Part shown: piece after piece, positions 1 to 64,000 of the stretch
Layout: the number at the start of each line of letters is the position of its first letter
How positions within the stretch are numbered: position 1 is the stretch's first letter
IMG/VR virus record: IMGVR_UViG_3300018018_000003
Coordinates: 1,959 to 65,958 of that record
Origin: a virus
Taxonomy: Duplodnaviria > Caudoviricetes
DNA: 64,000 bases
Reading direction: 5' to 3' (one strand)
Notes under the pieces: model-generated
Database searches by the model: none
What the model was told of the DNA's origin: nothing
What the model saw: the letters and a program-made list of their open reading frames with translations, nothing else
Translations under genes and position numbers: made by a program

Positions 1-114
1 TTCCTGCTAAAATAAGAATGATAAGAAAAAATCCACCTAATACTGACCATTTAATAGTCAATCTTGTTTCTTTTAAATCTTCACTTTCCATAATTTTGTT
101 TTTAAAGGTTAATA

Positions 115-1521
115 CTAATTTCCATCAATTAATTTATTGATTTCATCCGTTGTCGCAAACTTTATAAAAGTCTCCTTATCCTGATACTTCTGCGATAACC
201 CTGCCTTTCTTGCCAGTTCCAGCCATCTTGGATTATCTATCGGGGGATTAACGGATAGTAAAGCATTGAAAATAGCCTTGCAAGTGCTAAATTCTCTCTG
301 ATCGCCTTTGTCGTAATCCGGAATAGCCAAATTATATTTATTTCCGGCTTTCACTTCTGTTTGCGGTGGAGGAACACTCCCTTCTGGCTTTCTCTCATCA
401 TTCAGATAGGGCACAATGTATTCGGCGAGCTTTCCTTCCTGATGGGCAAAGATAATCTCCCTGAGCTTCTTGTTTGTGTTTTTCCCGGGTATTATCTCCA
501 TTGCCTCAATCATATCGGAATCCTTGTTCACTATCGCTAAAAGGTCAATGGTGGGCATGTCTTCCATTTGTTTGAGGGTTAATCCCGTTGTTGATGCTTC
601 CTCAAAATCAGGATGAGTTATTTCCTCTTCATGGCTTTCTATTGGAGGATCATTAACGGTTTCCGGATGCGACTCATTGATTACTGTCGGAGACATGACT
701 GTCTGCTTGATAGGAGTGACATCTGTCCCCTTTATCGCATCTACAATCTCTTCCTGTGCGAGTTTCTTTATGACCTTACCTGTTAGCTTTCCAGACCTCT
801 CCTGACTGTGAACCTTATCCGGAATAGTGATCTTTGTTCCATCGGGGGTCTCAATGACTTCTGATACATCCGATGTCATATCTTGAGCTTCTTCTGTGAT
901 ATACATATTATTCAGCACATCCCCGAATAAGTCCCTTGCCAGATAGCCGAGAGGTCTGTAATATAGCATCCGTTTCTGATACTTCCACCAGGGAGATGAC
1001 TTGAATTTCCATCCATCTGTACCATTAACCTGTTGTGAGGTAATCCATAGACCGGCTCTCTTTGCATCATTGATAGAGAAGCTCTTTGACAATGTAAGGC
1101 CATTATCCTCCCGAGTTGCGGTTATAGTAACCTCCATATCCTCTCCCTCGATGCTTCCTGTTATAGATTCTTTCCATGAATCCTTGCGGAGTTTTCCTGA
1201 ACTGAATATCATACTCTTTGCCAAATCCCCTTTTATGGTAAGGAGTCCATTGATAGGAATGATATTCTGCAAAGCTGTCATAGCAGGCAGATGAAGTGTT
1301 CCGATGCCATGAACCAATACTCCGGCTACCGCACCCACTTTGCCCTTTGTAAAATCCGGCTTGCCGTCTGGTAGTTTTTCGTAATAGTGATAAGGGATAA
1401 TTTTGCTTTCAAGAAGGAAATTTGCTACTTGCATAGCTCCTTCCAATGTTTCAATTCCTTTTTCGACAAATGTAGTCATCCTACTGTCTGCCGATTTAAT
1501 AATACTTTTGTCTGCTTCCAT
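115..1521 (-). CDS. RecT/Bet-like ssDNA annealing protein with long C-terminal extension
   Basis: N-terminal ~210 aa has the pattern L.AM.ALQNI..ING...I.GD, FS..DAKRAGLW, W.KY.KRML..R of phage RecT-like recombinases; same operon as the YqaJ nuclease. Confidence 0.75.
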   Translation of the reverse strand: MEADKSIIKSADSRMTTFVEKGIETLEGAMQVANFLLESKIIPYHYYEKLPDGKPDFTKGKVGAVAGVLVHGIGTLHLPAMTALQNIIPINGLLTIKGDLAKSMIFSSGKLRKDSWKESITGSIEGEDMEVTITATREDNGLTLSKSFSINDAKRAGLWITSQQVNGTDGWKFKSSPWWKYQKRMLYYRPLGYLARDLFGDVLNNMYITEEAQDMTSDVSEVIETPDGTKITIPDKVHSQERSGKLTGKVIKKLAQEEIVDAIKGTDVTPIKQTVMSPTVINESHPETVNDPPIESHEEEITHPDFEEASTTGLTLKQMEDMPTIDLLAIVNKDSDMIEAMEIIPGKNTNKKLREIIFAHQEGKLAEYIVPYLNDERKPEGSVPPPQTEVKAGNKYNLAIPDYDKGDQREFSTCKAIFNALLSVNPPIDNPRWLELARKAGLSQKYQDKETFIKFATTDEINKLIDGN

Positions 1522-1864
1522 GATTTTTAACTTTATTTAAAGGTTCTACATAATCCGTGTTATACCGCCAGGTGCGGTTTAGCTTGCCATAAGCACCTTT
1601 TCTGCTTTCGTCCCATGAGCATTTAATCAACTTTCCCTCATGCGTAAGGTCTGTGATGGATCTCCGCACCGAAGTAAGCAATATCTGTTCGTTATAAAGA
1701 TACTGTACCCAATTAGCAACTGAAATAGGAGTGAATCTCTTATCAGCATTCTCCCTGAAGAATAAAAGAATCCTTTCCTTTTGTTTCTTTGCCTTTTCCC
1801 GTGCCTTAATCAAGTCTTCCCTTGCAAGTGGCACTGTGTCGTGAAATGTACTCTCTCTTTCCAT
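1496..1864 (-). CDS. winged-helix-like DNA-binding protein
   Basis: LLTSVRRSITDLT..GKL helix followed by a G.YG....W wing, a pattern common in Bacteroidota phage proteins. Confidence 0.5.
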   Translation of the reverse strand: MERESTFHDTVPLAREDLIKAREKAKKQKERILLFFRENADKRFTPISVANWVQYLYNEQILLTSVRRSITDLTHEGKLIKCSWDESRKGAYGKLNRTWRYNTDYVEPLNKVKNHGSRQKYY

Positions 1865-1867
1865 GGC

Positions 1868-2182
1868 TTATCCTTTTATAAGTGCGATTACTTCAAGTTT
1901 CGGATAATAGCGGGTCTTACCATCACGCTCGCTCTTTGTGGCATTTAACAGAAAGGTAACGGTTATCCAGTCGCCATCCTTGATGTCCCCAAGCATACTC
2001 ATAACTTTCTGCCCGAGTTCAAAAGAAACCTCATTGATATAATTTCCCTTGAGGACTTCCATGATAATCAGCCTCGTTATCTTTGTCTGACCGTTTCGTG
2101 TTGTAAACTCCTCTGGAGGACATATCTTTAATAGCCTCCCAGAGATCGAAAATTCATTTACCTGTTTGTTTTGGCTTGCCAT
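1868..2182 (-). CDS. DUF3127 family OB-fold protein (putative SSB)
   Basis: F.ISGRL.KI...EEF, V.FEL, GD.ITVTF.L, GK.RYY..LE; start moved to MASQNK. Confidence 0.7.
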   Translation of the reverse strand: MASQNKQVNEFSISGRLLKICPPEEFTTRNGQTKITRLIIMEVLKGNYINEVSFELGQKVMSMLGDIKDGDWITVTFLLNATKSERDGKTRYYPKLEVIALIKG

Positions 2183-2186
2183 AATC

Positions 2187-2582
2187 TTAATTTTTAAATT
2201 TAAAATACTTAACAAATTCTTTAGGAGGAATGAGTATCTCCCTTTGATCAGGATTCTGGCCCGTTAATTTAATTAACCCATCTTCGAAAGATACGCAAAT
2301 CCATTTACCACCTGTTTGAAGATCAATACAGACCTCCCATAGTCTCGGTAATCCTGCATCCATCCACTCTCGAATATCTTCAAATGGATTAAGGGTTCTT
2401 TTAGAAGGTTCGATTTGGGGCAAATGAAATACAAGATTTGAAATACTTAAATAAGATACTTCAGAATTTTGTTCTATACGATTTTTATTCCACCATTCGC
2501 TCAACCTATAGACTTCATCATCTGTTTCGGGGAAAATATGTAAAACATCATAATCCCCTGCTGTAATAAAATTTGCTCTCAT
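2187..2582 (-). CDS. hypothetical protein
   Basis: ORF in operon context; likely start MRANF just after the rusA stop. Confidence 0.5.
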   Translation of the reverse strand: MRANFITAGDYDVLHIFPETDDEVYRLSEWWNKNRIEQNSEVSYLSISNLVFHLPQIEPSKRTLNPFEDIREWMDAGLPRLWEVCIDLQTGGKWICVSFEDGLIKLTGQNPDQREILIPPKEFVKYFKFKN

Positions 2583-2584
2583 TT

Positions 2585-3001
2585 TTAAATTGTTAATATT
2601 GTTATTTCTGTTCTTGGTTTCTCTGAATAGACTTTCCTTGCCCTTAATTCGCATATCAGGGAGTCGTCCCTGTAATAAATACCTATCAGGCTATCCGTAA
2701 CGAATTTGATAAGATTATCAATGTCCGGACGGCTTGAATGATACTCCGGCGCAGAGTCTTTTAAGAATTGGCTGTTTTTGCCCGTTTTATAATGATTCTT
2801 CGGTCTGTGCATATAGAACACCACTTCAAGGAAGATAATGTCAGAAATGGGCTCTTTTGGGGCAGATTCCTGTAATATCCCTGCAAAGGTCTTCTTCTTC
2901 TCATTGGAGGGATCATAAGTACCGGAAAACTTGCCTCTCGTAAAATGCCTGTGCCTTGCCTGGGCTTTTGGCTCTCCTAATACTGTGAGTTCTATCTTCA
3001 T
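2585..3001 (-). CDS. rusA: RusA-like Holliday junction resolvase
   Basis: GEP.AQ.R.R N-terminus, RPDIDNL.K...D.L.G..Y.DDS.I catalytic motif, KVYSEKPRTEI C-terminus. Confidence 0.9.
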   Translation of the reverse strand: MKIELTVLGEPKAQARHRHFTRGKFSGTYDPSNEKKKTFAGILQESAPKEPISDIIFLEVVFYMHRPKNHYKTGKNSQFLKDSAPEYHSSRPDIDNLIKFVTDSLIGIYYRDDSLICELRARKVYSEKPRTEITILTI

Positions 3002-3237
3002 TCCTTTGTCTTTTGTCCCACAATCCTAATTTGTTCGGGCAGGAAGCATTGAATCTGCCCTGTTGCCACACTTTCACAAATACCTACCGTGTAATTAACT
3101 GCCATATCGTTTATAATATCATATTTCAGACCAAAATGCAAAAGCCAGTAATTCTCCTTGGAGGTAATCAGATTACCCTCTTCGTCTATGTCACCTGCTT
3201 CTATCGTGACCTCGCAATATGTCTTCAGGAAGCTCAT
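2998..3237 (-). CDS. hypothetical protein
   Basis: ATGA overlap with rusA; operon context. Confidence 0.55.
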   Translation of the reverse strand: MSFLKTYCEVTIEAGDIDEEGNLITSKENYWLLHFGLKYDIINDMAVNYTVGICESVATGQIQCFLPEQIRIVGQKTKE

Positions 3238-3595
3238 TCGGTTTATCGTATTTGAAATAATGTCCTTTTCTTGTCATCGCACCCGTCCTCAATGCCCTTA
3301 TCATCCCGTTCTTGCTCAATCCCACGGCCTTTCTTGCATCGCTTATGCTGTCAAACCTCTCTATGACTTTATGATCCGAGTTCTCCTGTATGACGGCTTT
3401 CTCCTGGCTCTGGTTATAATCCTTCACCCTTGCATCGTATCCTATGGCGTACATCCATCCAAGATACTTCTCTGCCGTCTCCCATGATATTGCAGGTATA
3501 TGATCACCGTCATAAACCATCGTGAGAATAAGCCCCTGCTCCTTCATCCATAGCTTTGCTTTCCTTATGGCGATGTCTCGTGTCATTAATAGCAA
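3191..3595 (-). CDS. protein with C-terminal NUMOD1-like DNA-binding motif
   Basis: K.V.Q......VI..F.SI.DA.K.VG.....I..AL......KG..FKY. Confidence 0.55.
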   Translation of the reverse strand: MLLMTRDIAIRKAKLWMKEQGLILTMVYDGDHIPAISWETAEKYLGWMYAIGYDARVKDYNQSQEKAVIQENSDHKVIERFDSISDARKAVGLSKNGMIRALRTGAMTRKGHYFKYDKPNELPEDILRGHDRSR

Positions 3596-4695
3596 TTAAG
3601 GTCTATCTTCTTAAATTCATTCAATAACTGCTCATCAGACGGCTTCTCCTTGATCTTATTAGAAGCCACACGGTTCTTTGACCCTTTCCTCTCGCCCCAA
3701 AGGAAACTGCCCAATTTACCAAAGTCTATGGCCTCTGCTCCACTATTTACAAGGTCATGGATAAGAGTATTGGCTATCTCTGACCGTGCATCATCAATGA
3801 GATTCTTAACTCCCATGAGAACTTTGTCTTTCTTGCAGAGGTCATAAAGCCTCATCGTACCCTCTATGCTCGGCCTCTCCTCCAGAAACTTCTTATTCAT
3901 AAAATCCCTGTAAGCATCTGAACTATCAGGCTCCGGCTCGTATCTTGTTATCTCCGCATCCCACTTCTCAATCTCATGCACATTGCCCATCTTTTCTGCC
4001 TCTCTCTTCTTGGCAAATGCCTCCTTTGCAGGGACTACCCTTTCATACCACCATTTCTTTGAGATATTTATTAGACTATTACAGAGAGCCTCATCCCTTG
4101 TCACTTTTTCGATTATTAATTCATTTCCATCCTTTAAAATTGCTAATTCTGCATAATCAGCCTCAAGAATTATCATATAGACATGTATCTGTGCTATATA
4201 TGAAGGAGGAATGCCATCTTCCCAGGATCTCGATGCATTATAAGAAAGGCATTTGCATTCAAGAATAGCCTCAGTCTTTAAGGGTTCCCCTGTCAGGAGG
4301 TTAATGCCACCCTTAATGTTCATCAACCGGTCAATAGACCCAAATAGCCATGGATATTTTGGATTGACTACAAAACCATTCAGATTCCTGCAGGAGCGAA
4401 TGACCTTTTGGTTCTTGAAATTTTCGATATAACCGGTCTCGCTCCCGTCATAGTATTGCCAGAGATCGGCTATTTTTTCTTCAAGGTATCTGCCAAAAAA
4501 CATTTTTGGATTATCAGGTACTTCCGTAAGTACGTCTCCTGTTTTGTTGTGAAAATGGTAAATCGTCCGATTATATTCAGGTTTTACAAGACCACAAATA
4601 TCAGAAATTTCCGATCCTCCTATACCGTTCCTGCGGAAATCGAACCATTCCTTCGTATGCGAAGGAATCCTTGTTATTATTAAATCACTTCTCAT
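3586..4695 (-). CDS. YqaJ/lambda-exonuclease-family recombination nuclease
   Basis: EW...RR.GIGGSEI..I.G, G..LE..IA, HP/YPWL.GS.D, LECK, Y.AQ...YM. Confidence 0.9.
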   Translation of the reverse strand: MRSDLIITRIPSHTKEWFDFRRNGIGGSEISDICGLVKPEYNRTIYHFHNKTGDVLTEVPDNPKMFFGRYLEEKIADLWQYYDGSETGYIENFKNQKVIRSCRNLNGFVVNPKYPWLFGSIDRLMNIKGGINLLTGEPLKTEAILECKCLSYNASRSWEDGIPPSYIAQIHVYMIILEADYAELAILKDGNELIIEKVTRDEALCNSLINISKKWWYERVVPAKEAFAKKREAEKMGNVHEIEKWDAEITRYEPEPDSSDAYRDFMNKKFLEERPSIEGTMRLYDLCKKDKVLMGVKNLIDDARSEIANTLIHDLVNSGAEAIDFGKLGSFLWGERKGSKNRVASNKIKEKPSDEQLLNEFKKIDLNCY

Positions 4696-4699
4696 ATCA

Positions 4700-5128
4700 T
4701 CATAAGTTTAATCCGTGAGGAGGCCTCATCCCTTCCAGTTGCAATGGCAATAGCTCTTTATAGAGTTCTCCCATGAGTTCGCATAAGAGGTCTGCCTGCG
4801 ATCTCATCATCTCAACTTCCTGTTTTCCGTCATTGCTGATATTATTATACCAGTTGTCATAAATCTTAGACATCTTGTTTACAAGGTTTTCATGCTGCCC
4901 GACAAGATTCCTCCCTGCCTTATAGAAGTGGTTCAATGCCTCAAGCCTTGCCCTGAGCATCTTTAGCTTCTCCTGCCCGACTGCTTTCTGCTTATCGTCT
5001 TTCCATTGATAATTTGCATCGGAGCAAATCCTTTCAGCATCAAAGACCTGCTTTTCCAATTTGTCAAGCTCTTCGGATTTGTACCATTCAAGGAGCTTAC
5101 TGAAGACATAATCATTTACGTTACTCAT
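4700..5128 (-). CDS. hypothetical coiled-coil protein
   Basis: 142 aa helical ORF in operon context. Confidence 0.55.
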   Translation of the reverse strand: MSNVNDYVFSKLLEWYKSEELDKLEKQVFDAERICSDANYQWKDDKQKAVGQEKLKMLRARLEALNHFYKAGRNLVGQHENLVNKMSKIYDNWYNNISNDGKQEVEMMRSQADLLCELMGELYKELLPLQLEGMRPPHGLNL

Positions 5129-5267
5129 ATATATACATTATTTGTGATTCCTCAATGCCATAATCGGACTTCTCCTCTGTTGATCCACATTACCTTATAT
5201 CTCTGTGGCTTTCCTGAATTTATAGAAACATCCACTTCCTGCAAAAGTTTGATCTTTATTTTACTCT

Positions 5268-5501
5268 TCATAGCATCTCCATTAGTTTTTCTTCAAGCCA
5301 TTTAACATAATCAAGATCCGGAAACTCCATCCATTTGGATTCCCCATCTCTTCCTATCATATCAAGAAAGCTATCATCTAAATCATTGCCGTCAAGAATC
5401 ACATCTCCCATCCTTCCAACTCTGACATAACAGGAAATCTCAATTGGAACTTGAGATGTTTCAGCCTTATATTTCATCCGCAATTCTACTTTACTCTTCA
5501 T
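5268..5501 (-). CDS. hypothetical protein
   Basis: 77 aa; C-terminal DYVKWLEEKL motif frequent in small phage proteins. Confidence 0.55.
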   Translation of the reverse strand: MKSKVELRMKYKAETSQVPIEISCYVRVGRMGDVILDGNDLDDSFLDMIGRDGESKWMEFPDLDYVKWLEEKLMEML

Positions 5502-5748
5502 AGATATACATTATTCGTTGTTCCTCAATACCAAAATACTCCTCACCGTCAATGGTGACAATGCTCGCAGCCTTTCGGTTGAACTGAACCCTCATGCCCG
5601 TTTTTACCTCATTACAAGCATCCCCTGCCTTTATTATCGTTCCGGTAAGGGGCAACATCTCTTTTGATGTCTCAGGCACCAAAACGCTTCCTTTTGCCTC
5701 TGGGAGCTTATCAAGCCTGATTAAAACTGAATTGCCTAATATTTCCAT
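5491..5748 (-). CDS. groES: GroES-like co-chaperonin
   Basis: LGN.VLI, G.V.VPET.KE....GTI...G......VK.G..V.F, V.IDGEEY..I.E..I. Confidence 0.85.
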   Translation of the reverse strand: MEILGNSVLIRLDKLPEAKGSVLVPETSKEMLPLTGTIIKAGDACNEVKTGMRVQFNRKAASIVTIDGEEYFGIEEQRIMYIYEE

Positions 5749-5758
5749 AAATTAAAAA

Positions 5759-7744
5759 TTAAAATGGAAGGTCTGAATTATCTTCTTTCCCGTTAAATGT
5801 ATCATCGTCATCATCTTTGGCGGCAGGATTCAGCTTGCCTACGACAGGGGCATTCTTCTTCTTTTCCTCCCACACATAAAACCTCCCCCCCTTGGCGGAA
5901 TCCATCTTCAGCTTCGTCTTATCCATCTTTCCCTCCTCCTCAAACCGTATCTTCTCCGTCCTGAGTATCGTAGGCACATCTGAATCAACATAGTATTTAT
6001 CATCCTCATCGGCATCATCAGGTATCTCATCATTGGGCTTCTTCCTGTTCATATAACGGTGAAGTATTATCCCCGTATCCGGCTTCTCCTTCCATGCCGA
6101 GCTCCCCTTGATGTCATAAAGGCATGGCATCCTGTAATTAATCCCCACCTTCTCAATCTTTGTCGGATGGGCAATGATTATTCCATGGACATCGTAAGCA
6201 TCGTTGAAATTAATAAGATAATCCAATTGTCTGCTTATAAAGGTGCTCTCCGTCATGTTCCTTGGCTGTTCATGCTCGATCTTGTTCCACGCATCAATGA
6301 CATAACCAAAGATATTCTCTGTCTTCTTCAGGTATTTGAGGTATTCCAAGATAGACTCCATGGTATTCACCTTATCGCTCTTTATCTTGCCGTTCCAGCT
6401 CTCAAAGTTCTTGCTGTTAGGCGATATTATAAAGAAATGCTTCTCTATGTATCTCATGGTCTTATCCCGAAGCTCCTTGCTCATCGAGTTCTTCCATCCC
6501 TCCCTGTAGAACTGTCCTGTCCATACCTCCGCTATTTTGGCAAACTCCCTTGCTTCAGGCACGTTCTCCGGTGTGAATAATGCAAATTTAAGGTTCAGCT
6601 TCTCATTATGCCTTATAAGTTCGCATATATACCAACGTATAAACGTTGACTTACCGGCACTTGGTAGCCCCGTAATTACAGTAAGATGCTTTGGTTTAAG
6701 AGTAAACAGTCTGTCCACTTCCGGAATGCCTATGCCAAGCCCCGGTGTGAAACCGTTCTTCACTATCATCTCCAACTCTTCCCTGCACATGGAAGGCTTT
6801 ATTATTCCTCCTACGGGGAATGACGAAAGGTTCTGATAGCAGTCATCCACTCCTTCCTGATTAAGAGCCTTGAGTCCTTTCTTTTTATCCCCCGCCCATA
6901 CCTCGTTGATGTCCTTATAACCTACGGGATATTGTATGTACTTGCATCTCTCCTTGCCGATAATAAGCGCCAGATGATTTTTGAGTTTGATACCTGGCGC
7001 ATCATTATCGGTGGAAAACACATGTAAATCCGCATCTGCAATCTTGCTCTTTGTATAAGGATCATTGATATAATCAAACTCATGGTCAAAGTTCTTCGCA
7101 TCGGGATTGGGAGCCCCTGATGGAACACTCAGTACATTCTTATATCCTGCCTGAATCCATGTCAATCTATCCACATGACCCTCTGTCCAGATGATTATCT
7201 TCTTCTCATCAGGAGGGAAATTAAGGTCTTCCAATCCCCATGGTAGCGTCCTTGATCCATCTTCTTTCTTTATGTTCCACCATTTAGGAGAGTCCTGACC
7301 TGCCTTCCACCTTATATCAAGGAATTTGGCATCTACAAGCGTATAGCCTATGTATGTAGGGAATCCAAGGATTGGCTTTGACCCTTCTGCCGACCTCCTT
7401 GAAAATTCGTAAACCTTATGCTTTAAGGGTATTTTAATGTCTATTCCCCGCGACTGCCAATACTCCCTGACTTCTTTGGAATAGGTATCTGCGATCTGCT
7501 TTGGCATCTTGGACTTCTCCTGAACCTTTGCATACTGCTCCATATCTTCAAGATTGCCACTCCATCCGCAATGGACATGGTGACACTTAAACCACCTATT
7601 CCCCGGCTCATCATTAACTGTTAAACATGGAGAATTTTTATGATGTTGGCGGGTATTATTGCAGTGAGGGCAAATAACCGAATAACGGGTTCTGCCAGAA
7701 ACAGGAGTAAATTTTATTCCAAGTTCGCTAAATGTTGTTGCCAC
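5759..7744 (-). CDS. T7 gp4/Twinkle-like DNA primase-helicase
   Basis: Zn finger CPHC...CHH..CGWSG; TOPRIM TEG..D and DND; KDINE; Walker A GLPSAGKST; IAHPTK; YDIKGS. Confidence 0.92.
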   Translation of the reverse strand: MATTFSELGIKFTPVSGRTRYSVICPHCNNTRQHHKNSPCLTVNDEPGNRWFKCHHVHCGWSGNLEDMEQYAKVQEKSKMPKQIADTYSKEVREYWQSRGIDIKIPLKHKVYEFSRRSAEGSKPILGFPTYIGYTLVDAKFLDIRWKAGQDSPKWWNIKKEDGSRTLPWGLEDLNFPPDEKKIIIWTEGHVDRLTWIQAGYKNVLSVPSGAPNPDAKNFDHEFDYINDPYTKSKIADADLHVFSTDNDAPGIKLKNHLALIIGKERCKYIQYPVGYKDINEVWAGDKKKGLKALNQEGVDDCYQNLSSFPVGGIIKPSMCREELEMIVKNGFTPGLGIGIPEVDRLFTLKPKHLTVITGLPSAGKSTFIRWYICELIRHNEKLNLKFALFTPENVPEAREFAKIAEVWTGQFYREGWKNSMSKELRDKTMRYIEKHFFIISPNSKNFESWNGKIKSDKVNTMESILEYLKYLKKTENIFGYVIDAWNKIEHEQPRNMTESTFISRQLDYLINFNDAYDVHGIIIAHPTKIEKVGINYRMPCLYDIKGSSAWKEKPDTGIILHRYMNRKKPNDEIPDDADEDDKYYVDSDVPTILRTEKIRFEEEGKMDKTKLKMDSAKGGRFYVWEEKKKNAPVVGKLNPAAKDDDDDTFNGKEDNSDLPF

Positions 7745-7933
7745 TTAATATACTTTTGGTAGATATATTATTAACCATTTGCCAATAAGAATAGATTTTG
7801 AATATCCATTTCTTTCACTTAAAGGAAGTTCATACTTTGTGATATTCCTGATCATCAATCCCCTTCCGAATATTCTGAACCACATTAATCCCCTTTCACA
7901 ATAAAAACAAAATATCCTTCTGATTTTACTCAT
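7745..7933 (-). CDS. small hypothetical protein
   Basis: coupled to both neighbours (ATGA overlap; stop abuts the primase start). Confidence 0.5.
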   Translation of the reverse strand: MSKIRRIFCFYCERGLMWFRIFGRGLMIRNITKYELPLSERNGYSKSILIGKWLIIYLPKVY

Positions 7934-8283
7934 AGCTTCACATATCTTTCTGACTTATCGTTTCTTACGATGAATTTAGGTCCAGTTCCATCGGAACTTG
8001 GATGCGGATAACAGAAATCCAGCTTTAATCCGAATCTGTTAGCCGTGAATGTAGGACGCACCATATTATTAATGGTGGATACCTTCAGCCCTGAAATATC
8101 GCAGAACTGATCTATCGTCCACACATTATAACGCATCAGAAGCCTCACCTGTGACTCTTCCGTATAAGGGCATTTGCAATCCTTTGTCTCCTCTTTGAGC
8201 CTAGCAAACAGCTTCTTTATGAGCTCTGGGTCTGTCTTTACAAAGACTACCTCTATATTAAGTGCTTTGCATTCTTCTTCCAT
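7930..8283 (-). CDS. HTH-like protein, first gene of the replication operon
   Basis: WTIDQFCDISGLKVSTINNM resembles a helix-turn-helix; directly below a promoter. Confidence 0.5.
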   Translation of the reverse strand: MEEECKALNIEVVFVKTDPELIKKLFARLKEETKDCKCPYTEESQVRLLMRYNVWTIDQFCDISGLKVSTINNMVRPTFTANRFGLKLDFCYPHPSSDGTGPKFIVRNDKSERYVKL

Positions 8284-8302
8284 GACAAATAAAATTATGC
8301 TA

Positions 8303-8334
8303 CAAATTTATATAATATAATAATATCAAACAAA
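8303..8334 (-). promoter_or_regulatory. Bacteroidota primary-sigma promoter for the replication operon
   Basis: minus strand TTTG-N20-TAAATTTG. Confidence 0.8.
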
Positions 8335-8399
8335 TATTTTAGGATATTTTTTATTGTTTTGTTGAAAAATATGTAAAAAAGTGCAGTAGCCCCTTATTT

Positions 8400-11300
8400 T
8401 TAAGGGTTCTCTGATTCGGCTTTTTTATTACGGAACGTAGCACTTGCTATATTGGTTGCCTGTTCCTCGGCTTGTCGTGCCATTTCCTTGAGCAGATTTG
8501 TTTCTTTGGGTTCTTCATCGGTAAGAGTCATGCCTCTCTGCCATGTCTGTTTCTTGGCTTTCTCAAATGCCTCTTTTGTGAGCCCTCCAGGGACAAATCC
8601 CTTTAACATATTGAGATAGTTCGTCCAATAGATGTTGGCATAGCGTTCCTTATCCTCTGCGGTCAGTGGCTTCTGTAAGTAATAATCGGGCACTTTCGGG
8701 GCTTTGAGAACTTGGTTGTTCTTTAATAGCATATATTCTTCCGGATATTTCTTTTGGAACTCCACACCATTAAGCACATTAAACCTCCTTGTCATGCCCT
8801 CTCTCATCTTTGTACCATTCTCTTTTATGAAAGGGTCATCGGGATTCCACTTGCTATACATCATCGTAAGGCTGTCTATCTCTTGATTTACGGGTATCAT
8901 CTCTTTAAGCGAGTGATTTATCTCACTTGCCCTTACCCTGTCTGCAGCCTTCTCTATTCGTGTCAGGGCATCACCTGTGGCACCGTTTTCTATTGCTCTT
9001 TGAACTGTCCTGTTATAATCTCCCTCGGCATCACCCATGCTTTTTGCAAGATCGGCATATTCGCCTACGGTATATTCAAGCTGTCTCTCCATGTGAGCCT
9101 TTAACTCCGGATCATTAAACTGCTGTACTTTGATGACATTATTAAGGAGTGACTGTATTATAGTCCTCTTCCTGCCGTAATAATCAAGTTTCCCCGTCAT
9201 CGCATCGTAAATATCCTCTCCTGACCGGAAGAAAGGCACCTGACTCCTTGCCGCATAATGAAGGACATTTATAATTCTACTCCATGTACTTGGATTAGGG
9301 TCTCGCCATTTATTTGATGTTGGATTTGATATTGACTGATTGCGGAAGTCCCTGTCTGCAAGAACCGCTGATCCTACAAATCCCCATGTAGCATCACCAA
9401 ATACTGCGGTTGGAAACAGTTTACTTTTATCTTTCTTTTGAAACTGAAAGGGCAGGAATTTGCTTAAATCGGATAGTGTAGCACTATTATCCTCGCCTAC
9501 ATAGTTATACATAGGGCTCAGGTATCTTGCGGCATTTACCTCCGATTTACCCACCTTGAAACTTAATGGTATGGATAGTCCAAATGGAAGGCTTATCTGC
9601 GGAGTGCCTTTCCTGTGCTCCCTCTCTTTCTTTTGTTCCGGTGTCTCCCCTGACATATAGCTGAATGTAGCCCCTATGGCGCTTATAAGGGCGAGATTGC
9701 CTATCGTGGTAAGCGGGTTCATTGTTATGCCATTGAGCATTATCCTCTGCATGTCTGCCTGGAACTTGACGAATGTGGGGCCTATAAGTGGAGTCTTTGA
9801 TGCCACGTCCCATAGCTTACCTATGTGTGCATAGTTACGGAACGAGTCATAAACCCTCCTCACAGCCTGATCATGTGTCAATCCCTGCTTCCTGCAAATC
9901 AAATAAGCCGCTCCCTTGACATTATTCTCCACATCAATATAATTCTGCCCTGCGAGCTTCTGTCCCCTGTTAAACAGCGTCCTTGCCTTGTCTATGAGGG
10001 TCTGATCACCCGTGAGGGTCTGATACATACTTGTCTTCTTTGCAAAGTCCGGTATCTTCTCCCCTGTCACTCCCGACTCCAATAACACTCCGGATTTCTC
10101 CACTGCCTTATACAGAGCCGTCCTGTTCTTTGCTTCTTTCTTCCAGTTCTCTTTCTCTACAAGTATCTCCAAGGGATTAAAGCCATTGATGGCACCAAAG
10201 AAATGCGATCCTGTATAGTTGCCTGTCTGGACAAAAGGATTAAGGCTTGTCCTCCATGCCCTGTAAAACTGATTAAACTTCTGCCTGTTATATACCTTAA
10301 AGGCATCGTACCACGTGTTTGCTGCGGTATTGGCAAAATGAAATCCTGTGAAGTCCTCCACTATGCTATGAAGGACTGCCTTATTTCTAAATGGACCCCA
10401 TTTTCGGAAGTTGCCAAGTAAATCAAATCCTTTCGGCACATCTTCTCCCGGCTTCAGAGTCCTGACAAAATTAGGATGATTGTCAACTATGGAGTTCATA
10501 TATTTTATACGAGCATCATTCTGAATAGTCTGTCTTACCCTTAATGCCGTAAGATAGGCAGGATCTTTTATTGCATGTTCCTGCATAGCCTCATTGACCT
10601 CCTGACGAGCCTTGTATATCCCTGTGATGATACCATTATCGCCAGTCTGTGTCAATGCCCTCATCTCTGCCGTAAGCCTATCTTCATCTTCCTGCAGGTG
10701 GGTGTCATATTCCCTTCCGAGATACTGGACTTCTCCGGTATTAGGGTCTTTGAACTTCATATAGGTCTTCGCATCAATAAATCCATTGGCGAAGGTCGTC
10801 TCATGCACCCATGTGTTCCAGTCCCTCACTGCCCAATAGAGGTTCTTCTCGGAGTTAGATAGATCGCCATATTTCTTTGGCTTTGTGGATAACTCGGGGT
10901 CAAGGACATCAAAGACATTCTCCAATGATTCCTCACTTCCTCCCACTATATCCCTGAGGTTATTCATAAGCCACTGGCTCTCATTACGGGCAAATATACC
11001 CGATGTACCTCTCATCTCCAATTCCCCCACCTGTACTTTCTTTCCCGACTCATCCGTACCAAAGGTGTCTTTCTGCGTCCTTGCAAGTCCCCTGTATGCC
11101 ATCTCTGCGAACTTAGCAAGATTCCTTATTGCATTATTCTGCGATTCGAGTCCTGCCTGAAGCCTGTTTGCAATGGCATCACTTACTTTATCCCTCAATG
11201 GAGCAAAGAGATGCTTCCATAAGACTGTATTGCCCTTGCTTATCACATCAGGAGGCAATATCCGCATCTGTAGCTTATCATCCTCGTCTTTAAGATTCTT

Positions 11301-14300
11301 ATCCGACTCATCGGCATTGGAGTTGAATTTCTTGCTTACATTCCTTGCATTGGTATCGGCTTTCCTTCTGAGGTCATCTTCCCAATTCCTGACTTTCTCA
11401 AGTAACTGTTTATGCTCATCAGGTGTGAGTTTCTTATCTATGAAGTCCTGCTGGACATCATCAATGTCTGTGTAATACTTGCCATTGAACTCCACTCCCT
11501 GATCTGCTATAGGCTTCTCTGCTGGTTTTTCTTCTGGGAATAGGTTCTGTTGCTTTTTGACTTCCCCTATCTTAGAATCTCTTTCCTTGGTTAAATCAGC
11601 AATCTCCTTGGTTAATTGTGCCGCCCTCTCATCAAACTTCTTCCCCACCGCATCAATGGTTTCAGGAGTTACCTTAAATCCCTGTTCTCCCGGCTTAATA
11701 AGATCACTTGGTTTAGCATTAGGGTCTCCGAATATCTGATTCCTGCTATCAGCCTCAAGTTTGGCTTTTTTCTTCTGGTCGGGAATCTTGTCAAGTTCCT
11801 CCTGCCTTCCCTTTATCTGATTGTTATAATATTCATATATTACTGCTACTTTTTTTTGTTGTTCTTTTGTGTATTTGGGCTTTTTTGGAGGTTTTTCAGC
11901 ACCTTCTGTTTCAGCTCCTCCTTCTCCTTTAGGAGTGCCTGCAGGTATGTTATCTTCTGGCTTCTTGCCTTCTGTATCAGTTGGTTTTGGAATCTCTGTT
12001 TCATCCTTCTCTGTTTTAGGTTTTTCTTCTGTCTTAGGCGGTTCTTCTTCTCCAAGGCTATTCCCATGCTTGCCGTCTCTCATAGTGCCATCAGGGAACA
12101 TCGTGGCTTCTTTCTCCGGCCCATCGGCTGTCTCCTTATAAGTAAAATGGAATCCTTCATCGGTGACATCAATACTTAATACATCCCCTCCATTTGGCTT
12201 TAACTGTTCATCATAGAATCTCCTGAGAGGTATCTCCATCTTATTGGACTGTTCATGTGCCGATCCCTGTGCGGATGAATAGAGAAGTCCTTTCTTCTCG
12301 ACTTTATATTCCTCCCATATCTCATGTGCGGCGACAAACTTCTTATATTCATCGTCCACGTTATTTGCTACATGAATATCTCCATGAGGATTCCATTCAG
12401 GATAGACGGCGCTATTGCCTCCTTCCGTCCAGTTGGAATAGAAATGAGTCTTCATGTAACTGTCATCAACGCCAATGACATTACGCCCATTTTGATTCCA
12501 TAAGGGTGTATCGGGGATATTATCAATATCTTCTGATGTAAACTCCTGATCGGCTATACCGAACCGTATCTTTACGCTTTCAGGAGTGTCTTTGTCTCCT
12601 TTGTCCCAGAGTCTTGCGCTTGGCTTTTCTGCTGCTCCTGATACTTCTTCTTTCGGCTTTTCTTTTTCTTGTGGTTTTGTCTTAAATGAATCCACCATCT
12701 TATCTCTTGCTTCAATCACCGCATTCTCATCACTACCTGCTTTGACTGCAAAAGAAGCATCCTTGCCATCTACTTTGACATTATACATATCAAGGGCATC
12801 ACTGCCATCCGGCTCATTCCCCTCCTGCTTACCTACATATTCAATGTTATTCTTTTTGGCTATTTCTTCTGGAGACTGTTCTGTTTTTGGGATTTCAGTT
12901 TTGGCCTTAGGCTCTTTTGTTGTCTTGGGTTCTATCTTGCTTACATCAGCCTTGAACTTGCCCCATTCGGGATGAGCCTCTGCAGCATTGGCTACCTGAT
13001 CACTCAGTCTTTTATTCTTGCCCGTACTTGCCTTGATGAGATTTTCTTGGAAGGTCTTCTTGTCCCAGTCCTCCCATTCTTCCTTCGGAGGCGTCTCAGC
13101 CTTCTCTTTCTCGGCCTTGGCTTTCTCCTCGGCTTCCTTTGCTTCTTTTGCCTTTTGAGCCTCTTTCTCTGCGTCCTCGGCAATCTTATTCAAATCCCTC
13201 TCTTTATTTTCAGGTTTCAGCTCATTATAGTCATCCACAGACTTTGAGAATATCTTCTCTGCATTCTTTTTCTCCTCATTGATCTTATTCTCCAATCCTG
13301 CCACCTTAGCTTCTTTCTCCGTAGGATTTAAGGATTCATCGTTTTTAGCGTCATTAAGCTCGTTTTGCATACGGTCAATGTTCTCCACCACCGGAGCTGC
13401 CTCCTTTCGCCTGGGGTCGTTTTCCTTGATTGTAGTGCGGAATTTATCAGTCCATATCTTCTTTTCTCTTGCAGATAATACAGGACTGTCGTTTATGCTC
13501 TTTAAGAAGGCATCGGGGTTTCTTAAAACAGACTGAGTGACAAAATTTATGTTAATGGCGTTGTCCACCACATTCTTTTGTGCTATGAGCTGTGATTTTT
13601 TATCAGGGTCTTTCTCATTCTGAATATCCATAAACAGCTTCATGGACTCTTCTCTTGCCTTCACAGGGTCAATATTCATTGAGTTGACCAGCCGGATATT
13701 ATTATCCGTGGCGGTCATATAACTGAGCATAGCCCTTTTTGTGAGAACATCCTTGACGGCTTCTGGCGTATCGAGCATCCCAAAAGTAAATCCCTGCATC
13801 ATCCCTTGGGCAAAACTGCCTCCTTGTGCCTTTTCCAATCCCCCAAAGCCAAGTGAGTTTGCCAATAGCTTTACTCCATGTGTTGTCCATACTCCGGCAC
13901 CCATGTCCTTTGCAAGTTGTCCTGCCTCACCGGATAATATGCCAAGACTATTAAATAATAATCCTTGCTCTACTTGTGCCCCACTCTGACCGACAATCTC
14001 TTTTACAGGCTTACCTTCTTTCATCCCTTCCGCATAACTTTTTAATCCAAGGTATGCAGGGAATTTAAGCATATTCTCCAATCCGTATTTAACCAATAAA
14101 GGAGCTTTTGCCTCAGGGAAGAGACTCATGGAGAATAAATCCGGAAGGAACTCACCCGTGGCTTCCAATGACTTCCCAAACTCATCATGCGGTGTCTCTC
14201 CTGTCTTTTCGGCTAATGTCTTATCCAAGAAGTCGGCAGTCCTTTCATATCCCTCTTTCATCAGGCTTGCAGTATTGCCTCCATATAAACCATTATCAAT

Positions 14301-14987
14301 AGATTCTGCAACTGCCCTTGAGTATTTCTTTAAGGTAGTATCGCCCGTTATCGCTGCTTGTGCCTTGACTCCCAATTCAAGGCTCTCAACCTTTAATTCT
14401 TTCGGATAATCAACTGCCAGATAGCCTATGTCCCTTACAAGGTTTGCAACACCCTTATAAACGCCTTTTGAGACGGCTCCTATATAAGATTCTTCCGGTT
14501 GTGGATGAGTGACTGGTATCTTATCTTCCTGCGGTATATTTATACCCGTAGTGGATACGGGCATATCCTCTCCCTTATATTGTTTGTTTTCAATATCCTT
14601 TAATGACGGCTCTCCCTTGGGTGCCATACCCTCGGGTAAATCAAGCCCTAATGTCTTTGCGTTATTGTCTTTATGAGGATTCCGACCTATCTGATCTTCC
14701 GGAATAGTGCCACTAACTTTTGATAAAACCTTTGAAAAGGCTTCTGATGTAGGCAAGCCATAATCGGTAGCATCTTTTTTTTTTAATCCGAGAGTATGGG
14801 AGAAGCTCTCATAGGTATCGGGAGTATCAAATTTATTCGCCTTGAGATAGTCGTAATACTTATGAGCATTCCCCTCATCAGATAATGTCTTTTGAAACGA
14901 TTCAAAGTTATCCGGCACATCAGCCTTTGCTGACTTCAGATAGTCGTAATACTTCTGAAGATTAGTATTGTCGCTTGTTACTGCCAT
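8400..14987 (-). CDS. large internal virion/ejection protein (2195 aa, polyvalent type)
   Basis: last gene of the tail module; Gly/Ala-rich hydrophobic segment, K/E/P-rich linkers, internal HExxE domain, helical C-terminal region. Confidence 0.7.
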   Translation of the reverse strand: MAVTSDNTNLQKYYDYLKSAKADVPDNFESFQKTLSDEGNAHKYYDYLKANKFDTPDTYESFSHTLGLKKKDATDYGLPTSEAFSKVLSKVSGTIPEDQIGRNPHKDNNAKTLGLDLPEGMAPKGEPSLKDIENKQYKGEDMPVSTTGINIPQEDKIPVTHPQPEESYIGAVSKGVYKGVANLVRDIGYLAVDYPKELKVESLELGVKAQAAITGDTTLKKYSRAVAESIDNGLYGGNTASLMKEGYERTADFLDKTLAEKTGETPHDEFGKSLEATGEFLPDLFSMSLFPEAKAPLLVKYGLENMLKFPAYLGLKSYAEGMKEGKPVKEIVGQSGAQVEQGLLFNSLGILSGEAGQLAKDMGAGVWTTHGVKLLANSLGFGGLEKAQGGSFAQGMMQGFTFGMLDTPEAVKDVLTKRAMLSYMTATDNNIRLVNSMNIDPVKAREESMKLFMDIQNEKDPDKKSQLIAQKNVVDNAININFVTQSVLRNPDAFLKSINDSPVLSAREKKIWTDKFRTTIKENDPRRKEAAPVVENIDRMQNELNDAKNDESLNPTEKEAKVAGLENKINEEKKNAEKIFSKSVDDYNELKPENKERDLNKIAEDAEKEAQKAKEAKEAEEKAKAEKEKAETPPKEEWEDWDKKTFQENLIKASTGKNKRLSDQVANAAEAHPEWGKFKADVSKIEPKTTKEPKAKTEIPKTEQSPEEIAKKNNIEYVGKQEGNEPDGSDALDMYNVKVDGKDASFAVKAGSDENAVIEARDKMVDSFKTKPQEKEKPKEEVSGAAEKPSARLWDKGDKDTPESVKIRFGIADQEFTSEDIDNIPDTPLWNQNGRNVIGVDDSYMKTHFYSNWTEGGNSAVYPEWNPHGDIHVANNVDDEYKKFVAAHEIWEEYKVEKKGLLYSSAQGSAHEQSNKMEIPLRRFYDEQLKPNGGDVLSIDVTDEGFHFTYKETADGPEKEATMFPDGTMRDGKHGNSLGEEEPPKTEEKPKTEKDETEIPKPTDTEGKKPEDNIPAGTPKGEGGAETEGAEKPPKKPKYTKEQQKKVAVIYEYYNNQIKGRQEELDKIPDQKKKAKLEADSRNQIFGDPNAKPSDLIKPGEQGFKVTPETIDAVGKKFDERAAQLTKEIADLTKERDSKIGEVKKQQNLFPEEKPAEKPIADQGVEFNGKYYTDIDDVQQDFIDKKLTPDEHKQLLEKVRNWEDDLRRKADTNARNVSKKFNSNADESDKNLKDEDDKLQMRILPPDVISKGNTVLWKHLFAPLRDKVSDAIANRLQAGLESQNNAIRNLAKFAEMAYRGLARTQKDTFGTDESGKKVQVGELEMRGTSGIFARNESQWLMNNLRDIVGGSEESLENVFDVLDPELSTKPKKYGDLSNSEKNLYWAVRDWNTWVHETTFANGFIDAKTYMKFKDPNTGEVQYLGREYDTHLQEDEDRLTAEMRALTQTGDNGIITGIYKARQEVNEAMQEHAIKDPAYLTALRVRQTIQNDARIKYMNSIVDNHPNFVRTLKPGEDVPKGFDLLGNFRKWGPFRNKAVLHSIVEDFTGFHFANTAANTWYDAFKVYNRQKFNQFYRAWRTSLNPFVQTGNYTGSHFFGAINGFNPLEILVEKENWKKEAKNRTALYKAVEKSGVLLESGVTGEKIPDFAKKTSMYQTLTGDQTLIDKARTLFNRGQKLAGQNYIDVENNVKGAAYLICRKQGLTHDQAVRRVYDSFRNYAHIGKLWDVASKTPLIGPTFVKFQADMQRIMLNGITMNPLTTIGNLALISAIGATFSYMSGETPEQKKEREHRKGTPQISLPFGLSIPLSFKVGKSEVNAARYLSPMYNYVGEDNSATLSDLSKFLPFQFQKKDKSKLFPTAVFGDATWGFVGSAVLADRDFRNQSISNPTSNKWRDPNPSTWSRIINVLHYAARSQVPFFRSGEDIYDAMTGKLDYYGRKRTIIQSLLNNVIKVQQFNDPELKAHMERQLEYTVGEYADLAKSMGDAEGDYNRTVQRAIENGATGDALTRIEKAADRVRASEINHSLKEMIPVNQEIDSLTMMYSKWNPDDPFIKENGTKMREGMTRRFNVLNGVEFQKKYPEEYMLLKNNQVLKAPKVPDYYLQKPLTAEDKERYANIYWTNYLNMLKGFVPGGLTKEAFEKAKKQTWQRGMTLTDEEPKETNLLKEMARQAEEQATNIASATFRNKKAESENP

Positions 14988-16306
14988 TTTATTCCGCTTT
15001 TAACTGTTTTTGTTTCTTTCCCCATAATAGTTTCCAATGTCGTCTGCTTGCCATCATCACCTATTATCGGGACATTTTCAATACCCTTGTCAGCAAGTTT
15101 GTCTTGCGGGATAATAAATGTTTCTTTGTCCATAATTTCTGATCCCAATGCTGGACTCTTTGCCCTAAATACAAATGCCTTCTCATTTGGGAGATAATTA
15201 ATGAGTTCACAAGGAGTGTTATTGCCATTATAGACATCCCTCTCTTGATCTCCTATTACACCCTTGGTTATCCCCATATCTTGAAGATTGACATTAATGG
15301 TTGATTTAGGATTGAAGTCATAATGCTCATTATAAGTCTTGCCTCCATAAACAATGGGTTTATCTGATTTCTGGCCGGGAGCATCGAGTTTTAAATTACT
15401 TCCCCCCACGTTTATTGATATTCCTCCCTTGCTTGACGGCTTCTGAATGTATTCCTGTTTGTATTTTGGATTATATAAAGAATAAAGGTATTCATCATCA
15501 GTCATCTTAATTCCATCAGTATCCGGCTGGTCATCGGGATCACTTTGCCTTATTACCTTTATACCTTCTTTCTGCGCAGGAGTCATCGTCCTATATATAT
15601 TCCTGAACTCCTTTTTATTCTTTTCCACTATATCGGGAGTCACTTCCCCTGATGTCATTGTATATTCTTTATCTCCCGTTTTTGGATTAATCGTTTCTAC
15701 TTGCTTTCTTGGAGGCGGTGTAATCCTATCTTTATTCTGCTCAATAATCTTATTATAATCTGCAGGAATTGGATTATATACTATCGCATTCTGTAATAGA
15801 TTTTTCCTATCCTCAATGCTATGACCCTCGAGAGCCTCTGCAAGTTTCTTCTGTGTCTCATCCCAATTCACTTTCCTTTCACTTGGCGGTAACGCATCTT
15901 CCTGTTCGTGTAATTGCTGAATCTTGTCATATACTCCTTTTTGTACTTCCCATTGATCAGCCAGATTTTTTGTCTGAGCATGGTAGTCATTGAGGTATTT
16001 GAATAGTGTCACTTCGGCATCGTTCTTTGGATTGCTCAGGTTCATTCCTTTCTTCATAGCCTCCATAGCAACTTTATAGGCGGTGTTATTCCTTTCCTGA
16101 AGCTCCTGAAACCCTTTCTGATCCTCCCATCCCTTTAAATTGGTTACGAGGTTAGACAGGTATTCTTTATTACCCGCCTCTTTTTGTTCATAGAGAGCCT
16201 TCTGGACAGCGAACTGTTTATCTTTGAGTCCCTGAACAAACTCTACAGGATTGAACTCGTCTTTTAAGACGGGCGCTCCCTGAAATAATCCTGATTGTGC
16301 TGCCAT
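14978..16306 (-). CDS. putative internal virion/ejection protein
   Basis: helical, charged 442 aa protein between the pilot-like gene and the large ejection gene. Confidence 0.6.
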   Translation of the reverse strand: MAAQSGLFQGAPVLKDEFNPVEFVQGLKDKQFAVQKALYEQKEAGNKEYLSNLVTNLKGWEDQKGFQELQERNNTAYKVAMEAMKKGMNLSNPKNDAEVTLFKYLNDYHAQTKNLADQWEVQKGVYDKIQQLHEQEDALPPSERKVNWDETQKKLAEALEGHSIEDRKNLLQNAIVYNPIPADYNKIIEQNKDRITPPPRKQVETINPKTGDKEYTMTSGEVTPDIVEKNKKEFRNIYRTMTPAQKEGIKVIRQSDPDDQPDTDGIKMTDDEYLYSLYNPKYKQEYIQKPSSKGGISINVGGSNLKLDAPGQKSDKPIVYGGKTYNEHYDFNPKSTINVNLQDMGITKGVIGDQERDVYNGNNTPCELINYLPNEKAFVFRAKSPALGSEIMDKETFIIPQDKLADKGIENVPIIGDDGKQTTLETIMGKETKTVKSGIKWQ

Positions 16307-16310
16307 GATA

Positions 16311-17051
16311 TTATTTATTTATGCCACCTTCGTATGATTGAAAACTATATCCTGTTGGTGAAGATATTCCACTCCCACTTCCAATTCCAATCCCGTTTCC
16401 GCCTCCCTGCCCTGACTTGCCCATTAATGTTTGGAGCCATCCCATCACATCATTCATGGTGAAATTCCCCTTGCCTCCTCCATATACTCCTCCTTTGGCA
16501 AGTGCCGAGTAAAAATCGGGAGCTGCGGCTGCTGCCCCTGCCCCTGATACTCCACTGAACATATTCTGCTGTCCCGATGCGCTTAACTTTTGTGCCTGAT
16601 CCCTTGCCATGAGATACATATTCTTCTGCCAGTCCTGTTGCCTGTCCTGCGCCTGACCAAGCGTATTCTCTGCGCTGAAGTACCTGTTTGCCCCTTCCGC
16701 ATTATAACTTAAATCGTTTTGTGCGAGTTTGGCTTGTTCCTGCTGTCCTGATGCAATAGCCCTGCTTATTACTCCAAGCCCTTCCGAACCAGAACTCATC
16801 TGTGATGCAGCCTGTAACCCCGCTGCCGTTGCTCCTCCTATCTGATTACGTGAGATTTGGCTTCCAGGTGCCTGTGGTGCGTTCATCTGACCCTGTGCCG
16901 TAGCTGCTGCCGTCTGATATGCGGGAGAGATGGCATTGGATGGTTGCGGTGTATTCCGGGCAATCTCATTACCTTGTCCTATCATACCTGCTCCCATAAT
17001 AGTCTTGGCTAAAGAGGGGATTAGTGTTAATATTAATGCTAATGGATTCAT
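16311..17051 (-). CDS. pilot-like ejection protein
   Basis: hydrophobic N-terminus, Ala/Gln/Gly-rich; follows the tail stabilisation gene as in podoviruses. Confidence 0.65.
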   Translation of the reverse strand: MNPLALILTLIPSLAKTIMGAGMIGQGNEIARNTPQPSNAISPAYQTAAATAQGQMNAPQAPGSQISRNQIGGATAAGLQAASQMSSGSEGLGVISRAIASGQQEQAKLAQNDLSYNAEGANRYFSAENTLGQAQDRQQDWQKNMYLMARDQAQKLSASGQQNMFSGVSGAGAAAAAPDFYSALAKGGVYGGGKGNFTMNDVMGWLQTLMGKSGQGGGNGIGIGSGSGISSPTGYSFQSYEGGINK

Positions 17052-17062
17052 GGCTTTATATT

Positions 17063-20038
17063 TTAAACATTTCTTTCTGATGGTGTTGAAAAGATGACTA
17101 CCGAATCAATCCTTACCTTATCCGTATGTTCCTCGGTATGGAACTTGAGATAACAATACCTTCCTCTCATGTCCCTACCGTTTAACTTGGCATCAAAGAC
17201 ACTTGAGAAGACTCCCGGGGTGTTAATGTCTTTCATTATCTGTCCGAAATAAACTCCCTCCCTCTGCTCAAAGACAGGTATATTTGTCTGCATGAGCTGA
17301 TGGCTCTCTGCCACCTGTTGAGGTATATAGACATATTCATCAAGGCTCTCCAATAGATGATCCGTAAATAATCCTACTGCGTTAAATACCTTATTCTTCT
17401 GCGGTTCTATATTAGATACCACTTCCAGTTCGGCATCTGTCGGTATGCCTGACCATGATAAGTAATCCTGTCCTTCGTCACTATTCATAACCCATAATGT
17501 CTGATGATATAAATGTGCGAAGAAATTTCCTAAATGAACATAGCTTTCCGTTATTTGATCTATCTCGGAGACAAACCTGCCCGTGGCTTCGCTGAATATT
17601 ATCCCCTTGACATTCCCATTCATATTGAATGTGATCCATACCTCTTCATGCTCATTGTTTATCCCTATGCGCACCTGAAGAATGCTTGCCCCTCCCGATG
17701 ATCTTATCCATATAAGGAGGTCTTTGAACCACCTCGACATCCTGTATTCCGGTCCTGATAATACTTTCTGACCATTGGGATCTGACCGTATAAGCATTCC
17801 TTCATTGCAGTCATAGTAATATAAGTTGCGGTTATTGGCTACTATGCTATCGGGATGCTGACAGCCATAGTTATCATCCATGGGACGCATCACCCCTAAA
17901 AACGCATCTGTAAGCGTAAATTGAGACGTTCCATCGGGATTAAAGGTCTGTACCCTGTTTACATAGATGCTCGTCTCCTTGTGCTCCTGAATGACTTTTA
18001 AGACATATCCTACCTCTCTCAATCCTGTTATTATCCCGTCTTTTTCCGGAAGGTCACGGAAATCCACATCAACAAAATGGGCAATATTATTAGTTGTGGT
18101 GCCGGTTAATAGGAATCCTCCGTTACGAATCCTCTCATCCAACTGAACCTGTTTTAATGTGAGGTCATATATGAAGGGGAACCCGCATGATGTCAGTTTG
18201 TTGTCAATGACCTGACCTACCCACCAGTCACTCGGGAATATGCTTTCTGCCCAGAATGGCTGAACACTGCCCGTATTAACACCTCCTGCAAAACTATAGT
18301 TAAGACGTGAGAACTTCCAGCAGTCATTGGCAGTATTATAGACTTGTGCGGGCGTTACTAATACCCCCGCAGCATTGAATACCTGATTTACATTTCCTGT
18401 ATGATATAAGTTGCCATTACTGTCTGTGGCTATATCAAATACCATACCGCAACCATAAGCTATCACCTGTCCTAATCCTTTCTTTGGACGATAGAGTTCT
18501 ACGATTACGTTCATGGGTGAAGGGAAATCCACTCCCGCTACATGTGCAGTAAAGATAATCGAATTGCCCGAATAAGTAAGGTCGATGCCAAGTGCTGATA
18601 ATGCCGATATGTTCCCGGCAGTGGTGGCGAAGTTCTTTGCTGTCTGCGCCAATCCTGATGCATCCCATGTAACCGTTGCCTCATACGTCCCACAGCATAT
18701 CGTTGCCGTTCCAGTTGTTCCTGTAAGTGTTAGCGTATCAACCCTTGCAGTAGGGGTGGCAGGATCATTGGGTGTTGTATGAACTACCGTTCCTGATAAG
18801 TCACCCGTAAGATTAGTTATTGCCGTTGTCCCGAGGTCGAGATCGTGCGGATGGCTCTTTGCCTGAAAGATAAGATAATCACCGGTTGTGACACTGCCGT
18901 CTTCCGTGCTTGTACCCTCCACTTCATAATCATAAAGGATGGAATATTTCGTAATTACACCTGTACCTGCATTTATCGTGCCAATAAGCCTTATCCTGTC
19001 CCCTAACTGCCATACATAAGCACCTGTCTGCCATCTGTTATTTTGAAGATACGTCCATGCAAAAGTATCATTGACATCAAGAGAATACCTATCCACACCA
19101 TAATTAAGATGCCACACTCCGCTCTCCCTTATCTGCATGAAATAATCCATTGAGTTATTGCCAAAATAGACTATCTCGTATGTCTTTGCCCATGAAGGAG
19201 GCTGATGGCTTATACTGAATGTGAGATTGACAATAGAACTGAGAAGGATGCTTGCTCCATTAGGCTCAGTATAAAATGGTATATAGACCGCATCAAAAGG
19301 CATCACTGAACACTGTCTCCCTGACCGATCTTTATATACTATCCCGAAGCTATGCGATGATCCGCATTTAAGGTCGGGATATTTATTTGCAAAGCCATAG
19401 CGTAAATAATAGGCACTGTAAGTAAATCCCGAATAGACCGTATTGACATCTCCTGCCACCCATTTCGGTTCACATCCGTATTGTGCGTTTTCCGGGTACA
19501 TCAAAATCTGATTTGGCACTGCCGTTGTTTGTAAGACAAAGCCATTTGTTGTCATACTGGCTATGAGTCCATTCTTTAAATCCAACCCCACATCCCCCGC
19601 CTTGACTTCATACGATGCTGTCCTGCTTGTGATTCCTTTGGATGGACATGCTATCGTCACATAATACCAATCATTTGCTATGGGATAATCAGGCAGTGTA
19701 AGTATTAAGAGTCCATAGACGGTTCTCTCTGTCGTATTTGATGATGGATTTGACCAATAATCAGTATGATCCATGAAAGGTATTATGGGAAGATTAGTCT
19801 GTCCCCCTGCCGCAGATACATCCTGATATGTTATTGCAGATGTTATATTGGGCTGTATGACATCCTCTCCTTCAGTTATCTGTCCAAACACAAGGGCATT
19901 GCCTCCCACTACCTCCATACGACCTGCCTTAATAGGTATATAGGTAAAGGGTTCAGCCATGATGTTCACATCCATGACTGCCGATACCTTGTCGTTATAG
20001 AAGGTACGAATAATGTCCGTGTTGTTTGGATATATCAT
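17063..20038 (-). CDS. tail stabilisation (nozzle/muzzle) protein, C-terminal piece
   Basis: TFYND...P..A...E..GN.LVFG...EG, LK.G..H.FGIVY.D..GR, YGCQHP.S, KVFNA, REG.YF, NG..MRG.Y as recalled from crAss-like tail stabilisation proteins. Confidence 0.75.
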   Translation of the reverse strand: MIYPNNTDIIRTFYNDKVSAVMDVNIMAEPFTYIPIKAGRMEVVGGNALVFGQITEGEDVIQPNITSAITYQDVSAAGGQTNLPIIPFMDHTDYWSNPSSNTTERTVYGLLILTLPDYPIANDWYYVTIACPSKGITSRTASYEVKAGDVGLDLKNGLIASMTTNGFVLQTTAVPNQILMYPENAQYGCEPKWVAGDVNTVYSGFTYSAYYLRYGFANKYPDLKCGSSHSFGIVYKDRSGRQCSVMPFDAVYIPFYTEPNGASILLSSIVNLTFSISHQPPSWAKTYEIVYFGNNSMDYFMQIRESGVWHLNYGVDRYSLDVNDTFAWTYLQNNRWQTGAYVWQLGDRIRLIGTINAGTGVITKYSILYDYEVEGTSTEDGSVTTGDYLIFQAKSHPHDLDLGTTAITNLTGDLSGTVVHTTPNDPATPTARVDTLTLTGTTGTATICCGTYEATVTWDASGLAQTAKNFATTAGNISALSALGIDLTYSGNSIIFTAHVAGVDFPSPMNVIVELYRPKKGLGQVIAYGCGMVFDIATDSNGNLYHTGNVNQVFNAAGVLVTPAQVYNTANDCWKFSRLNYSFAGGVNTGSVQPFWAESIFPSDWWVGQVIDNKLTSCGFPFIYDLTLKQVQLDERIRNGGFLLTGTTTNNIAHFVDVDFRDLPEKDGIITGLREVGYVLKVIQEHKETSIYVNRVQTFNPDGTSQFTLTDAFLGVMRPMDDNYGCQHPDSIVANNRNLYYYDCNEGMLIRSDPNGQKVLSGPEYRMSRWFKDLLIWIRSSGGASILQVRIGINNEHEEVWITFNMNGNVKGIIFSEATGRFVSEIDQITESYVHLGNFFAHLYHQTLWVMNSDEGQDYLSWSGIPTDAELEVVSNIEPQKNKVFNAVGLFTDHLLESLDEYVYIPQQVAESHQLMQTNIPVFEQREGVYFGQIMKDINTPGVFSSVFDAKLNGRDMRGRYCYLKFHTEEHTDKVRIDSVVIFSTPSERNV

Positions 20039-20039
20039 A

Positions 20040-20477
20040 TTAAGTTAAATAGATTATCCCAAGGGCATTCCACTGAATGAGGCTTGTGCCGTTATTCACT
20101 ACCTGGTCTGTAAGGAAGTCAATGATTGCCCGTAGCTTATATGTTGACTGTCCTGTGCCTCCTGTAGTCGTATAAAAAGCCCCATAGCGATAGTCAATGC
20201 TCGAATTGGGGCCTATCGAGACATCTTGCGCATCGAGAAAATAGTTATTGCCATCGGCATTGGATGACAGACCGTTCATCAATATCCCTCCTGCCTTATA
20301 AGCGCCCGGAGTACCGCTATCGGTGATCTCATAAGCCACCACATCCGAGACATAATGTTGTGTTGCCGGATTAGGGGTGAATGAGTTATTAAGGAGCATG
20401 AGATACCATACTTCACCCGTCCACCCATCGGTGATCTCTTTCTTTACGTATTTCGGAATACAACTTAGATTTGCCAT
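20040..20477 (-). CDS. small virion/tail-associated protein inserted between tail stabilisation pieces
   Basis: MLL...FTP.....Y.SDV...EI.....Y.AGG..., IDF..DQ...NG...IQWNA.GI, a widespread phage structural family. Confidence 0.6.
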   Translation of the reverse strand: MANLSCIPKYVKKEITDGWTGEVWYLMLLNNSFTPNPATQHYVSDVVAYEITDSGTPGAYKAGGILMNGLSSNADGNNYFLDAQDVSIGPNSSIDYRYGAFYTTTGGTGQSTYKLRAIIDFLTDQVVNNGTSLIQWNALGIIYLT

Positions 20478-20488
20478 AATATTATTTT

Positions 20489-22228
20489 TTAAACTAAAGG
20501 TCCTACATAAACTATGATATAATCTCCGGAGGCAACTTGCCGTGACATCGTTACCGTCCTGCTATTTGAATACTGATTTAATAAGTCTGAAAGCGTTCCC
20601 GTCCCTGATGCTACTCCATTGGCATATATATAATAGGGCGTGCTGAATACTACCTTTGGACCGTAAAGAACATCATCAGGAGTGAATGTAACCGTTATGC
20701 TCGCTGATCCCATCGTGGCTACTCCCGAAGTATTGGAAACGGAAATCAAGTCAGGACTTCCTGCCTCTATGACAAGGGTGGGTGGTATGACCGGTGCTAA
20801 CTGAGATACTGCTATATAAATGGTATCCCCCAACGAATCCTTCAAGACAACCGTCCCGCTTCTTAAAACCCCTGTATTTGCCGATGCGGGAGTAATCATA
20901 AGCGTCTGTGCGTTGTATATCGTATCCCCTGCCTTCATTGATCCATGGTAAGGCACATTGGATATTGTTATCCATGATGGGAATGACACAAGCGTTCCCT
21001 CTGTCGTGCCTCCTACTATCGTCAATACCGTCTCTGTCCCGCTATAAGAACTATCCGGCCACTGCATAGAATTGACACTTGCAGATATATAGGCATTTGT
21101 CACTCCTATTGATGGGAAGCTGAATGCGAATCCCGTATCTCCCGGGTTGACTATTGTGCCATTCTCCATATCCGGCTGTGGGAATGAGAAGCTGATTGTC
21201 AATACCGGAGCTATGATATTCTGAGATATGGCACCAGCATTCTCCTGTTCGCTGAACTTATCAATGGTGTCAATAAGAAACCATTTGGAGGGATCGCTAC
21301 TGCTCCGTACCACCACCTCTATCTGCCTCACCTCCTCGCCTCCTGTATTAAGCGTTATCTCCAAGGCATTATTAAGCGATGTCATCTCATTGGCAAGCCC
21401 TGTAGCCACCTCTTCCTCGCCATTAGGCATGGCAAGTATGCTCGCAGGAGAGAACGTGCTTCTTCTCCAATCCATATAGACATACCTGTAGGCTATCTGA
21501 AAGAGCGTCTGCCTGAGGTTATTCACCTGTCGGTTGTTATCTGAGAAATACTGCACTACCGGAGGATGCTTGGGAGGCATGGCTTCAAAGTAGAAATTCT
21601 CAATATTCATCGAATAATAAGCGTCTTCTATCATGCAGAGTGGCGGTATGCCCCAATGCGTCCCGTCATCCGTCCGTGGTTCATATCCTACATTATTATA
21701 AACAAGGCTCTTATAGAAGTAATTGCCATTGGACACAATCTGTCCAAGGCTATAACTACTTGTCGCATTCCATTCCGTAGTATTCGGGAAAGCGCCATAG
21801 CCTATCTTATATGTAAACGAGTTCTTTGCCCTCTTAATATCCATCTGGTATATGGGGTTCACATTATCCGTCCATACAAGCCTCCCAAATACCACCTTCG
21901 GATTGTAAATCTTATGATTCGGGTCAAAGCCTATGTTATTATACTTGTCGTAATAGACTACCGACTGCACCCTGTTATCAACATTTATCTCAATGATCCA
22001 GGCAGAGCCGAAATAAGTATCAATATAAAAGACATATATGCACCGTGTAAGGGGATCAACACAGTTACCGCACAGAAGGACATTGGTTATATAAGATGGC
22101 TGTAATGGGTTGACGGTACCAATATCTTTAAGAAGCCGTACAGACAGACAGTCATTCTTTGGGGCAAAATCTATCGTTGCCTGTGCGGTGTTATATCCAA
22201 GAGATAATATCTTAGCTGAATTGCTCAT
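20489..22228 (-). CDS. tail stabilisation protein, middle piece (Fib_succ C-terminal strands, CBM-like insert, Ig-like tail)
   Basis: G...D.....IY.F, L.WTDN.NP, NNLR..LFQ.AYRYVY.D...STFSP.S, NTG.EEV..IE; N-terminal SVRLLKD; C-terminal BACON/Ig-like segment. Confidence 0.7.
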   Translation of the reverse strand: MSNSAKILSLGYNTAQATIDFAPKNDCLSVRLLKDIGTVNPLQPSYITNVLLCGNCVDPLTRCIYVFYIDTYFGSAWIIEINVDNRVQSVVYYDKYNNIGFDPNHKIYNPKVVFGRLVWTDNVNPIYQMDIKRAKNSFTYKIGYGAFPNTTEWNATSSYSLGQIVSNGNYFYKSLVYNNVGYEPRTDDGTHWGIPPLCMIEDAYYSMNIENFYFEAMPPKHPPVVQYFSDNNRQVNNLRQTLFQIAYRYVYMDWRRSTFSPASILAMPNGEEEVATGLANEMTSLNNALEITLNTGGEEVRQIEVVVRSSSDPSKWFLIDTIDKFSEQENAGAISQNIIAPVLTISFSFPQPDMENGTIVNPGDTGFAFSFPSIGVTNAYISASVNSMQWPDSSYSGTETVLTIVGGTTEGTLVSFPSWITISNVPYHGSMKAGDTIYNAQTLMITPASANTGVLRSGTVVLKDSLGDTIYIAVSQLAPVIPPTLVIEAGSPDLISVSNTSGVATMGSASITVTFTPDDVLYGPKVVFSTPYYIYANGVASGTGTLSDLLNQYSNSRTVTMSRQVASGDYIIVYVGPLV

Positions 22229-23316
22229 ATTATCAAATTAACACAAATCCGTGCCGCACTTGATGTCTCCCCTGCTTGCCCTATTATCGCTGTCGTATTT
22301 GCCGATCCGGTACCTACGGCTGTCCCTGTTGTTCCTATTGCGACATTTGTTATATTGCTCCATGCAGATGATACTGACTGGTCTGATGGTGCGCATTCAA
22401 GATACTGGTTGCCATTTTTATAGAATATATATCCTCCTGCTGGTCCAACATCCTGTAAGTCATAACTGAATATTGAGGTGAATGAATGTATTGCCCTTAC
22501 ATAAAACTGATAACTCTTGGTCTGTACACTCTGGGCTCCCGAACCGAAATTCTGATACCATGCTGAGATGGCTACAGATTCCGAAGAAGTCCAATATGTG
22601 TTTTGTGAAAAGTTTCCAAGCCCATTCAGATAAAGGACGGAATACATAAGAGCTAATTCATCTTTTGATGGCAGGTACCAATTATTAAAAGTGTTTTCAT
22701 CTTTTAGCCAAAATAATCCATTTGCTCCAAGTAGTTCATATATTGTATCATATATCCCTCCCGGCAATGCCCTGAAGCCATAGTTGTCATCGGCTCCTGT
22801 ATTAGGATCATTCCAGTGGTCATCGCCTACCTCTTTCAGATGTCCTCCGGCTATCATCTGTCCTCCAAGGAATGTCAATAGAATGTTAATCTCCGCCTCT
22901 GTAGGCACATGCCATCCCTCCGGACAGAAATCCACTGACATGATCTGATTCCATGAGTAAAGACCTCCGTATATAGCCCTGTTGTCTTCATCGTCATTAT
23001 AGACTCTGCTCCCGGGATAAGCGTTATCCCAGTTCCTCTTCATCCACGTCTGAGATCCAATCGTCACTTCTTCCCAGCCCTCGTATAGGAATGCGCCACC
23101 GATAGCTGCACCGTAATATGTTATCTCTGCGCTTACATTTAACAAAACAGGGACTTCTCCCTGTAGCGTCTCAAGAACCCCTGCCCCATGTTGTTCACTG
23201 CTACTTGCGGTGCGCACATTTTTGGCAAAGGTAAACTCCCCCTCCTGAAGGAACTGAGGGTCTTGATCACTGTTTAGACCTAAAAATAATTTCTTTATAT
23301 CTCTAAGAGTTGCCAT
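22225..23316 (-). CDS. tail stabilisation protein, N-terminal piece fused to Fib_succ_major and DUF1566-like modules
   Basis: GLNSD.DP..L.EGE...A.NVR N-terminus; VTIGSQTWM..N, YGGLYSW, CPEGWHVPT, GF.ALPGG; WYLPSKDEL, YWTSSE, VRAI.SF, GPAGG.IFY. Confidence 0.75.
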   Translation of the reverse strand: MATLRDIKKLFLGLNSDQDPQFLQEGEFTFAKNVRTASSSEQHGAGVLETLQGEVPVLLNVSAEITYYGAAIGGAFLYEGWEEVTIGSQTWMKRNWDNAYPGSRVYNDDEDNRAIYGGLYSWNQIMSVDFCPEGWHVPTEAEINILLTFLGGQMIAGGHLKEVGDDHWNDPNTGADDNYGFRALPGGIYDTIYELLGANGLFWLKDENTFNNWYLPSKDELALMYSVLYLNGLGNFSQNTYWTSSESVAISAWYQNFGSGAQSVQTKSYQFYVRAIHSFTSIFSYDLQDVGPAGGYIFYKNGNQYLECAPSDQSVSSAWSNITNVAIGTTGTAVGTGSANTTAIIGQAGETSSAARICVNLII

Positions 23317-23319
23317 ATA

Positions 23320-24126
23320 TTAACGTTTTGGCGACTGTCTGTAACTGCCCCAAAGAGCTCTTTTCAGTTCATCGGCTGTGAAACTGTTCTGAAATGCCCT
23401 TAGTTCTGCCACTGCCTCTTCGTGATCTTTCTTCCGTCTCTCAATCTCCGAATAAGCCATCTTAACCGCAGTCCTGCCGGTAAGGAACCCAAGCATATCA
23501 CCCGAGATCATCTGCCACTCCACATACGTCCTGAGTGCAGGAACGGCTTCCCTTGGCACTAATGAACTACCATCAAGTTTTACGCCTGAACTCAGATACT
23601 CTAAAACTATACCTGTTCGCGGTATATGACCCGAGAACACTATCTGTCTCCTCTCCCTGTCTATGCGGTAATATGAACTATCAATACCTCCTGGTAAGCC
23701 AAATAATCCGCCCACGTACTGCCCATTTCTAAAGTGTGAACTGAAAAATATGGCATCCGGAATACCATGAAAATGGTCATTGTCCGCATTGCCCACTTCA
23801 AGTCCGGTGTCATCGTACGTCCGAGGTAGCAATAGATTATCATGCCTTGTTATCACCCGTAGCTTGCCGTTAATCGGAATGCCAATGCGGACATAATCTA
23901 TAAAATCTGCAGGCAGAGGAACTGTTTTGGCAAGTGACATGTGCAAATATACGACCTGTAATCCCGCATCCATGTTATACATATTTAATTCAGTAAACCC
24001 CTCTAACGCTATCTGTGTCAATCGTTTATAATCTTTCATCGAGTAATTAGATAACCTATTTAATATGGACATAATTACGTAACGAATTGTCACAAATCCT
24101 TCGGTGTTGGGTAATGCATTTGACAT
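23320..24126 (-). CDS. tail tubular/ring protein
   Basis: LP.DFIDYVRIG, Y.ID.E...I.FS, IVLEY.S.G, A..ALR.Y..W; directly upstream of the tail stabilisation gene. Confidence 0.7.
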   Translation of the reverse strand: MSNALPNTEGFVTIRYVIMSILNRLSNYSMKDYKRLTQIALEGFTELNMYNMDAGLQVVYLHMSLAKTVPLPADFIDYVRIGIPINGKLRVITRHDNLLLPRTYDDTGLEVGNADNDHFHGIPDAIFFSSHFRNGQYVGGLFGLPGGIDSSYYRIDRERRQIVFSGHIPRTGIVLEYLSSGVKLDGSSLVPREAVPALRTYVEWQMISGDMLGFLTGRTAVKMAYSEIERRKKDHEEAVAELRAFQNSFTADELKRALWGSYRQSPKR

Positions 24127-24947
24127 TATGCTATTTTTTTAATTTGATTATTTATTTCTTTTTTTCTCATAATGCTCTGTTTCTGAGCAATACTTAATTT
24201 TCTTTTATGTTCATCAGAAAACGGCTTCCCTTTATGCACAAGGCTTAATTTCTTTTTTGTTTCAGAATTTGCCCTTTTTCCAAGATGTGATAATCTGTTT
24301 TTCAATTTTGATTCCGCAGAGTGTTTTCTGCCATACATGGGATTATTTGCGCCAGTAATGTCTCTTTTTATATGTTCTTTTATTATTTTTTCTTTTGGAA
24401 ATGGATGTTCTCGGGCATATCTTAATCTCTTTGTTAAACTAATTTTCAATTTAGTTTCTTCTGAATGTCTATGGCCTAATAGATATTTATTCCCCTTAGA
24501 CGCAAGGCCTATTTTACGTTTATGCTCTTCAGAAAATATTCGTCCTTTTAAGGAATCAGAAATGTTTTTTCTGGCTTCTGCGGATCTTGGCGATTGTTTT
24601 TTACCTTTAAGTGCTTGGCTGATTTTTATTTTAGTTTCCTCTGAAAGTTTACTGCCCAAGGTATTGCCTGCAATTTTACAGGTATTAAAATAAGGATTTA
24701 ATCTATCAAGATAATATTGTTCCCTAGCGAGTAATCCAACTGGAAAGCATGGCTCGATAATAGAAAAAATCAAGTCATTTCTTCCGTATTTATTATAATG
24801 TCTTTGAAGTTTTTTAGAACAATGAACTCCCTTTTTTAAATTACAAAAATGCGTAGCCTTTCTTGTTTTTAAATCAATAGCACTCCCAATATAAATCCGT
24901 TCAGGATGCATAATGCTTTGAATTTTATATATACCCGATCTTTTCAT
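24126..24947 (-). CDS. free-standing GIY-YIG homing endonuclease with NUMOD3 repeats
   Basis: SGIYKI...RIYIGSA, REQYY.D...P.FN, repeated HSEE.K.KIS motifs, G.NNPMYG.KHS; AT-rich; start moved to MKRSGIY. Confidence 0.9.
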   Translation of the reverse strand: MKRSGIYKIQSIMHPERIYIGSAIDLKTRKATHFCNLKKGVHCSKKLQRHYNKYGRNDLIFSIIEPCFPVGLLAREQYYLDRLNPYFNTCKIAGNTLGSKLSEETKIKISQALKGKKQSPRSAEARKNISDSLKGRIFSEEHKRKIGLASKGNKYLLGHRHSEETKLKISLTKRLRYAREHPFPKEKIIKEHIKRDITGANNPMYGRKHSAESKLKNRLSHLGKRANSETKKKLSLVHKGKPFSDEHKRKLSIAQKQSIMRKKEINNQIKKIA

Positions 24948-24948
24948 T

Positions 24949-25602
24949 TTACGTTGTGGGTTCTGAATCAATAGTCGGATCAGGCTTTGGCTTATGCATC
25001 ATAATGTCAATCACTCTCTGGACGATATTATCTTCCATTCCAGACGGCATAGCCACCTCATCGTAGTCTCCCATCTGTTCCATGGGTACAATCATAAGTA
25101 CGTCCACAGACGTTATTTCATCCGGAGCCACTGGTAGCTTGTCAAATTTGAGTATATGGCTCGGCTCGCCATCCCCTGTGAATAGATTACTCTGTTCAAG
25201 CCTGTAAGTAGGAGTATCATCCATAGTATCCACTTCGAGCTCTGCAAACACCACATTGGCTCCTGACTCTATCGGTGCAAAGACATTGGTGTTATCCGCA
25301 TTATTACACACCTGTCTTATACCATTGTCATCGGGTAATTGTACCGGAGTAAAAGGCAGGAATGCATAAGCCGATGTCCCTGACTGATTAAGAACATCAA
25401 TGGTATATGTTCGGCTCCATGCATCAAGCTGGCTGAAGTCACTCTCCCTCTTCCCCCTCTCCCATGTCTCATAGATTATCTGGCGGAATACGTTTCGCAG
25501 ATGACCAATGATGACCCCGGGATGATAAACGGCCTTCTGATCCCCTACAATGTCATTTGCAAAGAAGTCCTGAACCAGGTCTACTATCTCTATCACCTTC
25601 AT
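24949..25602 (-). CDS. putative head-tail ring/adaptor protein
   Basis: position in the tail module; LP..PVQLP...GI..V. Confidence 0.55.
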   Translation of the reverse strand: MKVIEIVDLVQDFFANDIVGDQKAVYHPGVIIGHLRNVFRQIIYETWERGKRESDFSQLDAWSRTYTIDVLNQSGTSAYAFLPFTPVQLPDDNGIRQVCNNADNTNVFAPIESGANVVFAELEVDTMDDTPTYRLEQSNLFTGDGEPSHILKFDKLPVAPDEITSVDVLMIVPMEQMGDYDEVAMPSGMEDNIVQRVIDIMMHKPKPDPTIDSEPTT

Positions 25603-25625
25603 AATCAGATGGTTAAATAATTATT

Positions 25626-25769
25626 TTATCTCTTTCTTTTATGTACTCTCTCGGGTAACTTTTTCCCTTTGCTTGCCCGGTCAAATTCCCTGACCGTCTT
25701 ATGTGAAATCCTGCCTTGACTTTCAAGGACATGAAATTTTTTTCTCTGAGCTTCTGATTTATATGGCAT
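25626..25769 (-). CDS. small basic phage protein (47 aa), not in the ORF track
   Basis: hand-translated MPYKSEAQRKKFHVLESQGRISHKTVREFDRASKGKKLPERVHKRKR; matches the recurrent MP.KS.AQR...LPE.V phage family. Confidence 0.7.
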   Translation of the reverse strand: MPYKSEAQRKKFHVLESQGRISHKTVREFDRASKGKKLPERVHKRKR

Positions 25770-25771
25770 TT

Positions 25772-26494
25772 TTAGCCCTCCTTTAATTTAGTTTCTGCAT
25801 ACTGAACTATTTCCTGTTCTCTCAAGTTGACCCCACAGTAACTCAGCAACATCCGGACTAATACTATGTGTTCATCAGCCGGAGCTTCGCATTCTACTGA
25901 GTTCACGGCATCGTAAGTGATATAACCATCGCCTACGATATATTTGAATACAGGGTCTTTGGGATACCTGAAGTAAGCCATATCCACCTGTGTTATGGGA
26001 TACGGCACTACATCAGATACCGTATTTGGAAAGATATAGATCCCATCTGACCGAAGAACGGCAACTGGCATTCTTGTCACGGGACGCTTGGTGTAGTTCC
26101 CCTGCCTGCTTGCCAACTGCGACTCTGTGAGTACCTCCAATCCCTTAGGTAATACTGTGGGTATCTTATTTATGTTTATGGTGAAGTTATTTATTATCTC
26201 TCCGCGATGACAGTAGTCTGTAGGATAGGGTATCTTTCCATTGACTACCGGCACATTTGTCAGATAGACCTTGAATGCCTTGAGGTCATCCATGTTCTTC
26301 AGGGTTATCTCTGCATACTCTTTGGGTATGGGTCTCCCGGGTTGGTATTCCTCGGGAAGCCCATATTTATTCCTGAACCAGTCAAGATGCACCACCTTGA
26401 TAAGCGATGCAAACCTGTCGGGTGTTATGACATTTCCGGAAAAATCCTTGTTTGTTACGTAGTTTACAAGGTCCCACATTTCCCAAAGGCTCAC
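25772..26494 (-). CDS. head-tail connector/ring protein
   Basis: V....NK..SG..ITP..F, P.DY, Y.RYP.DP...Y, L.Y.GVNLRE.E.VQYA typical of crAss-like ring proteins. Confidence 0.7.
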   Translation of the reverse strand: MSLWEMWDLVNYVTNKDFSGNVITPDRFASLIKVVHLDWFRNKYGLPEEYQPGRPIPKEYAEITLKNMDDLKAFKVYLTNVPVVNGKIPYPTDYCHRGEIINNFTININKIPTVLPKGLEVLTESQLASRQGNYTKRPVTRMPVAVLRSDGIYIFPNTVSDVVPYPITQVDMAYFRYPKDPVFKYIVGDGYITYDAVNSVECEAPADEHIVLVRMLLSYCGVNLREQEIVQYAETKLKEG

Positions 26495-26509
26495 TATCTG
26501 TCCTCCTGA

Positions 26510-27034
26510 TTAGAAGTTATATTTTAAATTAATGCCAAGTCCAAGTGGAAAATAATTGGAGTTCCATAATCCCGGCATAAAATTTAAACTGAATTGCGGA
26601 CTAAAGCCCAATACATTATACAGAGCTACTCCAAGCAATATATCCAGTTTATTATCGTCAGGGACTACGGGTGTGCTTGTCGTAGGAAACCCTACTTGTA
26701 AGTTTAGGGATAGATATTCCACCGGATTACTGGCAGTTACTTTATAAAAGTTCCCACTTACGCCAACCCCTACCTTAGTGAATGCATAGGCTTCAAAGGC
26801 TTTTGTGGTTTTATTATAAAGCAATACATCGCCATCGGTACTCATAGAACCCCTTATTAGAAATATCTGATAAGTAGAGTCCTGTGAAGCTTTCAACTTT
26901 CCTGCATAGAGTTGATTATGCTGAAGAATCTTTGGATTGTTTTTTACCGGCAGAAGAAATCCACTCCATGCACTCTGTGCCTGGCAGATTACTGCCATAA
27001 TCAAAAAAGCAAATAACAATAATAGTTTTTTCAT
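26510..27034 (-). CDS. exported protein with a beta-barrel-like C-terminus
   Basis: Sec-type signal MKKLLLLFAFLIMAVICQA; alternating beta strands; ends LGLGINLKYNF; ATGA-coupled to the holin. Confidence 0.6.
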   Translation of the reverse strand: MKKLLLLFAFLIMAVICQAQSAWSGFLLPVKNNPKILQHNQLYAGKLKASQDSTYQIFLIRGSMSTDGDVLLYNKTTKAFEAYAFTKVGVGVSGNFYKVTASNPVEYLSLNLQVGFPTTSTPVVPDDNKLDILLGVALYNVLGFSPQFSLNFMPGLWNSNYFPLGLGINLKYNF

Positions 27035-27264
27035 CCTTTTGGTTCTTTTGTTAATAACTGATCCTGTGAATTTGTGAGGACGTTTTTGATAAGATAACCG
27101 AGCAATGCTACTACGCCCGTAATGAGAATTGGCTTTATTGTAGGCCACGTCAGACTACCACCCGTCTGTATCAACTGATAAATGCCAGTTAATACTGCGG
27201 AAAAAAAAGCTACGACTAAACCCTTAATCGCATCTTTCGCATTTAATGATAAGAATTTTGACAT
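27031..27264 (-). CDS. holin
   Basis: 77 aa, two hydrophobic helices; LN..D..KGL.VA...YL.KN..TNS pattern; in the lysis cassette. Confidence 0.7.
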   Translation of the reverse strand: MSKFLSLNAKDAIKGLVVAFFSAVLTGIYQLIQTGGSLTWPTIKPILITGVVALLGYLIKNVLTNSQDQLLTKEPKG

Positions 27265-27274
27265 CTTTTATAGT

Positions 27275-28000
27275 TTATTTGGTGATATAAGCAAGTTCAT
27301 CAAGTAATTCCGGTGTCATAAGTTCGGGAGGAATGATTGCATAAGCCTCATCCCATGTCTCATCAACCCAATCCCAAGTACCTTTTTGCTCTGCAGCCCA
27401 TGTGAGGTTATTAACTGTTTGCGGGTCATAACCGGTGGTAAACATTGCATGACCTTCATTCAGAAGTGTGCCGGGAGTCCAAACGGTATGGTTATTATTA
27501 AAATCGGTAATGGCATTCGCCTGTACCTGAAATCCCATATACACACCACCAAAGAACTGTATGGCCTGCATGATATGAGTGTGATTCTTTGGGTCGAGTT
27601 CACCAAAAGCAATAATCTTCTCTCCAAGATATGAATGTTTTCTCCATTTAGTCAGGAGGTCAAGCTCATTATATCCCCTATCACGATAACATGTGAGCCT
27701 GTTATAAAGAGAAATGACATCTTTTGACGATGGAACCACTATGCCTCCCGGCGAGCTTATCGCATGATATACTGTTATCCCGTGAGCTATGCCAGCACAT
27801 GTACAGTCCCCCTTTGTGTCATTGCCATCCATGGGAAACAAAACGCTTGCATCCGTAGTGCCAGCTCTTGTATAGACTTTTGTAAGGTTATCAAATGAAG
27901 GATCGGGTGCCGGTAGTGCCGACATATACTTCGCAAGTTTTATTGTCTTAAACTTGGTTTTCTTTGGATGTTTACCAAAACAACATTTCTGTGCTTCCAT
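27275..28000 (-). CDS. papain-like cysteine peptidase
   Basis: GND..GDCT.AG..H, GGVY.G, GHAM...GYD, TW as Cys/His catalytic motifs. Confidence 0.7.
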   Translation of the reverse strand: MEAQKCCFGKHPKKTKFKTIKLAKYMSALPAPDPSFDNLTKVYTRAGTTDASVLFPMDGNDTKGDCTCAGIAHGITVYHAISSPGGIVVPSSKDVISLYNRLTCYRDRGYNELDLLTKWRKHSYLGEKIIAFGELDPKNHTHIMQAIQFFGGVYMGFQVQANAITDFNNNHTVWTPGTLLNEGHAMFTTGYDPQTVNNLTWAAEQKGTWDWVDETWDEAYAIIPPELMTPELLDELAYITK

Positions 28001-28005
28001 GTTAT

Positions 28006-28446
28006 TTATGAATTAAATATAAATACTTTTCCATTGCCTGCATCCCGGATATCAAGGTGGCACCAATCCACTCCTGCTTCAAGTCTTATAGGATAAGGCA
28101 ATATATACTGATTTGTTATGATCCACTGTCTTGTCTCTTCTGCCAACATGCCAGCTGCATCGAAATCAAATGCCTGGCCAAATGCATGAGGATCCATAAA
28201 TAATACTTTATCTTGAAAAGTTTGTTGCGATAAAGCACATAACGGACATCGCAACCCACGCTGGGAGAACTGACCATTTATATTCCAGTTATTGATTATG
28301 ACACTCCGATTGAGCTTTCCCCTGATGATATCTATTGTCTGAAGCAGCCGGGGATCAAAGAACTGCCAGGCTGTATCTCCATATTTATTAAATACCTCTT
28401 CACAAACAAGCTCTTCTAATTGAAAATAAGCGGGTTTCTGTATCAT
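28006..28446 (-). CDS. endolysin, peptidase M15 family
   Basis: YF.LEELV, LD.IR..L...V.IN.W, RG.R, H..G.A.DFD, W.H.D.R. Confidence 0.85.
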   Translation of the reverse strand: MIQKPAYFQLEELVCEEVFNKYGDTAWQFFDPRLLQTIDIIRGKLNRSVIINNWNINGQFSQRGLRCPLCALSQQTFQDKVLFMDPHAFGQAFDFDAAGMLAEETRQWIITNQYILPYPIRLEAGVDWCHLDIRDAGNGKVFIFNS

Positions 28447-29015
28447 TTCTTTACAGTACTATGTTTTCTTAATGAATCAATCGGTTCTGCCACCACCGAA
28501 TCAAATGGTACAAACATTATCTTGTACCCCGGTGGTATAGGTATCATCTCTCCCCTGCTATCCGTCACAACAGGACTCCCAAGATTCTTAACTCCATTAT
28601 GAACATCCTGCGTTGTCTTGTGATTCCATACTGCCAATCCTATCACAATGAAAAAGCCTATAATAGTAAGTATCACATACCATTTGTTCTGTTTGCGTGA
28701 TGCCGCAAGGTTCTTTGCTATCGTATCCCTCGATTCTCTGTCTTTTCTTTCTCTCTCAACTGCCTCATCACTAACGAGTGCTTCTTTCAATTTTTCAATG
28801 GTTTCAGTCTGTGAACATTTTGCAATGGTATGCGGGAGATTATCAGAAATTAATTGTTCATGTTTGGATACGGAACCATTCAATCTTTTGAGATGATCTT
28901 TTATTCCTTCAAGATTGGCATTAATAAGATCTTCACGGGCTATCGTGGCAGCTTCCCAACCGGATAAAACCCCGTGAATCATCTCCCTTACTTCGCTTCG
29001 TTCCTGTGCATCCAT
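28443..29015 (-). CDS. coiled-coil membrane protein in the lysis region
   Basis: HL..LNGSV.KHE coiled coil plus one TM helix. Confidence 0.6.
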   Translation of the reverse strand: MDAQERSEVREMIHGVLSGWEAATIAREDLINANLEGIKDHLKRLNGSVSKHEQLISDNLPHTIAKCSQTETIEKLKEALVSDEAVERERKDRESRDTIAKNLAASRKQNKWYVILTIIGFFIVIGLAVWNHKTTQDVHNGVKNLGSPVVTDSRGEMIPIPPGYKIMFVPFDSVVAEPIDSLRKHSTVKK

Positions 29016-29087
29016 TTATTTTGTTGTTATCAAAAGATTCCGAGAACAATTAAAATCTTTTTCATTGTATCAAATTTTAAGTTTATA

Positions 29088-30281
29088 TTAAGTTGTACTG
29101 TCAATTATCAGCCCTTTTGCAACAAGCGCAGCGATAAGACTTGTCAGAGCTGCATTCGATGCTTTTGATCCTGTCACGGTAAATGAAGTATTGGCGAGGA
29201 ACGCTATCGGTATGCATTGGAGTTTTGTACCTCCATTTTTAGTGAAGGCAGCATTATCAAGGACAGAGCCGTGATTGAAGAAAAAGTTTATAGTTCCCCG
29301 CCCGTAATTATTTGTATCCACAACTCCGTAGGCAAAATCATACCATAGATTCTGTGTGAAGTTTTCAACATTCAGGCACAAGGCATTTACTGTGCTTAAC
29401 CCTCCTGAAAATGTTATCTGGTTTTGGCAATAGTTACAACCGGCTTTAATGATTGTTGCCACCAGTAAATTTGGGCCCACTTCAATCCCATTGATACAGC
29501 CAAAAGAATATACATCATTCAATACCGCATGGTCTGTCATATAAAATCCGCTTGTAAGACCGCCTACTGAACAGTTCTCGATTATGTTTGATTGTTCGCA
29601 GTTTACTGCCGGAAGACATATCCCGACACAACGGTTTGTGGGGGAAGCACCATCAACCAATGTATTAGCCCAGGGGAATACCGTGCAGTTTTTAATGACA
29701 TTATTGCTACCCTCCAAGCATCCTATTCCTCCCACGGAAACCTTTTTATTGCCGTCAACCGCTAATTGTATCTGGATATTTTCGATCCATACATTATTGT
29801 AATTGAAGTTTGCGTATATGCTCGTGGAATTTCCTTGTGATGCAATGACATAGGAATTGGCAGTTGATGTTGTCTGGGTTGATCTTAATATAGTTCCCTT
29901 TGTTCCCGGTACAACATAACTCTCTATGGCATTATTGATTGTTGCCGATTGTGTCATATTAGGTACTTCTTCCCCGATCAACTTAATAGTTACCCTGTTG
30001 GTGTCAAAATCATTGGTAGGAATATAAAGTTGGCTATTCATATTCGTTCCTCCGACATTTGTTTGGAATGCCCCTGCTATCTTGTATATCCCCGCAGGAA
30101 AGTAAACGGTTCCACCTCCTCCTGTCACGCAGGCACTCAGTGCTGACTGTATCGCAATTGTATCATCAGTCGAATTATCATGGACTGCTCCATAATCAGT
30201 AACATCATAACATTTTGCTATGCTATTGACGGCTGCGTAAAACTGTGCAGGAGTCATCCCTGCTGCTATTGTTCTTGCCAT
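29088..30281 (-). CDS. tail spike/fibre with pectate-lyase-like beta-helix
   Basis: DVTDYGAV.D..TDDT.AIQ.A......GGGTVYFPAG.Y; ends with a VTGS...NAAL.SL..AL...GLI.D.T fibre motif. Confidence 0.75.
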   Translation of the reverse strand: MARTIAAGMTPAQFYAAVNSIAKCYDVTDYGAVHDNSTDDTIAIQSALSACVTGGGGTVYFPAGIYKIAGAFQTNVGGTNMNSQLYIPTNDFDTNRVTIKLIGEEVPNMTQSATINNAIESYVVPGTKGTILRSTQTTSTANSYVIASQGNSTSIYANFNYNNVWIENIQIQLAVDGNKKVSVGGIGCLEGSNNVIKNCTVFPWANTLVDGASPTNRCVGICLPAVNCEQSNIIENCSVGGLTSGFYMTDHAVLNDVYSFGCINGIEVGPNLLVATIIKAGCNYCQNQITFSGGLSTVNALCLNVENFTQNLWYDFAYGVVDTNNYGRGTINFFFNHGSVLDNAAFTKNGGTKLQCIPIAFLANTSFTVTGSKASNAALTSLIAALVAKGLIIDSTT

Positions 30282-30292
30282 ATTTTTTGTTT

Positions 30293-31906
30293 TTAACTAT
30301 AATTACTAAAGAAAGTGTTCCATATCCCCTGAAAAGTATTGAACTGGTTTTGTGTCATTGTAGCCCCCATCCAGTATAATTCAAGAACGACTGTGCTTAC
30401 GCACCATGCGGTAGCCCCTCCGTAATTTACAGCCAGCATATACAACTCCTGTGCCCCAGTCAGTGTTGCTGAAGCAATATTTGCATCCGTTGAATTTGAA
30501 TTGACCATCTGCTGGAAACTGCCCGCCACTGCCCTTGAAAGACAGTTATATCCAGCTGCAAATGCCACAGAGCCGACTCCTGCCGTTGTCGTGTTATTCA
30601 GTCTTGTATTGTTTGTCCCGAAATAATCACCCCATTCCACATTTCCGTCCGATCCCGGGACTGCCGAGAGCATCCCGTGATAATTGCCACCATTAGTAAT
30701 TGATCCCGAAACTTTAAAGCCAAAACAGGCACTATTCTGAACGAACAATACTCCGTTTGCTGCGGGATCGGGATTGTAATGGCTTCTTATATATGATTTT
30801 GTCCCATCGGAATGATCCCCTACATTATCGGTATGGGTAAGCGTCCCTCCATTGGCAACTCTCTCTCCATTGCAGGTTCCAGGGTTTATTATGTTCAACA
30901 TGGAACCCCCCAGACCGTTAGACCTCGGAACAACAAGCACATCAAACTGCGTACTCCATAGGCTTGCATTCTTTAATGCCTTTATTGCCGTATCCCATGT
31001 TGCTTTTTCCGCATCAGTATATGCAACCCCATCGGCAGAGAGTTTGGCTGCAAACAGTGCAAGCGAGGCGCTGTCATAAGCTGCCGGAGTAGTGGCATTG
31101 GCCGATGCACAGTAAGCGGAATATTGATTTCCCCCATTTACTGATATATAAGCCCTAAGACGATAATAGTATTTTGATGTGCCGAAACAAATGCTATCAT
31201 CAAACGAAGTTGCATTTGCAGCGAGTGTCTGGATGACAGTATAATTTGTTTCGTCAGTAAGGCTTCGTTCAAGCTTAAAACCGCTTTCATTTGAAGACAT
31301 ATCAGCAAATGTCCCCGATATATCAGTTGCGCTGTTTACAGTAAGTGCCAGGCTTGATGGTGCAGGAATCCAATATAATTTCTCTGCATCCCTGTTCCCT
31401 TTTGTATAGCCATGATTTGATAATACATTGCTCCACCATATAGACAGATGAAAATCATCACGCATCTTATTTTCCTTTGCGCTGCCTGAAGATTCGGTAG
31501 AGGAAAGGATCATTATGGCCGTTATAGTATAAGGAGAAACATCAAGATATTTGACTATTGTCCTTGTGAAATCATAAGCTATTAACCTGTTCCCATCTGT
31601 TGTGCTTTGTGTCCCGTCTATCTTCCACCAGCAATAATCGGTATCGGCATTCTTATAAGGAGTGGTATTCGGTGTAGTATAGACAGCATTAAGCCCCGAA
31701 CCGGTTACTGTGAGATAATCCGATGAACCGTTTACCTGGTTATAGAGTTTCCCTCCAATAACTTTATTGGCAAGAAGGTCAGTCGGGTCAGAAGCAAAGA
31801 ATATCACTTCAGACTGCGATTTCCAATAGCTGCTCCATGAAGCACCGGCACTACGACCAATGTTTAATTTATTGACATTTTTATTTAATATCCCAAGGCG
31901 ATTCAT
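30293..31906 (-). CDS. virion fibre/decoration protein with FN3 domain
   Basis: APS.L..., W/F.D.S.NE.GF.LERS, Y.YRLRAY...SAY...A.ATT; lectin-like C-terminal region. Confidence 0.6.
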   Translation of the reverse strand: MNRLGILNKNVNKLNIGRSAGASWSSYWKSQSEVIFFASDPTDLLANKVIGGKLYNQVNGSSDYLTVTGSGLNAVYTTPNTTPYKNADTDYCWWKIDGTQSTTDGNRLIAYDFTRTIVKYLDVSPYTITAIMILSSTESSGSAKENKMRDDFHLSIWWSNVLSNHGYTKGNRDAEKLYWIPAPSSLALTVNSATDISGTFADMSSNESGFKLERSLTDETNYTVIQTLAANATSFDDSICFGTSKYYYRLRAYISVNGGNQYSAYCASANATTPAAYDSASLALFAAKLSADGVAYTDAEKATWDTAIKALKNASLWSTQFDVLVVPRSNGLGGSMLNIINPGTCNGERVANGGTLTHTDNVGDHSDGTKSYIRSHYNPDPAANGVLFVQNSACFGFKVSGSITNGGNYHGMLSAVPGSDGNVEWGDYFGTNNTRLNNTTTAGVGSVAFAAGYNCLSRAVAGSFQQMVNSNSTDANIASATLTGAQELYMLAVNYGGATAWCVSTVVLELYWMGATMTQNQFNTFQGIWNTFFSNYS

Positions 31907-31921
31907 GAATATGGGATTTCG

Positions 31922-32230
31922 TTACTGACCAAGGGTGGCTATCTGTGCTATGCCACCATATATTGCCACCAAGTCGCCATTACTACAGGGTTGATAGATG
32001 TCCTGCTGATCGGCAAGATAATGCCCCAATGTGGCTGATGATGTGGGATTTGATCCTATGAGGAAGTAAATTGGCCCCGTGGTGGCGACAATCCTGACCG
32101 CAGTGCCGTTGATAGCTATACTCTGCGTTGATGCGACTGTCCCATTAACACTCTGTGGATCACTCAAGGGGATTAATCCGGAAGGGGTATTATTCAAATC
32201 CGTTGCTATGTGAAATTTTCGGGCTGCCAT
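31922..32230 (-). CDS. small structural protein
   Basis: VRIVAT...Y...G.NPT....G.YL pattern found before fibre genes. Confidence 0.55.
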   Translation of the reverse strand: MAARKFHIATDLNNTPSGLIPLSDPQSVNGTVASTQSIAINGTAVRIVATTGPIYFLIGSNPTSSATLGHYLADQQDIYQPCSNGDLVAIYGGIAQIATLGQ

Positions 32231-32297
32231 GATATTATTATTTTAATGAACGACTACAATGAAAAACAACTTCAAAGATACAATTTCTATTTGACAT

Positions 32298-32332
32298 AAT
32301 AAAATGAGCCAGACTAGAAAATAATCTGGCTC
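32298..32332 (-). terminator. intrinsic terminator
   Basis: GAGCCAGA/TCTGGCTC stem followed by ATTTTATT on the minus strand; a TATCTTTG -7 element follows at 32273-32280. Confidence 0.6.
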
Positions 32333-32365
32333 GAAAACAAAGAATCAACTATGAAAGAGGAATTA

Positions 32366-33259
32366 TCATTTCTCTACTGGTATCTTATTGCTTATAAGGG
32401 ATGCCTGTACGTCATCACGGAAGTCCTCACTGCCCTTGTAATAGTCATATAAGGCCTCTGTATTATTGGATATGCTTGCCGGTACCTTGCATATAAAGAC
32501 ATCCTTTCCCCCAGGGACACTCCAATACCATGATTTATTATTTACATTAAAGGTCACGAGCTTGCGTTCTTTCGTGATCTTATATATGGATGCACGGGTC
32601 TTGATCTCGTCTTCGGCATTGATCCTGTCGAAGAACTTATCCGGCCCGTCCTTCGTGCTGAATATCTTATCAAAGAGCATAGCCTGTATCTGAACGAGTT
32701 CCTTGTCCTCTATGTCCATGAAATATCCCTTGGCTATATCCCTTTGTCTTTCTTCGGTCAGTGCCAGTTCGCCAAGAAGAAGCGAATCTACCTTCTGCTG
32801 AATTTTTCTCTTCTCCATCTTCTTCTCTGCCTCTGTCACGAGGTCTTCAAAGGTGAATTTTGCCCTTGTATTAGGCTTAAAGTTATCTCCCACAAGACAG
32901 AACCTTGATTTTCTCAAAAGGAAAAAGATTAGTTCTATATCCGTGCGTTCAAGAAATCTCGAGCCTTCTAATATAAAATGAGTGGGGAGGTATTTCTTAT
33001 TCCCTCGATCATCTGTAATGATATTCTCCACATATCTCCATGTCTCGCTGCCCGTATTGGTATTAACGGTACTCCTGAGAGGAATGGCTATTGATGCGGG
33101 TTTGTCCGGTAGCCGATTATGTTTCAGTCTGCTTGGCACTATCCGGTCTGGAGGGTATTTCACCTTCACCGGGAATTTGCCATGAAAAAACTTCTCTATC
33201 GCCTCAATCTCTTTCGGGAATCGGGATAGTTCAAAGATCACATCATTCTTGTATAACAT
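32366..33259 (-). CDS. conserved protein downstream of the major capsid gene
   Basis: position after MCP; start moved to MLYKND, below the post-MCP hairpin. Confidence 0.6.
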   Translation of the reverse strand: MLYKNDVIFELSRFPKEIEAIEKFFHGKFPVKVKYPPDRIVPSRLKHNRLPDKPASIAIPLRSTVNTNTGSETWRYVENIITDDRGNKKYLPTHFILEGSRFLERTDIELIFFLLRKSRFCLVGDNFKPNTRAKFTFEDLVTEAEKKMEKRKIQQKVDSLLLGELALTEERQRDIAKGYFMDIEDKELVQIQAMLFDKIFSTKDGPDKFFDRINAEDEIKTRASIYKITKERKLVTFNVNNKSWYWSVPGGKDVFICKVPASISNNTEALYDYYKGSEDFRDDVQASLISNKIPVEK

Positions 33260-33274
33260 AGCTTTTTTATTTAA

Positions 33275-33296
33275 GGGAGGGAACTGAATCCCTCCC
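33275..33296 (-). terminator. hairpin after the major capsid gene (leaky terminator or mRNA stabiliser)
   Basis: 8-bp stem GGGAGGGA/TCCCTCCC with a weak U tract. Confidence 0.55.
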
Positions 33297-33312
33297 ATGG
33301 TTTATACTTAAA

Positions 33313-34689
33313 TTAAGCACTTTCGAGCAAGACGAACTGATTTCCGCCACGGAAATGAGCTCCTACATGGCATCTCTGATAGGTATTCACCTTATCAAAT
33401 TCTGTCACCTTGAGTCCTTCGCCTGCGCCACCGACTTTCCATACTTCCATCCTTCTGGAGTATTTTCCAAGAGCCCTGTAACGTGTTCCTATGGAGTCAA
33501 CCATGTTACCCGATACGGGATCTTTCTTTTTGTTGATAGGCATGAAAAGGCCAAGTTGATTGGCTACATAACCGGTGGCACCTTCAATCTGCGGGTTATT
33601 GAACGTCCCTAATGTCTTGAACAGGAATGTCCTTTCCGATTTTGTCAGATATGAGAAGTTGACTGATGCAGCCAGTGACTCATCCCTGTGGAAGAGAACA
33701 TCATTGACGGCTTCTTTTGCAAAGACGATATTCGTATTTGTGAAGTAAGTCTTCAATGCGTTTTCAATGTCCTGTGTGAGAGACAATCCTGTTAACACTA
33801 ATATGTAGTTTCCTGCAAAATTACGGTCAAGGGTGTTTGCCGTAGTATCGAACTCAGTGACATTGAAGTTCCCTACGGTATAGGTCTGTTCGTTACCAAT
33901 TCTCCTTACATAAGGGATAGCGCCTTCGGTGAATTTAACAACTCTTCCTGTTACAGGATCGGTTATTGAACCATCACCACGTCTTCCCCATAAGAGAGCA
34001 CCGTCAATCTTGAGTGCCATACGGTAGTCAATGTCTATCTGTCCTTTGAAATAAAAGGCAGGTATTGACTGTCCTTTGCTCGTCACATCAAACCAGTCCT
34101 GACTGGCCATCTCTGTACCGGTATAACCAATGCTTTCCTTTATGATCTGAGCATCGTTATCATATTCCCATGTGCCAGAGAGTGCTGAATCGGGCTGTCC
34201 TGATCCTTCCGAGAAGGCTGCCGTCCTGATTACAAGTGTCTCGCCCGCCGTTATTGCAGGAATATTGTCCATTGCATTGACGGGCTGTATTGTCAAGACG
34301 GGTGCCGTAGGCACTGTGGTCTTGTCAATAGATATGATCTGTCCCATGACTTCATTGGGGAACATAACGACATCCCATCTGCGGGGATAAAAGTTATTGT
34401 TCGCATCAAGACATGACGGATCGAGTGTTACATTCACTGTTGCTCCGGCTGCGCCTGCGGCCACAGCTCCAAGTGAAACAAAAGTTGTATGGATATGATT
34501 TTCTTCATAGTGTCCATACGTGTCTCCCATCACCGGTTCTTCAAATCCCATGGATCTGAGTAACTGGAAGAAGGAAGCGCCCTGATCACCGTACCTTGAA
34601 AAGAGTACGTTGAGTTTTTGCGGCTTGTGAATATCGAAGCCTGAAACTATATCAGAGGCATATATTTGTGCAATAGCATCTGGTCCCAT
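33313..34689 (-). CDS. major capsid protein
   Basis: 458 aa; RYGDQ, F.EGS.QP, N..QI.KE, T.G.IP, G....G.NQF as in crAss-like MCPs; order terL-portal-scaffold-MCP. Confidence 0.85.
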   Translation of the reverse strand: MGPDAIAQIYASDIVSGFDIHKPQKLNVLFSRYGDQGASFFQLLRSMGFEEPVMGDTYGHYEENHIHTTFVSLGAVAAGAAGATVNVTLDPSCLDANNNFYPRRWDVVMFPNEVMGQIISIDKTTVPTAPVLTIQPVNAMDNIPAITAGETLVIRTAAFSEGSGQPDSALSGTWEYDNDAQIIKESIGYTGTEMASQDWFDVTSKGQSIPAFYFKGQIDIDYRMALKIDGALLWGRRGDGSITDPVTGRVVKFTEGAIPYVRRIGNEQTYTVGNFNVTEFDTTANTLDRNFAGNYILVLTGLSLTQDIENALKTYFTNTNIVFAKEAVNDVLFHRDESLAASVNFSYLTKSERTFLFKTLGTFNNPQIEGATGYVANQLGLFMPINKKKDPVSGNMVDSIGTRYRALGKYSRRMEVWKVGGAGEGLKVTEFDKVNTYQRCHVGAHFRGGNQFVLLESA

Positions 34690-34755
34690 TGTGTTCGGTT
34701 TTAAATGTTAATACTAATAATGCCCCTTGTTATTACTGTCTGTCAAAAAAATGCG

Positions 34756-35925
34756 TTACCTCTTCATTTCTGCCTCAAATGCTCTGTCGGCCTTTTCCTC
34801 ATCCGATAGCTCCTTCTGTTGTGCAGGAGGCTGATCGTTGTTTTTGGATGAAGGATTGCTGTAAAGTTTAAGGTACTCCTCTTCTGTCATAGACCTTGCA
34901 CGTTCAAATATGGCGTGTGCGATCTTGCCCATATTAGAAAGTATCGTATCGGCATACATCCGTGTGGCTGCATTCTTAACATTTGCCTCATTGACTTCCA
35001 TCTGGTTGCCAACGACAAAATTAAGCGCATTGTCCATTAAGACCTTTTTTGCCTCCTCTGTCAATGCAAAGTTGGTTATAGGGTCTTTGCTGCCTTCCAT
35101 GAGTATAGGGATAGATGAGTATTCCTTTACTATGGCTTCATTAACTTTAGTCCATCCTTCTTTCTGAGCCTTCTCAATCTCAGGCGTCCATTTTGGTTTT
35201 ACTTCCGGAGGTAACTCTGTCGGAATCTCTGGCATCTTGATCTTACCCTTCAGCTCTTGAAGTCTAACCTTGGCTTTGTTCCCTTCCGAGTTCACCTCCA
35301 TAAGGTTATCATCAAATTCTTCCTGGGTAAGGTCTCCAGAATCCACTTTTGAATGATCCACATTGAATTTCCTCTCGAAACTCCTTCGTACCTGTGGTTC
35401 CTTCCCTGCCAATGTAGGGTCATCAACGATACGCTGCAAGACGAGAGCATCCATGGCATCCATGTTTGCTACTTCCGTAGCGTTTAATTTATTGAATATC
35501 CCTGCATCTTTTATCCCCGTCTCACGCACAAACTCATTGTATTTGGCAATGTCATCATTCGCGAAATTATGACGTGGTTTTGCCTTTACTTGAGTCTCAA
35601 GCTCTTGGTTCTTCTGTCTCAGTGTCGCCAATTCCTGAAGTTGGCCGGGTATATTTGCATTTTTAAAATCCTCCACCGTCTTGAACTGATCTCCCCACAT
35701 CTCGCGGAGCATGTCAGCCTTGATAGTCTCTGGACTTGGTACTTCTGTTTTAATGTCTTTTTTTACGGGTTCAGCCTTAATTGGCTCTTCCGTTTTTAAG
35801 GGTTCAGCCTTAATTGGTTCGCCACCTCCCCTCTTAGTCTTTATCTGTGCCGTGACTTTCTCTACGTCAATGTTATTGCCATCGAGTAAAGCGTCAATTT
35901 CATCATCTCTGCCGTCTTTTGCCAT
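34756..35925 (-). CDS. putative capsid scaffolding protein
   Basis: acidic, helical 389 aa protein between portal and MCP. Confidence 0.65.
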   Translation of the reverse strand: MAKDGRDDEIDALLDGNNIDVEKVTAQIKTKRGGGEPIKAEPLKTEEPIKAEPVKKDIKTEVPSPETIKADMLREMWGDQFKTVEDFKNANIPGQLQELATLRQKNQELETQVKAKPRHNFANDDIAKYNEFVRETGIKDAGIFNKLNATEVANMDAMDALVLQRIVDDPTLAGKEPQVRRSFERKFNVDHSKVDSGDLTQEEFDDNLMEVNSEGNKAKVRLQELKGKIKMPEIPTELPPEVKPKWTPEIEKAQKEGWTKVNEAIVKEYSSIPILMEGSKDPITNFALTEEAKKVLMDNALNFVVGNQMEVNEANVKNAATRMYADTILSNMGKIAHAIFERARSMTEEEYLKLYSNPSSKNNDQPPAQQKELSDEEKADRAFEAEMKR

Positions 35926-35945
35926 AGCTTTAAAATATTAGGTTA

Positions 35946-35976
35946 CAAATATACAAGATATTTTTATTTCTGCAAA
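35946..35976 (-). promoter_or_regulatory. Bacteroidota-type promoter for scaffold/MCP
   Basis: TTTG-N19-TATATTTG. Confidence 0.8.
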
Positions 35977-38273
35977 CTCTTCTCTGCCTCTGCGTTTGCA
36001 TGAGCCCTTCCTACTGTCTGAACAAGTCCCATGCTTCCCTTTAGCTGTATGAGTTCTTTCTCGCGCTCCTGCTCTGCCTGAGCATACTTCTCGTCAATCA
36101 TCTTCTTCCCTTCATAAAGCCTCAACGCCTCATCGGTCTTTACTTTCTCGGTTGCCTGTAATAGTTTTTCTTTTGCCTCGGCAGCCTGATTAGCTTTATT
36201 TGCGTCCAGCTGCATATTCTCCCTCTGTAGCTGTAACTGTTTCTCCTTATTCTTTTTGCTTTTCATATTAAGGAATGCCTCTGCCCATTTAAGGTTTCCT
36301 GCCTCGCATATCCTGTCTATCATAAGGAAGTCTGCAAGGTTAATGCCTGTTGAGCCGTCTTTATCAGGGGTGAGTGCCTGCATCGCCGCCTTCATAATGA
36401 CATCGCGCCTCTCATCGGTGGGCTTTGCCTCATATTTGATGTAATAATCGGCATCCACCACATCCGCACTTGCACTTATTATCCTTACTCCCATAGAGCC
36501 AAGTACGGGCATATATCCCTTATAAGCCTCTTTGTCGTGTTTTATAAGGAGTTGAATCCTGAGCGACATGTTCTTTGCCGTCCTTTCCTTGATGGTCAGA
36601 TATGCTCCGTAGATAGGTCTTAAAGCGTTATTTGTTGCCGCAAGAGCCATCTTTGATCCTGTCACCGGTGCTTTCGGATCAGGACTTGATGCATCAGCCG
36701 CCTGATTTATCCCCGTTATATCCCTTATCGCACCTGCATTGAACTCCCAGATGTCAATAAATTCTTTTAATTGAGGGCCAATACCTCCGACTAATTCCTG
36801 AATAGGCCGGAAGTTTGCCGGTACATTTGCTACTCCCTTATGTGTTGTGGATTTAAAAAGCAATGTACCTGTCTGTGTCTTTATCTTTATAAGGTCAAGA
36901 GGATCAAGTTTCTTGCCTCCAAGTGCCATGTTCTGTAATGAAGTAAATTCTATTGCAAGCCCTGATGGTGCCGCCATAGCGATAGCGTTCTGTAGCTTAT
37001 AGTACGCAAGGCACATCTGATGGATGAATGTCTCTGAGAGGCTCACAAGCGACCTGTAAGGCAGCTTATAGAGATGATAGGACAACTCCACTTCTTTCTT
37101 CCCCGGGCGAGGCACATCGAACTGCAGGCCGTCATCATAGATAAAGTCAGTGCCTATTATCCATTTAGCCTTATAGACGACTTTTATATCGAATTTCTGA
37201 GTCTTTTTCTTCTCCGAGTCCCTTACCTTTCCCCATTCCTCATCGAACAATATCGTTGTTCCAAACTGCGTCTTGCGTTTTGTCTTATAGGTGCTATTGA
37301 CGGACATCCATTCCGCATCCATCACATCCACGAGGAAAGTATCATAATTGGCGCAATGCAGTTCTGAGTTGTAAGTATATTCCCCAAGCCTTATGTTGCC
37401 TCCAATGCCATTGTATTCCTCTGCAAGGTTCCTTAATACTTCTTCTGGCAGTTCGGGGTTGAGCTTACGGAGGTCTGAGATAAGAACCCTTATCACTTCA
37501 CCACAATACTCCATATTATGACAATCCCAGAATCTTGAATACTGTCCTATGAATCGTGCCGGGTCAACATATCTTACTTTTACCTTTCGGGTGTATTGGT
37601 CGGTATAGTCTTTTGTTGCCAGGTACCCTATCTCACAGGCATCCCTGATGAGTTTCTTCTTCGTCTCTTTCCATTCGGATATATAAAAGGAATAATCGAG
37701 GGCTTCCTCTATCTCCATCTCCTTTGACAGCTTAAAGCCTCCCGCTCCGTCATATAACTCAAGTTCTTCAAGTGAATCGGGTATATACTCATCCGTCTTG
37801 TCCACCCCCATCGCATTATTGATATATCCAAGTATCTCCTTGAATTTCATGCGGTATTCCATATCCAAGCGGGCTTCCTCTTTCTCATTGGTGCTTGATG
37901 GGTCAACTGCCGTAGCCACCACCTGATGATCTGTCTGCTCAAGCATGCCTTCCACTATGCGAAGGAATTTAGGCATGATAGCCGGGACATCCCAATTAAT
38001 ATTCATATATCCCGTTGACTCGCCCTTGTCATCGCTCTCATCGAGTAGTATCTTCATGTATTGAAGAATATCCTGCCGTCCGGCTGCGAGATCCCTGAGT
38101 AGTTGAAACTCATCAATGAGGTCATAAGGGATGGCTGCGCGACCCTGTTTCCATGAAGCATAGATAGCTTCACACCATTTTCTCTTCCATTCCGTGTCCT
38201 TTAATTTAGGGTCTATGTCGTCCAACGGGAAGGGGCATGATGACGAACCGTATTTTAAAATGTTAAATGGCAT
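35964..38273 (-). CDS. portal protein
   Basis: 769 aa; R..A.G.Q....Y, NI.W....I.PKF, YVDP, IRD.TGIN...D.S.P, ATNNA; follows terL. Confidence 0.85.
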   Translation of the reverse strand: MPFNILKYGSSSCPFPLDDIDPKLKDTEWKRKWCEAIYASWKQGRAAIPYDLIDEFQLLRDLAAGRQDILQYMKILLDESDDKGESTGYMNINWDVPAIMPKFLRIVEGMLEQTDHQVVATAVDPSSTNEKEEARLDMEYRMKFKEILGYINNAMGVDKTDEYIPDSLEELELYDGAGGFKLSKEMEIEEALDYSFYISEWKETKKKLIRDACEIGYLATKDYTDQYTRKVKVRYVDPARFIGQYSRFWDCHNMEYCGEVIRVLISDLRKLNPELPEEVLRNLAEEYNGIGGNIRLGEYTYNSELHCANYDTFLVDVMDAEWMSVNSTYKTKRKTQFGTTILFDEEWGKVRDSEKKKTQKFDIKVVYKAKWIIGTDFIYDDGLQFDVPRPGKKEVELSYHLYKLPYRSLVSLSETFIHQMCLAYYKLQNAIAMAAPSGLAIEFTSLQNMALGGKKLDPLDLIKIKTQTGTLLFKSTTHKGVANVPANFRPIQELVGGIGPQLKEFIDIWEFNAGAIRDITGINQAADASSPDPKAPVTGSKMALAATNNALRPIYGAYLTIKERTAKNMSLRIQLLIKHDKEAYKGYMPVLGSMGVRIISASADVVDADYYIKYEAKPTDERRDVIMKAAMQALTPDKDGSTGINLADFLMIDRICEAGNLKWAEAFLNMKSKKNKEKQLQLQRENMQLDANKANQAAEAKEKLLQATEKVKTDEALRLYEGKKMIDEKYAQAEQEREKELIQLKGSMGLVQTVGRAHANAEAEKSLQK

Positions 38274-38297
38274 CTCTACTTTAAATTTCCCCCAAAG

Positions 38298-40541
38298 TTA
38301 GTATTTATTTGGGATATTATAAGTCCTTTTCTTCAAATAATTATCAAGGGTGTATTCCTTCTCATCCAGTTTCTCCACTTCGTCATATATGTCTGCCGTG
38401 CCAAGAAGGGCATATCCCCCTGCCGTAAATAGGTCATAATTGGTCATGTCTTCCGGCCCATCAATATCCCTGCATTGCTCCAAAATCTCTATATGCGTCT
38501 CCTGTGAGGCTTCGTTCTCTATCCATGCATCAAACTCGCTGAAGATACTCTGTTTTATCTTCTCTCCCGTCTGCTCGCCGGGTGTCTTGCTGAACTCAAA
38601 TGTCCTCGGGTCAATCCTGTACCTGAGATAGCCTCCGTATCCCCTCTTCTCAAAGTAATCCCATAACAGAGGCACATTTATCTCGGGGAACATCTGAACT
38701 CCATAATAAATGCACATCATAAGCATATCCTCTGCATAGATGTCTTTGTCGTATGTGCGGTATGAATAGGTACATACAAACTTGCGCTTCATGGAAAAGT
38801 CGCCGTCTTTGATCTTACCCTTGCGGATCACCGCACCGCCTCCATTGGACTTGCGGTTGCTCTTTACAATATTGAATTTAAAAGGGTCTCCCCCTGCACA
38901 TCCCCATTGAGTGTTGCCTGGCATCCACGAGCCGTCTTCTTCGTTCCGGAATTTAAGATTAGCCTCGTAATCATTTAACTGATGGCTCACCCTGAACTTA
39001 CCCTGCGAGTTCTCCACAAAAAGAACTTTGGTGTCTCTCTTGTTGTTCTCCCAAACAAAATTACCGGTTACTATTGCCTGTTTTGTCAATGACAGGTTAT
39101 CAATATAAGTCTCCAGTTTATTCATATTGAATCCCGACGCCTTGGTGGATGTCCTGAAACACTCCGCAAATCTCAAGGGATAAAGCCTTATCTGTTCAGA
39201 CAACTTATCCTGATCGGCAGTATATGATGACCGTATGTTCAGAAGATATTCTCTTGCTCCTATCTTCCTGCCAATGAACTCTGCCTGCTTCTTATCAGGA
39301 GTCCCTATGATACTCATGCCATAAGGGTCAATGAAGTCCTCCAACCCGTCATCGGCAGACATAAATAGGTTTACAAGCCCTGATTTCGTCTGTCCATTGA
39401 GGTTGCGTTCATAATAGTTGCTCATCAGGCATTGCTCCCTGAATGCCCTGCCTCCTCCTTTCTCCATCTCACCAACCGTGGATGTCTTTATGGTGAATCC
39501 TATTATGCTTCCTCCTATGGCAAGACACTCCTTTACGACTGCATGGCGAGCCCAGCAGTCAAGCCCTTTCTTTAACTTTCCCACTTCATCGTCATGGTGG
39601 AAATAGAGCTTATCACCGTCATAGGCGGAGGGGTCTGCCATCTCATAATCTATCTTGGACTCCAGTCCCATCTCTGAATTAGACAATGCTCCCCGTGATG
39701 ATAGCCTTATTGCCGGAGGCGTAAATGACAGTTCTGTCTTTGGCGAAGTAGAGCCTTCATAATTAGGCTTAAAGAAGAACGGCAGTTGTTTCCATGGCCC
39801 CACAAGATGCTTTAGAAAACACTTGCGAGCCTGGACATCGTTCATAGACTGTATGCCTCCCCACGCCCCGAGTGTACGGCTTATAATTTCATAATTGATG
39901 CATTCAGCCTTATATGTGGCTCCCTCACGTCTGTGTTTGGGATAGTTGAATCCGTAGAATAGGCGATGACCGGTCTCTATCCATTCATATCTGCCCTTTG
40001 AGTCCTGTATGGCAAAGCCGTTCTCATCGCACCTGGGATACTTGGTTTCGGTATAAATCTTACGGGCAAAGAGGAAAAAACGCCTGTCCCTGTCACGGTA
40101 TTTCGGCAGTCCGACATCAATATGCCACCACCCGCAATAGAAATAATGCCATCCGTCAATATATGTAGGCACACCGTTATTATAGAACCAGTAGCCGTGA
40201 AGCCTCCTGTCCCATTGCAGTTTTATGAAGGCTATCTCCTCTTCATAAATATCCGCATGCTCTTCCAGTTCGTTCCATATATCATCAAGGGTCTCATATT
40301 TGGATTGGAGTTCTTTCAACCTCCGAGGAATCTTCGGTGGATGCCACATCTGATTCTCTGCAGGCAGTCCCCAATTATCTATCAGGTGAGGCTCTGGAGG
40401 GTCGGGCAATAATATCTCTATCGGGATTAAGTCTTTATCCCCGGTATTGACCCAGATACTCTTCTCCGCATCCTGATACTGTGCGAGTATGCGGGGATCA
40501 ATTTCTTTATAATAGCGTTTTAAAAGAGTTATGTTATTCAT
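38298..40541 (-). CDS. terL: terminase large subunit
   Basis: RR..G.WF.NNG.PTYI.G.HY, K.RR.GAT (Walker A), YDG.KL.....DE.GK (Walker B), G.DP nuclease motif, E.N, T..D. Confidence 0.92.
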   Translation of the reverse strand: MNNITLLKRYYKEIDPRILAQYQDAEKSIWVNTGDKDLIPIEILLPDPPEPHLIDNWGLPAENQMWHPPKIPRRLKELQSKYETLDDIWNELEEHADIYEEEIAFIKLQWDRRLHGYWFYNNGVPTYIDGWHYFYCGWWHIDVGLPKYRDRDRRFFLFARKIYTETKYPRCDENGFAIQDSKGRYEWIETGHRLFYGFNYPKHRREGATYKAECINYEIISRTLGAWGGIQSMNDVQARKCFLKHLVGPWKQLPFFFKPNYEGSTSPKTELSFTPPAIRLSSRGALSNSEMGLESKIDYEMADPSAYDGDKLYFHHDDEVGKLKKGLDCWARHAVVKECLAIGGSIIGFTIKTSTVGEMEKGGGRAFREQCLMSNYYERNLNGQTKSGLVNLFMSADDGLEDFIDPYGMSIIGTPDKKQAEFIGRKIGAREYLLNIRSSYTADQDKLSEQIRLYPLRFAECFRTSTKASGFNMNKLETYIDNLSLTKQAIVTGNFVWENNKRDTKVLFVENSQGKFRVSHQLNDYEANLKFRNEEDGSWMPGNTQWGCAGGDPFKFNIVKSNRKSNGGGAVIRKGKIKDGDFSMKRKFVCTYSYRTYDKDIYAEDMLMMCIYYGVQMFPEINVPLLWDYFEKRGYGGYLRYRIDPRTFEFSKTPGEQTGEKIKQSIFSEFDAWIENEASQETHIEILEQCRDIDGPEDMTNYDLFTAGGYALLGTADIYDEVEKLDEKEYTLDNYLKKRTYNIPNKY

Positions 40542-40542
40542 T

Positions 40543-41127
40543 TCAATTATGAATAAAGAGGGCTTTTGGAATCCTCACCGTTCTTAGTCCTGTCCTGCCA
40601 CACTCCCTTGCACACTCTTCTGCATAGGCACCATCAGCAGACACATGATTGTGTTTGAATCCCACTTTTTTTGCCACATCCATCCTGACAATAAAAGAAC
40701 CCATGTCAATCTTATTTTCTTTTATCTCCGTGTATAGTATTTCATATTGAAGGTAATTGTGAATCGTATTACAATAGACCATACCTACATCAGCCATGCA
40801 TTCTCCCAAAAAATACTCCACAAACCTTGCCACATACTGATTGTCGTCATTTGTCATAAGAACATAATCGTCATATTGTCCTTCTATTTTTTCAAGCATC
40901 ATCTTGCGATTAGAGTGCCCGAATCCCCCAATCCTCTCGCTTGTCTCATGGTAATCCACCTTCCCTGTTTCTGAATATAATGAGATTACTTTTTTTATTT
41001 CTTCCGATGCAGGACCGTCATGTATCACGTGGACAAGCCATCGTGCGTCTGTCTGTCTCATAAAAGAATCTATAAGCATCCTTAGCTCAATAGGTTTCTC
41101 GTATGCAACACAGATGACATGTAACAT
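40543..41127 (-). CDS. GT2-like glycosyltransferase
   Basis: HDG, G.GH..R, MTNDDN.Y, IDMG.F.V, ADG. Confidence 0.8.
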   Translation of the reverse strand: MLHVICVAYEKPIELRMLIDSFMRQTDARWLVHVIHDGPASEEIKKVISLYSETGKVDYHETSERIGGFGHSNRKMMLEKIEGQYDDYVLMTNDDNQYVARFVEYFLGECMADVGMVYCNTIHNYLQYEILYTEIKENKIDMGSFIVRMDVAKKVGFKHNHVSADGAYAEECARECGRTGLRTVRIPKALFIHN

Positions 41128-41128
41128 A

Positions 41129-41713
41129 TCAATTATGAATAAAGAGGCATTTAGGGATATAGGCTACTTCAAGGTTATTTGCCCTGCAGTAATTGGCGCA
41201 CTCCTCTGCATACATGCCATCGCCATTAAACTCAAAATGATTAAATCCTATCTTCCTTGCCACGTCAGACCGCACCATGAATGAACCAACGTCTATCCTG
41301 TCCACTTTTATCTCTGTCCGGAGTATGTCGTATTGAAAATGACTATGAACGGCATCACAATAAACGAATCCAGTCCTGTCATTACATACTTTAAGCATCA
41401 GCTCAACAAAAACAGGGACATAATAATTATCATCATTCGTCATCAATATAAAGTCCTGAACGTCCCCGTCTATACTGTCCAGATAGGCTTTTCGCATGGG
41501 ATGGCCGAATTGCTGCATCCTGTATGGTGTCTCATAGAAATTAACCCTTAAATCATTATACAGACCAACAACCTCATGTATTTTGTCACTTCCAATACCA
41601 TCATGCATTATGATGAGGTCCCATCGGGGGTCTGTCTGGACTAACAGACAGTCAATAAGGGTGCGCATTGATACTGGCCGCTCATAGGCGACTGACATAA
41701 AGTGTATTTTCAT
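41129..41713 (-). CDS. GT2-like glycosyltransferase, paralogue of 40543-41127
   Basis: same length (194 aa), same motifs, same LFIHN end. Confidence 0.8.
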   Translation of the reverse strand: MKIHFMSVAYERPVSMRTLIDCLLVQTDPRWDLIIMHDGIGSDKIHEVVGLYNDLRVNFYETPYRMQQFGHPMRKAYLDSIDGDVQDFILMTNDDNYYVPVFVELMLKVCNDRTGFVYCDAVHSHFQYDILRTEIKVDRIDVGSFMVRSDVARKIGFNHFEFNGDGMYAEECANYCRANNLEVAYIPKCLFIHN

Positions 41714-42534
41714 AATTCTTTTTTTAATGCTTTATTTATAGCTCTCTTAACGACTTCTGCATAATCGGAATATTCAAGTGCCGTCTTGTAATTCCAGTCT
41801 ATCGTGTTCAGCTTCCCGTAATAGATATGAGGAGTCAGATTATTACAGACTTCAATAATCTCATCAACGCTATTAACCCTAATGATACTGTCGACATCAA
41901 AAAACTTTGATATGTTTTTTGCACCCCAATAAATAGGATAAACCATTGAAATCAGAGGATCAATCAGTTTCTCGGTAAATAAATTATCTTTCTTAAAACA
42001 GTCTATCACGATATGAAACATATAATCCATCACAACCTTTTTCCCAAAATGATCCGGCGGTAGCGTTAGAACCTTACTCATATCCACTCCCTCAAGGGGC
42101 ATACGAGAGCCCACGTAGAAGAATCGTGGTATCTTTATCTCTTCCTGCCTTCTCCATAATTCATGTCTCAAGGCGTGTCCGGGGAAACAATTACGTGCAG
42201 AGAAGACGGACGATACTCCAAACGTCTTATTCGTTGAATCATTGGGTGGTACCCATGCAGGATAGCCGGGCATAAATATTGCCTGTGGCAGATGAAGTAA
42301 ATCCGGCTCTGCCGTCAATAGGTAATTAAAACAATCCTGATGGTTATTTATGAAATCAATGAACCTGCCATCGGGTTCTATCGTAGCAAATATGCGAATA
42401 GTGTCTTCCGGAATCGGCTTTTGAAAATTAATGAACTCATCTTCATAAACCAATTCTATCTCCTTATCCGTGTCAATCTCAATCACGGCATCCCTGATCT
42501 CATAGAAATCGGCATATACTTTTACTCTTCCCAT
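41710..42534 (-). CDS. GT10-like (alpha-1,3/4-fucosyltransferase-type) glycosyltransferase
   Basis: Y.F.I.I......N.FTEKLID......PIYWGA. Confidence 0.7.
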   Translation of the reverse strand: MGRVKVYADFYEIRDAVIEIDTDKEIELVYEDEFINFQKPIPEDTIRIFATIEPDGRFIDFINNHQDCFNYLLTAEPDLLHLPQAIFMPGYPAWVPPNDSTNKTFGVSSVFSARNCFPGHALRHELWRRQEEIKIPRFFYVGSRMPLEGVDMSKVLTLPPDHFGKKVVMDYMFHIVIDCFKKDNLFTEKLIDPLISMVYPIYWGAKNISKFFDVDSIIRVNSVDEIIEVCNNLTPHIYYGKLNTIDWNYKTALEYSDYAEVVKRAINKALKKEL

Positions 42535-43373
42535 ACAATATCAAATAATGGTTTTGCAAGGTTACAACCAAAAACAAATATATCGTGATGTGCTTGCATA
42601 CTCATCAGATAATGCCCACCCCATCCCCTTTCTTTGTTTATATCCGACATGCGGGTTTGATATTCCTCCATGCGCTTCATGTAATAGTCAAGATTCCAGA
42701 ATTTGTAATGCAATAATTTGTATTCTATGTTATTCAGGATGCGTATCCCATCCTTACTGCCATTTATATCCAAGGGATTTGACACGTGCGCCCCAGCCTG
42801 ATAACGCATCTCCCCAACCTGATCCGGACGAAAACAACACATCTTCCTTTCCGGATTATGAACTGCCCCTTTTTGTGAGTATTCAAAAGGATGCCCATCG
42901 GCATACAGGGGAGCTTCAAGGGAGCTCATATTATAACCATACGGATAAATGACATTCCATCCATTCATATACACATCTGTCAGGTCAAGATCAAATACTG
43001 CAATGCCATTAATCATCCGCGCCCGGGTGAATATCTCATCGAAGTCAATGACGATAACCCAATCAGCCTGCCCCCGCGCCTCCTTCCAACAATTATCTTT
43101 TATCTTTACATACAGGTCATCGCGAATCTGATTACCTGAATCATTTTCTCTTATCTCCACCCGGGAGTCCTTGCATAATAACTCCCTGCAACCATCAGTA
43201 GATTGATTGTCATAGATAACTATTCTTTCAGCCTCCTTATAAGCTGTGAGAAAGTGTTTGACAAATGGTGCCTCATTATAACAGAGGGCATATACCCAAA
43301 TCCTGTTGCGATATATCATTTTATTTTGTATTAACTCCATCAATTTGCTGTCCCCATCCAATGTGCTTGACAT
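42522..43373 (-). CDS. GT2-family glycosyltransferase
   Basis: YNEA.F...FL..Y, YDN.STDG, ADWVIV.D.DE, GAH, LLHYK; true start may be MIYRN. Confidence 0.8.
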   Translation of the reverse strand: MSSTLDGDSKLMELIQNKMIYRNRIWVYALCYNEAPFVKHFLTAYKEAERIVIYDNQSTDGCRELLCKDSRVEIRENDSGNQIRDDLYVKIKDNCWKEARGQADWVIVIDFDEIFTRARMINGIAVFDLDLTDVYMNGWNVIYPYGYNMSSLEAPLYADGHPFEYSQKGAVHNPERKMCCFRPDQVGEMRYQAGAHVSNPLDINGSKDGIRILNNIEYKLLHYKFWNLDYYMKRMEEYQTRMSDINKERGWGGHYLMSMQAHHDIFVFGCNLAKPLFDIVWEE

Positions 43374-44007
43374 AACCTCCCATCAGTATTGCCGCACGAA
43401 AACCCATCTCGAAATACTTTCGTCCTATGTGGCATTCCGTTAGTGCATTGAAATCCCCTTCCGCAATAAACTGTGCAAAAGGAGCAACTAACTTGTAGTC
43501 TGCCATCCTGCGTAACCCGGGATTCCATGTGAAGCCATGCCATGCACCTCCAAGCGCATTTAATGACATCAGTTGGTACATCACATCACCGACAGAATAA
43601 ACCTCCGGGTCAATCGGATGAGTATTGGTATCATAATGTTCCCTAAGCCATACTTGCATTATTTTGGGATTACTCTCAAGAATCTTTAATGACTGCTCCA
43701 TAAATCCTTCCCGGTAGAACTCCCAATCGTCCTCAAGATGAAAGGCGAATGGTGTTTTAACTTCTGCATAAGCCTTGTCAATACTCGCTATCTCTCCGAT
43801 ATTATTCTCATTGACAATAAATGTCAGCTTGTCTTTTTCAATGTTTGCCTCGCAGAGATTTCTAATATCATCTATGGCACACTTGCAGGCCGAATCTTCA
43901 ATGACGACATAGTGTTCGATAGGATAAGTGTTGAACTTCATAAAGCTCTCTATCGTGCGTTTGAAGAGGTGTGCCCTCCCGCACGAGATTATAACTACTG
44001 TTATCAT
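43321..44007 (-). CDS. GT2-family glycosyltransferase
   Basis: SCGR......T..SF, EDS, FHLEDDW, FTWNPGLRR..DY, V.HIG. Confidence 0.8.
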   Translation of the reverse strand: MITVVIISCGRAHLFKRTIESFMKFNTYPIEHYVVIEDSACKCAIDDIRNLCEANIEKDKLTFIVNENNIGEIASIDKAYAEVKTPFAFHLEDDWEFYREGFMEQSLKILESNPKIMQVWLREHYDTNTHPIDPEVYSVGDVMYQLMSLNALGGAWHGFTWNPGLRRMADYKLVAPFAQFIAEGDFNALTECHIGRKYFEMGFRAAILMGGYVKHIGWGQQIDGVNTK

Positions 44008-44594
44008 TTCATATTATTTTTAGCGTTTTCTAACATCTCCTCACGATAATCAAAATACTGTAATCTTAAATCAGAATAGCTTCCCCTTTGAAAGGCTATC
44101 ATCGGATAGCATATATAGCAATTCATCTGGCTGAGCCCTTCCCTGTAATACCATTCGTCAATCAGGTTATGACTGCCGGGGTTATAATGCCCTACAATGA
44201 ATTTCCTTGCCTTGCCACTGAATAATATGGCATGGGTAGTATGGACACCTCCCCTGATATGATATAGGTTTTCAGAATAACGTTCCGCGGAGGTCTTTAC
44301 GTTGCCTCCAAGATAAAACATATCAAAGTCTTCGGGTAGCTGGTCTATGGCTTTATTAAGTATCTCCAAGGCATCGGGTTCAAATATGACATCATCTTCA
44401 AAGACAAACCTGAATCCATCTCCGTCAACACATGCCAGGTGTGACCTTGAAAATCCCGCATTACCATCAAGTATTCCCGGGAACCTCTTAAAGTCTGTTA
44501 TTCCTATTTTTGGAAGTTCTTCCTGCACCTCATCCCATCGCTCGGGACGGGAATCGAGATTGATTACAATAGAGTCAAATGATTCAAGTCTCAT
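44004..44594 (-). CDS. GT25-family glycosyltransferase
   Basis: INLD.RP.RW, G...SH, FEDD, DM.YLG.N, TTHA, Q...YSD. Confidence 0.85.
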   Translation of the reverse strand: MRLESFDSIVINLDSRPERWDEVQEELPKIGITDFKRFPGILDGNAGFSRSHLACVDGDGFRFVFEDDVIFEPDALEILNKAIDQLPEDFDMFYLGGNVKTSAERYSENLYHIRGGVHTTHAILFSGKARKFIVGHYNPGSHNLIDEWYYREGLSQMNCYICYPMIAFQRGSYSDLRLQYFDYREEMLENAKNNMK

Positions 44595-45100
44595 GTCTGT
44601 GCTACTAATATGTCATTTGGAGCAAACCCATCCTCAAATGTTATTTTATATTTTGAGTTGATCTCCATTAACTTCTGTTTCACCGATTCAATAGATATTC
44701 CCCAATTCTCCCATATACGTATATCATCCATCAGTATTGTATGGGTCTTTACCGGATGCTGTTTTATGGCATCTAATTCTTGCAATAAAGATGAATGATG
44801 TTCACCTATCGCCGTATCATCACCCGAATAATGAGCATCAAGCCAAAAGGTAACTGGCTCGTTAATGTCTTTTAATATTTCTGGCAATACTTCCGATGCA
44901 TCCCCCTTATACAACCTTACTTGTAGTTCATCCTCAAATCTAAGACAGCAATTCTTATAAAATTTATAAGACAGTTCAATGGAATAAATATTTTTAAATC
45001 CGGCATCAAGTGCCCGTCTAATCCCATTGCCCACATGAGATCCTGTCTCAATAAAGATTGGATGCAGATACTTGCGGAATATTTCTATGGTTGCCGCCAT
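44591..45100 (-). CDS. SAM-dependent methyltransferase (putative glycan O-methyltransferase)
   Basis: FIETG...G.G, SIEL, GDS/A..LP, FWLDAH.SG, ILMDD.R. Confidence 0.75.
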   Translation of the reverse strand: MAATIEIFRKYLHPIFIETGSHVGNGIRRALDAGFKNIYSIELSYKFYKNCCLRFEDELQVRLYKGDASEVLPEILKDINEPVTFWLDAHYSGDDTAIGEHHSSLLQELDAIKQHPVKTHTILMDDIRIWENWGISIESVKQKLMEINSKYKITFEDGFAPNDILVAQT

Positions 45101-45101
45101 A

Positions 45102-45839
45102 TTACGTCTTTAAAAAACACATTCCATTGAAATAAAAATTGGCACAAGGTTGATGAAACCAGTAATCCGGTGCTATCACAATCTTGTTTTTGTTTTCATT
45201 CAGATATGAAGCCCACCACGAATAGGTGCTATTTGCTATGATATTATGTTCACAAAGGGACATCATAAAGAAGTCCTCATAGTCAATTCCGAAATCCATG
45301 AATACAATCCTTGGGTCTTTCAGGTTCTCATGGCACCACGGCAGGTCGTCAGAGAACACATAGATATGATTTATCTCCACCACATTATCTAAAAAGGCAA
45401 TAGCCTGATTATAATAATCCGCAGACGGGAGCGTACCGATGGGATTCCAGTTAAGAAAATCCCCATGCCGGACATGGATGGATGCACTGTTTTCCCATGA
45501 ATACCAATCGTGAATACGGGCTATGGCTTCCCTATTTGTAAAACAATACTTAATCTCATCAGAGTGGTTTTTGAAATATCTTTCATTCTGAAAATATCCT
45601 TCCAGACGCATCTCATCTCCAAACTTAATGGGCTGATATTCGCCAAAGACTTCTTTCCATATTAACTGCGGCTTCCATTCTTCGGGTAATGCAGGGATGT
45701 CTTTGCAAAAAATCTCACGCCAGGGAAACTCGCTATAATCCAACCGGAGTTCAGTATTGTTATCCAATGCCAAGGAATATGCTGCAGCAATCTGAAATAA
45801 GTTATTTCCTATCCCTCCCTCTATTTTGGCAGTAATCAT
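45102..45839 (-). CDS. GT11 alpha-1,2-fucosyltransferase-like protein
   Basis: GG.GN.LFQ.A, GYFQ.E.YF, SIHVR.GDF, FSDD..WC, C.HNIIANSTYSWW. Confidence 0.9.
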   Translation of the reverse strand: MITAKIEGGIGNNLFQIAAAYSLALDNNTELRLDYSEFPWREIFCKDIPALPEEWKPQLIWKEVFGEYQPIKFGDEMRLEGYFQNERYFKNHSDEIKYCFTNREAIARIHDWYSWENSASIHVRHGDFLNWNPIGTLPSADYYNQAIAFLDNVVEINHIYVFSDDLPWCHENLKDPRIVFMDFGIDYEDFFMMSLCEHNIIANSTYSWWASYLNENKNKIVIAPDYWFHQPCANFYFNGMCFLKT

Positions 45840-46621
45840 TGGAAGATATAATTTAAGTCATTACAGAGATAGTTCTGGGAAGACATGATATCATCCCGAA
45901 ACTCATGCAACCGTTCTCCTTCGCGGATGCTCGTTATCTTAATCTCCGACTCTTCATTCCCATACCTGTTGATAAATTCCATTGCAATATCATAAAGACG
46001 GAATGACTTCATTGGTATGGTATGTACTCCCGGAACTCCCTGCCTGTTGATGATAAATTGCACAAGGTCTTTTTGTGAAATAAAAAACCGCGTCATCTCT
46101 TTCGAGGTAAGACTGATGAGATTAGAAGTCTCAAGCTGTCGTTTCCATATCGGCAGAACACTCCCTGATGACCATAACACATTACCGCTTCGTATTGCAG
46201 TAAATCCCGCCCTAACAACCATGTCCTCCCCAATTCGTTTTGTCAGACCATAGGTATTACAGGGATTGATTGCCTTGTCTGAGCTCATACTCACAAGCCC
46301 ACACCTGTTCCTTTCACATGCGCGGACTACATTCAATGTGCCAATAACATTAGTCTTTACGGCTTCCTGTGGCTGGTCTTCGCATATATCAACATGTTTT
46401 ACGGCTGCAAGATGAAACACCTGATTCACTCCCACCGTGGCTTTGAGAATATCATCATAATCCCTAACATCCCCGATAATATAATCCGCATTCGGATATT
46501 CCTGTTTCATCAACACCTGCGCGTATTCATTACGTGAGAAGATAATAACATCCTGTCCGGTTAGTTGCCGGACAAGTTCTTTTCCTATTGTTCCTGTACC
46601 TCCGGTAATTAAGACTCTCAT
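45836..46621 (-). CDS. nucleotide-sugar 4,6-dehydratase (CapD/PseB, Polysacc_synt_2 family)
   Basis: TGGTGTIG, GDVRD, HLAA.KHV, S.DKA..P.N.YG.TK, R.GNV..S.GSV.P, MTRF, R.GE.LHE. Confidence 0.9.
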   Translation of the reverse strand: MRVLITGGTGTIGKELVRQLTGQDVIIFSRNEYAQVLMKQEYPNADYIIGDVRDYDDILKATVGVNQVFHLAAVKHVDICEDQPQEAVKTNVIGTLNVVRACERNRCGLVSMSSDKAINPCNTYGLTKRIGEDMVVRAGFTAIRSGNVLWSSGSVLPIWKRQLETSNLISLTSKEMTRFFISQKDLVQFIINRQGVPGVHTIPMKSFRLYDIAMEFINRYGNEESEIKITSIREGERLHEFRDDIMSSQNYLCNDLNYIFQ

Positions 46622-47265
46622 TTTTTTATTCTTTTATAGTAAGCGTCGCCCCAATGAACCGACTCATGCTTGGTTGCCATAATCTTATCAAAGCCTAAAT
46701 CAAAAAGGTATTTATCAAAGTCATCAACAAGCATACAGTCTTCGTATAACTCTTTGTAGTTTATCTCGGCAATAATGTAATCTATCTTGTTTATGTTCTT
46801 CTCAAAGCCCTTTAATGCATAATATTCTGTCCCCTGTAAGTCCATAAAAAGGAAGTTATATCTGGACATGTCTATCATGCCTTCTTCTATAAGCGTATCC
46901 ATCTTTCTTCCCTTAACTGTTATTCTGTCTGTGATGAGTACAGTAGGATAAACTTCAGAATGTAATTTAAAAGGAAGTAATGAGCTGCTTTGCCCTTCAT
47001 TATTCGTCAGTATAAAAGGGAACTCCCCGTCCTGATCGCAGATTGCGACATTTATCGTAACGTCCTCTGCCGGGACGTTCGCCCGTAATCTATGATACGT
47101 TATGGGATTAGCCTCAATCCAACACCTGTTTTTTACTCCATACTTATCATATAACTGCCATGAGTTGCCGATCCATGCCCCAATCTCAATAATACCATGG
47201 GGTTTTGCATCTTGCAAAATCTCATCCATATCCAAATCCTGATTTAATAAAATATCTTTAATCAT
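46618..47265 (-). CDS. FkbM-family methyltransferase
   Basis: IGA..G, W.EANP, N.GQSSSLL, D.QG.E...LKG, E.N..ELY, WGDA.Y. Confidence 0.85.
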   Translation of the reverse strand: MIKDILLNQDLDMDEILQDAKPHGIIEIGAWIGNSWQLYDKYGVKNRCWIEANPITYHRLRANVPAEDVTINVAICDQDGEFPFILTNNEGQSSSLLPFKLHSEVYPTVLITDRITVKGRKMDTLIEEGMIDMSRYNFLFMDLQGTEYYALKGFEKNINKIDYIIAEINYKELYEDCMLVDDFDKYLFDLGFDKIMATKHESVHWGDAYYKRIKK

Positions 47266-47891
47266 TTTGTCTTTTCATATCTGATTTTAAAAGGCGTATT
47301 TGTCGCTTCGAGAAACTCATTGGAATACTGGCCTCCCTCACACATACATATCCATTGTTCGGCCTTCCATCTCTCTGTGTGATCAAGGGTGTCGAGCCTC
47401 GGGAGCCTGTCTACATATCTCCTGTTAAACCACCAAAAGTTGCCATTATAATGAGCCGGAGAATGCATCCTGTTCACTGATGATGCTCCCCATGCGTGTT
47501 CCACCATGTGTCTATGCCCCTTCCATCTGTTAAGGATTGACTCATTAAGCCATGCACGGAGATTATTTTGTGCCACATCATCAGGTCTTGTGACGGCCTT
47601 CGTGTGAAAATAAAACCCCACATAGTCTGACTTATCTTCCTCAATAAGTCTCAGGGTCAGAAACTCATATTCAAGAGGGTCTTCAGAATAGGCTTCTATT
47701 CGTAACTTTGGATATATGTCAACAAAAAACTTTTGAAGGAGATTAGTTTGTAATGGAGTGCCAATACATCCAATGTTTATCTCATCACATTCATCATAAA
47801 GCCCTGATGTAAGGAGTATGCGAATCTGATCGGTAACTATTGAGAACCAATGATTGATCATGTAAATATGCCAAAAACCCTTAACTATCAT
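47262..47891 (-). CDS. putative glycosyltransferase-like protein
   Basis: YE..TL, Y.HTK.V, HY.GNFWW, E.WI; a family I recall from viral glycan clusters. Confidence 0.5.
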   Translation of the reverse strand: MIVKGFWHIYMINHWFSIVTDQIRILLTSGLYDECDEINIGCIGTPLQTNLLQKFFVDIYPKLRIEAYSEDPLEYEFLTLRLIEEDKSDYVGFYFHTKAVTRPDDVAQNNLRAWLNESILNRWKGHRHMVEHAWGASSVNRMHSPAHYNGNFWWFNRRYVDRLPRLDTLDHTERWKAEQWICMCEGGQYSNEFLEATNTPFKIRYEKTK

Positions 47892-48517
47892 ATAGGTTTT
47901 TCTCCGTTTTGAATCTTCCTCGCAATATCCTCCGGCCTCAACTGCAACCTCTCATCCTCGAGATATTTTAACATAGTGTCTTTTACATAAGAGTTATTAT
48001 CCTGTCCTAAAAGCTCCATGAGGTTATTTTCAAGTTCATCCCTGAGCTCTGCTAGTTTTGCAAGGCTCTTTGAGTCCGTAACTCCCGACTGTACCTCAAG
48101 CATGAGATTAAAATAAGCACTCTCAATGCTTATCTGATAACTATACTTATACGACCTGTGAAGCATCACATACTGGACAATCTTCCTATTCACAATCTCA
48201 TTCTTGCCCTTTAAAAAGTCTTCTACCACGGAATCAAAGACACCTCCCTCTCCTGTCTTAAACTCGCAGTCATGGGCTACCTCAATCTTTCTCTTGAGGA
48301 CATCAGTGAATTTTGTCCTATAAGGCGAATGGGCATCGTACATACACATCACGTATTGCATGACCTTCGTGTTATCAAGATCCTCCCCGGGATTTGCCCT
48401 GAACTCTTTTATCTTGCCGAGATCTTTGTAAAATTTTAAAATATCTTCTCCGCCCTGAACCTTTGTGGGATCAAAGCGCATCTGAATGTATTCCTTTGCA
48501 TGAAACGATAAAATCAT
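47888..48517 (-). CDS. conserved helical protein, candidate terminase small subunit
   Basis: Y..CMYD..SPY, RK; first non-glycan gene upstream of terL; the TerS call is positional only. Confidence 0.4.
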   Translation of the reverse strand: MILSFHAKEYIQMRFDPTKVQGGEDILKFYKDLGKIKEFRANPGEDLDNTKVMQYVMCMYDAHSPYRTKFTDVLKRKIEVAHDCEFKTGEGGVFDSVVEDFLKGKNEIVNRKIVQYVMLHRSYKYSYQISIESAYFNLMLEVQSGVTDSKSLAKLAELRDELENNLMELLGQDNNSYVKDTMLKYLEDERLQLRPEDIARKIQNGEKPI

Positions 48518-49131
48518 AATGAAAGTTGTAATTGTGAAATATGATTTTTAAATCGCTTTTCTTGTGACTCAAAGTAATCCTTGTCAATCTCATATCCCCA
48601 AAAGTCAAAGCCACCGTCATAACAGGCTATCCGACTACTGCCACTTCCCAAATGAGTGTCAAGAATCTTATCGCCTGCTTTGGCATAGTTCTTTAAAAGC
48701 CACTTGTAAAGTTTAATAGACTTTTGAGTAGGATGTATTTTTAATTCATTTGTGCGAGTTGTTGCTTCTTTATATATTCTTGATGTGGTTTGAAAAGATG
48801 TCCAACAATATTCAAAAGCAGAAAAATTATCAAACGGCTGGTCTTTATCCCATATACAAATTCCTCTCGTAGCGGGAAGTTCAAAATAATTGCCGCCCCA
48901 TATACATTGATTTTTGCTTACCCTAAATAATTCAATAAAATATTTATCCGTAGGTTTAACATCCCAATCAGTATTCATAGAATTTAATACTCTGTTTTTT
49001 AATTTTCCTCTTCCATGAACAGAATCATCGGGCAAACCATACGGCGGGTCAACGATAGCCAAGTCAAAGAAGTTATCAGGGAACTTCGCAATCCCGACCA
49101 TACAATCAATATTCTCAACAAAACTTATCAT
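48514..49131 (-). CDS. DNA N6-adenine/N4-cytosine methyltransferase (beta class)
   Basis: DLAIVDPPYG, IWGGNYF, HPTQK, ILD.HLGSGS; start moved to MISFVEN. Confidence 0.9.
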   Translation of the reverse strand: MISFVENIDCMVGIAKFPDNFFDLAIVDPPYGLPDDSVHGRGKLKNRVLNSMNTDWDVKPTDKYFIELFRVSKNQCIWGGNYFELPATRGICIWDKDQPFDNFSAFEYCWTSFQTTSRIYKEATTRTNELKIHPTQKSIKLYKWLLKNYAKAGDKILDTHLGSGSSRIACYDGGFDFWGYEIDKDYFESQEKRFKNHISQLQLSL

Positions 49132-49829
49132 AATTTTCCAAGTATATTTCTTCGTTGAACCCTCCAAAAGAGTTTTCCTCCGTCAATCTTGCTATGCAGG
49201 GGATATTGAAGCGGAATGTCATTAATCTTTTTCAGCATTATAAGGTCACAATCTGTTACCTTAACACCCTCGTCAGTATATTCCGGATCGCAGTAACCCC
49301 TATTTGGATTCCCGACATATCTCACGATGCCATAACTCACTTTTGTGTTCGACTGGGTATTCAACACCACCCTCTCCAATCCAACCTTTTTCATCCTTTC
49401 TTTTTCCAACTGAATAGCCGGGTCTTCTGATGGCTCTACAAGGATATAACCATTGATAGGAGTTATGAAGTCATCGCCATATTTGCAATAGATGTTCTCA
49501 TAGGAGACAAAAACATATCTCTCGCCATCCTCAATGATATATTTTCTAAACTGCGGATTAAGGGCATTGACAACTGCCAGGTAATACACCACCACATGAT
49601 CTCCTAACTCCACCTCCATATCGCAATCCCATGGCATCCCTTTATTTGGAACTCCCGTATATCTCAGGTATGAGGGCAATCCATAAACTATCCCCGTGAC
49701 GGTTATGTTCCTCTCCCTCTCATAAGTGTCATCCACATAAAGGGTGAATCCATTTTTTAGCTTGATAGAGGTATTCTCCGCATCAAGTTTTATCATAACC
49801 GTATTTGGGAGTGTTCGCTTATAATTCAT
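49128..49829 (-). CDS. tandem GroES-like domain protein
   Basis: two GroES-like units (N.V.I...G.V...EV..GD.V; PINGYILVEP...G.V.YVG.P); start moved to MNYKR. Confidence 0.65.
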   Translation of the reverse strand: MNYKRTLPNTVMIKLDAENTSIKLKNGFTLYVDDTYERERNITVTGIVYGLPSYLRYTGVPNKGMPWDCDMEVELGDHVVVYYLAVVNALNPQFRKYIIEDGERYVFVSYENIYCKYGDDFITPINGYILVEPSEDPAIQLEKERMKKVGLERVVLNTQSNTKVSYGIVRYVGNPNRGYCDPEYTDEGVKVTDCDLIMLKKINDIPLQYPLHSKIDGGKLFWRVQRRNILGKL

Positions 49830-50127
49830 TACTTTCTTTTTTTTCTTTTTGAAGATAATAACTATAAAACATAGCATTGCACATTATATGCCCAATATGA
49901 TGCAATCCGCTTTCCTGATCTATTTCCTCACCGTCAAATAACTTTGCCAGATGCCTTTGAAGTGATTCAAGAATTTCTGATTTATCAAGTCCTTTTTGCC
50001 AGTTCTTTGGTTCATATTTCTTTGCACCATATTCCAGAACTTCAATCATTGGTTCAAGAGATTCAAAATGAACCAATGACCATTTTCGTTTTCCGGCATT
50101 ATACCTTAAACCCTTGTTCTCTGGCAT
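49819..50127 (-). CDS. dATP/dGTP diphosphohydrolase (DUF5664-like)
   Basis: YN.GK..W.L, VL.YGA.KY...NW.KG, SL.RHL, GE..D.ESGL.H..H..CNA.F. Confidence 0.85.
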   Translation of the reverse strand: MPENKGLRYNAGKRKWSLVHFESLEPMIEVLEYGAKKYEPKNWQKGLDKSEILESLQRHLAKLFDGEEIDQESGLHHIGHIMCNAMFYSYYLQKEKKESNEL

Positions 50128-50476
50128 ATAAAATAAGTTTGGTTAAATCAAAAAATACAGGAATATTAAGCTTATTAGCTTCTTCTATTTCTTCCTGCGT
50201 ACCATGTGATTTCTGCCAGTTACCCTGAACTAAAACAGCATCGGAAGCCCTCAACCATGCCATTGAATAATCATAAAAATCCTGAACTGTCAAATCATTG
50301 GTATGATCTTCAAGTACAAAATGATAATCAAGCCACGGGCTAAAAGGTGCAAATCCCTGATGCAATAATTGATAAGCCACATGGTTTCCTTTGCGGATAT
50401 TAGAAAGAACGCCTAAAACATTGTCCGAACTATATGGTCCGGCAACATAAACTCTCATTCTTGATCTATTTATCAT
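50099..50476 (-). CDS. DUF4406/DUF1937-like nucleoside-deoxyribosyltransferase-fold protein
   Basis: VYVAGPYS, PF.P, D.V....W..S.G...E...A....IPVF. Confidence 0.75.
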   Translation of the reverse strand: MINRSRMRVYVAGPYSSDNVLGVLSNIRKGNHVAYQLLHQGFAPFSPWLDYHFVLEDHTNDLTVQDFYDYSMAWLRASDAVLVQGNWQKSHGTQEEIEEANKLNIPVFFDLTKLILYAREQGFKV

Positions 50477-50487
50477 AATGACTTTGT

Positions 50488-50793
50488 TTAGTTATATTCT
50501 TTTCTTTTCAGGTAATCAAGGTTTCTCACGCAGACAGTCTTGCCGTCTATCTTAATAAATTTAACCAATCCTTTTTTTTCAAGATTTTTGAATCGCAATG
50601 CCATTGCCCTCTTGTCCCCTCTTGACATCCCTGCAAAGGCTGGCAGTTCGCTTTTTTTAAGATTTATCTTCTGATGATGATAGACGACAATCACATAGTC
50701 ATTGACGACATCGGTTGCCATGGGACGCTTGTTGTTTATCCTGTGAAGCCATCCCCTGAGCCTTTCTATTGCCGATATTAACCGCCTGAACAT
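50488..50793 (-). CDS. hypothetical protein
   Basis: ORF directly below a promoter. Confidence 0.55.
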   Translation of the reverse strand: MFRRLISAIERLRGWLHRINNKRPMATDVVNDYVIVVYHHQKINLKKSELPAFAGMSRGDKRAMALRFKNLEKKGLVKFIKIDGKTVCVRNLDYLKRKEYN

Positions 50794-50801
50794 AACGCTT
50801 A

Positions 50802-50832
50802 CAAAATTAAACTAATTTCCTTAAAATGCAAA
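50802..50832 (-). promoter_or_regulatory. Bacteroidota-type promoter heading the operon that runs into the glycan cluster and terL
   Basis: TTTG-N19-TAATTTTG; a second -7 element TACCTTTG at 50906-50913. Confidence 0.75.
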
Positions 50833-50927
50833 ACCCCTCCCATACTGAAACGAGAAGGGTGCTATGCAAGAAAAGCAGATGTACCATATCGGCAATATGG
50901 CATGACAAAGGTAATAAATATTTTGAA

Positions 50928-51404
50928 TTACATTTCATGTCCTATTGTTTCTTCTTTATATTCAAATGCCTTTTTAAATAATTTATATAAGGTTTTATTA
51001 ATTAATTTATTTCCAAACGGAAGAGAATAAAGGAGTTCCATGTTATCATATTCTTTAAAAGTAAGCGTGTGTCCATGCAGTATAAAAATAAATCTTATTT
51101 TCGATTTGGGATTGGGATCGGATTTTTTAAAAGTAATAATATTTTTAAAAGGTGTTTTGTCTCCTTCCTTTTTTAATGTTTCAATTTCAAAATGACAATG
51201 TTCACATAATGTCACCATTTCATTATCATTATATTCCCATGGTTTTAATCCATCTCTGTATTCAATATGATGAACATGAAGGGTTGTTTCTTCATCTGAA
51301 CATTTTTTACATTTAAAATTATCTCTTTGCATAATTTCCAATCTCTTCCTTTGCCATTTAGGATGATTTAAAAGTTCCGAATAAGTTTTTGTTTCCATAA
51401 TCAA
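50928..51404 (-). CDS. HNH endonuclease-like protein
   Basis: P.WQ.KRLEI..RD.F.C..C, L.VHH, PWEY, TLC..CH. Confidence 0.85.
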   Translation of the reverse strand: MIMETKTYSELLNHPKWQRKRLEIMQRDNFKCKKCSDEETTLHVHHIEYRDGLKPWEYNDNEMVTLCEHCHFEIETLKKEGDKTPFKNIITFKKSDPNPKSKIRFIFILHGHTLTFKEYDNMELLYSLPFGNKLINKTLYKLFKKAFEYKEETIGHEM

Positions 51405-51967
51405 TCTTCTTCAAGTGTATTGTCTTTTTTTTCATATTCCCCAATTTCAAAAAATTCTCTATTTTTTCTTTCGTTTTCTATTATCCATTTTTCATAAGTC
51501 AAAATTTCTTCTTTATTTTCTTCTTTAAGAACATTATTATCTTTATTATCCTTATTGTTTGTGTTACTTGGTAGCTCCTTGGTTGTCACTTGGTTGTTAC
51601 TTGGTTGTTCTTTTTCTGTTTTTACTATTTGGTATCTCCCCCAATTATTGACAGTTACGATGGAATATTGGTTGTTACTTTCTATTGAAATCATATCAAA
51701 TTCCGGACTTGCGAATTTTTGCATCCATTTATATATGGTTGAGCCGTCAATATTGAGTTCTTCTTCTGCCTTAAATCTCCCAAAAAGGAATTGTCCTGGC
51801 AGTATCTTTACAGTTGTTTCTCCCCTTCCTATTTTAATCGGAACAAATCTTTCCTTATAGCTCGTTCTGCACAGACACCATATCCATATTTTTAATGCTG
51901 TCTGATTTGTAAACACCTGACTGTTTATTATACTTCTGAATAATCTCAATGATCCTTCTTCAATCAT
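51401..51967 (-). CDS. phage replication-initiator-like protein (N-terminal HTH plus short tail)
   Basis: G...L.R.I..S.VF.....LK.W.WCL, GQF..GR..A.EEL, YS.VT.NNW..YQ, T.NK.NK. Confidence 0.7.
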   Translation of the reverse strand: MIEEGSLRLFRSIINSQVFTNQTALKIWIWCLCRTSYKERFVPIKIGRGETTVKILPGQFLFGRFKAEEELNIDGSTIYKWMQKFASPEFDMISIESNNQYSIVTVNNWGRYQIVKTEKEQPSNNQVTTKELPSNTNNKDNKDNNVLKEENKEEILTYEKWIIENERKNREFFEIGEYEKKDNTLEED

Positions 51968-51972
51968 TTCAA

Positions 51973-52120
51973 TAAAATAAAAAAGCCGGTCTCAAACAAT
52001 AAGCCCACTCAAGGAAGGGATCAGCCAAAACCTCTTGTGGGTGTTGCTTGCCGAGACCGGCAATATTTTTAATTGAATAAATTTTATTTATCATCTGATC
52101 CCTATTACAATGCAAATATA
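51973..52120 (-). promoter_or_regulatory. promoter plus structured attenuator-like leader
   Basis: TATATTTG at 52113-52120; long hairpin closed by GCCGGTCTC/GAGACCGGC with a U tract just before the start codon. Confidence 0.55.
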
Positions 52121-52464
52121 ATTAATTTTCTTTACCCACAGTACAAGTATTTAATTATTTTTAAAGAATTATTAAAAAATAACTATCGTATCAACGGCTA
52201 CCCATTGCGTTCCGTCCCAATGACATCGGCAGTATTTATATTAGCGAGGATGAAACTATTTGGATTTTTTGGATCTATCCTTACAAGCGTTCCTGGCTGA
52301 ACTGATTGTCCTGAATTATTTCTTAACCACAATGTATTCATAAAACTATTTTTAAAGAAGTGATCCCGGCGATATTGGAAAATATGAAAACTAAACCTTA
52401 ACTAACCTATGAAAAAATCACTCCTGATGTCTAACCTGAAAAGAACGGACCGGGATCACCCTTG

Positions 52465-52537
52465 AGCTTCCGGACGGAATCGAACCGCCAACCAAGTGAT
52501 TACAGATCACTCGTTCTTCCAGTTGAACTACGGAAGC
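52465..52537 (-). tRNA. trnT: tRNA-Thr(UGU), CCA not encoded
   Basis: cloverleaf: acceptor GCTTCCG/CGGAAGC, D arm GTTC/GAAC, anticodon stem AGTGA/TCACT with loop TCTGTAA, T arm GGCGG-TTCGATT-CCGTC. Confidence 0.85.
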
Positions 52538-52702
52538 ATGTTTGCGGAGTTAAAACGTCATCCTCCGCTGATGCCAGCCAACGATCTGGTCAATAAGTGG
52601 CAGATATTTAATCTGACTTTTTCACGCTTCGATCCATAACCCATGCATAGGTATTTGGCCACATATCTTTAAAGAACTTTATTTTGTTGTTAAAATCCAC
52701 AA

Positions 52703-52710
52703 CAAAGATA
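52703..52710 (-). promoter_or_regulatory. -7 promoter element for the structured RNA/tRNA unit
   Basis: TATCTTTG; the nearest upstream TTTG is 27 nt away, longer than usual. Confidence 0.55.
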
Positions 52711-52838
52711 TATAAAAATATTATATTTTCATTAATTCAAACGACTTTCTGCACTGTTTTACATTTTATCAAAGGAGATGGTATCACAAATTGTGACACC
52801 AAAATTGAAACTTATCCATTACAAACAAAAATGTTTCA

Positions 52839-53846
52839 TCAGTCCCTATAGACTTTTCCTTTATGAATCCTGAGGTTTTCCACATTAAACTCCCTGCCGT
52901 CAATGTCAAGATAAGCAAACCCATGGTTCCAGTTATTAAGAAGAGCCCATTCCGGGTGAAGGCCACAGAGACACCCTATAGACCATGTGCCCATCAGCTT
53001 CTCGTTAATATCTTTTTCTGAATGGGAGCTTGACCTATGATAGTGCGATACAAGAGCAGATGACAGGGCTTTAAGAAACAATCCCCTCGCAGCATTCACG
53101 GCAGTAATCACCCTTGACTGAAATTCGTGGCCATGGATAATAGGGAGCCGTCCGGCATAGATGATCTGTTTCTCTACAATGGTTACGTTATTAATTCCCC
53201 TCATCTTGATTATGTTGCCGAGCTTAAACTCTTCCATATCGAGGAGCTCAGGTGCTTTTACCCTGAGATATGCCTCAAGGCGCTCTTCATGGTTTCCGAG
53301 CTTCCAGTATATCTTTGTCCCCGGGAATGTCTTTTGAAGGAGCTCAAGGAATCCCACCCATAGCCATAGTTCATCATTAAGAGACCGCTTGCGTGGATCT
53401 CTTTTAAATTTTGATAGCTGGTAGTAATCGAGTCCATCACCATTGATGAGGATGAAATTCAGTTTTCTGTTGACGGCATGGTTTATCATAGCCTCCACCG
53501 CTATCTTATCATGGTATGGCGCATGGGTATCGGAAAAAAGAAGCCCATGCGTCTCTGATATATGGACGGGTTTCCAGATGTCGCATTCCGATTCAGGGAC
53601 GCTAAAGACATTGGGCTTTCCTGCAGGACGGTAGAACTTCGTATTTGTTACTTTATCCCTGTTTTTATTGCCGTTCTGCCCTATATAATCCCTTATTATG
53701 CCCCTTACATGTTCCGTATTATGAAACAGTTCGGAATTTTCAGCGTATATTTTTTTTGCCAGCGAGCGAGCCGCGGCATCGGGGAATCTTTCAAGATACT
53801 GCAATACTACTTCTCCGGTTAGTTTTGCACTGCTTTTCTTCTTCAT
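52839..53846 (-). CDS. calcineurin-like metallophosphoesterase
   Basis: SDTH.PYHD, NGD..D, GNHE.R, HGHE, H.H, GCLC.L.P. Confidence 0.88.
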   Translation of the reverse strand: MKKKSSAKLTGEVVLQYLERFPDAAARSLAKKIYAENSELFHNTEHVRGIIRDYIGQNGNKNRDKVTNTKFYRPAGKPNVFSVPESECDIWKPVHISETHGLLFSDTHAPYHDKIAVEAMINHAVNRKLNFILINGDGLDYYQLSKFKRDPRKRSLNDELWLWVGFLELLQKTFPGTKIYWKLGNHEERLEAYLRVKAPELLDMEEFKLGNIIKMRGINNVTIVEKQIIYAGRLPIIHGHEFQSRVITAVNAARGLFLKALSSALVSHYHRSSSHSEKDINEKLMGTWSIGCLCGLHPEWALLNNWNHGFAYLDIDGREFNVENLRIHKGKVYRD

Positions 53847-54712
53847 ATATTATTCTTTTTACAAAAGTCATCTATCCTTTTATACAACTCAATATTCCTT
53901 TCTATCATCCTCAGCCTTACAAATGACATCACATCAATCTGTTTCTTGAGTGTGCCCCATAGGTGAGTATAACGATATTTGGACTCTATGTCCATGGCGT
54001 CCTTACAGAGTATTTTAACCTTATCCCTTAGATTATTCTTCTTTATCAGGCATGCCCCGAAGTATTGCTCCGACCATAAGTTATGATGGATGAGGAGATG
54101 CTTATAATCTTCAAAGATAACCTTATGGTTCTCTAGTGCAAAGATATATTCCCTGCTGACAGCGAGCCATTCCTTAAAGAAATCAAGATTATGACCCCCG
54201 CATATCCCGCAGTTATAGGCAAAGTCATTTACCTCATTATCCGTTATGGATTTGGGTCTTAAAGGAGCATTATTCCAGCACTCTCGAAGTATGTTATAAT
54301 ATTGATAGCCCTCTTCATTAAAGGGTTCCTGGCTCTGAAAGCAAAGGCGTGCATTGAGTATCTTTGGAGGTAATGGTCCCCATAGGAGCACATCGTTATC
54401 TAGATGAATAAAAGGTTTATCCTGCATGGCATAGGCGAGCATCTTCCCGTATGCCCAGAAATACCTTACGACATCTTTTACACCGGATAACTCATTTAGC
54501 TTATTAGAATAGTCTGTTATGGGAAGATCGAATTGTCTGAAGAGGTCAATGCCCCAGTCATTAGATACAAACTGCACCTCCTTAAAGTGACGGGAGGCGC
54601 AGCGTATTGCAAGAGCCGTAGTGAATATAAGATCACTAAACTTGACGAATCCCCCTGTGTTGCCGAATGACTCGTCTGGGTTGTAGTAAGAAAACACCGC
54701 TTTTCTTATCAT
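53843..54712 (-). CDS. DUF6734-like protein (DxD nucleotide-sugar-transferase-like)
   Basis: FWA.GK..AY..Q..PF.H.DNDV, AYN.G..GG, EQY. Confidence 0.65.
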   Translation of the reverse strand: MIRKAVFSYYNPDESFGNTGGFVKFSDLIFTTALAIRCASRHFKEVQFVSNDWGIDLFRQFDLPITDYSNKLNELSGVKDVVRYFWAYGKMLAYAMQDKPFIHLDNDVLLWGPLPPKILNARLCFQSQEPFNEEGYQYYNILRECWNNAPLRPKSITDNEVNDFAYNCGICGGHNLDFFKEWLAVSREYIFALENHKVIFEDYKHLLIHHNLWSEQYFGACLIKKNNLRDKVKILCKDAMDIESKYRYTHLWGTLKKQIDVMSFVRLRMIERNIELYKRIDDFCKKNNI

Positions 54713-54721
54713 AGCCGGAGA

Positions 54722-55015
54722 TTAGACGTCTGAATCGTCATCAGCCCCCGCATAGGCCAGCCAGTAGTAGCCGATAGCACCGGCATAGGTTGTGCCATAA
54801 GGAGCTGTACCTCCACAGAGGACTTGCATTGCTGTGTCGTGCCTCCACTTCCACTCATTCAGATCTATTACCTTGGTGGTGCAATGATGAATATTGAACC
54901 ACTGCGCTCCCGAATACGGGCCTCCTGTCTGTAATCCCTGGGATGATGTCCCTGTGGAATTAACGACATGAACCCTGGCTTTAAGGAGCACACGAGCTCT
55001 GACATTTGTTGCCAT
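54722..55015 (-). CDS. hypothetical protein
   Basis: 97 aa ORF in operon context. Confidence 0.55.
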   Translation of the reverse strand: MATNVRARVLLKARVHVVNSTGTSSQGLQTGGPYSGAQWFNIHHCTTKVIDLNEWKWRHDTAMQVLCGGTAPYGTTYAGAIGYYWLAYAGADDDSDV

Positions 55016-55056
55016 GATTGAAAAGAATTAAATTAAACAATAGAACGATAACTATA

Positions 55057-55593
55057 TTAAAGCGTGGTAAACGATTTAACGACTCCGTACTGCGTATTAC
55101 CCGTAGCAGTGTATTGGGCAAAGCATCTGTAGTAATACTTCGTCTTCGTGGTGAGCCCGGCCCATGCATAAGTCATCGGCAGAACAGTAGCCGTAGCTCC
55201 CGTAGGACTCCCTGTAGCCACAACGGTTCCTGAGGCAAGCGTCCTGTCCGTCCCTAACTGGAATCCTGTGGTACATCCTGCCCCAGTGACTTTACCATTA
55301 AGCGTAGCCGATATAGCCGTTATAGACGATGCGGCATCTGTCTCCACTACCGGTGGCACATCGGATGTGTTTGTCAACACCCCGTAATAAAAACAACTCA
55401 TCATATCTGCGATACGGGTTGCCAGTTCAGTGGAAGGGACAATTATAGCCGGGTAATCGCTGTAGTTCTCCAAAACATATTTCTTCTGTCCCGAGTTCTT
55501 CTTCGGAGCTTTTGAAGTGTAGTCCTGGTCAAGAAGCTCTGTCTCCTCGAGAACCACCTTCATCCTTACCTTTACATCGTGTATGACTGCCAT
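55057..55593 (-). CDS. protein with C-terminal FN3-like domain
   Basis: P.V.T.AASSIT..SATLNG.V, GL...T.YYYR.FA, YG...SFTT. Confidence 0.75.
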   Translation of the reverse strand: MAVIHDVKVRMKVVLEETELLDQDYTSKAPKKNSGQKKYVLENYSDYPAIIVPSTELATRIADMMSCFYYGVLTNTSDVPPVVETDAASSITAISATLNGKVTGAGCTTGFQLGTDRTLASGTVVATGSPTGATATVLPMTYAWAGLTTKTKYYYRCFAQYTATGNTQYGVVKSFTTL

Positions 55594-55630
55594 GACATTA
55601 TGATTTTAATTTGACAATAATTACAGTGAG

Positions 55631-55662
55631 CAAAATTAAACTATTTTATCCACAACTGCAAA
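55631..55662 (-). promoter_or_regulatory. Bacteroidota-type promoter
   Basis: TTTG-N20-TAATTTTG. Confidence 0.8.
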
Positions 55663-55663
55663 T

Positions 55664-55963
55664 TCAATAATTATTATCCCTTCTTGTATATCTCAGAAAA
55701 CCCTCCATACCTCCCTTACCCCTCCTCTTAAAGCTCTGCCCTCCCTTCTCTATATCCGTGACATGCAGCTTCATTATAACCACATCCCCATTCTCATAAT
55801 AACACTTCCCCTTCCTCGTGAATACCCACATCAGCTTACCATACCCGATCCCCGTCCTCTTACTGAGCACCCTCTTATTGGTACACCCTCCCGCATGCAC
55901 CCCCTCCAACCCCTTAAAATAGTACACGAATAACTCCCTGCTCGTTAACCTCACCGATACCAT
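55664..55963 (-). CDS. small basic protein, possible HTH
   Basis: LSKRTGIGYGKL..VF.RK; strongly G-rich coding strand. Confidence 0.5.
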   Translation of the reverse strand: MVSVRLTSRELFVYYFKGLEGVHAGGCTNKRVLSKRTGIGYGKLMWVFTRKGKCYYENGDVVIMKLHVTDIEKGGQSFKRRGKGGMEGFLRYTRRDNNY

Positions 55964-56046
55964 ATATACCCTTTTTAATTATCTGAAAACTATTCTATGT
56001 ACACAGAATAGCATACCCTTAAAAATATTACAGTTCTTATGTGCAG

Positions 56047-56078
56047 CAAATATACACCCTATAATTCTAATAAACAAA
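56047..56078 (-). promoter_or_regulatory. Bacteroidota-type promoter at the head of the leftward arm
   Basis: TTTG-N20-TATATTTG. Confidence 0.8.
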
Positions 56079-56326
56079 TAAAAAATAGGAAATAACCATG
56101 GTGAGTCTATGCCGGTAGCGACTAATCATCCATGCGCGGTTCGTCTGAAATGAAAAACCGTTTTCCGCATCCCACCCCCTCCAAATCAGCGCCCGCGAAT
56201 GAATTTGACCGCAAAATAAAGCGGTTTGATGCCTGGATCAGATTATATTAAAGCGTTCTGGCTGTCAAATGAATAGGGGAGGGGCAAGCCTGAAAAATAA
56301 ATTTAAGCATGCCTGTTTTTAATTCT

Positions 56327-56354
56327 ATTTTACATAATAATAATTATAGGACAG
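56327..56354 (-). other. dif-like XerC/XerD recombination site
   Basis: minus strand CTGTCCTATAA-TTATTA-TTATGTAAAAT, an 11-6-11 layout closely resembling bacterial dif. Confidence 0.7.
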
Positions 56355-56542
56355 ATTGGGGCACATCTGTCTGCATGGATTTATGAGCTCTTGCGAACTT
56401 GCCCGGAATTTCTATTTTACATAATATTTGCCGGTTTATTGACTTCGGCAAGCACTGAATACATATAATAATGAGTTAATTAGTGCAATCAATATTAAAT
56501 TTGTTTATATATTTGTGTTTTAAAATGGTTTAAAATTTGAAT

Positions 56543-57139
56543 ATGGAAGATATAAAAGAAAAAATTGCAGATATTCCGGCCTTCGGCCCTGAATTACCTT
56601 CCCTTTCTCCTGAACTAAGTGAAATATATCAGAACATGAATGATTTTAATAGAAGGTCATTTATTAAAATGTTTCGCTATTTATGGGGTGTTGTGGCTCC
56701 TGCTTCCCGGTTTACGGGGTTTGGCGGCCTGTTATATTCTTATTATGCTGTGGATCTTCTCCGGCTTCGGCTTGATCTTTCCCCCTCTGAACTGTCTATG
56801 CTTTCATTTTTATATAAGGTTACGGACAAAGGCCGCCAAATAATCCACTCATCAAAGGTTTATGCGGCTGATTTATTGCCAAATTTGACGCTACCGGGTA
56901 AAAAATGGCTTCTTTTGGATTTAAAATATAAAGGTTATATAACCAGGACGACACGGGATCCCCGCCCACATTACAAGAAATATCATGCTCCTGTTTTTAT
57001 GTCCCTTTCTCCTGCAGGAGTTCGACTAATAGAAGACTTTGAAACGGACCTTTATAAAATTCTTGTCAATAACTGCCTGAATGATCTGAAGGGTACGACA
57101 AAAAAACCACGCCTGTCTAGACGTGGCAAAATCAGTTAA
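56543..57139 (+). CDS. MarR-like winged-helix protein
   Basis: LSPSEL.ML.FLY, L..KGYI.R, ..LS..G..LI; TAnnTTTG elements at 56496 and 56508; the ORF track uses a TTG start at 56537. Confidence 0.55.
   Translation: MEDIKEKIADIPAFGPELPSLSPELSEIYQNMNDFNRRSFIKMFRYLWGVVAPASRFTGFGGLLYSYYAVDLLRLRLDLSPSELSMLSFLYKVTDKGRQIIHSSKVYAADLLPNLTLPGKKWLLLDLKYKGYITRTTRDPRPHYKKYHAPVFMSLSPAGVRLIEDFETDLYKILVNNCLNDLKGTTKKPRLSRRGKIS
57100..57126 (-). terminator. intrinsic terminator for the short leftward operon
   Basis: CCACG..CGTGG stem followed by T7 on the minus strand. Confidence 0.6.
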
Positions 57140-57164
57140 AAACCTTCCGGTTAATTGATTTTAT

Positions 57165-57368
57165 TTAATTATTAATGGGTGTCTGCTGACTCAACCATAA
57201 ATTTTTTGTTTCCCTGCATTGTTTTAAGGTATTGCCGATGCATGAAAAAAGCCTTCCGTCTGTATGCCGGTAATCATATTGGATAAATTTTTTATGCCGA
57301 TATTCAAAACTTTCATAATGTTCTGTCCCGGCTTCTGTTGTACTACATCCTTTTACATCTGTTTTCAT
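57165..57368 (-). CDS. DUF3873-like protein
   Basis: G.ST...G.E.YE.F, QYDYRHTDG.LFSC....L..CR.....WL. Confidence 0.7.
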   Translation of the reverse strand: MKTDVKGCSTTEAGTEHYESFEYRHKKFIQYDYRHTDGRLFSCIGNTLKQCRETKNLWLSQQTPINN

Positions 57369-57379
57369 TGTCTTGTTTT

Positions 57380-57559
57380 TTACCATTCATTAAAATAATA
57401 CCTGTTTTCCTCCTCGTACACTGCCCGTTCCTCGTCTAGTTCCGCGCACATTGGGCAAATATTTATATCAAGAGGGCTAATTATTTCCTCTTCAATCAGT
57501 TTTTCAAGCTCCCTGGTGATCGGGAACCATGTTCCGCATTGTTTACATTGTGCTTTCAT
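57380..57559 (-). CDS. small zinc-finger protein (59 aa), not in the ORF track
   Basis: hand-translated MKAQCKQCG...ICPMCAE; ATGA-coupled to the upstream ORF. Confidence 0.6.
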   Translation of the reverse strand: MKAQCKQCGTWFPITRELEKLIEEEIISPLDINICPMCAELDEERAVYEEENRYYFNEW

Positions 57560-57753
57560 ACCTTCAAATATTTATCTACGTTTGTTAATCCGAGGATCCC
57601 GACAGTATAAAAACAGCCGTCTGGACTCTGATATAATGGCGTTATTCCGCCAAAACTTTCTACCCGTTTAAAATATTCGGTTCTTTTCTCGCCTGTCATC
57701 AAGTTTTCAATATCGACAGTCAAACCCCAATTTTTAATTTCTTTTGTCTCCAT
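57556..57753 (-). CDS. hypothetical protein
   Basis: operon context. Confidence 0.5.
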   Translation of the reverse strand: METKEIKNWGLTVDIENLMTGEKRTEYFKRVESFGGITPLYQSPDGCFYTVGILGLTNVDKYLKV

Positions 57754-57763
57754 ACCTCTATTA

Positions 57764-57877
57764 TTATAGGGTGAAGGCCGTTAATACTGCCAGGATGATA
57801 AACCCGGCAATCATCAGAACCGCAAATTTAATTAATTGCGCTCTGTCTTCTGATCTTGTTGTTTGTGTGTTTTTCAT
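57764..57877 (-). CDS. 37-aa single-pass membrane peptide, not in the ORF track
   Basis: MKNTQTTRSEDRAQLIKFAVLMIAGFIILAVLTAFTL, first ORF below a promoter. Confidence 0.5.
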   Translation of the reverse strand: MKNTQTTRSEDRAQLIKFAVLMIAGFIILAVLTAFTL

Positions 57878-57922
57878 TGTCTTAAAGTTTAGTTAAACAT
57901 CAATAATACATTAATAACAGAC

Positions 57923-58026
57923 CAAAATTAAAACTAATATTTGAATTGACAAAATATTTTAACATTTATTTTTAATAATTATTTTTAATATTTTCTTGTT
58001 TTATTCATTTATTCATTTTATCTTTG
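57923..58026. promoter_or_regulatory. divergent pair of Bacteroidota-type promoters
   Basis: minus TTTG-N19-TAATTTTG (57923-57953); plus CTTG-N20-TATCTTTG (57995-58026); AT-rich spacer. Confidence 0.75.
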
Positions 58027-58064
58027 ATGCAATTAGTTGAATTATTAATTTAAAATTCTGCGTT

Positions 58065-58343
58065 ATGAAAACTTTGAAAGTAAAAGTAGAACAATTTAGC
58101 GGGAGCAATGGCCCGGTAAAAAACCAAATGATTATCAGGACGGATAAAGGCACGTTTTTCCAGTCCTACAATTCTGTAATTGTATTTGAACCCAGGTCCG
58201 GCAAAACACAGCTTGATAAAAATTTTTGGGATTATTCCAAAACTACGGGCAAATATAGAAATCAGTTTTTAGGCGAAGACAAGAAAGAAACTGAAGCCAA
58301 AATCAAGAACGGGACATATTTATTAACTGATCTTAATAAATAA
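58065..58343 (+). CDS. conserved small phage early protein
   Basis: NQ.II, FQSY.S.I, WDYS.TT.KYRNQFL. Confidence 0.7.
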   Translation: MKTLKVKVEQFSGSNGPVKNQMIIRTDKGTFFQSYNSVIVFEPRSGKTQLDKNFWDYSKTTGKYRNQFLGEDKKETEAKIKNGTYLLTDLNK

Positions 58344-58347
58344 GATT

Positions 58348-58572
58348 ATGACAATTTACGAAATCAAAGAAAGAACCCAGGGCACAGCCCCGTATTTTTT
58401 CACCTCCAAAACATTAAAATTTTTTGGGCAAACAATGAGATCATTCGGAATTAAAAAGCAACCTGACGGCAGATATTATATTTTTGCCAGTATGTACGAT
58501 TATTCGGGCAATTTTGTTGGAAAAACTGAAAGGTATTTTAATCCCGTAACAAACGAACTTGAAAGGGAATAA
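58348..58572 (+). CDS. conserved small phage early protein
   Basis: MTI.EIK......PYFF...T.KFFGQ. Confidence 0.65.
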   Translation: MTIYEIKERTQGTAPYFFTSKTLKFFGQTMRSFGIKKQPDGRYYIFASMYDYSGNFVGKTERYFNPVTNELERE

Positions 58573-58677
58573 TTTTCAGCCGTTGTGGTGTTAATCCGGG
58601 TTCGATCCCCGGAGCGGCACAAACCAGGACAAGCCGAAAACCTGTAAAAGAGTAGGCAAAATTTAAAACACACGACA

Positions 58678-58857
58678 ATGGAAAACGTAAAACTTGAAAA
58701 GAAGGAAAATGTTTTAACGGTAACTATTGACCTATCAAAGACCGGGACCCCCTCCGCCTCTGGTAAAACTATGGTAATAGCTTCAACCAAGGGTAATGTA
58801 AGGATCGAAGCCGGGAAGGATATTTTTATAGGGGTGAATGTTTACCGGACAAGGTAG
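58678..58857 (+). CDS. small conserved protein (59 aa), not in the ORF track
   Basis: hand-translated MENVKLEKKENVLTVTIDLSKTGTPSASGKTMVIASTKGN...GVNVY. Confidence 0.75.
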   Translation: MENVKLEKKENVLTVTIDLSKTGTPSASGKTMVIASTKGNVRIEAGKDIFIGVNVYRTR

Positions 58858-59042
58858 CAAGCCGGCAGGGTACAAACCGGAGGCCAGAAAGACCTCCGGG
58901 GAGCCCTTCCCGATACTGATAACACGATACAAACAATTAAAAGGTATCAGACACTATCAGGGGGCAAAAGTGCCTTAAAAGGGCTTATTTAAGTCCGGTA
59001 ACTCGATACGAAAGAATTATTTTTAATCAAAATCTTAAAAAA

Positions 59043-59870
59043 ATGAAAATTATGAAAACAAAAATTCAAATCAATTCCATTTGGGGTAATCTTTTATTTG
59101 AGTTTGAAAAGGAAAATAATTCAATAAAAGATACTTTAATCGAAGCCTATCTTCGGGGAGCCGATCTCCAGGGAGCCGATCTTCGGGGAGCCGATCTCCA
59201 GGGAGCCTATCTCCAGGGAGCCTATCTCGAGGGAGCCGATCTTCGGGGAGCCTATCTCGAGGGAGCCGATCTTCGGGGAGCCGATCTCCAGGGAGCCTAT
59301 CTCGAGGGAGCCGATCTCCAGGGAGCCTATCTTCGGGGAGCCTATCTTCGGGGAGCCGATCTCCAGGGAGCCGATCTTCGGGGAGCCGATCTCCAGGGAG
59401 CCTATCTCGAGGGAGCCGATCTCCAGGGAGCCGATCTCGAGGGAGCCGATCTTCGGGGAGCCTATCTTCGGGGAGCCTATCTCCAGGGAGCCGATCTTCG
59501 GGGAGCCTATCTCCAGGGAGCCGATCTTAAAAAAACATATTCACAAAATACCATTATGCCAGATGGTGAATTGATTATCTGGAAAAAATTGCAAGATAAT
59601 TTAATAGCCAAACTTCTTATTCCACTTAAAGCAAAGAGAGTAAACGCCATTGGTTCAAGAAAATGCCGTTTTGAATTTGCCAAAGTTATTGCTATTTATG
59701 ACGGCAAAAAGAAAGTTGAAGAGGGAAGGGGATTGTATAATAAAGATTTGATTTATAAGGTTGGAGAAATGGTTTATCCCGATTCTTTTGATGATTCTCC
59801 ACTTATTGAATGTTCTCACGGCATTCATGGATTTATTACAAGAATGGAGGCTGAAAACTTTGATATGTAA
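59043..59870 (+). CDS. pentapeptide-repeat protein with DUF5758-like C-terminal domain
   Basis: 26 GA[DY]L[RQE]-type repeats; KL.IP..A.R......RKCR...AKV, Y.VGE.V.PDSFD.....CS.GIH.F.TR.EA. Confidence 0.9.
   Translation: MKIMKTKIQINSIWGNLLFEFEKENNSIKDTLIEAYLRGADLQGADLRGADLQGAYLQGAYLEGADLRGAYLEGADLRGADLQGAYLEGADLQGAYLRGAYLRGADLQGADLRGADLQGAYLEGADLQGADLEGADLRGAYLRGAYLQGADLRGAYLQGADLKKTYSQNTIMPDGELIIWKKLQDNLIAKLLIPLKAKRVNAIGSRKCRFEFAKVIAIYDGKKKVEEGRGLYNKDLIYKVGEMVYPDSFDDSPLIECSHGIHGFITRMEAENFDM
59142..59531 (+). repeat. 15-bp tandem repeat array, 26 units
   Basis: GGAGCC[G/T]ATCT[TCG/CCA/CGA]G. Confidence 0.95.
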
Positions 59871-59884
59871 AATCGTTTTTTCAA

Positions 59885-60160
59885 ATGGAAGATATAAGAA
59901 TCTTTTTTATTACCTGTCGCTGGTGGCTGTTCGCCGGGATAATTGTAGCCTGTGCGATTGGAATTATTTACAGTTTTATTCAGGATGCTATTTATCAGAG
60001 GGACCCGAAGACGAAAACGCGAGCCAAAATAATTACCGCCCTTATCGTCATCCCGATATTTATTATTGTAGCCTATACGCATAGCAACCATAACAGGGTT
60101 GAGCACATGAACGAGAACACTCTTTATATCGCCCCTGACCCGGAGAACTTTTCAAAGTGA
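59885..60160 (+). CDS. two-TM membrane protein
   Basis: two hydrophobic helices. Confidence 0.55.
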   Translation: MEDIRIFFITCRWWLFAGIIVACAIGIIYSFIQDAIYQRDPKTKTRAKIITALIVIPIFIIVAYTHSNHNRVEHMNENTLYIAPDPENFSK

Positions 60161-60170
60161 TTTTAAGAAA

Positions 60171-60626
60171 ATGAGTATCTTTGCATTTATGGATAAGCCT
60201 GGGATGATAATAAAAAGCTCATTGAGTCCTATTCATATCATAGCAAACGATGATATGGAGATAATTGACTTCCTCTCCGATATGATGGACCGCGAGCCTA
60301 TCCACATGCTCCAACGCTTCGTGGACTTCAGCATGAGGGAAAGCATATCCCTTATTCATAAATCCGATATGGATGATATAACGACAATTATATTTTATAA
60401 GGCTCCTCTGGGCATAAACTACAAGCAGAACAGATTGATGCTTTTTGAATTTTCAGATACAAGGTGGCTGCGGTGGCTCTCAAGCTACTTTCAGCAGTGG
60501 CTCGATACCGTGTCCCCAAAACAGAATAAAGCTCTCTACGGCTTCCTGGATGCTCTTACAGGGCAACTGATATATGAATGGACGCAGGAGGACGAGAAAA
60601 ACACCCTGCAAGACTTCAGGGGTTGA
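60171..60626 (+). CDS. hypothetical protein
   Basis: 151 aa ORF in operon context. Confidence 0.55.
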   Translation: MSIFAFMDKPGMIIKSSLSPIHIIANDDMEIIDFLSDMMDREPIHMLQRFVDFSMRESISLIHKSDMDDITTIIFYKAPLGINYKQNRLMLFEFSDTRWLRWLSSYFQQWLDTVSPKQNKALYGFLDALTGQLIYEWTQEDEKNTLQDFRG

Positions 60627-60710
60627 TGGGATCGGGGAGGTTTTGTGTGTTATCCTTCCCGATTCCTTTTTTTGAGACAAAAACACAAAGTATTTACGAA
60701 TCTTTTAATT

Positions 60711-61145
60711 ATGAAAAAGATGACGATTTTTTTAATTCTGGCACTGATTACACTCCGGCTCTCCGCACCCTCTTCTCAATGCTTATATATTGAGAAAAGC
60801 ACGCAGATTAAAACCATAGATTTAAAATTACTTGCTTTTTATAAGGTAGAAAGCGACTTTCGGACAAAGGTTATCAATTCGCTCGGCTACCGGGGGATCC
60901 TTCAGGAAGGGCAGGAGATAGTCAATGAGGCCAATAAGATCAACGCCAGAAACGGCAACTCGATACGATATACTATTAATGATTGCCTCGACAGCGCAAA
61001 GGCTACAAGCATCTGGTATATAATCCAGGGATATTGGAACCCAGAATATAACCTCCGTAAGGCTGCGAAGATATGGAACCCATTGGCAAGCCCGGAATAT
61101 TACAGACGGATACTCAAGTATTATTATAAACTTAAAAACTCCTGA
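60711..61145 (+). CDS. lytic transglycosylase/lysozyme-like protein with N-terminal signal or anchor
   Basis: hydrophobic N-terminus; VES, G..GILQ, V.E.N.I, D..D..K, A..WN. Confidence 0.6.
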   Translation: MKKMTIFLILALITLRLSAPSSQCLYIEKSTQIKTIDLKLLAFYKVESDFRTKVINSLGYRGILQEGQEIVNEANKINARNGNSIRYTINDCLDSAKATSIWYIIQGYWNPEYNLRKAAKIWNPLASPEYYRRILKYYYKLKNS

Positions 61146-61147
61146 TT

Positions 61148-61417
61148 ATGGTACATTGTCCTTATGAAAAGAATGTAGTTTGCAGTTACCTCGAGAATGA
61201 CGAGGAAAACATTGTCTATTGTTGCGAGAAATGCCCTTACTACAAGCCTCGCAAGCAGCTTATCCCTCCCGATCCCCCCGAAGGGGGTCTGTGCTGTGTT
61301 ATCGTAGCCATGTTTCTTGTATGGTGTATCGTAATCTTATTTTTAGGCATCTTCCATCATTATAAAAGCCATGAAGCATCATCGCATATTAAAGCAAGAC
61401 AAGAGATTGTTAAGTAA
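61148..61417 (+). CDS. Cys-rich small membrane protein
   Basis: CP......C...CC..CP plus one TM helix. Confidence 0.5.
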   Translation: MVHCPYEKNVVCSYLENDEENIVYCCEKCPYYKPRKQLIPPDPPEGGLCCVIVAMFLVWCIVILFLGIFHHYKSHEASSHIKARQEIVK

Positions 61418-61643
61418 GAAGAAGTCTGTCAGGATTGACGGCAGGACTGTTATCTTGGCAGATGCGAACCTGTCCGATGCAGAGGTGCGGGAGAACTACG
61501 CATTAAAGAGAATGTCGTATCTCGCCTTCCGCCCCGGAGCCTCTAATCAACCTGTTAAGCAGGAGTTCAAGGAAGTGCCGGTGGGAGATGTTATGGATCT
61601 CGAAGCTATACTTGATAAAGATAATTTACCTGATGAAAATTAA
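61371..61643 (+). CDS. hypothetical protein
   Basis: K.VRID.RTVI motif; operon context. Confidence 0.55.
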   Translation: MKHHRILKQDKRLLSKKKSVRIDGRTVILADANLSDAEVRENYALKRMSYLAFRPGASNQPVKQEFKEVPVGDVMDLEAILDKDNLPDEN

Positions 61644-61878
61644 GACTATGAAACTAAAAGCTATTTTTGAATGGATTAAGAAGGCTACTCATAAGCCGGA
61701 TAAAGAGGAACGCCCCATTGACAAAGAAGATCCCTATGCTATAATAAAGCATAAAACCAAAAGCCTGGGGTTTCGTCTGAGGGCGCAGCATAATAACCGC
61801 AAAAGAACAAGAGGGCGGAATATCCAGTATGTCCAGGTCGGGGATTCAACAAAACCAATATATCACGGAGCACGATAA
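61633..61878 (+). CDS. small basic protein
   Basis: HNNRK.TRGR..QY...G...K.I.H; start uncertain (61633 or 61648). Confidence 0.5.
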   Translation: MKIKTMKLKAIFEWIKKATHKPDKEERPIDKEDPYAIIKHKTKSLGFRLRAQHNNRKRTRGRNIQYVQVGDSTKPIYHGAR

Positions 61879-61899
61879 AAATCCATGATTGTTGAACAG

Positions 61900-61925
61900 A
61901 AAGGGACCCAATTACGAGTCCCTTT
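61900..61925. terminator. probable bidirectional terminator between convergent operons
   Basis: AAAGGGAC/GTCCCTTT stem. Confidence 0.6.
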
Positions 61926-61948
61926 TCCATAATATCTATATTTGATTG

Positions 61949-62550
61949 TCATTTGATTAAACCATCTCTCATGGCTTTAGCACCCTGAACTAATCCTTCA
62001 TATAAAATTTTATTAAAATTCATATCACCATCTTCAGAAGGAAATGCACATTCATTATAAGCCCATTTCTCAATCATTTCATCTGTTATCTTTTCCGGGG
62101 CTTTACCAAATGGAGTATGAAGTAATTCATCAGAGACATTGTTCATATTCTTAATTATTTCTTCTGCACTCTTTTCCATGGCTTCAGATTTGAGTGAGGC
62201 AAGCTGGCAAACTGATATGTCAAGATAATATTGTTCATCTTCATATCTCACCCATTCTCCCCTTTTATTCCCTCTATTAAAGTCTATTACATAAGAATGT
62301 CTATTCCCCGGTAAAATAGTATAGTCAACTCCGCCTTCGGGCATAACAACAGTATGACCAAGTAAATAACATTGAAACTCCATTATCATATCCTGTTCGC
62401 TTTTCAAATCATCTGACCATGGAATTGCAACCAAATCCAAATCCCTATTCAAACTGCCATGCAAAAGAATAACGCATACATAGCTGGTTTGACATGGATA
62501 GGCTTTGAAGATTCATCCTGCTTTTCTATTATTTTATCACGAGTGTCCAT
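61949..62550 (-). pseudogene. frame-broken nucleotidyltransferase-like gene (HGS..RDLDL family)
   Basis: ATG at 62550 reads MDTRDK...KPAMYALFFCMAV-stop, while the HGSLNRDLDLVAIPW core is in another frame. Confidence 0.5.
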
Positions 62551-62583
62551 AGTGATTCAGTAAATTATAGCCATATTCCTTGG

Positions 62584-62955
62584 CTATTTCCTTGAGTTCA
62601 TATAAGAATTAAGTTTTTTAGAACCTTTAGGTGGGTTAAGAATGATGTTTTTTGTTTCCTCGCTACATTCAATTAATTCGTCCTCTCTATATTTTCTCCA
62701 TCCAGTTGAATTGTCATCTTTACTTATATCGTGTCCGACAATCCATTCAAAGGAAGTTTCTTTAGTTTCATAATTAAACCTCCCCTCTTTTCTCATTGCC
62801 ACTATCCGCTTCGTATAATAAAATATTTGCGAAGTAGTGTAGCAAATCTGAATATAGATTTCCATGATTTTTAATGCTTGTCTTGCATCATCGGGGTCGT
62901 GGTCGTATATACAACTCACAAGATCTCCGACATTGAATTTAGTTTCTGCTTTCAT
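62584..62955 (-). CDS. hypothetical protein
   Basis: TKFNVGD.V N-terminus common in phage ORFs. Confidence 0.6.
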   Translation of the reverse strand: MKAETKFNVGDLVSCIYDHDPDDARQALKIMEIYIQICYTTSQIFYYTKRIVAMRKEGRFNYETKETSFEWIVGHDISKDDNSTGWRKYREDELIECSEETKNIILNPPKGSKKLNSYMNSRK

Positions 62956-63144
62956 CTTTCGTTATATTAGTTATTACTCTTACATAATTAAAATCTATCT
63001 TTATCATGTTCTTCAATAAATCTTTTCATGGCAGTAGTAAAGTCTTTTTTATACTCACCAGATTGAAGATATTCATTATACCTGTCGGCAAGAATTTTAT
63101 GCTTTAAATGTCTTGCTCTTTTGCGTTTGCGATATGTAAATTGA

Positions 63145-63414
63145 TTACTCATCTTTCTTGTCTGATAGGGATATAAAAAGTTCTCCTGAAATAACTTGAG
63201 TATATGGAAGTCCTGTAATATCAGATTTGATTTGTTGAATTGCCACATCTCCCTGTGATACTCTTAACATTTGAAGATATTTTTTAAGAGGAAATCTTTT
63301 ATCTGAATCTTTGCTCGGCTGAAACTGCGAGGAGTTATCATTCAGTTCTGTAAATACTGTCTTGCCACAATGCGGGCAGATAGTTGCTTTAAGATTTGGC
63401 TCTTTTTTATTCAT
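63145..63414 (-). CDS. small CxxC protein
   Basis: ICPHCGK. Confidence 0.45.
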   Translation of the reverse strand: MNKKEPNLKATICPHCGKTVFTELNDNSSQFQPSKDSDKRFPLKKYLQMLRVSQGDVAIQQIKSDITGLPYTQVISGELFISLSDKKDE

Positions 63415-63434
63415 TGTCTCTTGGTTTTAAATAG

Positions 63435-63710
63435 TTATTTCATTTTGCCACACTTACCACAAAAAACATATCCATCGGCTTCTGTGTCGGGGTATTGTTC
63501 AGAAGAATTGACAGGAAGAAGATACCAGTCAACACATAATAACCAATGGAATGAGTTATCTCCAAAATAAATCGCAACTGTTAATTCTTTATACCCTCTA
63601 TTTGGATCAGTTGTATTATTTTTATTCTCACAAACAAAATATTCACCATTTTCTTTTGGTAAATCATCTTTTGACTTGATAAAAACCTGTTTAAACATTT
63701 GCTCTTTCAT
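63435..63710 (-). CDS. hypothetical protein
   Basis: DLPK..G.Y.V motif; C-terminal CGKCG. Confidence 0.55.
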   Translation of the reverse strand: MKEQMFKQVFIKSKDDLPKENGEYFVCENKNNTTDPNRGYKELTVAIYFGDNSFHWLLCVDWYLLPVNSSEQYPDTEADGYVFCGKCGKMK

Positions 63711-64000
63711 AATTTATATTTTTTATAAGCCTTCAATACTTCTTTTGTTAGATATTCCCTGCAAATATTTGCTGTCGCTAATTGATTAGTCTTTTTTGCA
63801 GCAGCATCAGCAGCAGCATCAGCATCAGCAGCAGCAGCATAAGCAGCAGCAGCAGCATAAGCAGCATAAGCAGCAGCAGCAGCAGCATTCCTTAATTGTT
63901 CATCATTGATATTACCTTCCCCATAATCAATGGCAGCCTTAACTGCATCTTTACTTCTCTGATCTTTCATCAGATGCAATACTGTTTCTGCACATTTCCC
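63707..64000 (-). CDS. Imm5-like Ala-rich phage protein, 5' end outside the window
   Basis: C.ETV.HLM.D.RS..A..AA...G.G followed by an A/Y/D low-complexity tract; the frame is open to the window edge. Confidence 0.65.
   Translation of the reverse strand, partial: GKCAETVLHLMKDQRSKDAVKAAIDYGEGNINDEQLRNAAAAAAYAAYAAAAAYAAAADADAAADAAAKKTNQLATANICREYLTKEVLKAYKKYKL
63798..63887. repeat. GCA-based microsatellite encoding poly-Ala with Tyr/Asp interruptions
   Basis: (GCA)n with TAA/TCA interruptions on the plus strand. Confidence 0.9.

What the first reader, a model, noticed from the sequence alone, without database searches (positions are those of the whole stretch)
17063..23316. Tail stabilisation gene split into three ORFs and filled with nested adhesin-type modules
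Seen: motifs I recall as one continuous crAss-like tail stabilisation polypeptide are spread over three ORFs in the correct order. These are GLNSD.DP..GE..A.NVR (from 23316), the G..D..IY.F / WTDN / FQ.AYRY block ending KWFLIDTIDK (about 22080-21255), and TFYND onward (from 20038). Between them lie a Fib_succ_major domain, a DUF1566-like lectin module inserted inside that domain, a CBM-like insert, Ig-like domains, a whole separate gene and a Thr/Gly-rich module. Both breaks have a tightly coupled restart in the same TAATATGA context. Inference: the nozzle is built from complementing fragments and acts as a scaffold that accumulates receptor-binding modules. No reverse transcriptase or invertase is visible, so this would be a diversification route distinct from DGRs and shufflons.
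Basis: partly seen in the sequence, partly recalled or inferred. Interest (0 to 1): 0.85.

Follow-up and report, generated by a model that had tools for sequence, protein, structure and literature searches.

The report
Three-gene split crAss-like phage muzzle
In this peat/wetland crAss-like phage the tail-tip "muzzle" protein, normally one long chain, is encoded as three separate genes whose ends carry swappable sugar-binding modules, an arrangement fixed across a whole clade of relatives.

Summary
ORFs A (23316-22225), B (22228-20489) and D (20038-17063), all on the minus strand, tile single-chain homologues in order. Intact P0081 (1195 aa) matches A 13-55, B 106-327 and D 13-990 collinearly. 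Its AF2 model (pLDDT 88) superposes on the phicrAss001 muzzle gp44 (Z 30.8). In 138 of 149 wider relatives the B-core and D parts sit on one chain.

The split is neither an artefact nor recent. All 13 related IMG/VR contigs that cover the region have ring-A-B-C-D. The split forms make one clade (SH-aLRT 100) among intact forms. Four metagenome runs give identical contigs. I found no intron, useful read-through, RT or recombinase.

Break 1 lies inside an inserted Fib_succ_major lectin domain. B's first ~45 residues are predicted to complete A's truncated domain (ipSAE 0.90, best control 0.00). Break 2 lies between the IG1-like domain and the next propeller blade. Behind each break relatives carry different modules: FN3, LRR, a second lectin, BACON, and a pectate-lyase-like gene.

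The "complementing fragments plus module scaffold" reading is supported. An active diversification mechanism and a special TAATATGA signal are not. This is a new variant of a known kind; a split nozzle was described in podophage A1002 in 2026.

The parts
23320..24126 (-). Ring (tail barrel) protein gene directly upstream. Context: it occupies the position of gp43 in phicrAss001.
   Evidence: phrog_13977 virion structural protein, E 6.4e-11. It precedes A in all 13 related contigs that cover the region. gp43-gp44 order in NC_049977.
22225..23316 (-). Gene A (363 aa): muzzle fragment 1. It holds the N-terminal ring-joining-type segment, a truncated lectin domain and variable C-terminal modules.
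   Evidence: The core aa 1-207 is conserved in 10 of 10 aligned A proteins; the rest is variable.
23119..23316 (-). A aa 1-66: homologue of the N-terminus (ring-joining region) of intact muzzle proteins.
   Evidence: BLASTP to P0081 12-54 and P0082 5-54. A local HMM of this part hits the N-terminus of 64 of 149 relatives, 62 of them on chains that also carry the IG1-like part and D. P0081 residues 1-1190 align to gp44 2-1371.
22687..23067 (-). A aa 84-210: Fib_succ_major lectin domain lacking its last ~30 model positions.
   Evidence: PF09603, 74.2 bits, model 1-158 of 187. Present in 10 of 10 A proteins.
22228..22689 (-). A aa 210-363: variable appendage. In this phage it is an Lcl_C/DUF1566 module (aa 210-276) plus a PAGG-containing C-terminal module.
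   Evidence: PF07603, 36.0 bits. Lcl_C is present in only 3 of 10 relatives; the others carry FN3, LRR or a second Fib_succ_major here.
20489..22228 (-). Gene B (579 aa): muzzle fragment 2. Its ATG overlaps A's TGA (ATGA).
   Evidence: The core aa 1-~345 is conserved in 10 of 10 B proteins.
22094..22228 (-). B aa 1-45: predicted missing end of A's lectin domain. This would be the joint between A and B.
   Evidence: In the co-fold the confident interface is B 1-45 against A 72-209; ipSAE 0.90 in 3 runs, best of 3 controls 0.00. The motif S[VI]R[LF][IL][KRS] sits at aa 29-35 in 10 of 10 B proteins and resembles the SVRCMRD end of complete copies. No HMM support.
21809..22084 (-). B aa 49-140: propeller blades 1-2 (motifs IYVFYID, WTDN).
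   Evidence: Collinear with P0081 ~62-150, which the model shows as two four-stranded blades. The local HMM hits 61 of 149 relatives, 59 of them on chains that also carry the IG1-like part and D.
21209..21808 (-). B aa 141-340: IG1-like domain with a CBM5/12-like stretch, ending KWFLIDTIDKF.
   Evidence: phrog_14478 positions 164-281. P0081 123-342 at E 3e-47. On one chain with D in 138 of 149 relatives. The domain name is inferred from its position relative to gp44 (PMC10172136, section 9).
20489..21208 (-). B aa 341-579: variable C-terminal beta-rich modules (BACON-like by motif) plus the stop codon.
   Evidence: No Pfam hit in the window. Relatives carry FN3 arrays, BACON or Ig-like modules here. 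Aa 417-578 are homologous (E 3e-5) to the C-terminus of a separate pectate-lyase-like gene in L014.
20040..20477 (-). Gene C (145 aa): a small conserved protein between B and D, probably a tail-associated adaptor or fibre protein. It is not a piece of the muzzle chain.
   Evidence: phrog_644. Present in 13 of 13 contigs that cover the region and in cut contig L010; absent from L019, whose B+D are fused, and it has no counterpart within the P0081 chain. AF2 pLDDT 75.6. Best folds are phage tail parts: 9f4a_AY Z 9.6, Bxb1 tail tip Z 8.0, GP4 fibre I/adaptor 8jou_a Z 6.9. ESM Atlas lead PF23140 Gp80 at 0.88.
17063..20038 (-). Gene D (991 aa): muzzle fragment 3. It holds the rest of the propeller, the IG2/crass-type bulk and the MUZ_C end. 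It starts 1 nt after C's TAA.
   Evidence: phrog_14478 positions 966-1147. PF25729 crAss_MUZ_C at aa 862-937, 20.4 bits, below the 27-bit cut-off. hhalign places D 656-894 on gp44 1051-1281, E 1.2e-3, probability 19%. P0081 358-1194.
18569..18847 (-). D aa ~398-490: variable Thr/Gly-rich insert.
   Evidence: The D alignment breaks here in 10 of the 14 related contigs that show D; it is continuous in 4 (L001/L004, L010, L012 over the full length, L004 as far as held). Aa 403-459 are 51% identical to an insert in the ring protein of L012.

Best explanation
What it is: a fixed gene fission of the crassvirus muzzle protein, formerly called 'tail stabilisation protein', Tstab. This is the T7 gp12 / P22 gp10 nozzle homologue that closes the tail tip. 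The phage is a 66-kb environmental crAss-like phage.

The three polypeptides:
- A: ring-joining N-terminus plus most of an inserted Fib_succ_major lectin domain.
- B: the last strands of that lectin domain, then propeller blades 1-2, then an IG1-like domain.
- D: the remaining blades, the IG2/crass-type bulk and the C-terminal domain.

How it most likely works:
- The genes are co-transcribed and translationally coupled.
- The products reassemble non-covalently into one muzzle protomer. A and B are joined by strand complementation inside the split lectin domain. B and D are joined by closing the seven-bladed propeller.
- By analogy with gp44, six such protomers would form the tail tip.
- The fissions created two free C-termini, on A and on B, at surface-exposed inter-domain sites. 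Different lineages have hung different glycan-binding or enzymatic modules on them, which probably serve host-surface adhesion.
- Gene C, always lodged in the second break, is probably a small tail adaptor or fibre protein.

Shown: the tiling, conservation of the layout, its single origin, the identity of the fold in the intact homologue, and the variation in modules.

Predicted only: the A-B joint.

Inferred: B-D complementation, stoichiometry, the adhesin role and the role of C.
For: Tiling:
- P0081 and P0082 are collinear with A, B and D. L019 has a natural B+D fusion. phrog_14478 is hit by B and D in order.
- 138 of 149 relatives carry the IG1-like part and D on one chain.

Fold:
- The P0081 model has pLDDT 88.3 and pTM 0.80.
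- Foldseek places it on 7qol_P and 7qok_A at E 4e-33 and 1e-32.
- VIA gives Z 30.8, rmsd 5.8, 869 residues aligned, model 1-1190 to chain 2-1371. The next matches are podophage nozzles Pa223, SU10, VP1, P22 gp10 and T7 gp12.
- Both breaks map to loops of the model, ~57-64 and 339-353.

Conservation:
- ring-A-B-C-D in 13 of 13 related contigs that cover the region. One further contig is cut and shows C-D.
- At least 79 D-sized clusters occur in JGI, ENA, Logan and NCBI data.
- The split clade is monophyletic (SH-aLRT 100) and sister to intact forms.

Real DNA: 4 of 4 runs each have one contig over the 2701 bases with 0 differences and 0 gaps.

A-B joint:
- ipSAE 0.90, 0.90, 0.90 against a best control of 0.00. 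The mark was reached by 58 of 80 solved complexes and 2 of 110 mismatched pairs. Runs agree in at least 69% of contacts. Partner pLDDT is 76-77.
- The interface is B 1-45 against A 72-209.
- pLDDT of A is 69-72 with B and 33-34 with unrelated partners.

Modules. A complete Fib_succ_major domain is inserted in-frame elsewhere in another muzzle, P0185.
Against: - No window ORF reaches Pfam's crAss_MUZ model. D's crAss_MUZ_C hit is below the cut-off.
- Direct comparison with gp44 is weak: phmmer against PDB finds nothing, and hhalign probability is 19%. The link to gp44 therefore runs through the intact homologue's predicted fold.
- The window's own B and D were not folded or co-folded, so closure of the propeller from two chains is inferred.
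- In the co-fold, A's residues 1-66 have no confident contact with B, so the placement of the ring-joining segment is untested.
- The A-B pass may reflect the model's memory of single-chain lectin domains. It used my own 10-row alignments, so the calibration counts hold only roughly.
- HMM searches do not recognise B's N-terminus as Fib_succ_major.
- No protein-level or RNA evidence exists.
- The tree is a quick search with a midpoint root.
Confidence: 0.75

Rival explanations
1. Subfunctionalisation. D alone forms the tail-tip gate. A and B are no longer parts of the same protomer but independent fibre- or adhesin-like proteins that keep relic muzzle segments only as anchors.
For: The A N-terminus is not placed confidently against B. 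The B-D contact was not tested. A and B carry typical receptor-binding modules. In L014 the module part is a gene of its own.
Against: The relic parts are the best conserved parts of A and B: aa 1-207 and 1-345 across 10 of 10 proteins, including the blade motifs. The family's fold is a closed seven-bladed propeller whose blades 1-2 exist only in B. A-B binding is predicted with ipSAE 0.90 against 0.00 for the best control.
Confidence: 0.15
2. The pieces are rejoined into one chain by RNA splicing, an intein, programmed frameshifting or bypassing, or stop-codon recoding.
For: crAss-like phages are known to carry group I introns, inteins and alternative codes (PMC7886860, passages read; PMC12386605, passages read). 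A GIY-YIG homing endonuclease gene lies 0.8 kb upstream.
Against: The Rfam E-value scan of 16000-26000 finds no intron; the only hit is a weak opuB match at E 0.033. A, B, C and D are in different frames. Reading A's TGA as Trp adds only 15 codons before a stop. Junction spacing and overlap differ among relatives. The intervening sequence encodes folded, recognisable domains and a conserved gene C. Each piece has its own ATG.
Confidence: 0.03
3. An active, ongoing diversification system: cassettes are exchanged at the two breaks within populations, as a functional alternative to DGRs or shufflons.
For: Module content differs behind both breaks. One module is shared between D and another phage's ring protein. 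L008 repeats the YYGAAIG / LLWLADE junction motifs after its first module.
Against: Contigs from 4 runs (2017, 2017, 2018, 2020) are identical over both breaks. There are no RVT_1, resolvase or tyrosine-recombinase matches in the complete 65,958-bp genome. The region holds only short imperfect repeats. Differences are seen only between lineages that are 47-65% identical in D.
Confidence: 0.05
4. An assembly or sequencing artefact, or a decaying pseudogene.
For: The genome is known from metagenome assemblies only.
Against: The same layout is found in 13 of 13 related contigs that cover the region, with different junction sequences. Identical contigs come from 4 runs at depth 15-168. All pieces are long, open and conserved.
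Confidence: 0.01

Closest known systems
phicrAss001 muzzle protein gp44 (PDB 7QOK/7QOL; Pfam crAss_MUZ PF25731 and crAss_MUZ_C PF25729; the 'Tstab, P22 gp10-like' of Yutin et al. 2021)
   Same: Same genomic position after the ring protein. The intact homologue of the window's pieces has the same predicted fold (Z 30.8). The domain order matches: ring-joining, blades 1-2, IG1, then the remainder (PMC10172136, section 9, read). Length variation through insertions is already noted in that paper.
   Different: gp44 is one 1371-aa chain. Here there are three genes plus an intercalated gene C. A lectin domain is inserted after the ring-joining segment and is itself split. Extra modules sit on free C-termini rather than as internal loops. 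Sequence similarity to gp44 is near the detection limit.
Split nozzle of Pseudomonas podophage A1002 (gp39 nozzle-rope plus gp42 nozzle-base; PMC13730344, passages read)
   Same: A nozzle-family tail-tip protein partitioned into separate polypeptides that rebuild the platform and propeller by strand complementation. One partner carries an Ig-like domain and docks fibres.
   Different: A1002 has two pieces, not three, and its split runs through blades 1-2 and the platform. It has no split lectin domain. It is a different phage group, and homology of the split was not tested. A1002 is shown by cryo-EM; the present case is only inferred or predicted.
T7 gp12 / P22 gp10 / Sf6, SU10, Pa223 and VP1 nozzle proteins
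   Same: Shared ring-joining (platform) domain plus beta-propeller core. Z is 18-23 to the P0081 model.
   Different: These are single chains of 440-1000 aa without the crass-type bulk and without lectin, FN3 or LRR appendages.
Modular receptor-binding proteins of phages, and DGR-targeted C-type-lectin tail fibres of crAss-like phages (PMC12386605, passages read)
   Same: Lectin-fold, Ig-like and FN3 modules are used at the virion's host-contact end and differ between relatives.
   Different: There is no RT or DGR here. The modules sit on the essential muzzle itself rather than on separate fibres. Variation is by module replacement between lineages, not by hypermutation.

Membership tests
Crassvirus muzzle protein (gp44 / Tstab; PF25731 + PF25729) | Sequence match to the Pfam crAss_MUZ and crAss_MUZ_C models above their curated cut-offs | tested here: not met
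   None of A, B or D hits PF25731 at E <= 0.01. D hits PF25729 at 20.4 bits, below the 27-bit cut-off. Wider relatives retrieved with P0081 do pass: P0116 and P0181 reach both models, and P0082 reaches PF25731. The window's clade is a divergent branch (phrog_14478; gp44 itself is phrog_28748).
Crassvirus muzzle protein (gp44 / Tstab; PF25731 + PF25729) | Fold: ring-joining domain, seven-bladed propeller with IG insertions, and large distal domain | tested here: met
   Tested on the intact homologue P0081, not on the window's own chains. Foldseek E 4e-33 to 7qol_P. VIA Z 30.8, rmsd 5.8, 869 aligned, spanning model 1-1190 and chain 2-1371. A, B and D map collinearly onto P0081.
Crassvirus muzzle protein (gp44 / Tstab; PF25731 + PF25729) | Conserved position in the structural block directly after the ring (Ttub) gene | tested here: met
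   phrog_13977 ring-like gene lies immediately upstream. gp43-gp44 order in NC_049977. The order is kept in 13 of 13 related contigs that cover the region. The 2195-aa ORF downstream had no PHROG hit, so that part of the synteny is unverified.
Crassvirus muzzle protein (gp44 / Tstab; PF25731 + PF25729) | One polypeptide per protomer | tested here: not met
   There are three ORFs in three frames plus gene C. No intron or useful read-through was found.
Split (heteromeric) nozzle, A1002 type | Separate polypeptides complement each other to rebuild the nozzle fold | tested here: inconclusive
   The A-B joint is predicted (ipSAE 0.90, best control 0.00), but through the inserted lectin domain, not through the nozzle core.
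Split (heteromeric) nozzle, A1002 type | Common descent of the split with A1002 gp39/gp42 | not tested
   No A1002 sequence was compared. The break points described in PMC13730344 differ from those found here.
Fib_succ_major (PF09603) lectin-type domain | Match above the curated cut-off | tested here: met
   A aa 84-210, 74.2 bits against 33.9. Present in 10 of 10 A proteins.
Fib_succ_major (PF09603) lectin-type domain | Complete domain on one chain | tested here: not met
   Only model positions 1-158 of 187 lie in A. The rest is predicted to be B aa 1-45. This is not recognisable by HMM.
Lcl_C / DUF1566 (PF07603) | Match above the curated cut-off | tested here: met
   A aa 210-276, 36.0 bits against 34.9, model 42-116 of 117. 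This is marginal and partial.
Diversity-generating retroelement | Reverse transcriptase and a TR/VR repeat pair | tested here: not met
   0 RVT_1 matches in the complete genome; the control search found matches in 3 of 14 genomes. No long repeats in 16800-24200.
Shufflon / invertase switch | Site-specific recombinase and inverted repeats flanking segments | tested here: not met
   0 Resolvase and 0 Phage_integrase matches. Only 18-24-nt imperfect inverted repeats.
Group I/II intron-split phage gene | Intron RNA structure between exons | tested here: not met
   The Rfam E-value scan of 10 kb gives no intron family at E <= 1.

The most novel reading that the evidence does not exclude
Gene fission is used as an adaptation to make an essential, tightly packed tail-tip protein modular. 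Foreign cassettes landed in two exposed loops, one of them a loop of a previously inserted lectin domain. The broken domain now works as a non-covalent snap joint. The muzzle protomer would be an A-B-D heterotrimer, perhaps with C. A hexameric tip would then display twelve exchangeable adhesin or enzyme arms directly on the DNA-ejection gate, so that receptor binding could act on gate opening without separate fibres. If other lineages have independent splits, muzzle fission would be recurrent in crAss-like phages. Hints of this are L019's separate first break and the ~10 relatives that begin at the IG1-like domain.
Probability: 0.35. Interest if true: 0.75.

Novelty: new variant of a known kind. 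Interest (0 to 1): 0.58.

Why it matters
The muzzle is the hallmark tail-tip gatekeeper of crassviruses and has been described as a single highly conserved chain. This work finds a whole environmental clade in which it is built from three genes: at least 79 D-sized protein clusters and contigs of 61-78 kb. That matters in three ways.

1. Annotation and phylogenomic marker sets that rely on 'Tstab/muzzle' will mis-call these phages or truncate the gene.

2. A seven-bladed propeller and a lectin domain can apparently both tolerate fission, which makes a natural system for studying fragment complementation during virion assembly.

3. It points to where host-recognition modules sit in uncultured peat and wetland crAss-like phages, directly on the ejection gate. 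This gives testable targets for host-range prediction.

It also gives the recently described split nozzle of podophage A1002 a second, independent and more extreme example.

Tried and rejected
- Direct sequence links to solved structures failed. phmmer of B and D against PDB gave 0 hits at E <= 1. A hit only an HbP1 lectin-type chain through its DUF1566 part.
- tblastn of B and D against 50,697 phage records gave no match at 1e-5.
- The search for related loci with P0081 and with P0145 found no relatives in IMG/VR. I therefore could not see the genomic context of the intact form, or of the ~10 relatives that begin at the IG1-like domain. Whether those are further split types or truncated gene calls stays open.
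- B's N-terminal 50 aa from 10 of 10 B proteins gave 0 Pfam hits at E <= 10.
- A local HMM built from 3 complete Fib_succ_major copies did not hit B's N-terminus. The split-lectin idea rests on the co-fold and a short motif.
- I looked for an intact intermediate with a lectin domain inserted at the same site. In the 7 long-N-terminus relatives I scanned, none had it. P0185 has a complete copy at another site.
- Gene C: Foldseek against PDB gave nothing at E <= 0.001; the best hit was Bxb1 tail tip at E 0.027. C's role remains a lead.
- The look-up of sequencing runs listed no RNA holder, so nothing can be said about expression.
- The promoter and terminator scan of 16800-24200 found 18 and 3 sites, against 19.8 and 4.4 expected. 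It is uninformative.
- Only the quick tree was obtained; the careful search did not finish within 300 s.
- Literature searches for a split crassvirus muzzle found none in the held library. Only the A1002 split nozzle appeared.
B-D and the full A-B-D set exceed the 1000-residue limit and were not run.

Full report
**Setting.** The window is nearly all of a 65,958-bp virus record with direct terminal repeats, rated 100% complete. It carries crAss-type portal, TerL and capsid genes. The same 2.7 kb around the finding occurs, with all sampled words, in 20 peat or wetland metagenome runs from 2017-2020. Genes in the region are all on the minus strand and tightly packed. The order is: ring-protein-like gene (23320-24126, phrog_13977), A (23316-22225, 363 aa), B (22228-20489, 579 aa), C (20477-20040, 145 aa), D (20038-17063, 991 aa), then 246-aa, 442-aa and 2195-aa ORFs.

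- PHROG family 14478, a 1474-position 'virion structural protein', is hit by B at positions 164-281 and by D at positions 966-1147.
- A search with D returned 82 proteins. Eighty of them were D-sized (568-1066 aa). Two were long: P0081 (1195 aa) and P0082 (1618 aa, carrying Pfam crAss_MUZ and crAss_MUZ_C).
- BLASTP shows that P0081 contains all three pieces in order on one chain: A 13-55 at 12-54, B 106-327 at 123-342, D 13-422 at 358-746 and D 490-990 at 705-1194. P0082 is collinear too.
- A more distant IMG/VR contig (L019) encodes a natural B+D fusion of 1186 aa with no gene C. There the sequence runs straight from the '...WFIIEE' block into the '...NFTNN...' continuation.
- A whole-library phmmer search with P0081 found 3003 relatives at E <= 1e-3. 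Most of the best 150 are 1150-1300 aa.
- Local HMMs made from the window clade's pieces find the IG1-like part of B and D on one chain, in order, in 138 of 149 of these proteins. The A N-terminal segment is detectable at the N-terminus of 62 of those 138. Nine are D-only, and several of these are short fragments.

**What the intact protein is.** AlphaFold2 of P0081 with a 50-row alignment gave pLDDT 88.3 and pTM 0.80.
- Foldseek's best matches are the phicrAss001 tail muzzle chains 7qol_P and 7qok_A, at E 4e-33 and 1e-32.
- VIA-align gives Z 30.8, rmsd 5.8 A and 869 aligned residues, spanning model 1-1190 and chain 2-1371. Podophage nozzles follow at Z 18-23: Pa223, SU10, VP1, P22 gp10 and T7 gp12.
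- The older name 'tail stabilisation protein (P22 gp10-like)' refers to this gene (PMC7886860, passage read).
- Bayfield et al. describe gp44 as a ring-joining domain, a seven-bladed propeller, IG1 between blades 2 and 3, and IG2 plus the crass domain inserted in blade 3 (PMC10172136, section 9).
- On the P0081 model, break 1 (A|B) falls in the loop at ~57-64, between the N-terminal segment and the first four-stranded blade. Break 2 (B|D) falls in the loop at 339-353, after the IG1-like domain. The domain names for the window's pieces are inferred from this mapping.
- Direct comparison of the window's pieces with gp44 is weak. phmmer gives nothing. hhalign places D 656-894 on gp44 1051-1281 at E 1.2e-3 with probability 19%. 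D's crAss_MUZ_C hit is below the cut-off.

**Not an artefact, and not rejoined.**
- Fifteen distinct related IMG/VR contigs were recovered. Thirteen cover the region, and all 13 have ring-A-B-C-D. One is cut and shows C-D. L019 has the two-piece form.
- Junction spacing differs among relatives: 1-nt overlaps, 8-nt overlaps and 2-9-nt gaps. This fits ordinary translational coupling rather than a conserved recoding signal.
- The four ORFs are in different frames. Reading A's TGA as Trp adds only 15 codons.
- Rfam finds no intron in 16000-26000.
- Contigs from 4 of 4 runs laid on 19800-22500 are identical: 0 differences and 0 gaps, at depth 15-168. One of these runs may be the source of the record.
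- TAATATGA is present at both junctions but is not enriched: 7 found against 5.6 expected.

**Polarity.** A quick maximum-likelihood tree of 38 D-homologous rows has SH-aLRT support only, a midpoint root, and an unfinished careful search. It puts all 13 three-piece forms in one clade (support 100). This clade is sister to a clade of intact proteins that includes P0081. The more distant rows, all but one, are full-length single chains; the exception, P0099 (1163 aa), lacks the start. L019's separate first break is nested among the intact P0087 and P0088, so it is an independent event. Fission is therefore derived, and it happened once for this clade.

**Break 1 lies inside a lectin domain.**
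- All 10 aligned A proteins share aa 1-207: the N-terminal segment, then a Fib_succ_major domain that stops at model position ~158 of 187 at the motif LFWLxDE.
- All 10 B proteins begin with ~45 conserved residues that have no counterpart in P0081. These contain S[VI]R[LF][IL][KRS] at aa 29-35, which resembles the SVRCMRD end of complete Fib_succ_major copies in relatives.
HMMs do not detect it.
- The co-fold of A 1-210 with B 1-345 scored ipSAE 0.90 in each of three runs, against 0.00 for the best of three controls. The mark was reached by 58 of 80 solved complexes and 2 of 110 mismatched pairs. Runs agree in at least 69% of contacts. Partner pLDDT is 76-77.
- The confident interface is exactly B 1-45 against A 72-209.
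- A's own pLDDT is 69-72 with B but 33-34 with unrelated partners.
- Caveats: I supplied my own 10-row alignments, and the model may be recalling single-chain lectin folds. The result supports binding but does not show it. A's residues 1-66 made no confident contact with B.

**Modules behind the breaks.**
- After LFWLxDE, this window's A carries Lcl_C/DUF1566 plus a PAGG module. Lcl_C occurs in 3 of 10 relatives. Others have FN3 (3 of 10), LRR (2 of 10), a second complete Fib_succ_major, or BNR-like repeats seen by eye.
- After KWFLIDTIDKF, B carries BACON-like beta modules here, with no Pfam hit in the window. Relatives carry FN3 arrays (3 of 10), Ig_Rha78A_N or BACON.
- In L014-L016, B stops at 394 aa and a separate 929-aa gene follows. 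It has a Pel9A-like beta-helix (E 2.2e-17), and its C-terminus is homologous to the window's B aa 417-578 (E 3e-5).
- D has a variable insert at aa ~398-490. The D alignment breaks there in 10 of the 14 related contigs that show D. Part of the insert is 51% identical to an insert in L012's ring protein.
- Another muzzle relative, P0185, holds a complete Fib_succ_major inserted in-frame at a different site.
- The muzzle is thus a recurrent host for lectin-type modules. The two fission sites are the most permissive places in this clade.

**Gene C.** It is conserved at 45-64% identity in 11 sequences. It is absent from the fused L019 form and has no counterpart within the P0081 chain. Its model (pLDDT 75.6) resembles small phage tail parts: 9f4a_AY at Z 9.6, Bxb1 tail tip at Z 8.0 and the GP4 fibre I/adaptor chain 8jou_a at Z 6.9. 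This agrees with a weak ESM Atlas lead to PF23140 Gp80 at 0.88. These values are near the noise level quoted by the tool, so 'tail adaptor or fibre protein' is only a lead.

**No programmed diversification machinery.** The complete genome has 0 matches to RVT_1, Resolvase or Phage_integrase. The region has only short imperfect repeats.

**Comparison with the literature.** Five full-text searches found no report of a split crassvirus muzzle. Passages were read in PMC10172136, PMC10136315, PMC7886860, PMC11054128 and PMC12386605; supplements were not available. A structural precedent exists in Pseudomonas podophage A1002, where gp39 and gp42 together rebuild the nozzle platform and propeller (PMC13730344, passages read).

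**Verdict.** The fragment-complementation and scaffold reading is largely supported. The 'new diversification route' and the junction-motif claims are not. This is a new variant of a known kind, of moderate to good interest. The A-B lectin joint and B-D propeller closure are concrete predictions that can be tested.

Noticed in passing
window 24126-24971 (-); L005/L006/L011 3775-4587: A GIY-YIG + NUMOD3 homing endonuclease gene sits just upstream of the ring gene. In three related contigs its homologue (43-48% identity) sits between the ring gene and A instead. It is therefore mobile within this structural block.
   Followed up: partly
L012 3250-4329: This relative's ring protein is 359 aa instead of ~260. 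It carries an insert 51% identical to the window's D insert aa 403-459. The same small module has been placed into two different virion proteins.
   Followed up: partly
L007 2491-4134: This relative has two tandem ring-protein paralogues, of 278 and 261 aa, against one in the window. That could mean a different tail-barrel length.
   Followed up: no
L014/L015/L016 5762-8551: A separate 929-aa gene with a Pel9A-like right-handed beta-helix (a possible depolymerase) lies between a shortened B and C. It ends in the same module pair as the window's B.
   Followed up: partly
L019 1-705: The A-like ORF of this distant relative includes the first blade strands. It then has a long TTTAAP-type Thr/Ala/Pro linker and an extra domain, and ends with TAA in the same frame as the following B+D gene. 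This is an independent first break at a slightly different site.
   Followed up: partly
L008 A protein (L008:5089-6888), alignment A3 columns ~600-690: The junction motifs YYGAAIG and LLWLADE are repeated after the first module, before a second Fib_succ_major copy. This may be a footprint of recombination at conserved linker sequences.
   Followed up: no
window 8400-14987 (-): A 2195-aa ORF sits where phicrAss001 has the 2341-aa virion RNA-polymerase subunit gp47, but it has no PHROG hit at 1e-5.
   Followed up: no
window 17957-18121 (-): A weak Rfam opuB motif hit (28.4 bits against a gathering score of 75, E 0.033) lies inside gene D. It is most likely chance.
   Followed up: no
proteins P0133, P0145, P0146, P0187, P0206, P0210, P0212, P0223, P0185, P0111; P0193: About ten muzzle relatives of ~950-1240 aa begin at the IG1-like domain. 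One 360-aa protein (P0193) ends right after it. These may be further, independent fission types or truncated gene calls. Their context could not be fetched.
   Followed up: partly

What the first reader, a model, noticed from the sequence alone, without database searches (positions are those of the whole stretch)
22124..23073. Circularly permuted DUF1566-like domain inserted in a loop of a Fib_succ_major domain
Seen: the Fib_succ_major domain runs to GANGLFWLKDE (ends 22696) and resumes only in the next ORF as SNSAKILSLGYN...SVRLLKD. The 468 bp between encode WYLPSKDEL...YWTSSE...VRAIHSF first and GPAGGYIFY...YLECAP...G.G..NT...AARIC second. Established (from recall): this C-type-lectin-fold family normally has GPAGG...AA..C first, then DWYLPS...VRAIR.F. 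Joining the insert end (ICVNLII) to its start (NTFNNWYLPS) restores the usual sequence. Inference: the module arrived as an opened circle, or as an out-of-register piece of a tandem array. The host domain must fold from two polypeptides.
Basis: partly seen in the sequence, partly recalled or inferred. Interest (0 to 1): 0.8.

Follow-up and report, generated by a model that had tools for sequence, protein, structure and literature searches.

The report
Split phage lectin domain with cargo
Two neighbouring phage virion genes each encode part of one sugar-binding-type domain, with a rearranged second domain wedged between the parts, and about a hundred related phages share this layout, which looks like a socket for swapping host-recognition modules.

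Summary
On the minus strand, ORF1 (22225..23316, 363 aa) carries a Fib_succ_major domain that stops at position 136 of a 169-position profile. A 156-aa module follows, then the stop codon. ORF2 (20489..22228) starts in an ATGA overlap, and its residues 3-36 supply profile positions 135-168.

The module is a true circular permutant of canonical Lcl_C/DUF1566 modules. It gives two swapped hits natively and one end-to-end hit after re-permutation. On its own it is predicted to fold as one compact domain (pLDDT 95).

The permuted module is a widespread ready-made cassette. The genome holds no second copy and no reverse transcriptase. Contigs from 4 of 4 runs are identical, with no joints.

The larger finding is family-wide:
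- 104 of 115 ORF2 relatives begin with the missing strands.
- 46 of 46 adaptor-bearing ORF1 relatives have the truncated domain.
- Four relatives are fused single chains with the cargo nested in the same loop.
- Near-identical relatives carry unrelated cargos there.

A complex prediction supports strand complementation (0.76 against 0.00 for the best control).

Best reading: a two-chain lectin domain that ties the virion proteins together and serves as a cargo socket. Binding has not been shown experimentally.

The parts
22225..23316 (-). ORF1, 363 aa: virion adaptor, then the Fib_succ_major N-part, then the permuted Lcl_C cargo, then the stop
   Evidence: ORF list. Pfam. 1787 homologues at E<=1e-3.
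23074..23316 (-). ORF1 aa 1-81: N-terminal adaptor. In distant relatives it is contiguous with the body of a single ~1250-aa virion protein.
   Evidence: BLASTP: ORF1 13-59 match aa 11-57 of the 1249-aa protein of L016 (E 5e-6) and of L017 (E 1e-6).
22696..23073 (-). ORF1 aa 82-207: Fib_succ_major N-part, ending in the FWLKDE motif and lacking the last ~34 profile positions
   Evidence: Pfam profile 1-158 of 187. Local profile 3-136 of 169, 199.9 bits.
22480..22695 (-). ORF1 aa 208-279: first half of the cargo, which is the C-terminal two thirds of the canonical Lcl_C profile (WYLPS ... VRAIHSF)
   Evidence: Pfam Lcl_C 42-116 of 117. PDB 8q4e chain residues 96-165, E 1e-6. P0343 907-979.
22228..22479 (-). 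ORF1 aa 280-363: second half of the cargo (GPAGG strands and the AA..C helix), which is the N-terminal part of canonical-order modules
   Evidence: P0343 817-900, 53% identity, E 8e-21. Canonical-order HMM positions 1-76, 100.7 bits. No Pfam hit when scanned alone.
22225..22228 (-). ATGA: the ORF1 stop codon overlaps the ORF2 start codon
   Evidence: Sequence. Identical in contigs of 4 of 4 runs. In the window and 13 related loci the stop-to-start distance is -8 to +9 nt.
22121..22222 (-). ORF2 aa 3-36: the missing C-terminal strands of the Fib_succ_major domain (ILSLGY ... SVRLLKD)
   Evidence: Local profile 135-168. HHalign probability 94.9%, E 4.7e-8. All of residues 1-35 lie in the predicted interface. 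S29, R31 and L32 are invariant in 31 sequences.
20489..22120 (-). ORF2 aa 37-579: body of the virion protein (possibly a propeller, then Ig/BACON-like C-terminal domains)
   Evidence: phrog_14478 positions 164-281 of 1474. Flavobacterium phage Elemovirus 1470-aa virion structural protein, E 4e-4. The fold assignment is weak.

Best explanation
ORF1 and ORF2 are two tightly coupled virion-protein genes of a complete 66-kb phage from peat and wetland metagenomes. The phage is distantly related to podophages of Flavobacterium and Cellulophaga.

Together the two genes encode one C-type-lectin-like Fib_succ_major domain in two polypeptides. ORF1 supplies about four fifths of it. The first ~35 residues of ORF2 supply the final strands.

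At the break point, still on ORF1, sits an autonomous 156-aa cargo domain. It is a circular permutant of the Lcl_C/DUF1566 lectin-like module, so its two ends lie close together and it can be plugged into a loop.

Proposed mechanism: the N-terminal strands of ORF2 insert into the open sheet of the ORF1 lectin domain (fragment or strand complementation). This completes the lectin fold. It also ties ORF1 (virion adaptor, lectin head and cargo) non-covalently to ORF2 (the body). That re-creates what is one chain in four relatives and in the lectin-free ~1250-aa proteins of more distant phages.

The loop acts as a cargo socket, because close relatives carry unrelated binding modules there. A chain break after the cargo would also let cargos whose ends are far apart be carried.

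Shown here: the homologies, the permutation, the family-wide conservation of the split, the fused forms and the cargo swaps.

Supported by prediction only: the two-chain fold.

Inferred: a role in host-glycan recognition, and the rationale for the break.
For: **Complementary profile coverage.**
- ORF1 matches positions 3-136 and ORF2 matches 135-168 of 169.
- HHalign gives probability 94.9%, E 4.7e-8.

**Conservation of the split.**
- 107 of 115 ORF2 homologues carry the C-part, and 104 of them have it within the first 12 residues.
- Of the other 8, 7 are N-terminally cut fragments and 1 is the fused P0151, which has it.
- 46 of 46 adaptor-bearing ORF1 homologues stop at profile position 149 or earlier (mode 132-133). 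In contrast, 57 of 72 non-adaptor proteins reach 167-169.
- In the window and 13 related loci, ORF1 is immediately followed (-8 to +9 nt) by ORF2.
- S29, R31 and L32 of the ORF2 N-terminal piece are invariant in 31 sequences that are 41-61% identical overall.

**Fused single chains with the cargo nested at the same site.**
- P0151, P0226 and P0128 carry the permuted Lcl_C module.
- P0288 carries a 275-aa insert with SxDxGxTW-type repeats.

**Complex prediction, ORF1 78-363 with ORF2 1-42.**
- Score 0.76; best of 3 controls 0.00.
- That mark was reached by 58 of 80 solved complexes and by 2 of 110 mismatched pairs.
- The runs agree in at least 94% of contacts, and the partner pLDDT is at least 82.
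- ORF2 residues 6-10 pair with ORF1 200-204. ORF2 27-33 pair with ORF1 119-120 and 135-136. ORF1 residue 363 is also in the interface.

**The cargo folds alone.** AF2 gives pLDDT 95.4 and pTM 0.90.

**Cargo socket.** P0151, P0288 and P0030 are 85-90% identical over aa 1-205 but carry three unrelated cargos.

**Relation to distant relatives.**
- In L016 and L017 the adaptor and the body are contiguous, with no lectin between them.
- In the exhaustive search, many ~1100-1400-aa representatives align only from ORF2 residue ~39-54 onward. That excludes the strand piece.
Against: - No experiment shows that the two chains bind.
- The complex prediction may succeed simply because the two pieces resemble an intact domain the model knows. 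The alignments were also my own, so the calibration holds only roughly.
- The score of the ORF2 piece against the profile is modest on its own (9.7-15.9 bits). Pfam does not detect the 35-aa piece alone.
- The AF2 model of the whole fused relative P0226 was poor: mean pLDDT 66, pTM 0.34, and pLDDT 25-40 in the insert. It therefore does not independently confirm the nested topology.
- No insert-free unsplit form was found that would fix the order of events.
- The function of the lectin domains is inferred from family annotation only.
Confidence: 0.7

Rival explanations
1. The split is real, but the pieces do not reassemble. The truncated lectin domain of ORF1 works (or idles) alone, and the N-terminal 35 residues of ORF2 are a leftover with another role, or none.
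For: - Binding is only predicted.
- The ORF2 piece scores weakly on its own.
- ORF1 could be held on the virion by its adaptor alone, because in distant relatives the adaptor and body are one unit.
Against: - A leftover would decay. Instead, S29, R31 and L32 are invariant, and the piece is present at the N-terminus in 104 of 115 relatives that are only 40-62% identical overall.
- The break falls at the same profile position in 46 of 46 adaptor-bearing ORF1 relatives.
- In the model, all 35 residues are buried against the Fib_succ part, against 0.00 for the controls.
Confidence: 0.15
2. One reading: the module entered this very site as an opened circle, or as an out-of-register slice of a local tandem array. 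That event would have created the permutation here.
For: - Tandem arrays of the module exist in relatives (P0078, P0115, P0314).
- Duplication followed by trimming is the textbook route to a circular permutant (established knowledge, recalled).
Against: - The same permuted cassette, with the same ends, occurs in 106 of 177 core motifs of the retrieved proteins. By a crude regex and profile sort of 110 modules, 43 end a protein after a complete Fib_succ domain and 13 are nested at profile position ~20-30 of a Fib_succ domain.
- The 64-kb window holds no second copy.
- The complete genome has one Lcl_C match.
- No joints appear in the contigs of 4 of 4 runs. Contigs cannot exclude rare circles.
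Confidence: 0.05
3. A programmed frameshift or stop read-through makes a single fused ORF1-ORF2 protein, so the domain is not really built from two chains.
For: - Fused relatives show that a single chain is viable.
- In L002, L003, L004, L007 and L014 the two ORFs are in the same frame, separated by a stop and 1-3 codons.
Against: - The frame relation differs between loci: same frame in 5 of 14, and shifted in 9 of 14, including the window.
- In the window, the ORF2 frame is closed by a TAA four codons upstream of its ATG. By eye I saw no slippery heptamer in those 12 nt.
- The start codon and the MS.. N-terminus are conserved in position in about 100 relatives.
Confidence: 0.04
4. An assembly error or a decaying pseudogene produced the break.
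For: The window comes from a metagenome-derived record.
Against: - The 1601-bp stretch is identical (0 differences, 0 gaps) in contigs of 4 of 4 runs from 2017-2020. These may be one campaign, or the source itself.
- The record is a complete genome with direct terminal repeats.
- The same break is present in about 100 relatives.
Confidence: 0.01
5. The domains are targets of a diversity-generating retroelement, and the odd layout reflects mutagenic retrohoming.
For: DUF1566 and Fib_succ_major are a recognised class of DGR variable-protein domains (PMC5758913, passages read).
Against: - The complete genome has no RVT_1 match.
- The window holds no template-like repeat of the region.
Confidence: 0.01

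Closest known systems
Fib_succ_major / TIGR02145 'FISUMP' domain (Pfam PF09603)
   Same: ORF1 aa 84-210 match well above the curated cut-off (74.2 against 33.9 bits). The ORF2 N-terminus matches the family's C-terminal SVR..KD strands.
   Different: The domain is interrupted by another domain, and its last ~34 positions are on a second polypeptide. Ordinary members, such as the P0040-type proteins, are continuous (57 of 72 non-adaptor proteins).
Lcl_C / DUF1566 (Pfam PF07603); solved example: Legionella Lcl C-terminal domain, PDB 8q4e
   Same: - The core half matches in sequence (E 1e-6 single sequence, 5.5e-11 by profile).
- The core half also matches in predicted structure: rmsd 1.5 A over 55 columns, probability 1.0.
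- The Lcl paper describes the domain as C-type-lectin-like and glycosaminoglycan-binding (PMC11162425, passages read).
   Different: - The order of the two halves is swapped. Sequential aligners therefore cover only about a third of the model (TM 0.32-0.38).
- Trimerisation and ligand are untested here.
Canonical-order GPAGG...AA..C...DWFLPS...VRA.RA. modules in relatives (P0343, P0314)
   Same: 45-53% identical to the two halves of the window's module.
   Different: The canonical order ends a protein at the VRAIRAY motif. The window's form starts at WYLPS and ends at the AA..C helix.
Large virion structural protein of Bacteroidota podophages (phrog_14478; Flavobacterium phage Elemovirus gp22, 1470 aa)
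   Same: ORF2 and the 991-aa ORF at 17063..20038 match different parts of this profile. The gene order around them is alike.
   Different: In the window's clade the protein is broken into several ORFs. A lectin block has been inserted between the adaptor and the body.
Donor-strand complementation in chaperone-usher pili, and engineered split-protein fragment complementation (recalled, not tested)
   Same: A fold that lacks its last strand(s) is completed by strands of a neighbouring polypeptide, which joins the two subunits.
   Different: There is no homology. Here the donor and acceptor are halves of a lectin domain that is one chain in relatives, and binding is only predicted.
DGR variable proteins with CLec domains (category 'd': DUF1566, DUF823, Fib_succ_major)
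   Same: The same domain families, used on phage and cell surfaces for ligand binding (PMC5758913, passages read).
   Different: There is no reverse transcriptase and no template repeat here. Variation comes from swapping whole cargo domains, not from mutagenic retrohoming.

Membership tests
Fib_succ_major (PF09603) | Score above Pfam's gathering cut-off | tested here: met
   74.2 bits against 33.9; E 2.1e-20.
Fib_succ_major (PF09603) | Profile covered end to end in one polypeptide | tested here: not met
   ORF1 covers 1-158 of 187 Pfam positions, or 3-136 of 169 in the local profile. The remainder, 135-168, is on ORF2 aa 3-36. Coverage is complete only across the two chains.
Fib_succ_major (PF09603) | The two pieces fold into one domain | tested here: inconclusive
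   Complex prediction 0.76 against a best control of 0.00. This supports binding but does not show it, and it may reflect likeness to intact domains.
Lcl_C / DUF1566 (PF07603) | Score above Pfam's gathering cut-off | tested here: met
   36.0 bits against 34.9 for the protein. The margin is small. The six-frame genome search gave 34.0 bits, just under the cut-off.
Lcl_C / DUF1566 (PF07603) | Canonical order of segments (N-part, then the WRLPT core) | tested here: not met
   - Only profile 42-116 matches natively.
- The swapped halves match P0343.
- The canonical-order HMM gives two swapped hits natively and one full hit (positions 1-168, 174.7 bits) after re-permutation in a script.
Lcl_C / DUF1566 (PF07603) | Same fold as the solved Lcl C-terminal domain | tested here: inconclusive
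   Foldseek's top hit is 8q4e (probability 1.0, rmsd 1.5 A), but over only 55 columns, with TM 0.32/0.38. That is expected for a permutant. No permutation-aware alignment was available.
DGR variable protein | Reverse transcriptase and a template repeat in the element | tested here: not met
   No RVT_1 match in the complete genome. No repeat of the region in the window.
phrog_14478 virion structural protein | Profile match | tested here: met
   ORF2: E 9.8e-14, positions 164-281 of 1474. The 991-aa ORF: E 5.1e-19, positions 966-1147. Coverage is partial because the protein is fragmented here.

The most novel reading that the evidence does not exclude
The break inside the lectin domain is not an accident that is merely tolerated. 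It is an evolved plug-and-socket system.

- The conserved flanks (the end of the Fib_succ N-part and the start of ORF2) would act as fixed recombination and docking points.
- Between them, phages of this group would exchange whole receptor-binding cargos, switching freely between fused and split states.
- The strand-complemented lectin domain would serve as the universal non-covalent joint of the tail apparatus.

This would be a natural phage counterpart of engineered split-protein docking. It would also be a new route to host-range change, distinct from tail-fibre mosaicism at N-terminal adaptors and from DGRs.
Probability: 0.35. Interest if true: 0.78.

Novelty: new variant of a known kind. 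Interest (0 to 1): 0.62.

Why it matters
Domain insertion, circular permutation and split proteins are each known. Here all three coincide in one lectin domain. The layout is also conserved across about a hundred related uncultured phages, so it is a working design and not a one-off.

If the two chains really reassemble, this is a natural case of fragment complementation used to assemble a virion. The site would also be one where receptor-binding modules are swapped between near-identical phages. That bears on how phages of Bacteroidota-like hosts change host range, and it offers a ready-made natural scaffold for plugging binding domains into a phage tail.

There is a practical warning for annotation as well. 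A Pfam scan of either gene alone gives a 'partial domain' in one and 'no domain' in the other.

Tried and rejected
- **Megablast of 20489-24200 against cultured phages:** no match.
- **tblastn of ORF1 against phages:** only a 23% partial hit in two uncultured 735-kb records.
- **The search for related loci with ORF1 alone in viral contigs:** no confirmed relative. The ORF2 alignment worked instead.
- **Pfam on short pieces alone:** no relevant hit for the GPAGG segment or for the 35-aa ORF2 piece.
- **phmmer of the GPAGG segment against the PDB:** only a designed repeat protein with weak repeated matches, judged spurious. The profile search put that segment on 8q4e residues 50-81 at 2 bits, in the expected swapped order but not significant.
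- **AF2 of the whole fused relative P0226:** poor (pLDDT 66, with the insert at 25-40). Its fold search gave only generic propeller and Ig-like matches, plus a weak crAss001 muzzle hit (TM 0.13). I use neither as evidence.
- **BFVD fold search of the cargo:** only half-domain matches to phage DUF1566 proteins.
- **RNA:** no RNA holder was listed among the sequencing runs.
- **Contigs:** the laid contigs cannot show rare excised circles.
- **A 'two chimeric domains' reading:** here the Fib N-part plus the Lcl core would be one domain, and the GPAGG part plus the Fib C-part another. I rejected it because the cargo alone folds as one compact domain and the ORF2 piece packs on the Fib N-part.
- **A paper search for 'HbP1':** it returned only an unrelated human transcription factor.
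- **Literature searches:** the terms were DUF1566/phage/tail, Fib_succ_major/FISUMP/TIGR02145/PF09603, and circular permutation/C-type lectin/domain insertion/bacteriophage. In the listings I saw no description of a split or permuted form. I did not open most of those papers, and supplements were closed.
- **PF26707:** this family is precomputed on some relatives but is not in the Pfam copy at hand, so I could not see what it covers.
Full report
**What is there**

The finding lies on the minus strand. ORF1 (22225..23316, 363 aa) and ORF2 (20489..22228, 579 aa) overlap by ATGA, which is the ORF1 stop and the ORF2 start.

Pfam finds two domains in ORF1:
- Fib_succ_major at aa 84-210, covering only profile positions 1-158 of 187 (74.2 bits, cut-off 33.9).
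- Lcl_C (formerly DUF1566) at aa 210-276, covering only positions 42-116 of 117 (36.0 bits, cut-off 34.9).

The last 84 residues of ORF1 and all of ORF2 have no Pfam domain. PHROGs calls ORF2 and the upstream gene virion structural proteins.

The window belongs to a complete 65,958-bp virus record with direct terminal repeats. The 1601-bp stretch around the finding is held by 24 peat and wetland metagenome runs. It is identical, with no joints, in the ~60-kb contigs of the 4 of 4 runs I laid. Those runs may include the source sample.

I built a profile from 40 complete Fib_succ domains found among the homologues (169 positions).
- ORF1 aa 82-212 match positions 3-136 (199.9 bits).
- ORF2 aa 3-36 match positions 135-168 (9.7 bits within the whole protein; 15.9 bits for the first 50 aa).

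A profile-profile comparison aligns columns 3-39 of the ORF2 family to the end of the Fib_succ domain, with probability 94.9% and E 4.7e-8. The two pieces are therefore complementary to within one profile position.

**The guest module is a genuine circular permutant**

The natural protein P0343 has the canonical order and ends at the VRAIRAY motif. BLASTP against it gives:
- ORF1 279-363 matching P0343 817-900 (53% identity, E 8e-21).
- ORF1 210-279 matching P0343 907-979 (45% identity, E 2e-14).

This is the swapped order.

Only the two from P0343 are cleanly canonical; the other four come from arrays. The native insert gives two swapped partial hits: HMM positions 94-168 first, then 1-76. 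The insert re-permuted inside the script gives one end-to-end hit (positions 1-168, 174.7 bits).

The only solved relative is the Legionella Lcl C-terminal domain, PDB 8q4e.
- Its last 70 residues match the first half of the module.
- The predicted cargo structure aligns to it at 1.5 A rmsd, but over only 55 columns. A sequential aligner would give this on a permutant.
- The authors describe that domain as C-type-lectin-like and glycosaminoglycan-binding (PMC11162425, passages read).

On its own, the 159-aa cargo is predicted as one compact domain (pLDDT 95.4, pTM 0.90).

**The permutation was not made here**

- The permuted layout is the usual one among retrieved relatives: 106 of 177 core motifs in 353 proteins. 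Another 11 have the canonical junction, and 60 fit neither pattern. The set is biased by my query.
- The permuted module often ends a protein right after a complete Fib_succ domain. An example is P0040. A crude regex and profile sort put 43 of 110 modules in this class.
- It is nested at other loops of Fib_succ domains in other proteins. These include P0003 and P0009 at profile position ~27 of a second domain, and P0018 at ~113.
- Tandem arrays exist (P0078, P0115), and they could have produced the permutant long ago.
- The 64-kb window has no second copy of the module. The complete genome has one Lcl_C match and no reverse transcriptase. That also removes a retroelement explanation.

**The split is a family trait**

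Of 115 ORF2 homologues, 107 carry the Fib_succ C-part.
- 104 of them have it within the first 12 residues.
- 3 have it internally, among them the fused P0226 and P0128.
- Of the remaining 8, seven are N-terminally cut fragments and one is the fused P0151, which has it.

Of 118 ORF1 homologues with a strong Fib_succ hit:
- All 46 that carry the N-terminal adaptor stop at profile position 149 or earlier (mode 132-133).
- 57 of the 72 without the adaptor have a complete domain.

In the window and 13 related viral contigs, the ORF1-like gene is followed within -8 to +9 nt by the ORF2-like gene. The frame relations vary (same frame in 5, shifted in 9), which argues against a common recoding signal. 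S29, R31 and L32 of the strand piece are invariant among 31 family members that are only 41-61% identical overall.

**Fused forms and cargo swapping**

Four relatives are single chains with the cargo nested at the same loop:
- P0151, P0226 and the N-terminally cut P0128 carry the permuted Lcl_C module.
- P0288 carries a 275-aa insert with SxDxGxTW-type repeats. I read these repeats as propeller-like from recall, without a test.

On a tree of the ORF2 body (76 rows, 331 columns, quick search), the fused forms fall in three places among split forms, which needs at least 3 changes.

P0151, P0288 and the split-type P0030 are 85-90% identical over the first 205 residues. Yet they carry three unrelated cargos: the permuted Lcl_C module, the repeat domain and a second Fib_succ domain. 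Other split relatives carry FN3 plus the module, leucine-rich repeats or longer arrays.

**Wider context**

In the more distant contigs L016 and L017, one ~1250-aa protein holds the ORF1 adaptor at aa 11-57. The ORF2 body follows from aa ~116, with no lectin in between.

The exhaustive representative search shows the same pattern:
- 27 close representatives align from ORF2 residue 1-7 to their own residue 1-8.
- Many ~1100-1400-aa proteins align only from ORF2 residue ~39-54.

Cultured distant relatives are Flavobacterium (Elemovirus), Cellulophaga and Maribacter phages, which have a single 1470-aa virion structural protein. The 991-aa ORF downstream in the window matches a later part of the same PHROG. 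So this clade has inserted a lectin block between adaptor and body and has cut the giant protein into several genes.

**How it most likely works**

The complex prediction of ORF1 78-363 with ORF2 1-42 scored 0.76 (runs 0.77, 0.76, 0.76) against 0.00 for the best of 3 controls.
- That mark was reached by 58 of 80 solved complexes and by 2 of 110 mismatched pairs.
- The runs agree in at least 94% of contacts, and the partner pLDDT is at least 82.
- All of ORF2 residues 1-35 touch the Fib_succ part. ORF2 6-10 pair with ORF1 200-204, and ORF2 27-33 pair with ORF1 119-120 and 135-136.
- The last residue of ORF1 is also in the interface, as a nested topology requires.

This supports binding but does not show it. 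The pieces are halves of a known fold, so the pass may reflect that likeness.

I read the system as a two-chain lectin domain. Completing it by the N-terminal strands of ORF2 joins the two virion proteins, and its loop is a socket for exchangeable binding cargo. A role in host-glycan recognition is inferred from the families involved. DUF1566 and Fib_succ_major domains are ligand-binding surface domains and targets of diversity-generating retroelements (PMC5758913, passages read).

**What remains open**

- The AF2 model of the whole fused P0226 was too poor in the insert to confirm nesting independently.
- No insert-free unsplit form was seen.
- Only contigs, not raw reads, could be searched for circles.
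- No RNA or protein data exist.
- My literature searches listed no description of a split or permuted form of these domains. I read only two papers, in passages, and supplements were closed.

**Verdict**

This is a new variant of known kinds of protein rearrangement. It is made interesting by its conservation and by the cargo swapping at the break.

Noticed in passing
window 24126..24971 (-): A GIY-YIG homing endonuclease with four NUMOD3 repeats sits between two virion structural genes. A similar 270-aa gene is at the same place in L003 and L014. It is shortened to 214 aa in L004, and absent from L001, L002, L005 and L006. This looks like a sporadic mobile insertion.
   Followed up: partly
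window 17063..20477 (-): The large virion protein family phrog_14478 (1474 positions) is fragmented here. ORF2 matches positions 164-281, and the 991-aa ORF at 17063..20038 matches 966-1147. A 145-aa ORF (20040..20477, phrog_644, unknown function) lies between them.
   Followed up: partly
window 8400..14987 (-): A 2195-aa ORF lies downstream of the structural block. I did not examine it.
   Followed up: no
L006 2199..3998 (protein P0018): The same permuted module is nested at a different loop of the first Fib_succ domain (profile position ~113). After the insert, a short motif resembling the N-terminal YYG.AIG linker recurs.
   Followed up: no
L010 2160..4001: Here the ORF1-like gene is itself cut into two ORFs of 283 aa and 327 aa. 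The second (P0078) is a tandem of two permuted modules, and its terminal AA..C helix motif is duplicated at the very end. P0115 ends the same way.
   Followed up: no
whole record G000: Independent contigs of the runs are 60,243-60,387 bp, whereas the record is 65,958 bp with direct terminal repeats. The ~5.6-kb difference may be a collapsed terminal repeat. I did not check this.
   Followed up: no
relatives P0054, P0072, P0094 and others: The precomputed annotation lists a family PF26707 on many Fib_succ plus Lcl_C proteins. That family is not in the Pfam copy at hand, so I could not see which part it covers. It might already describe the GPAGG segment.
   Followed up: partly
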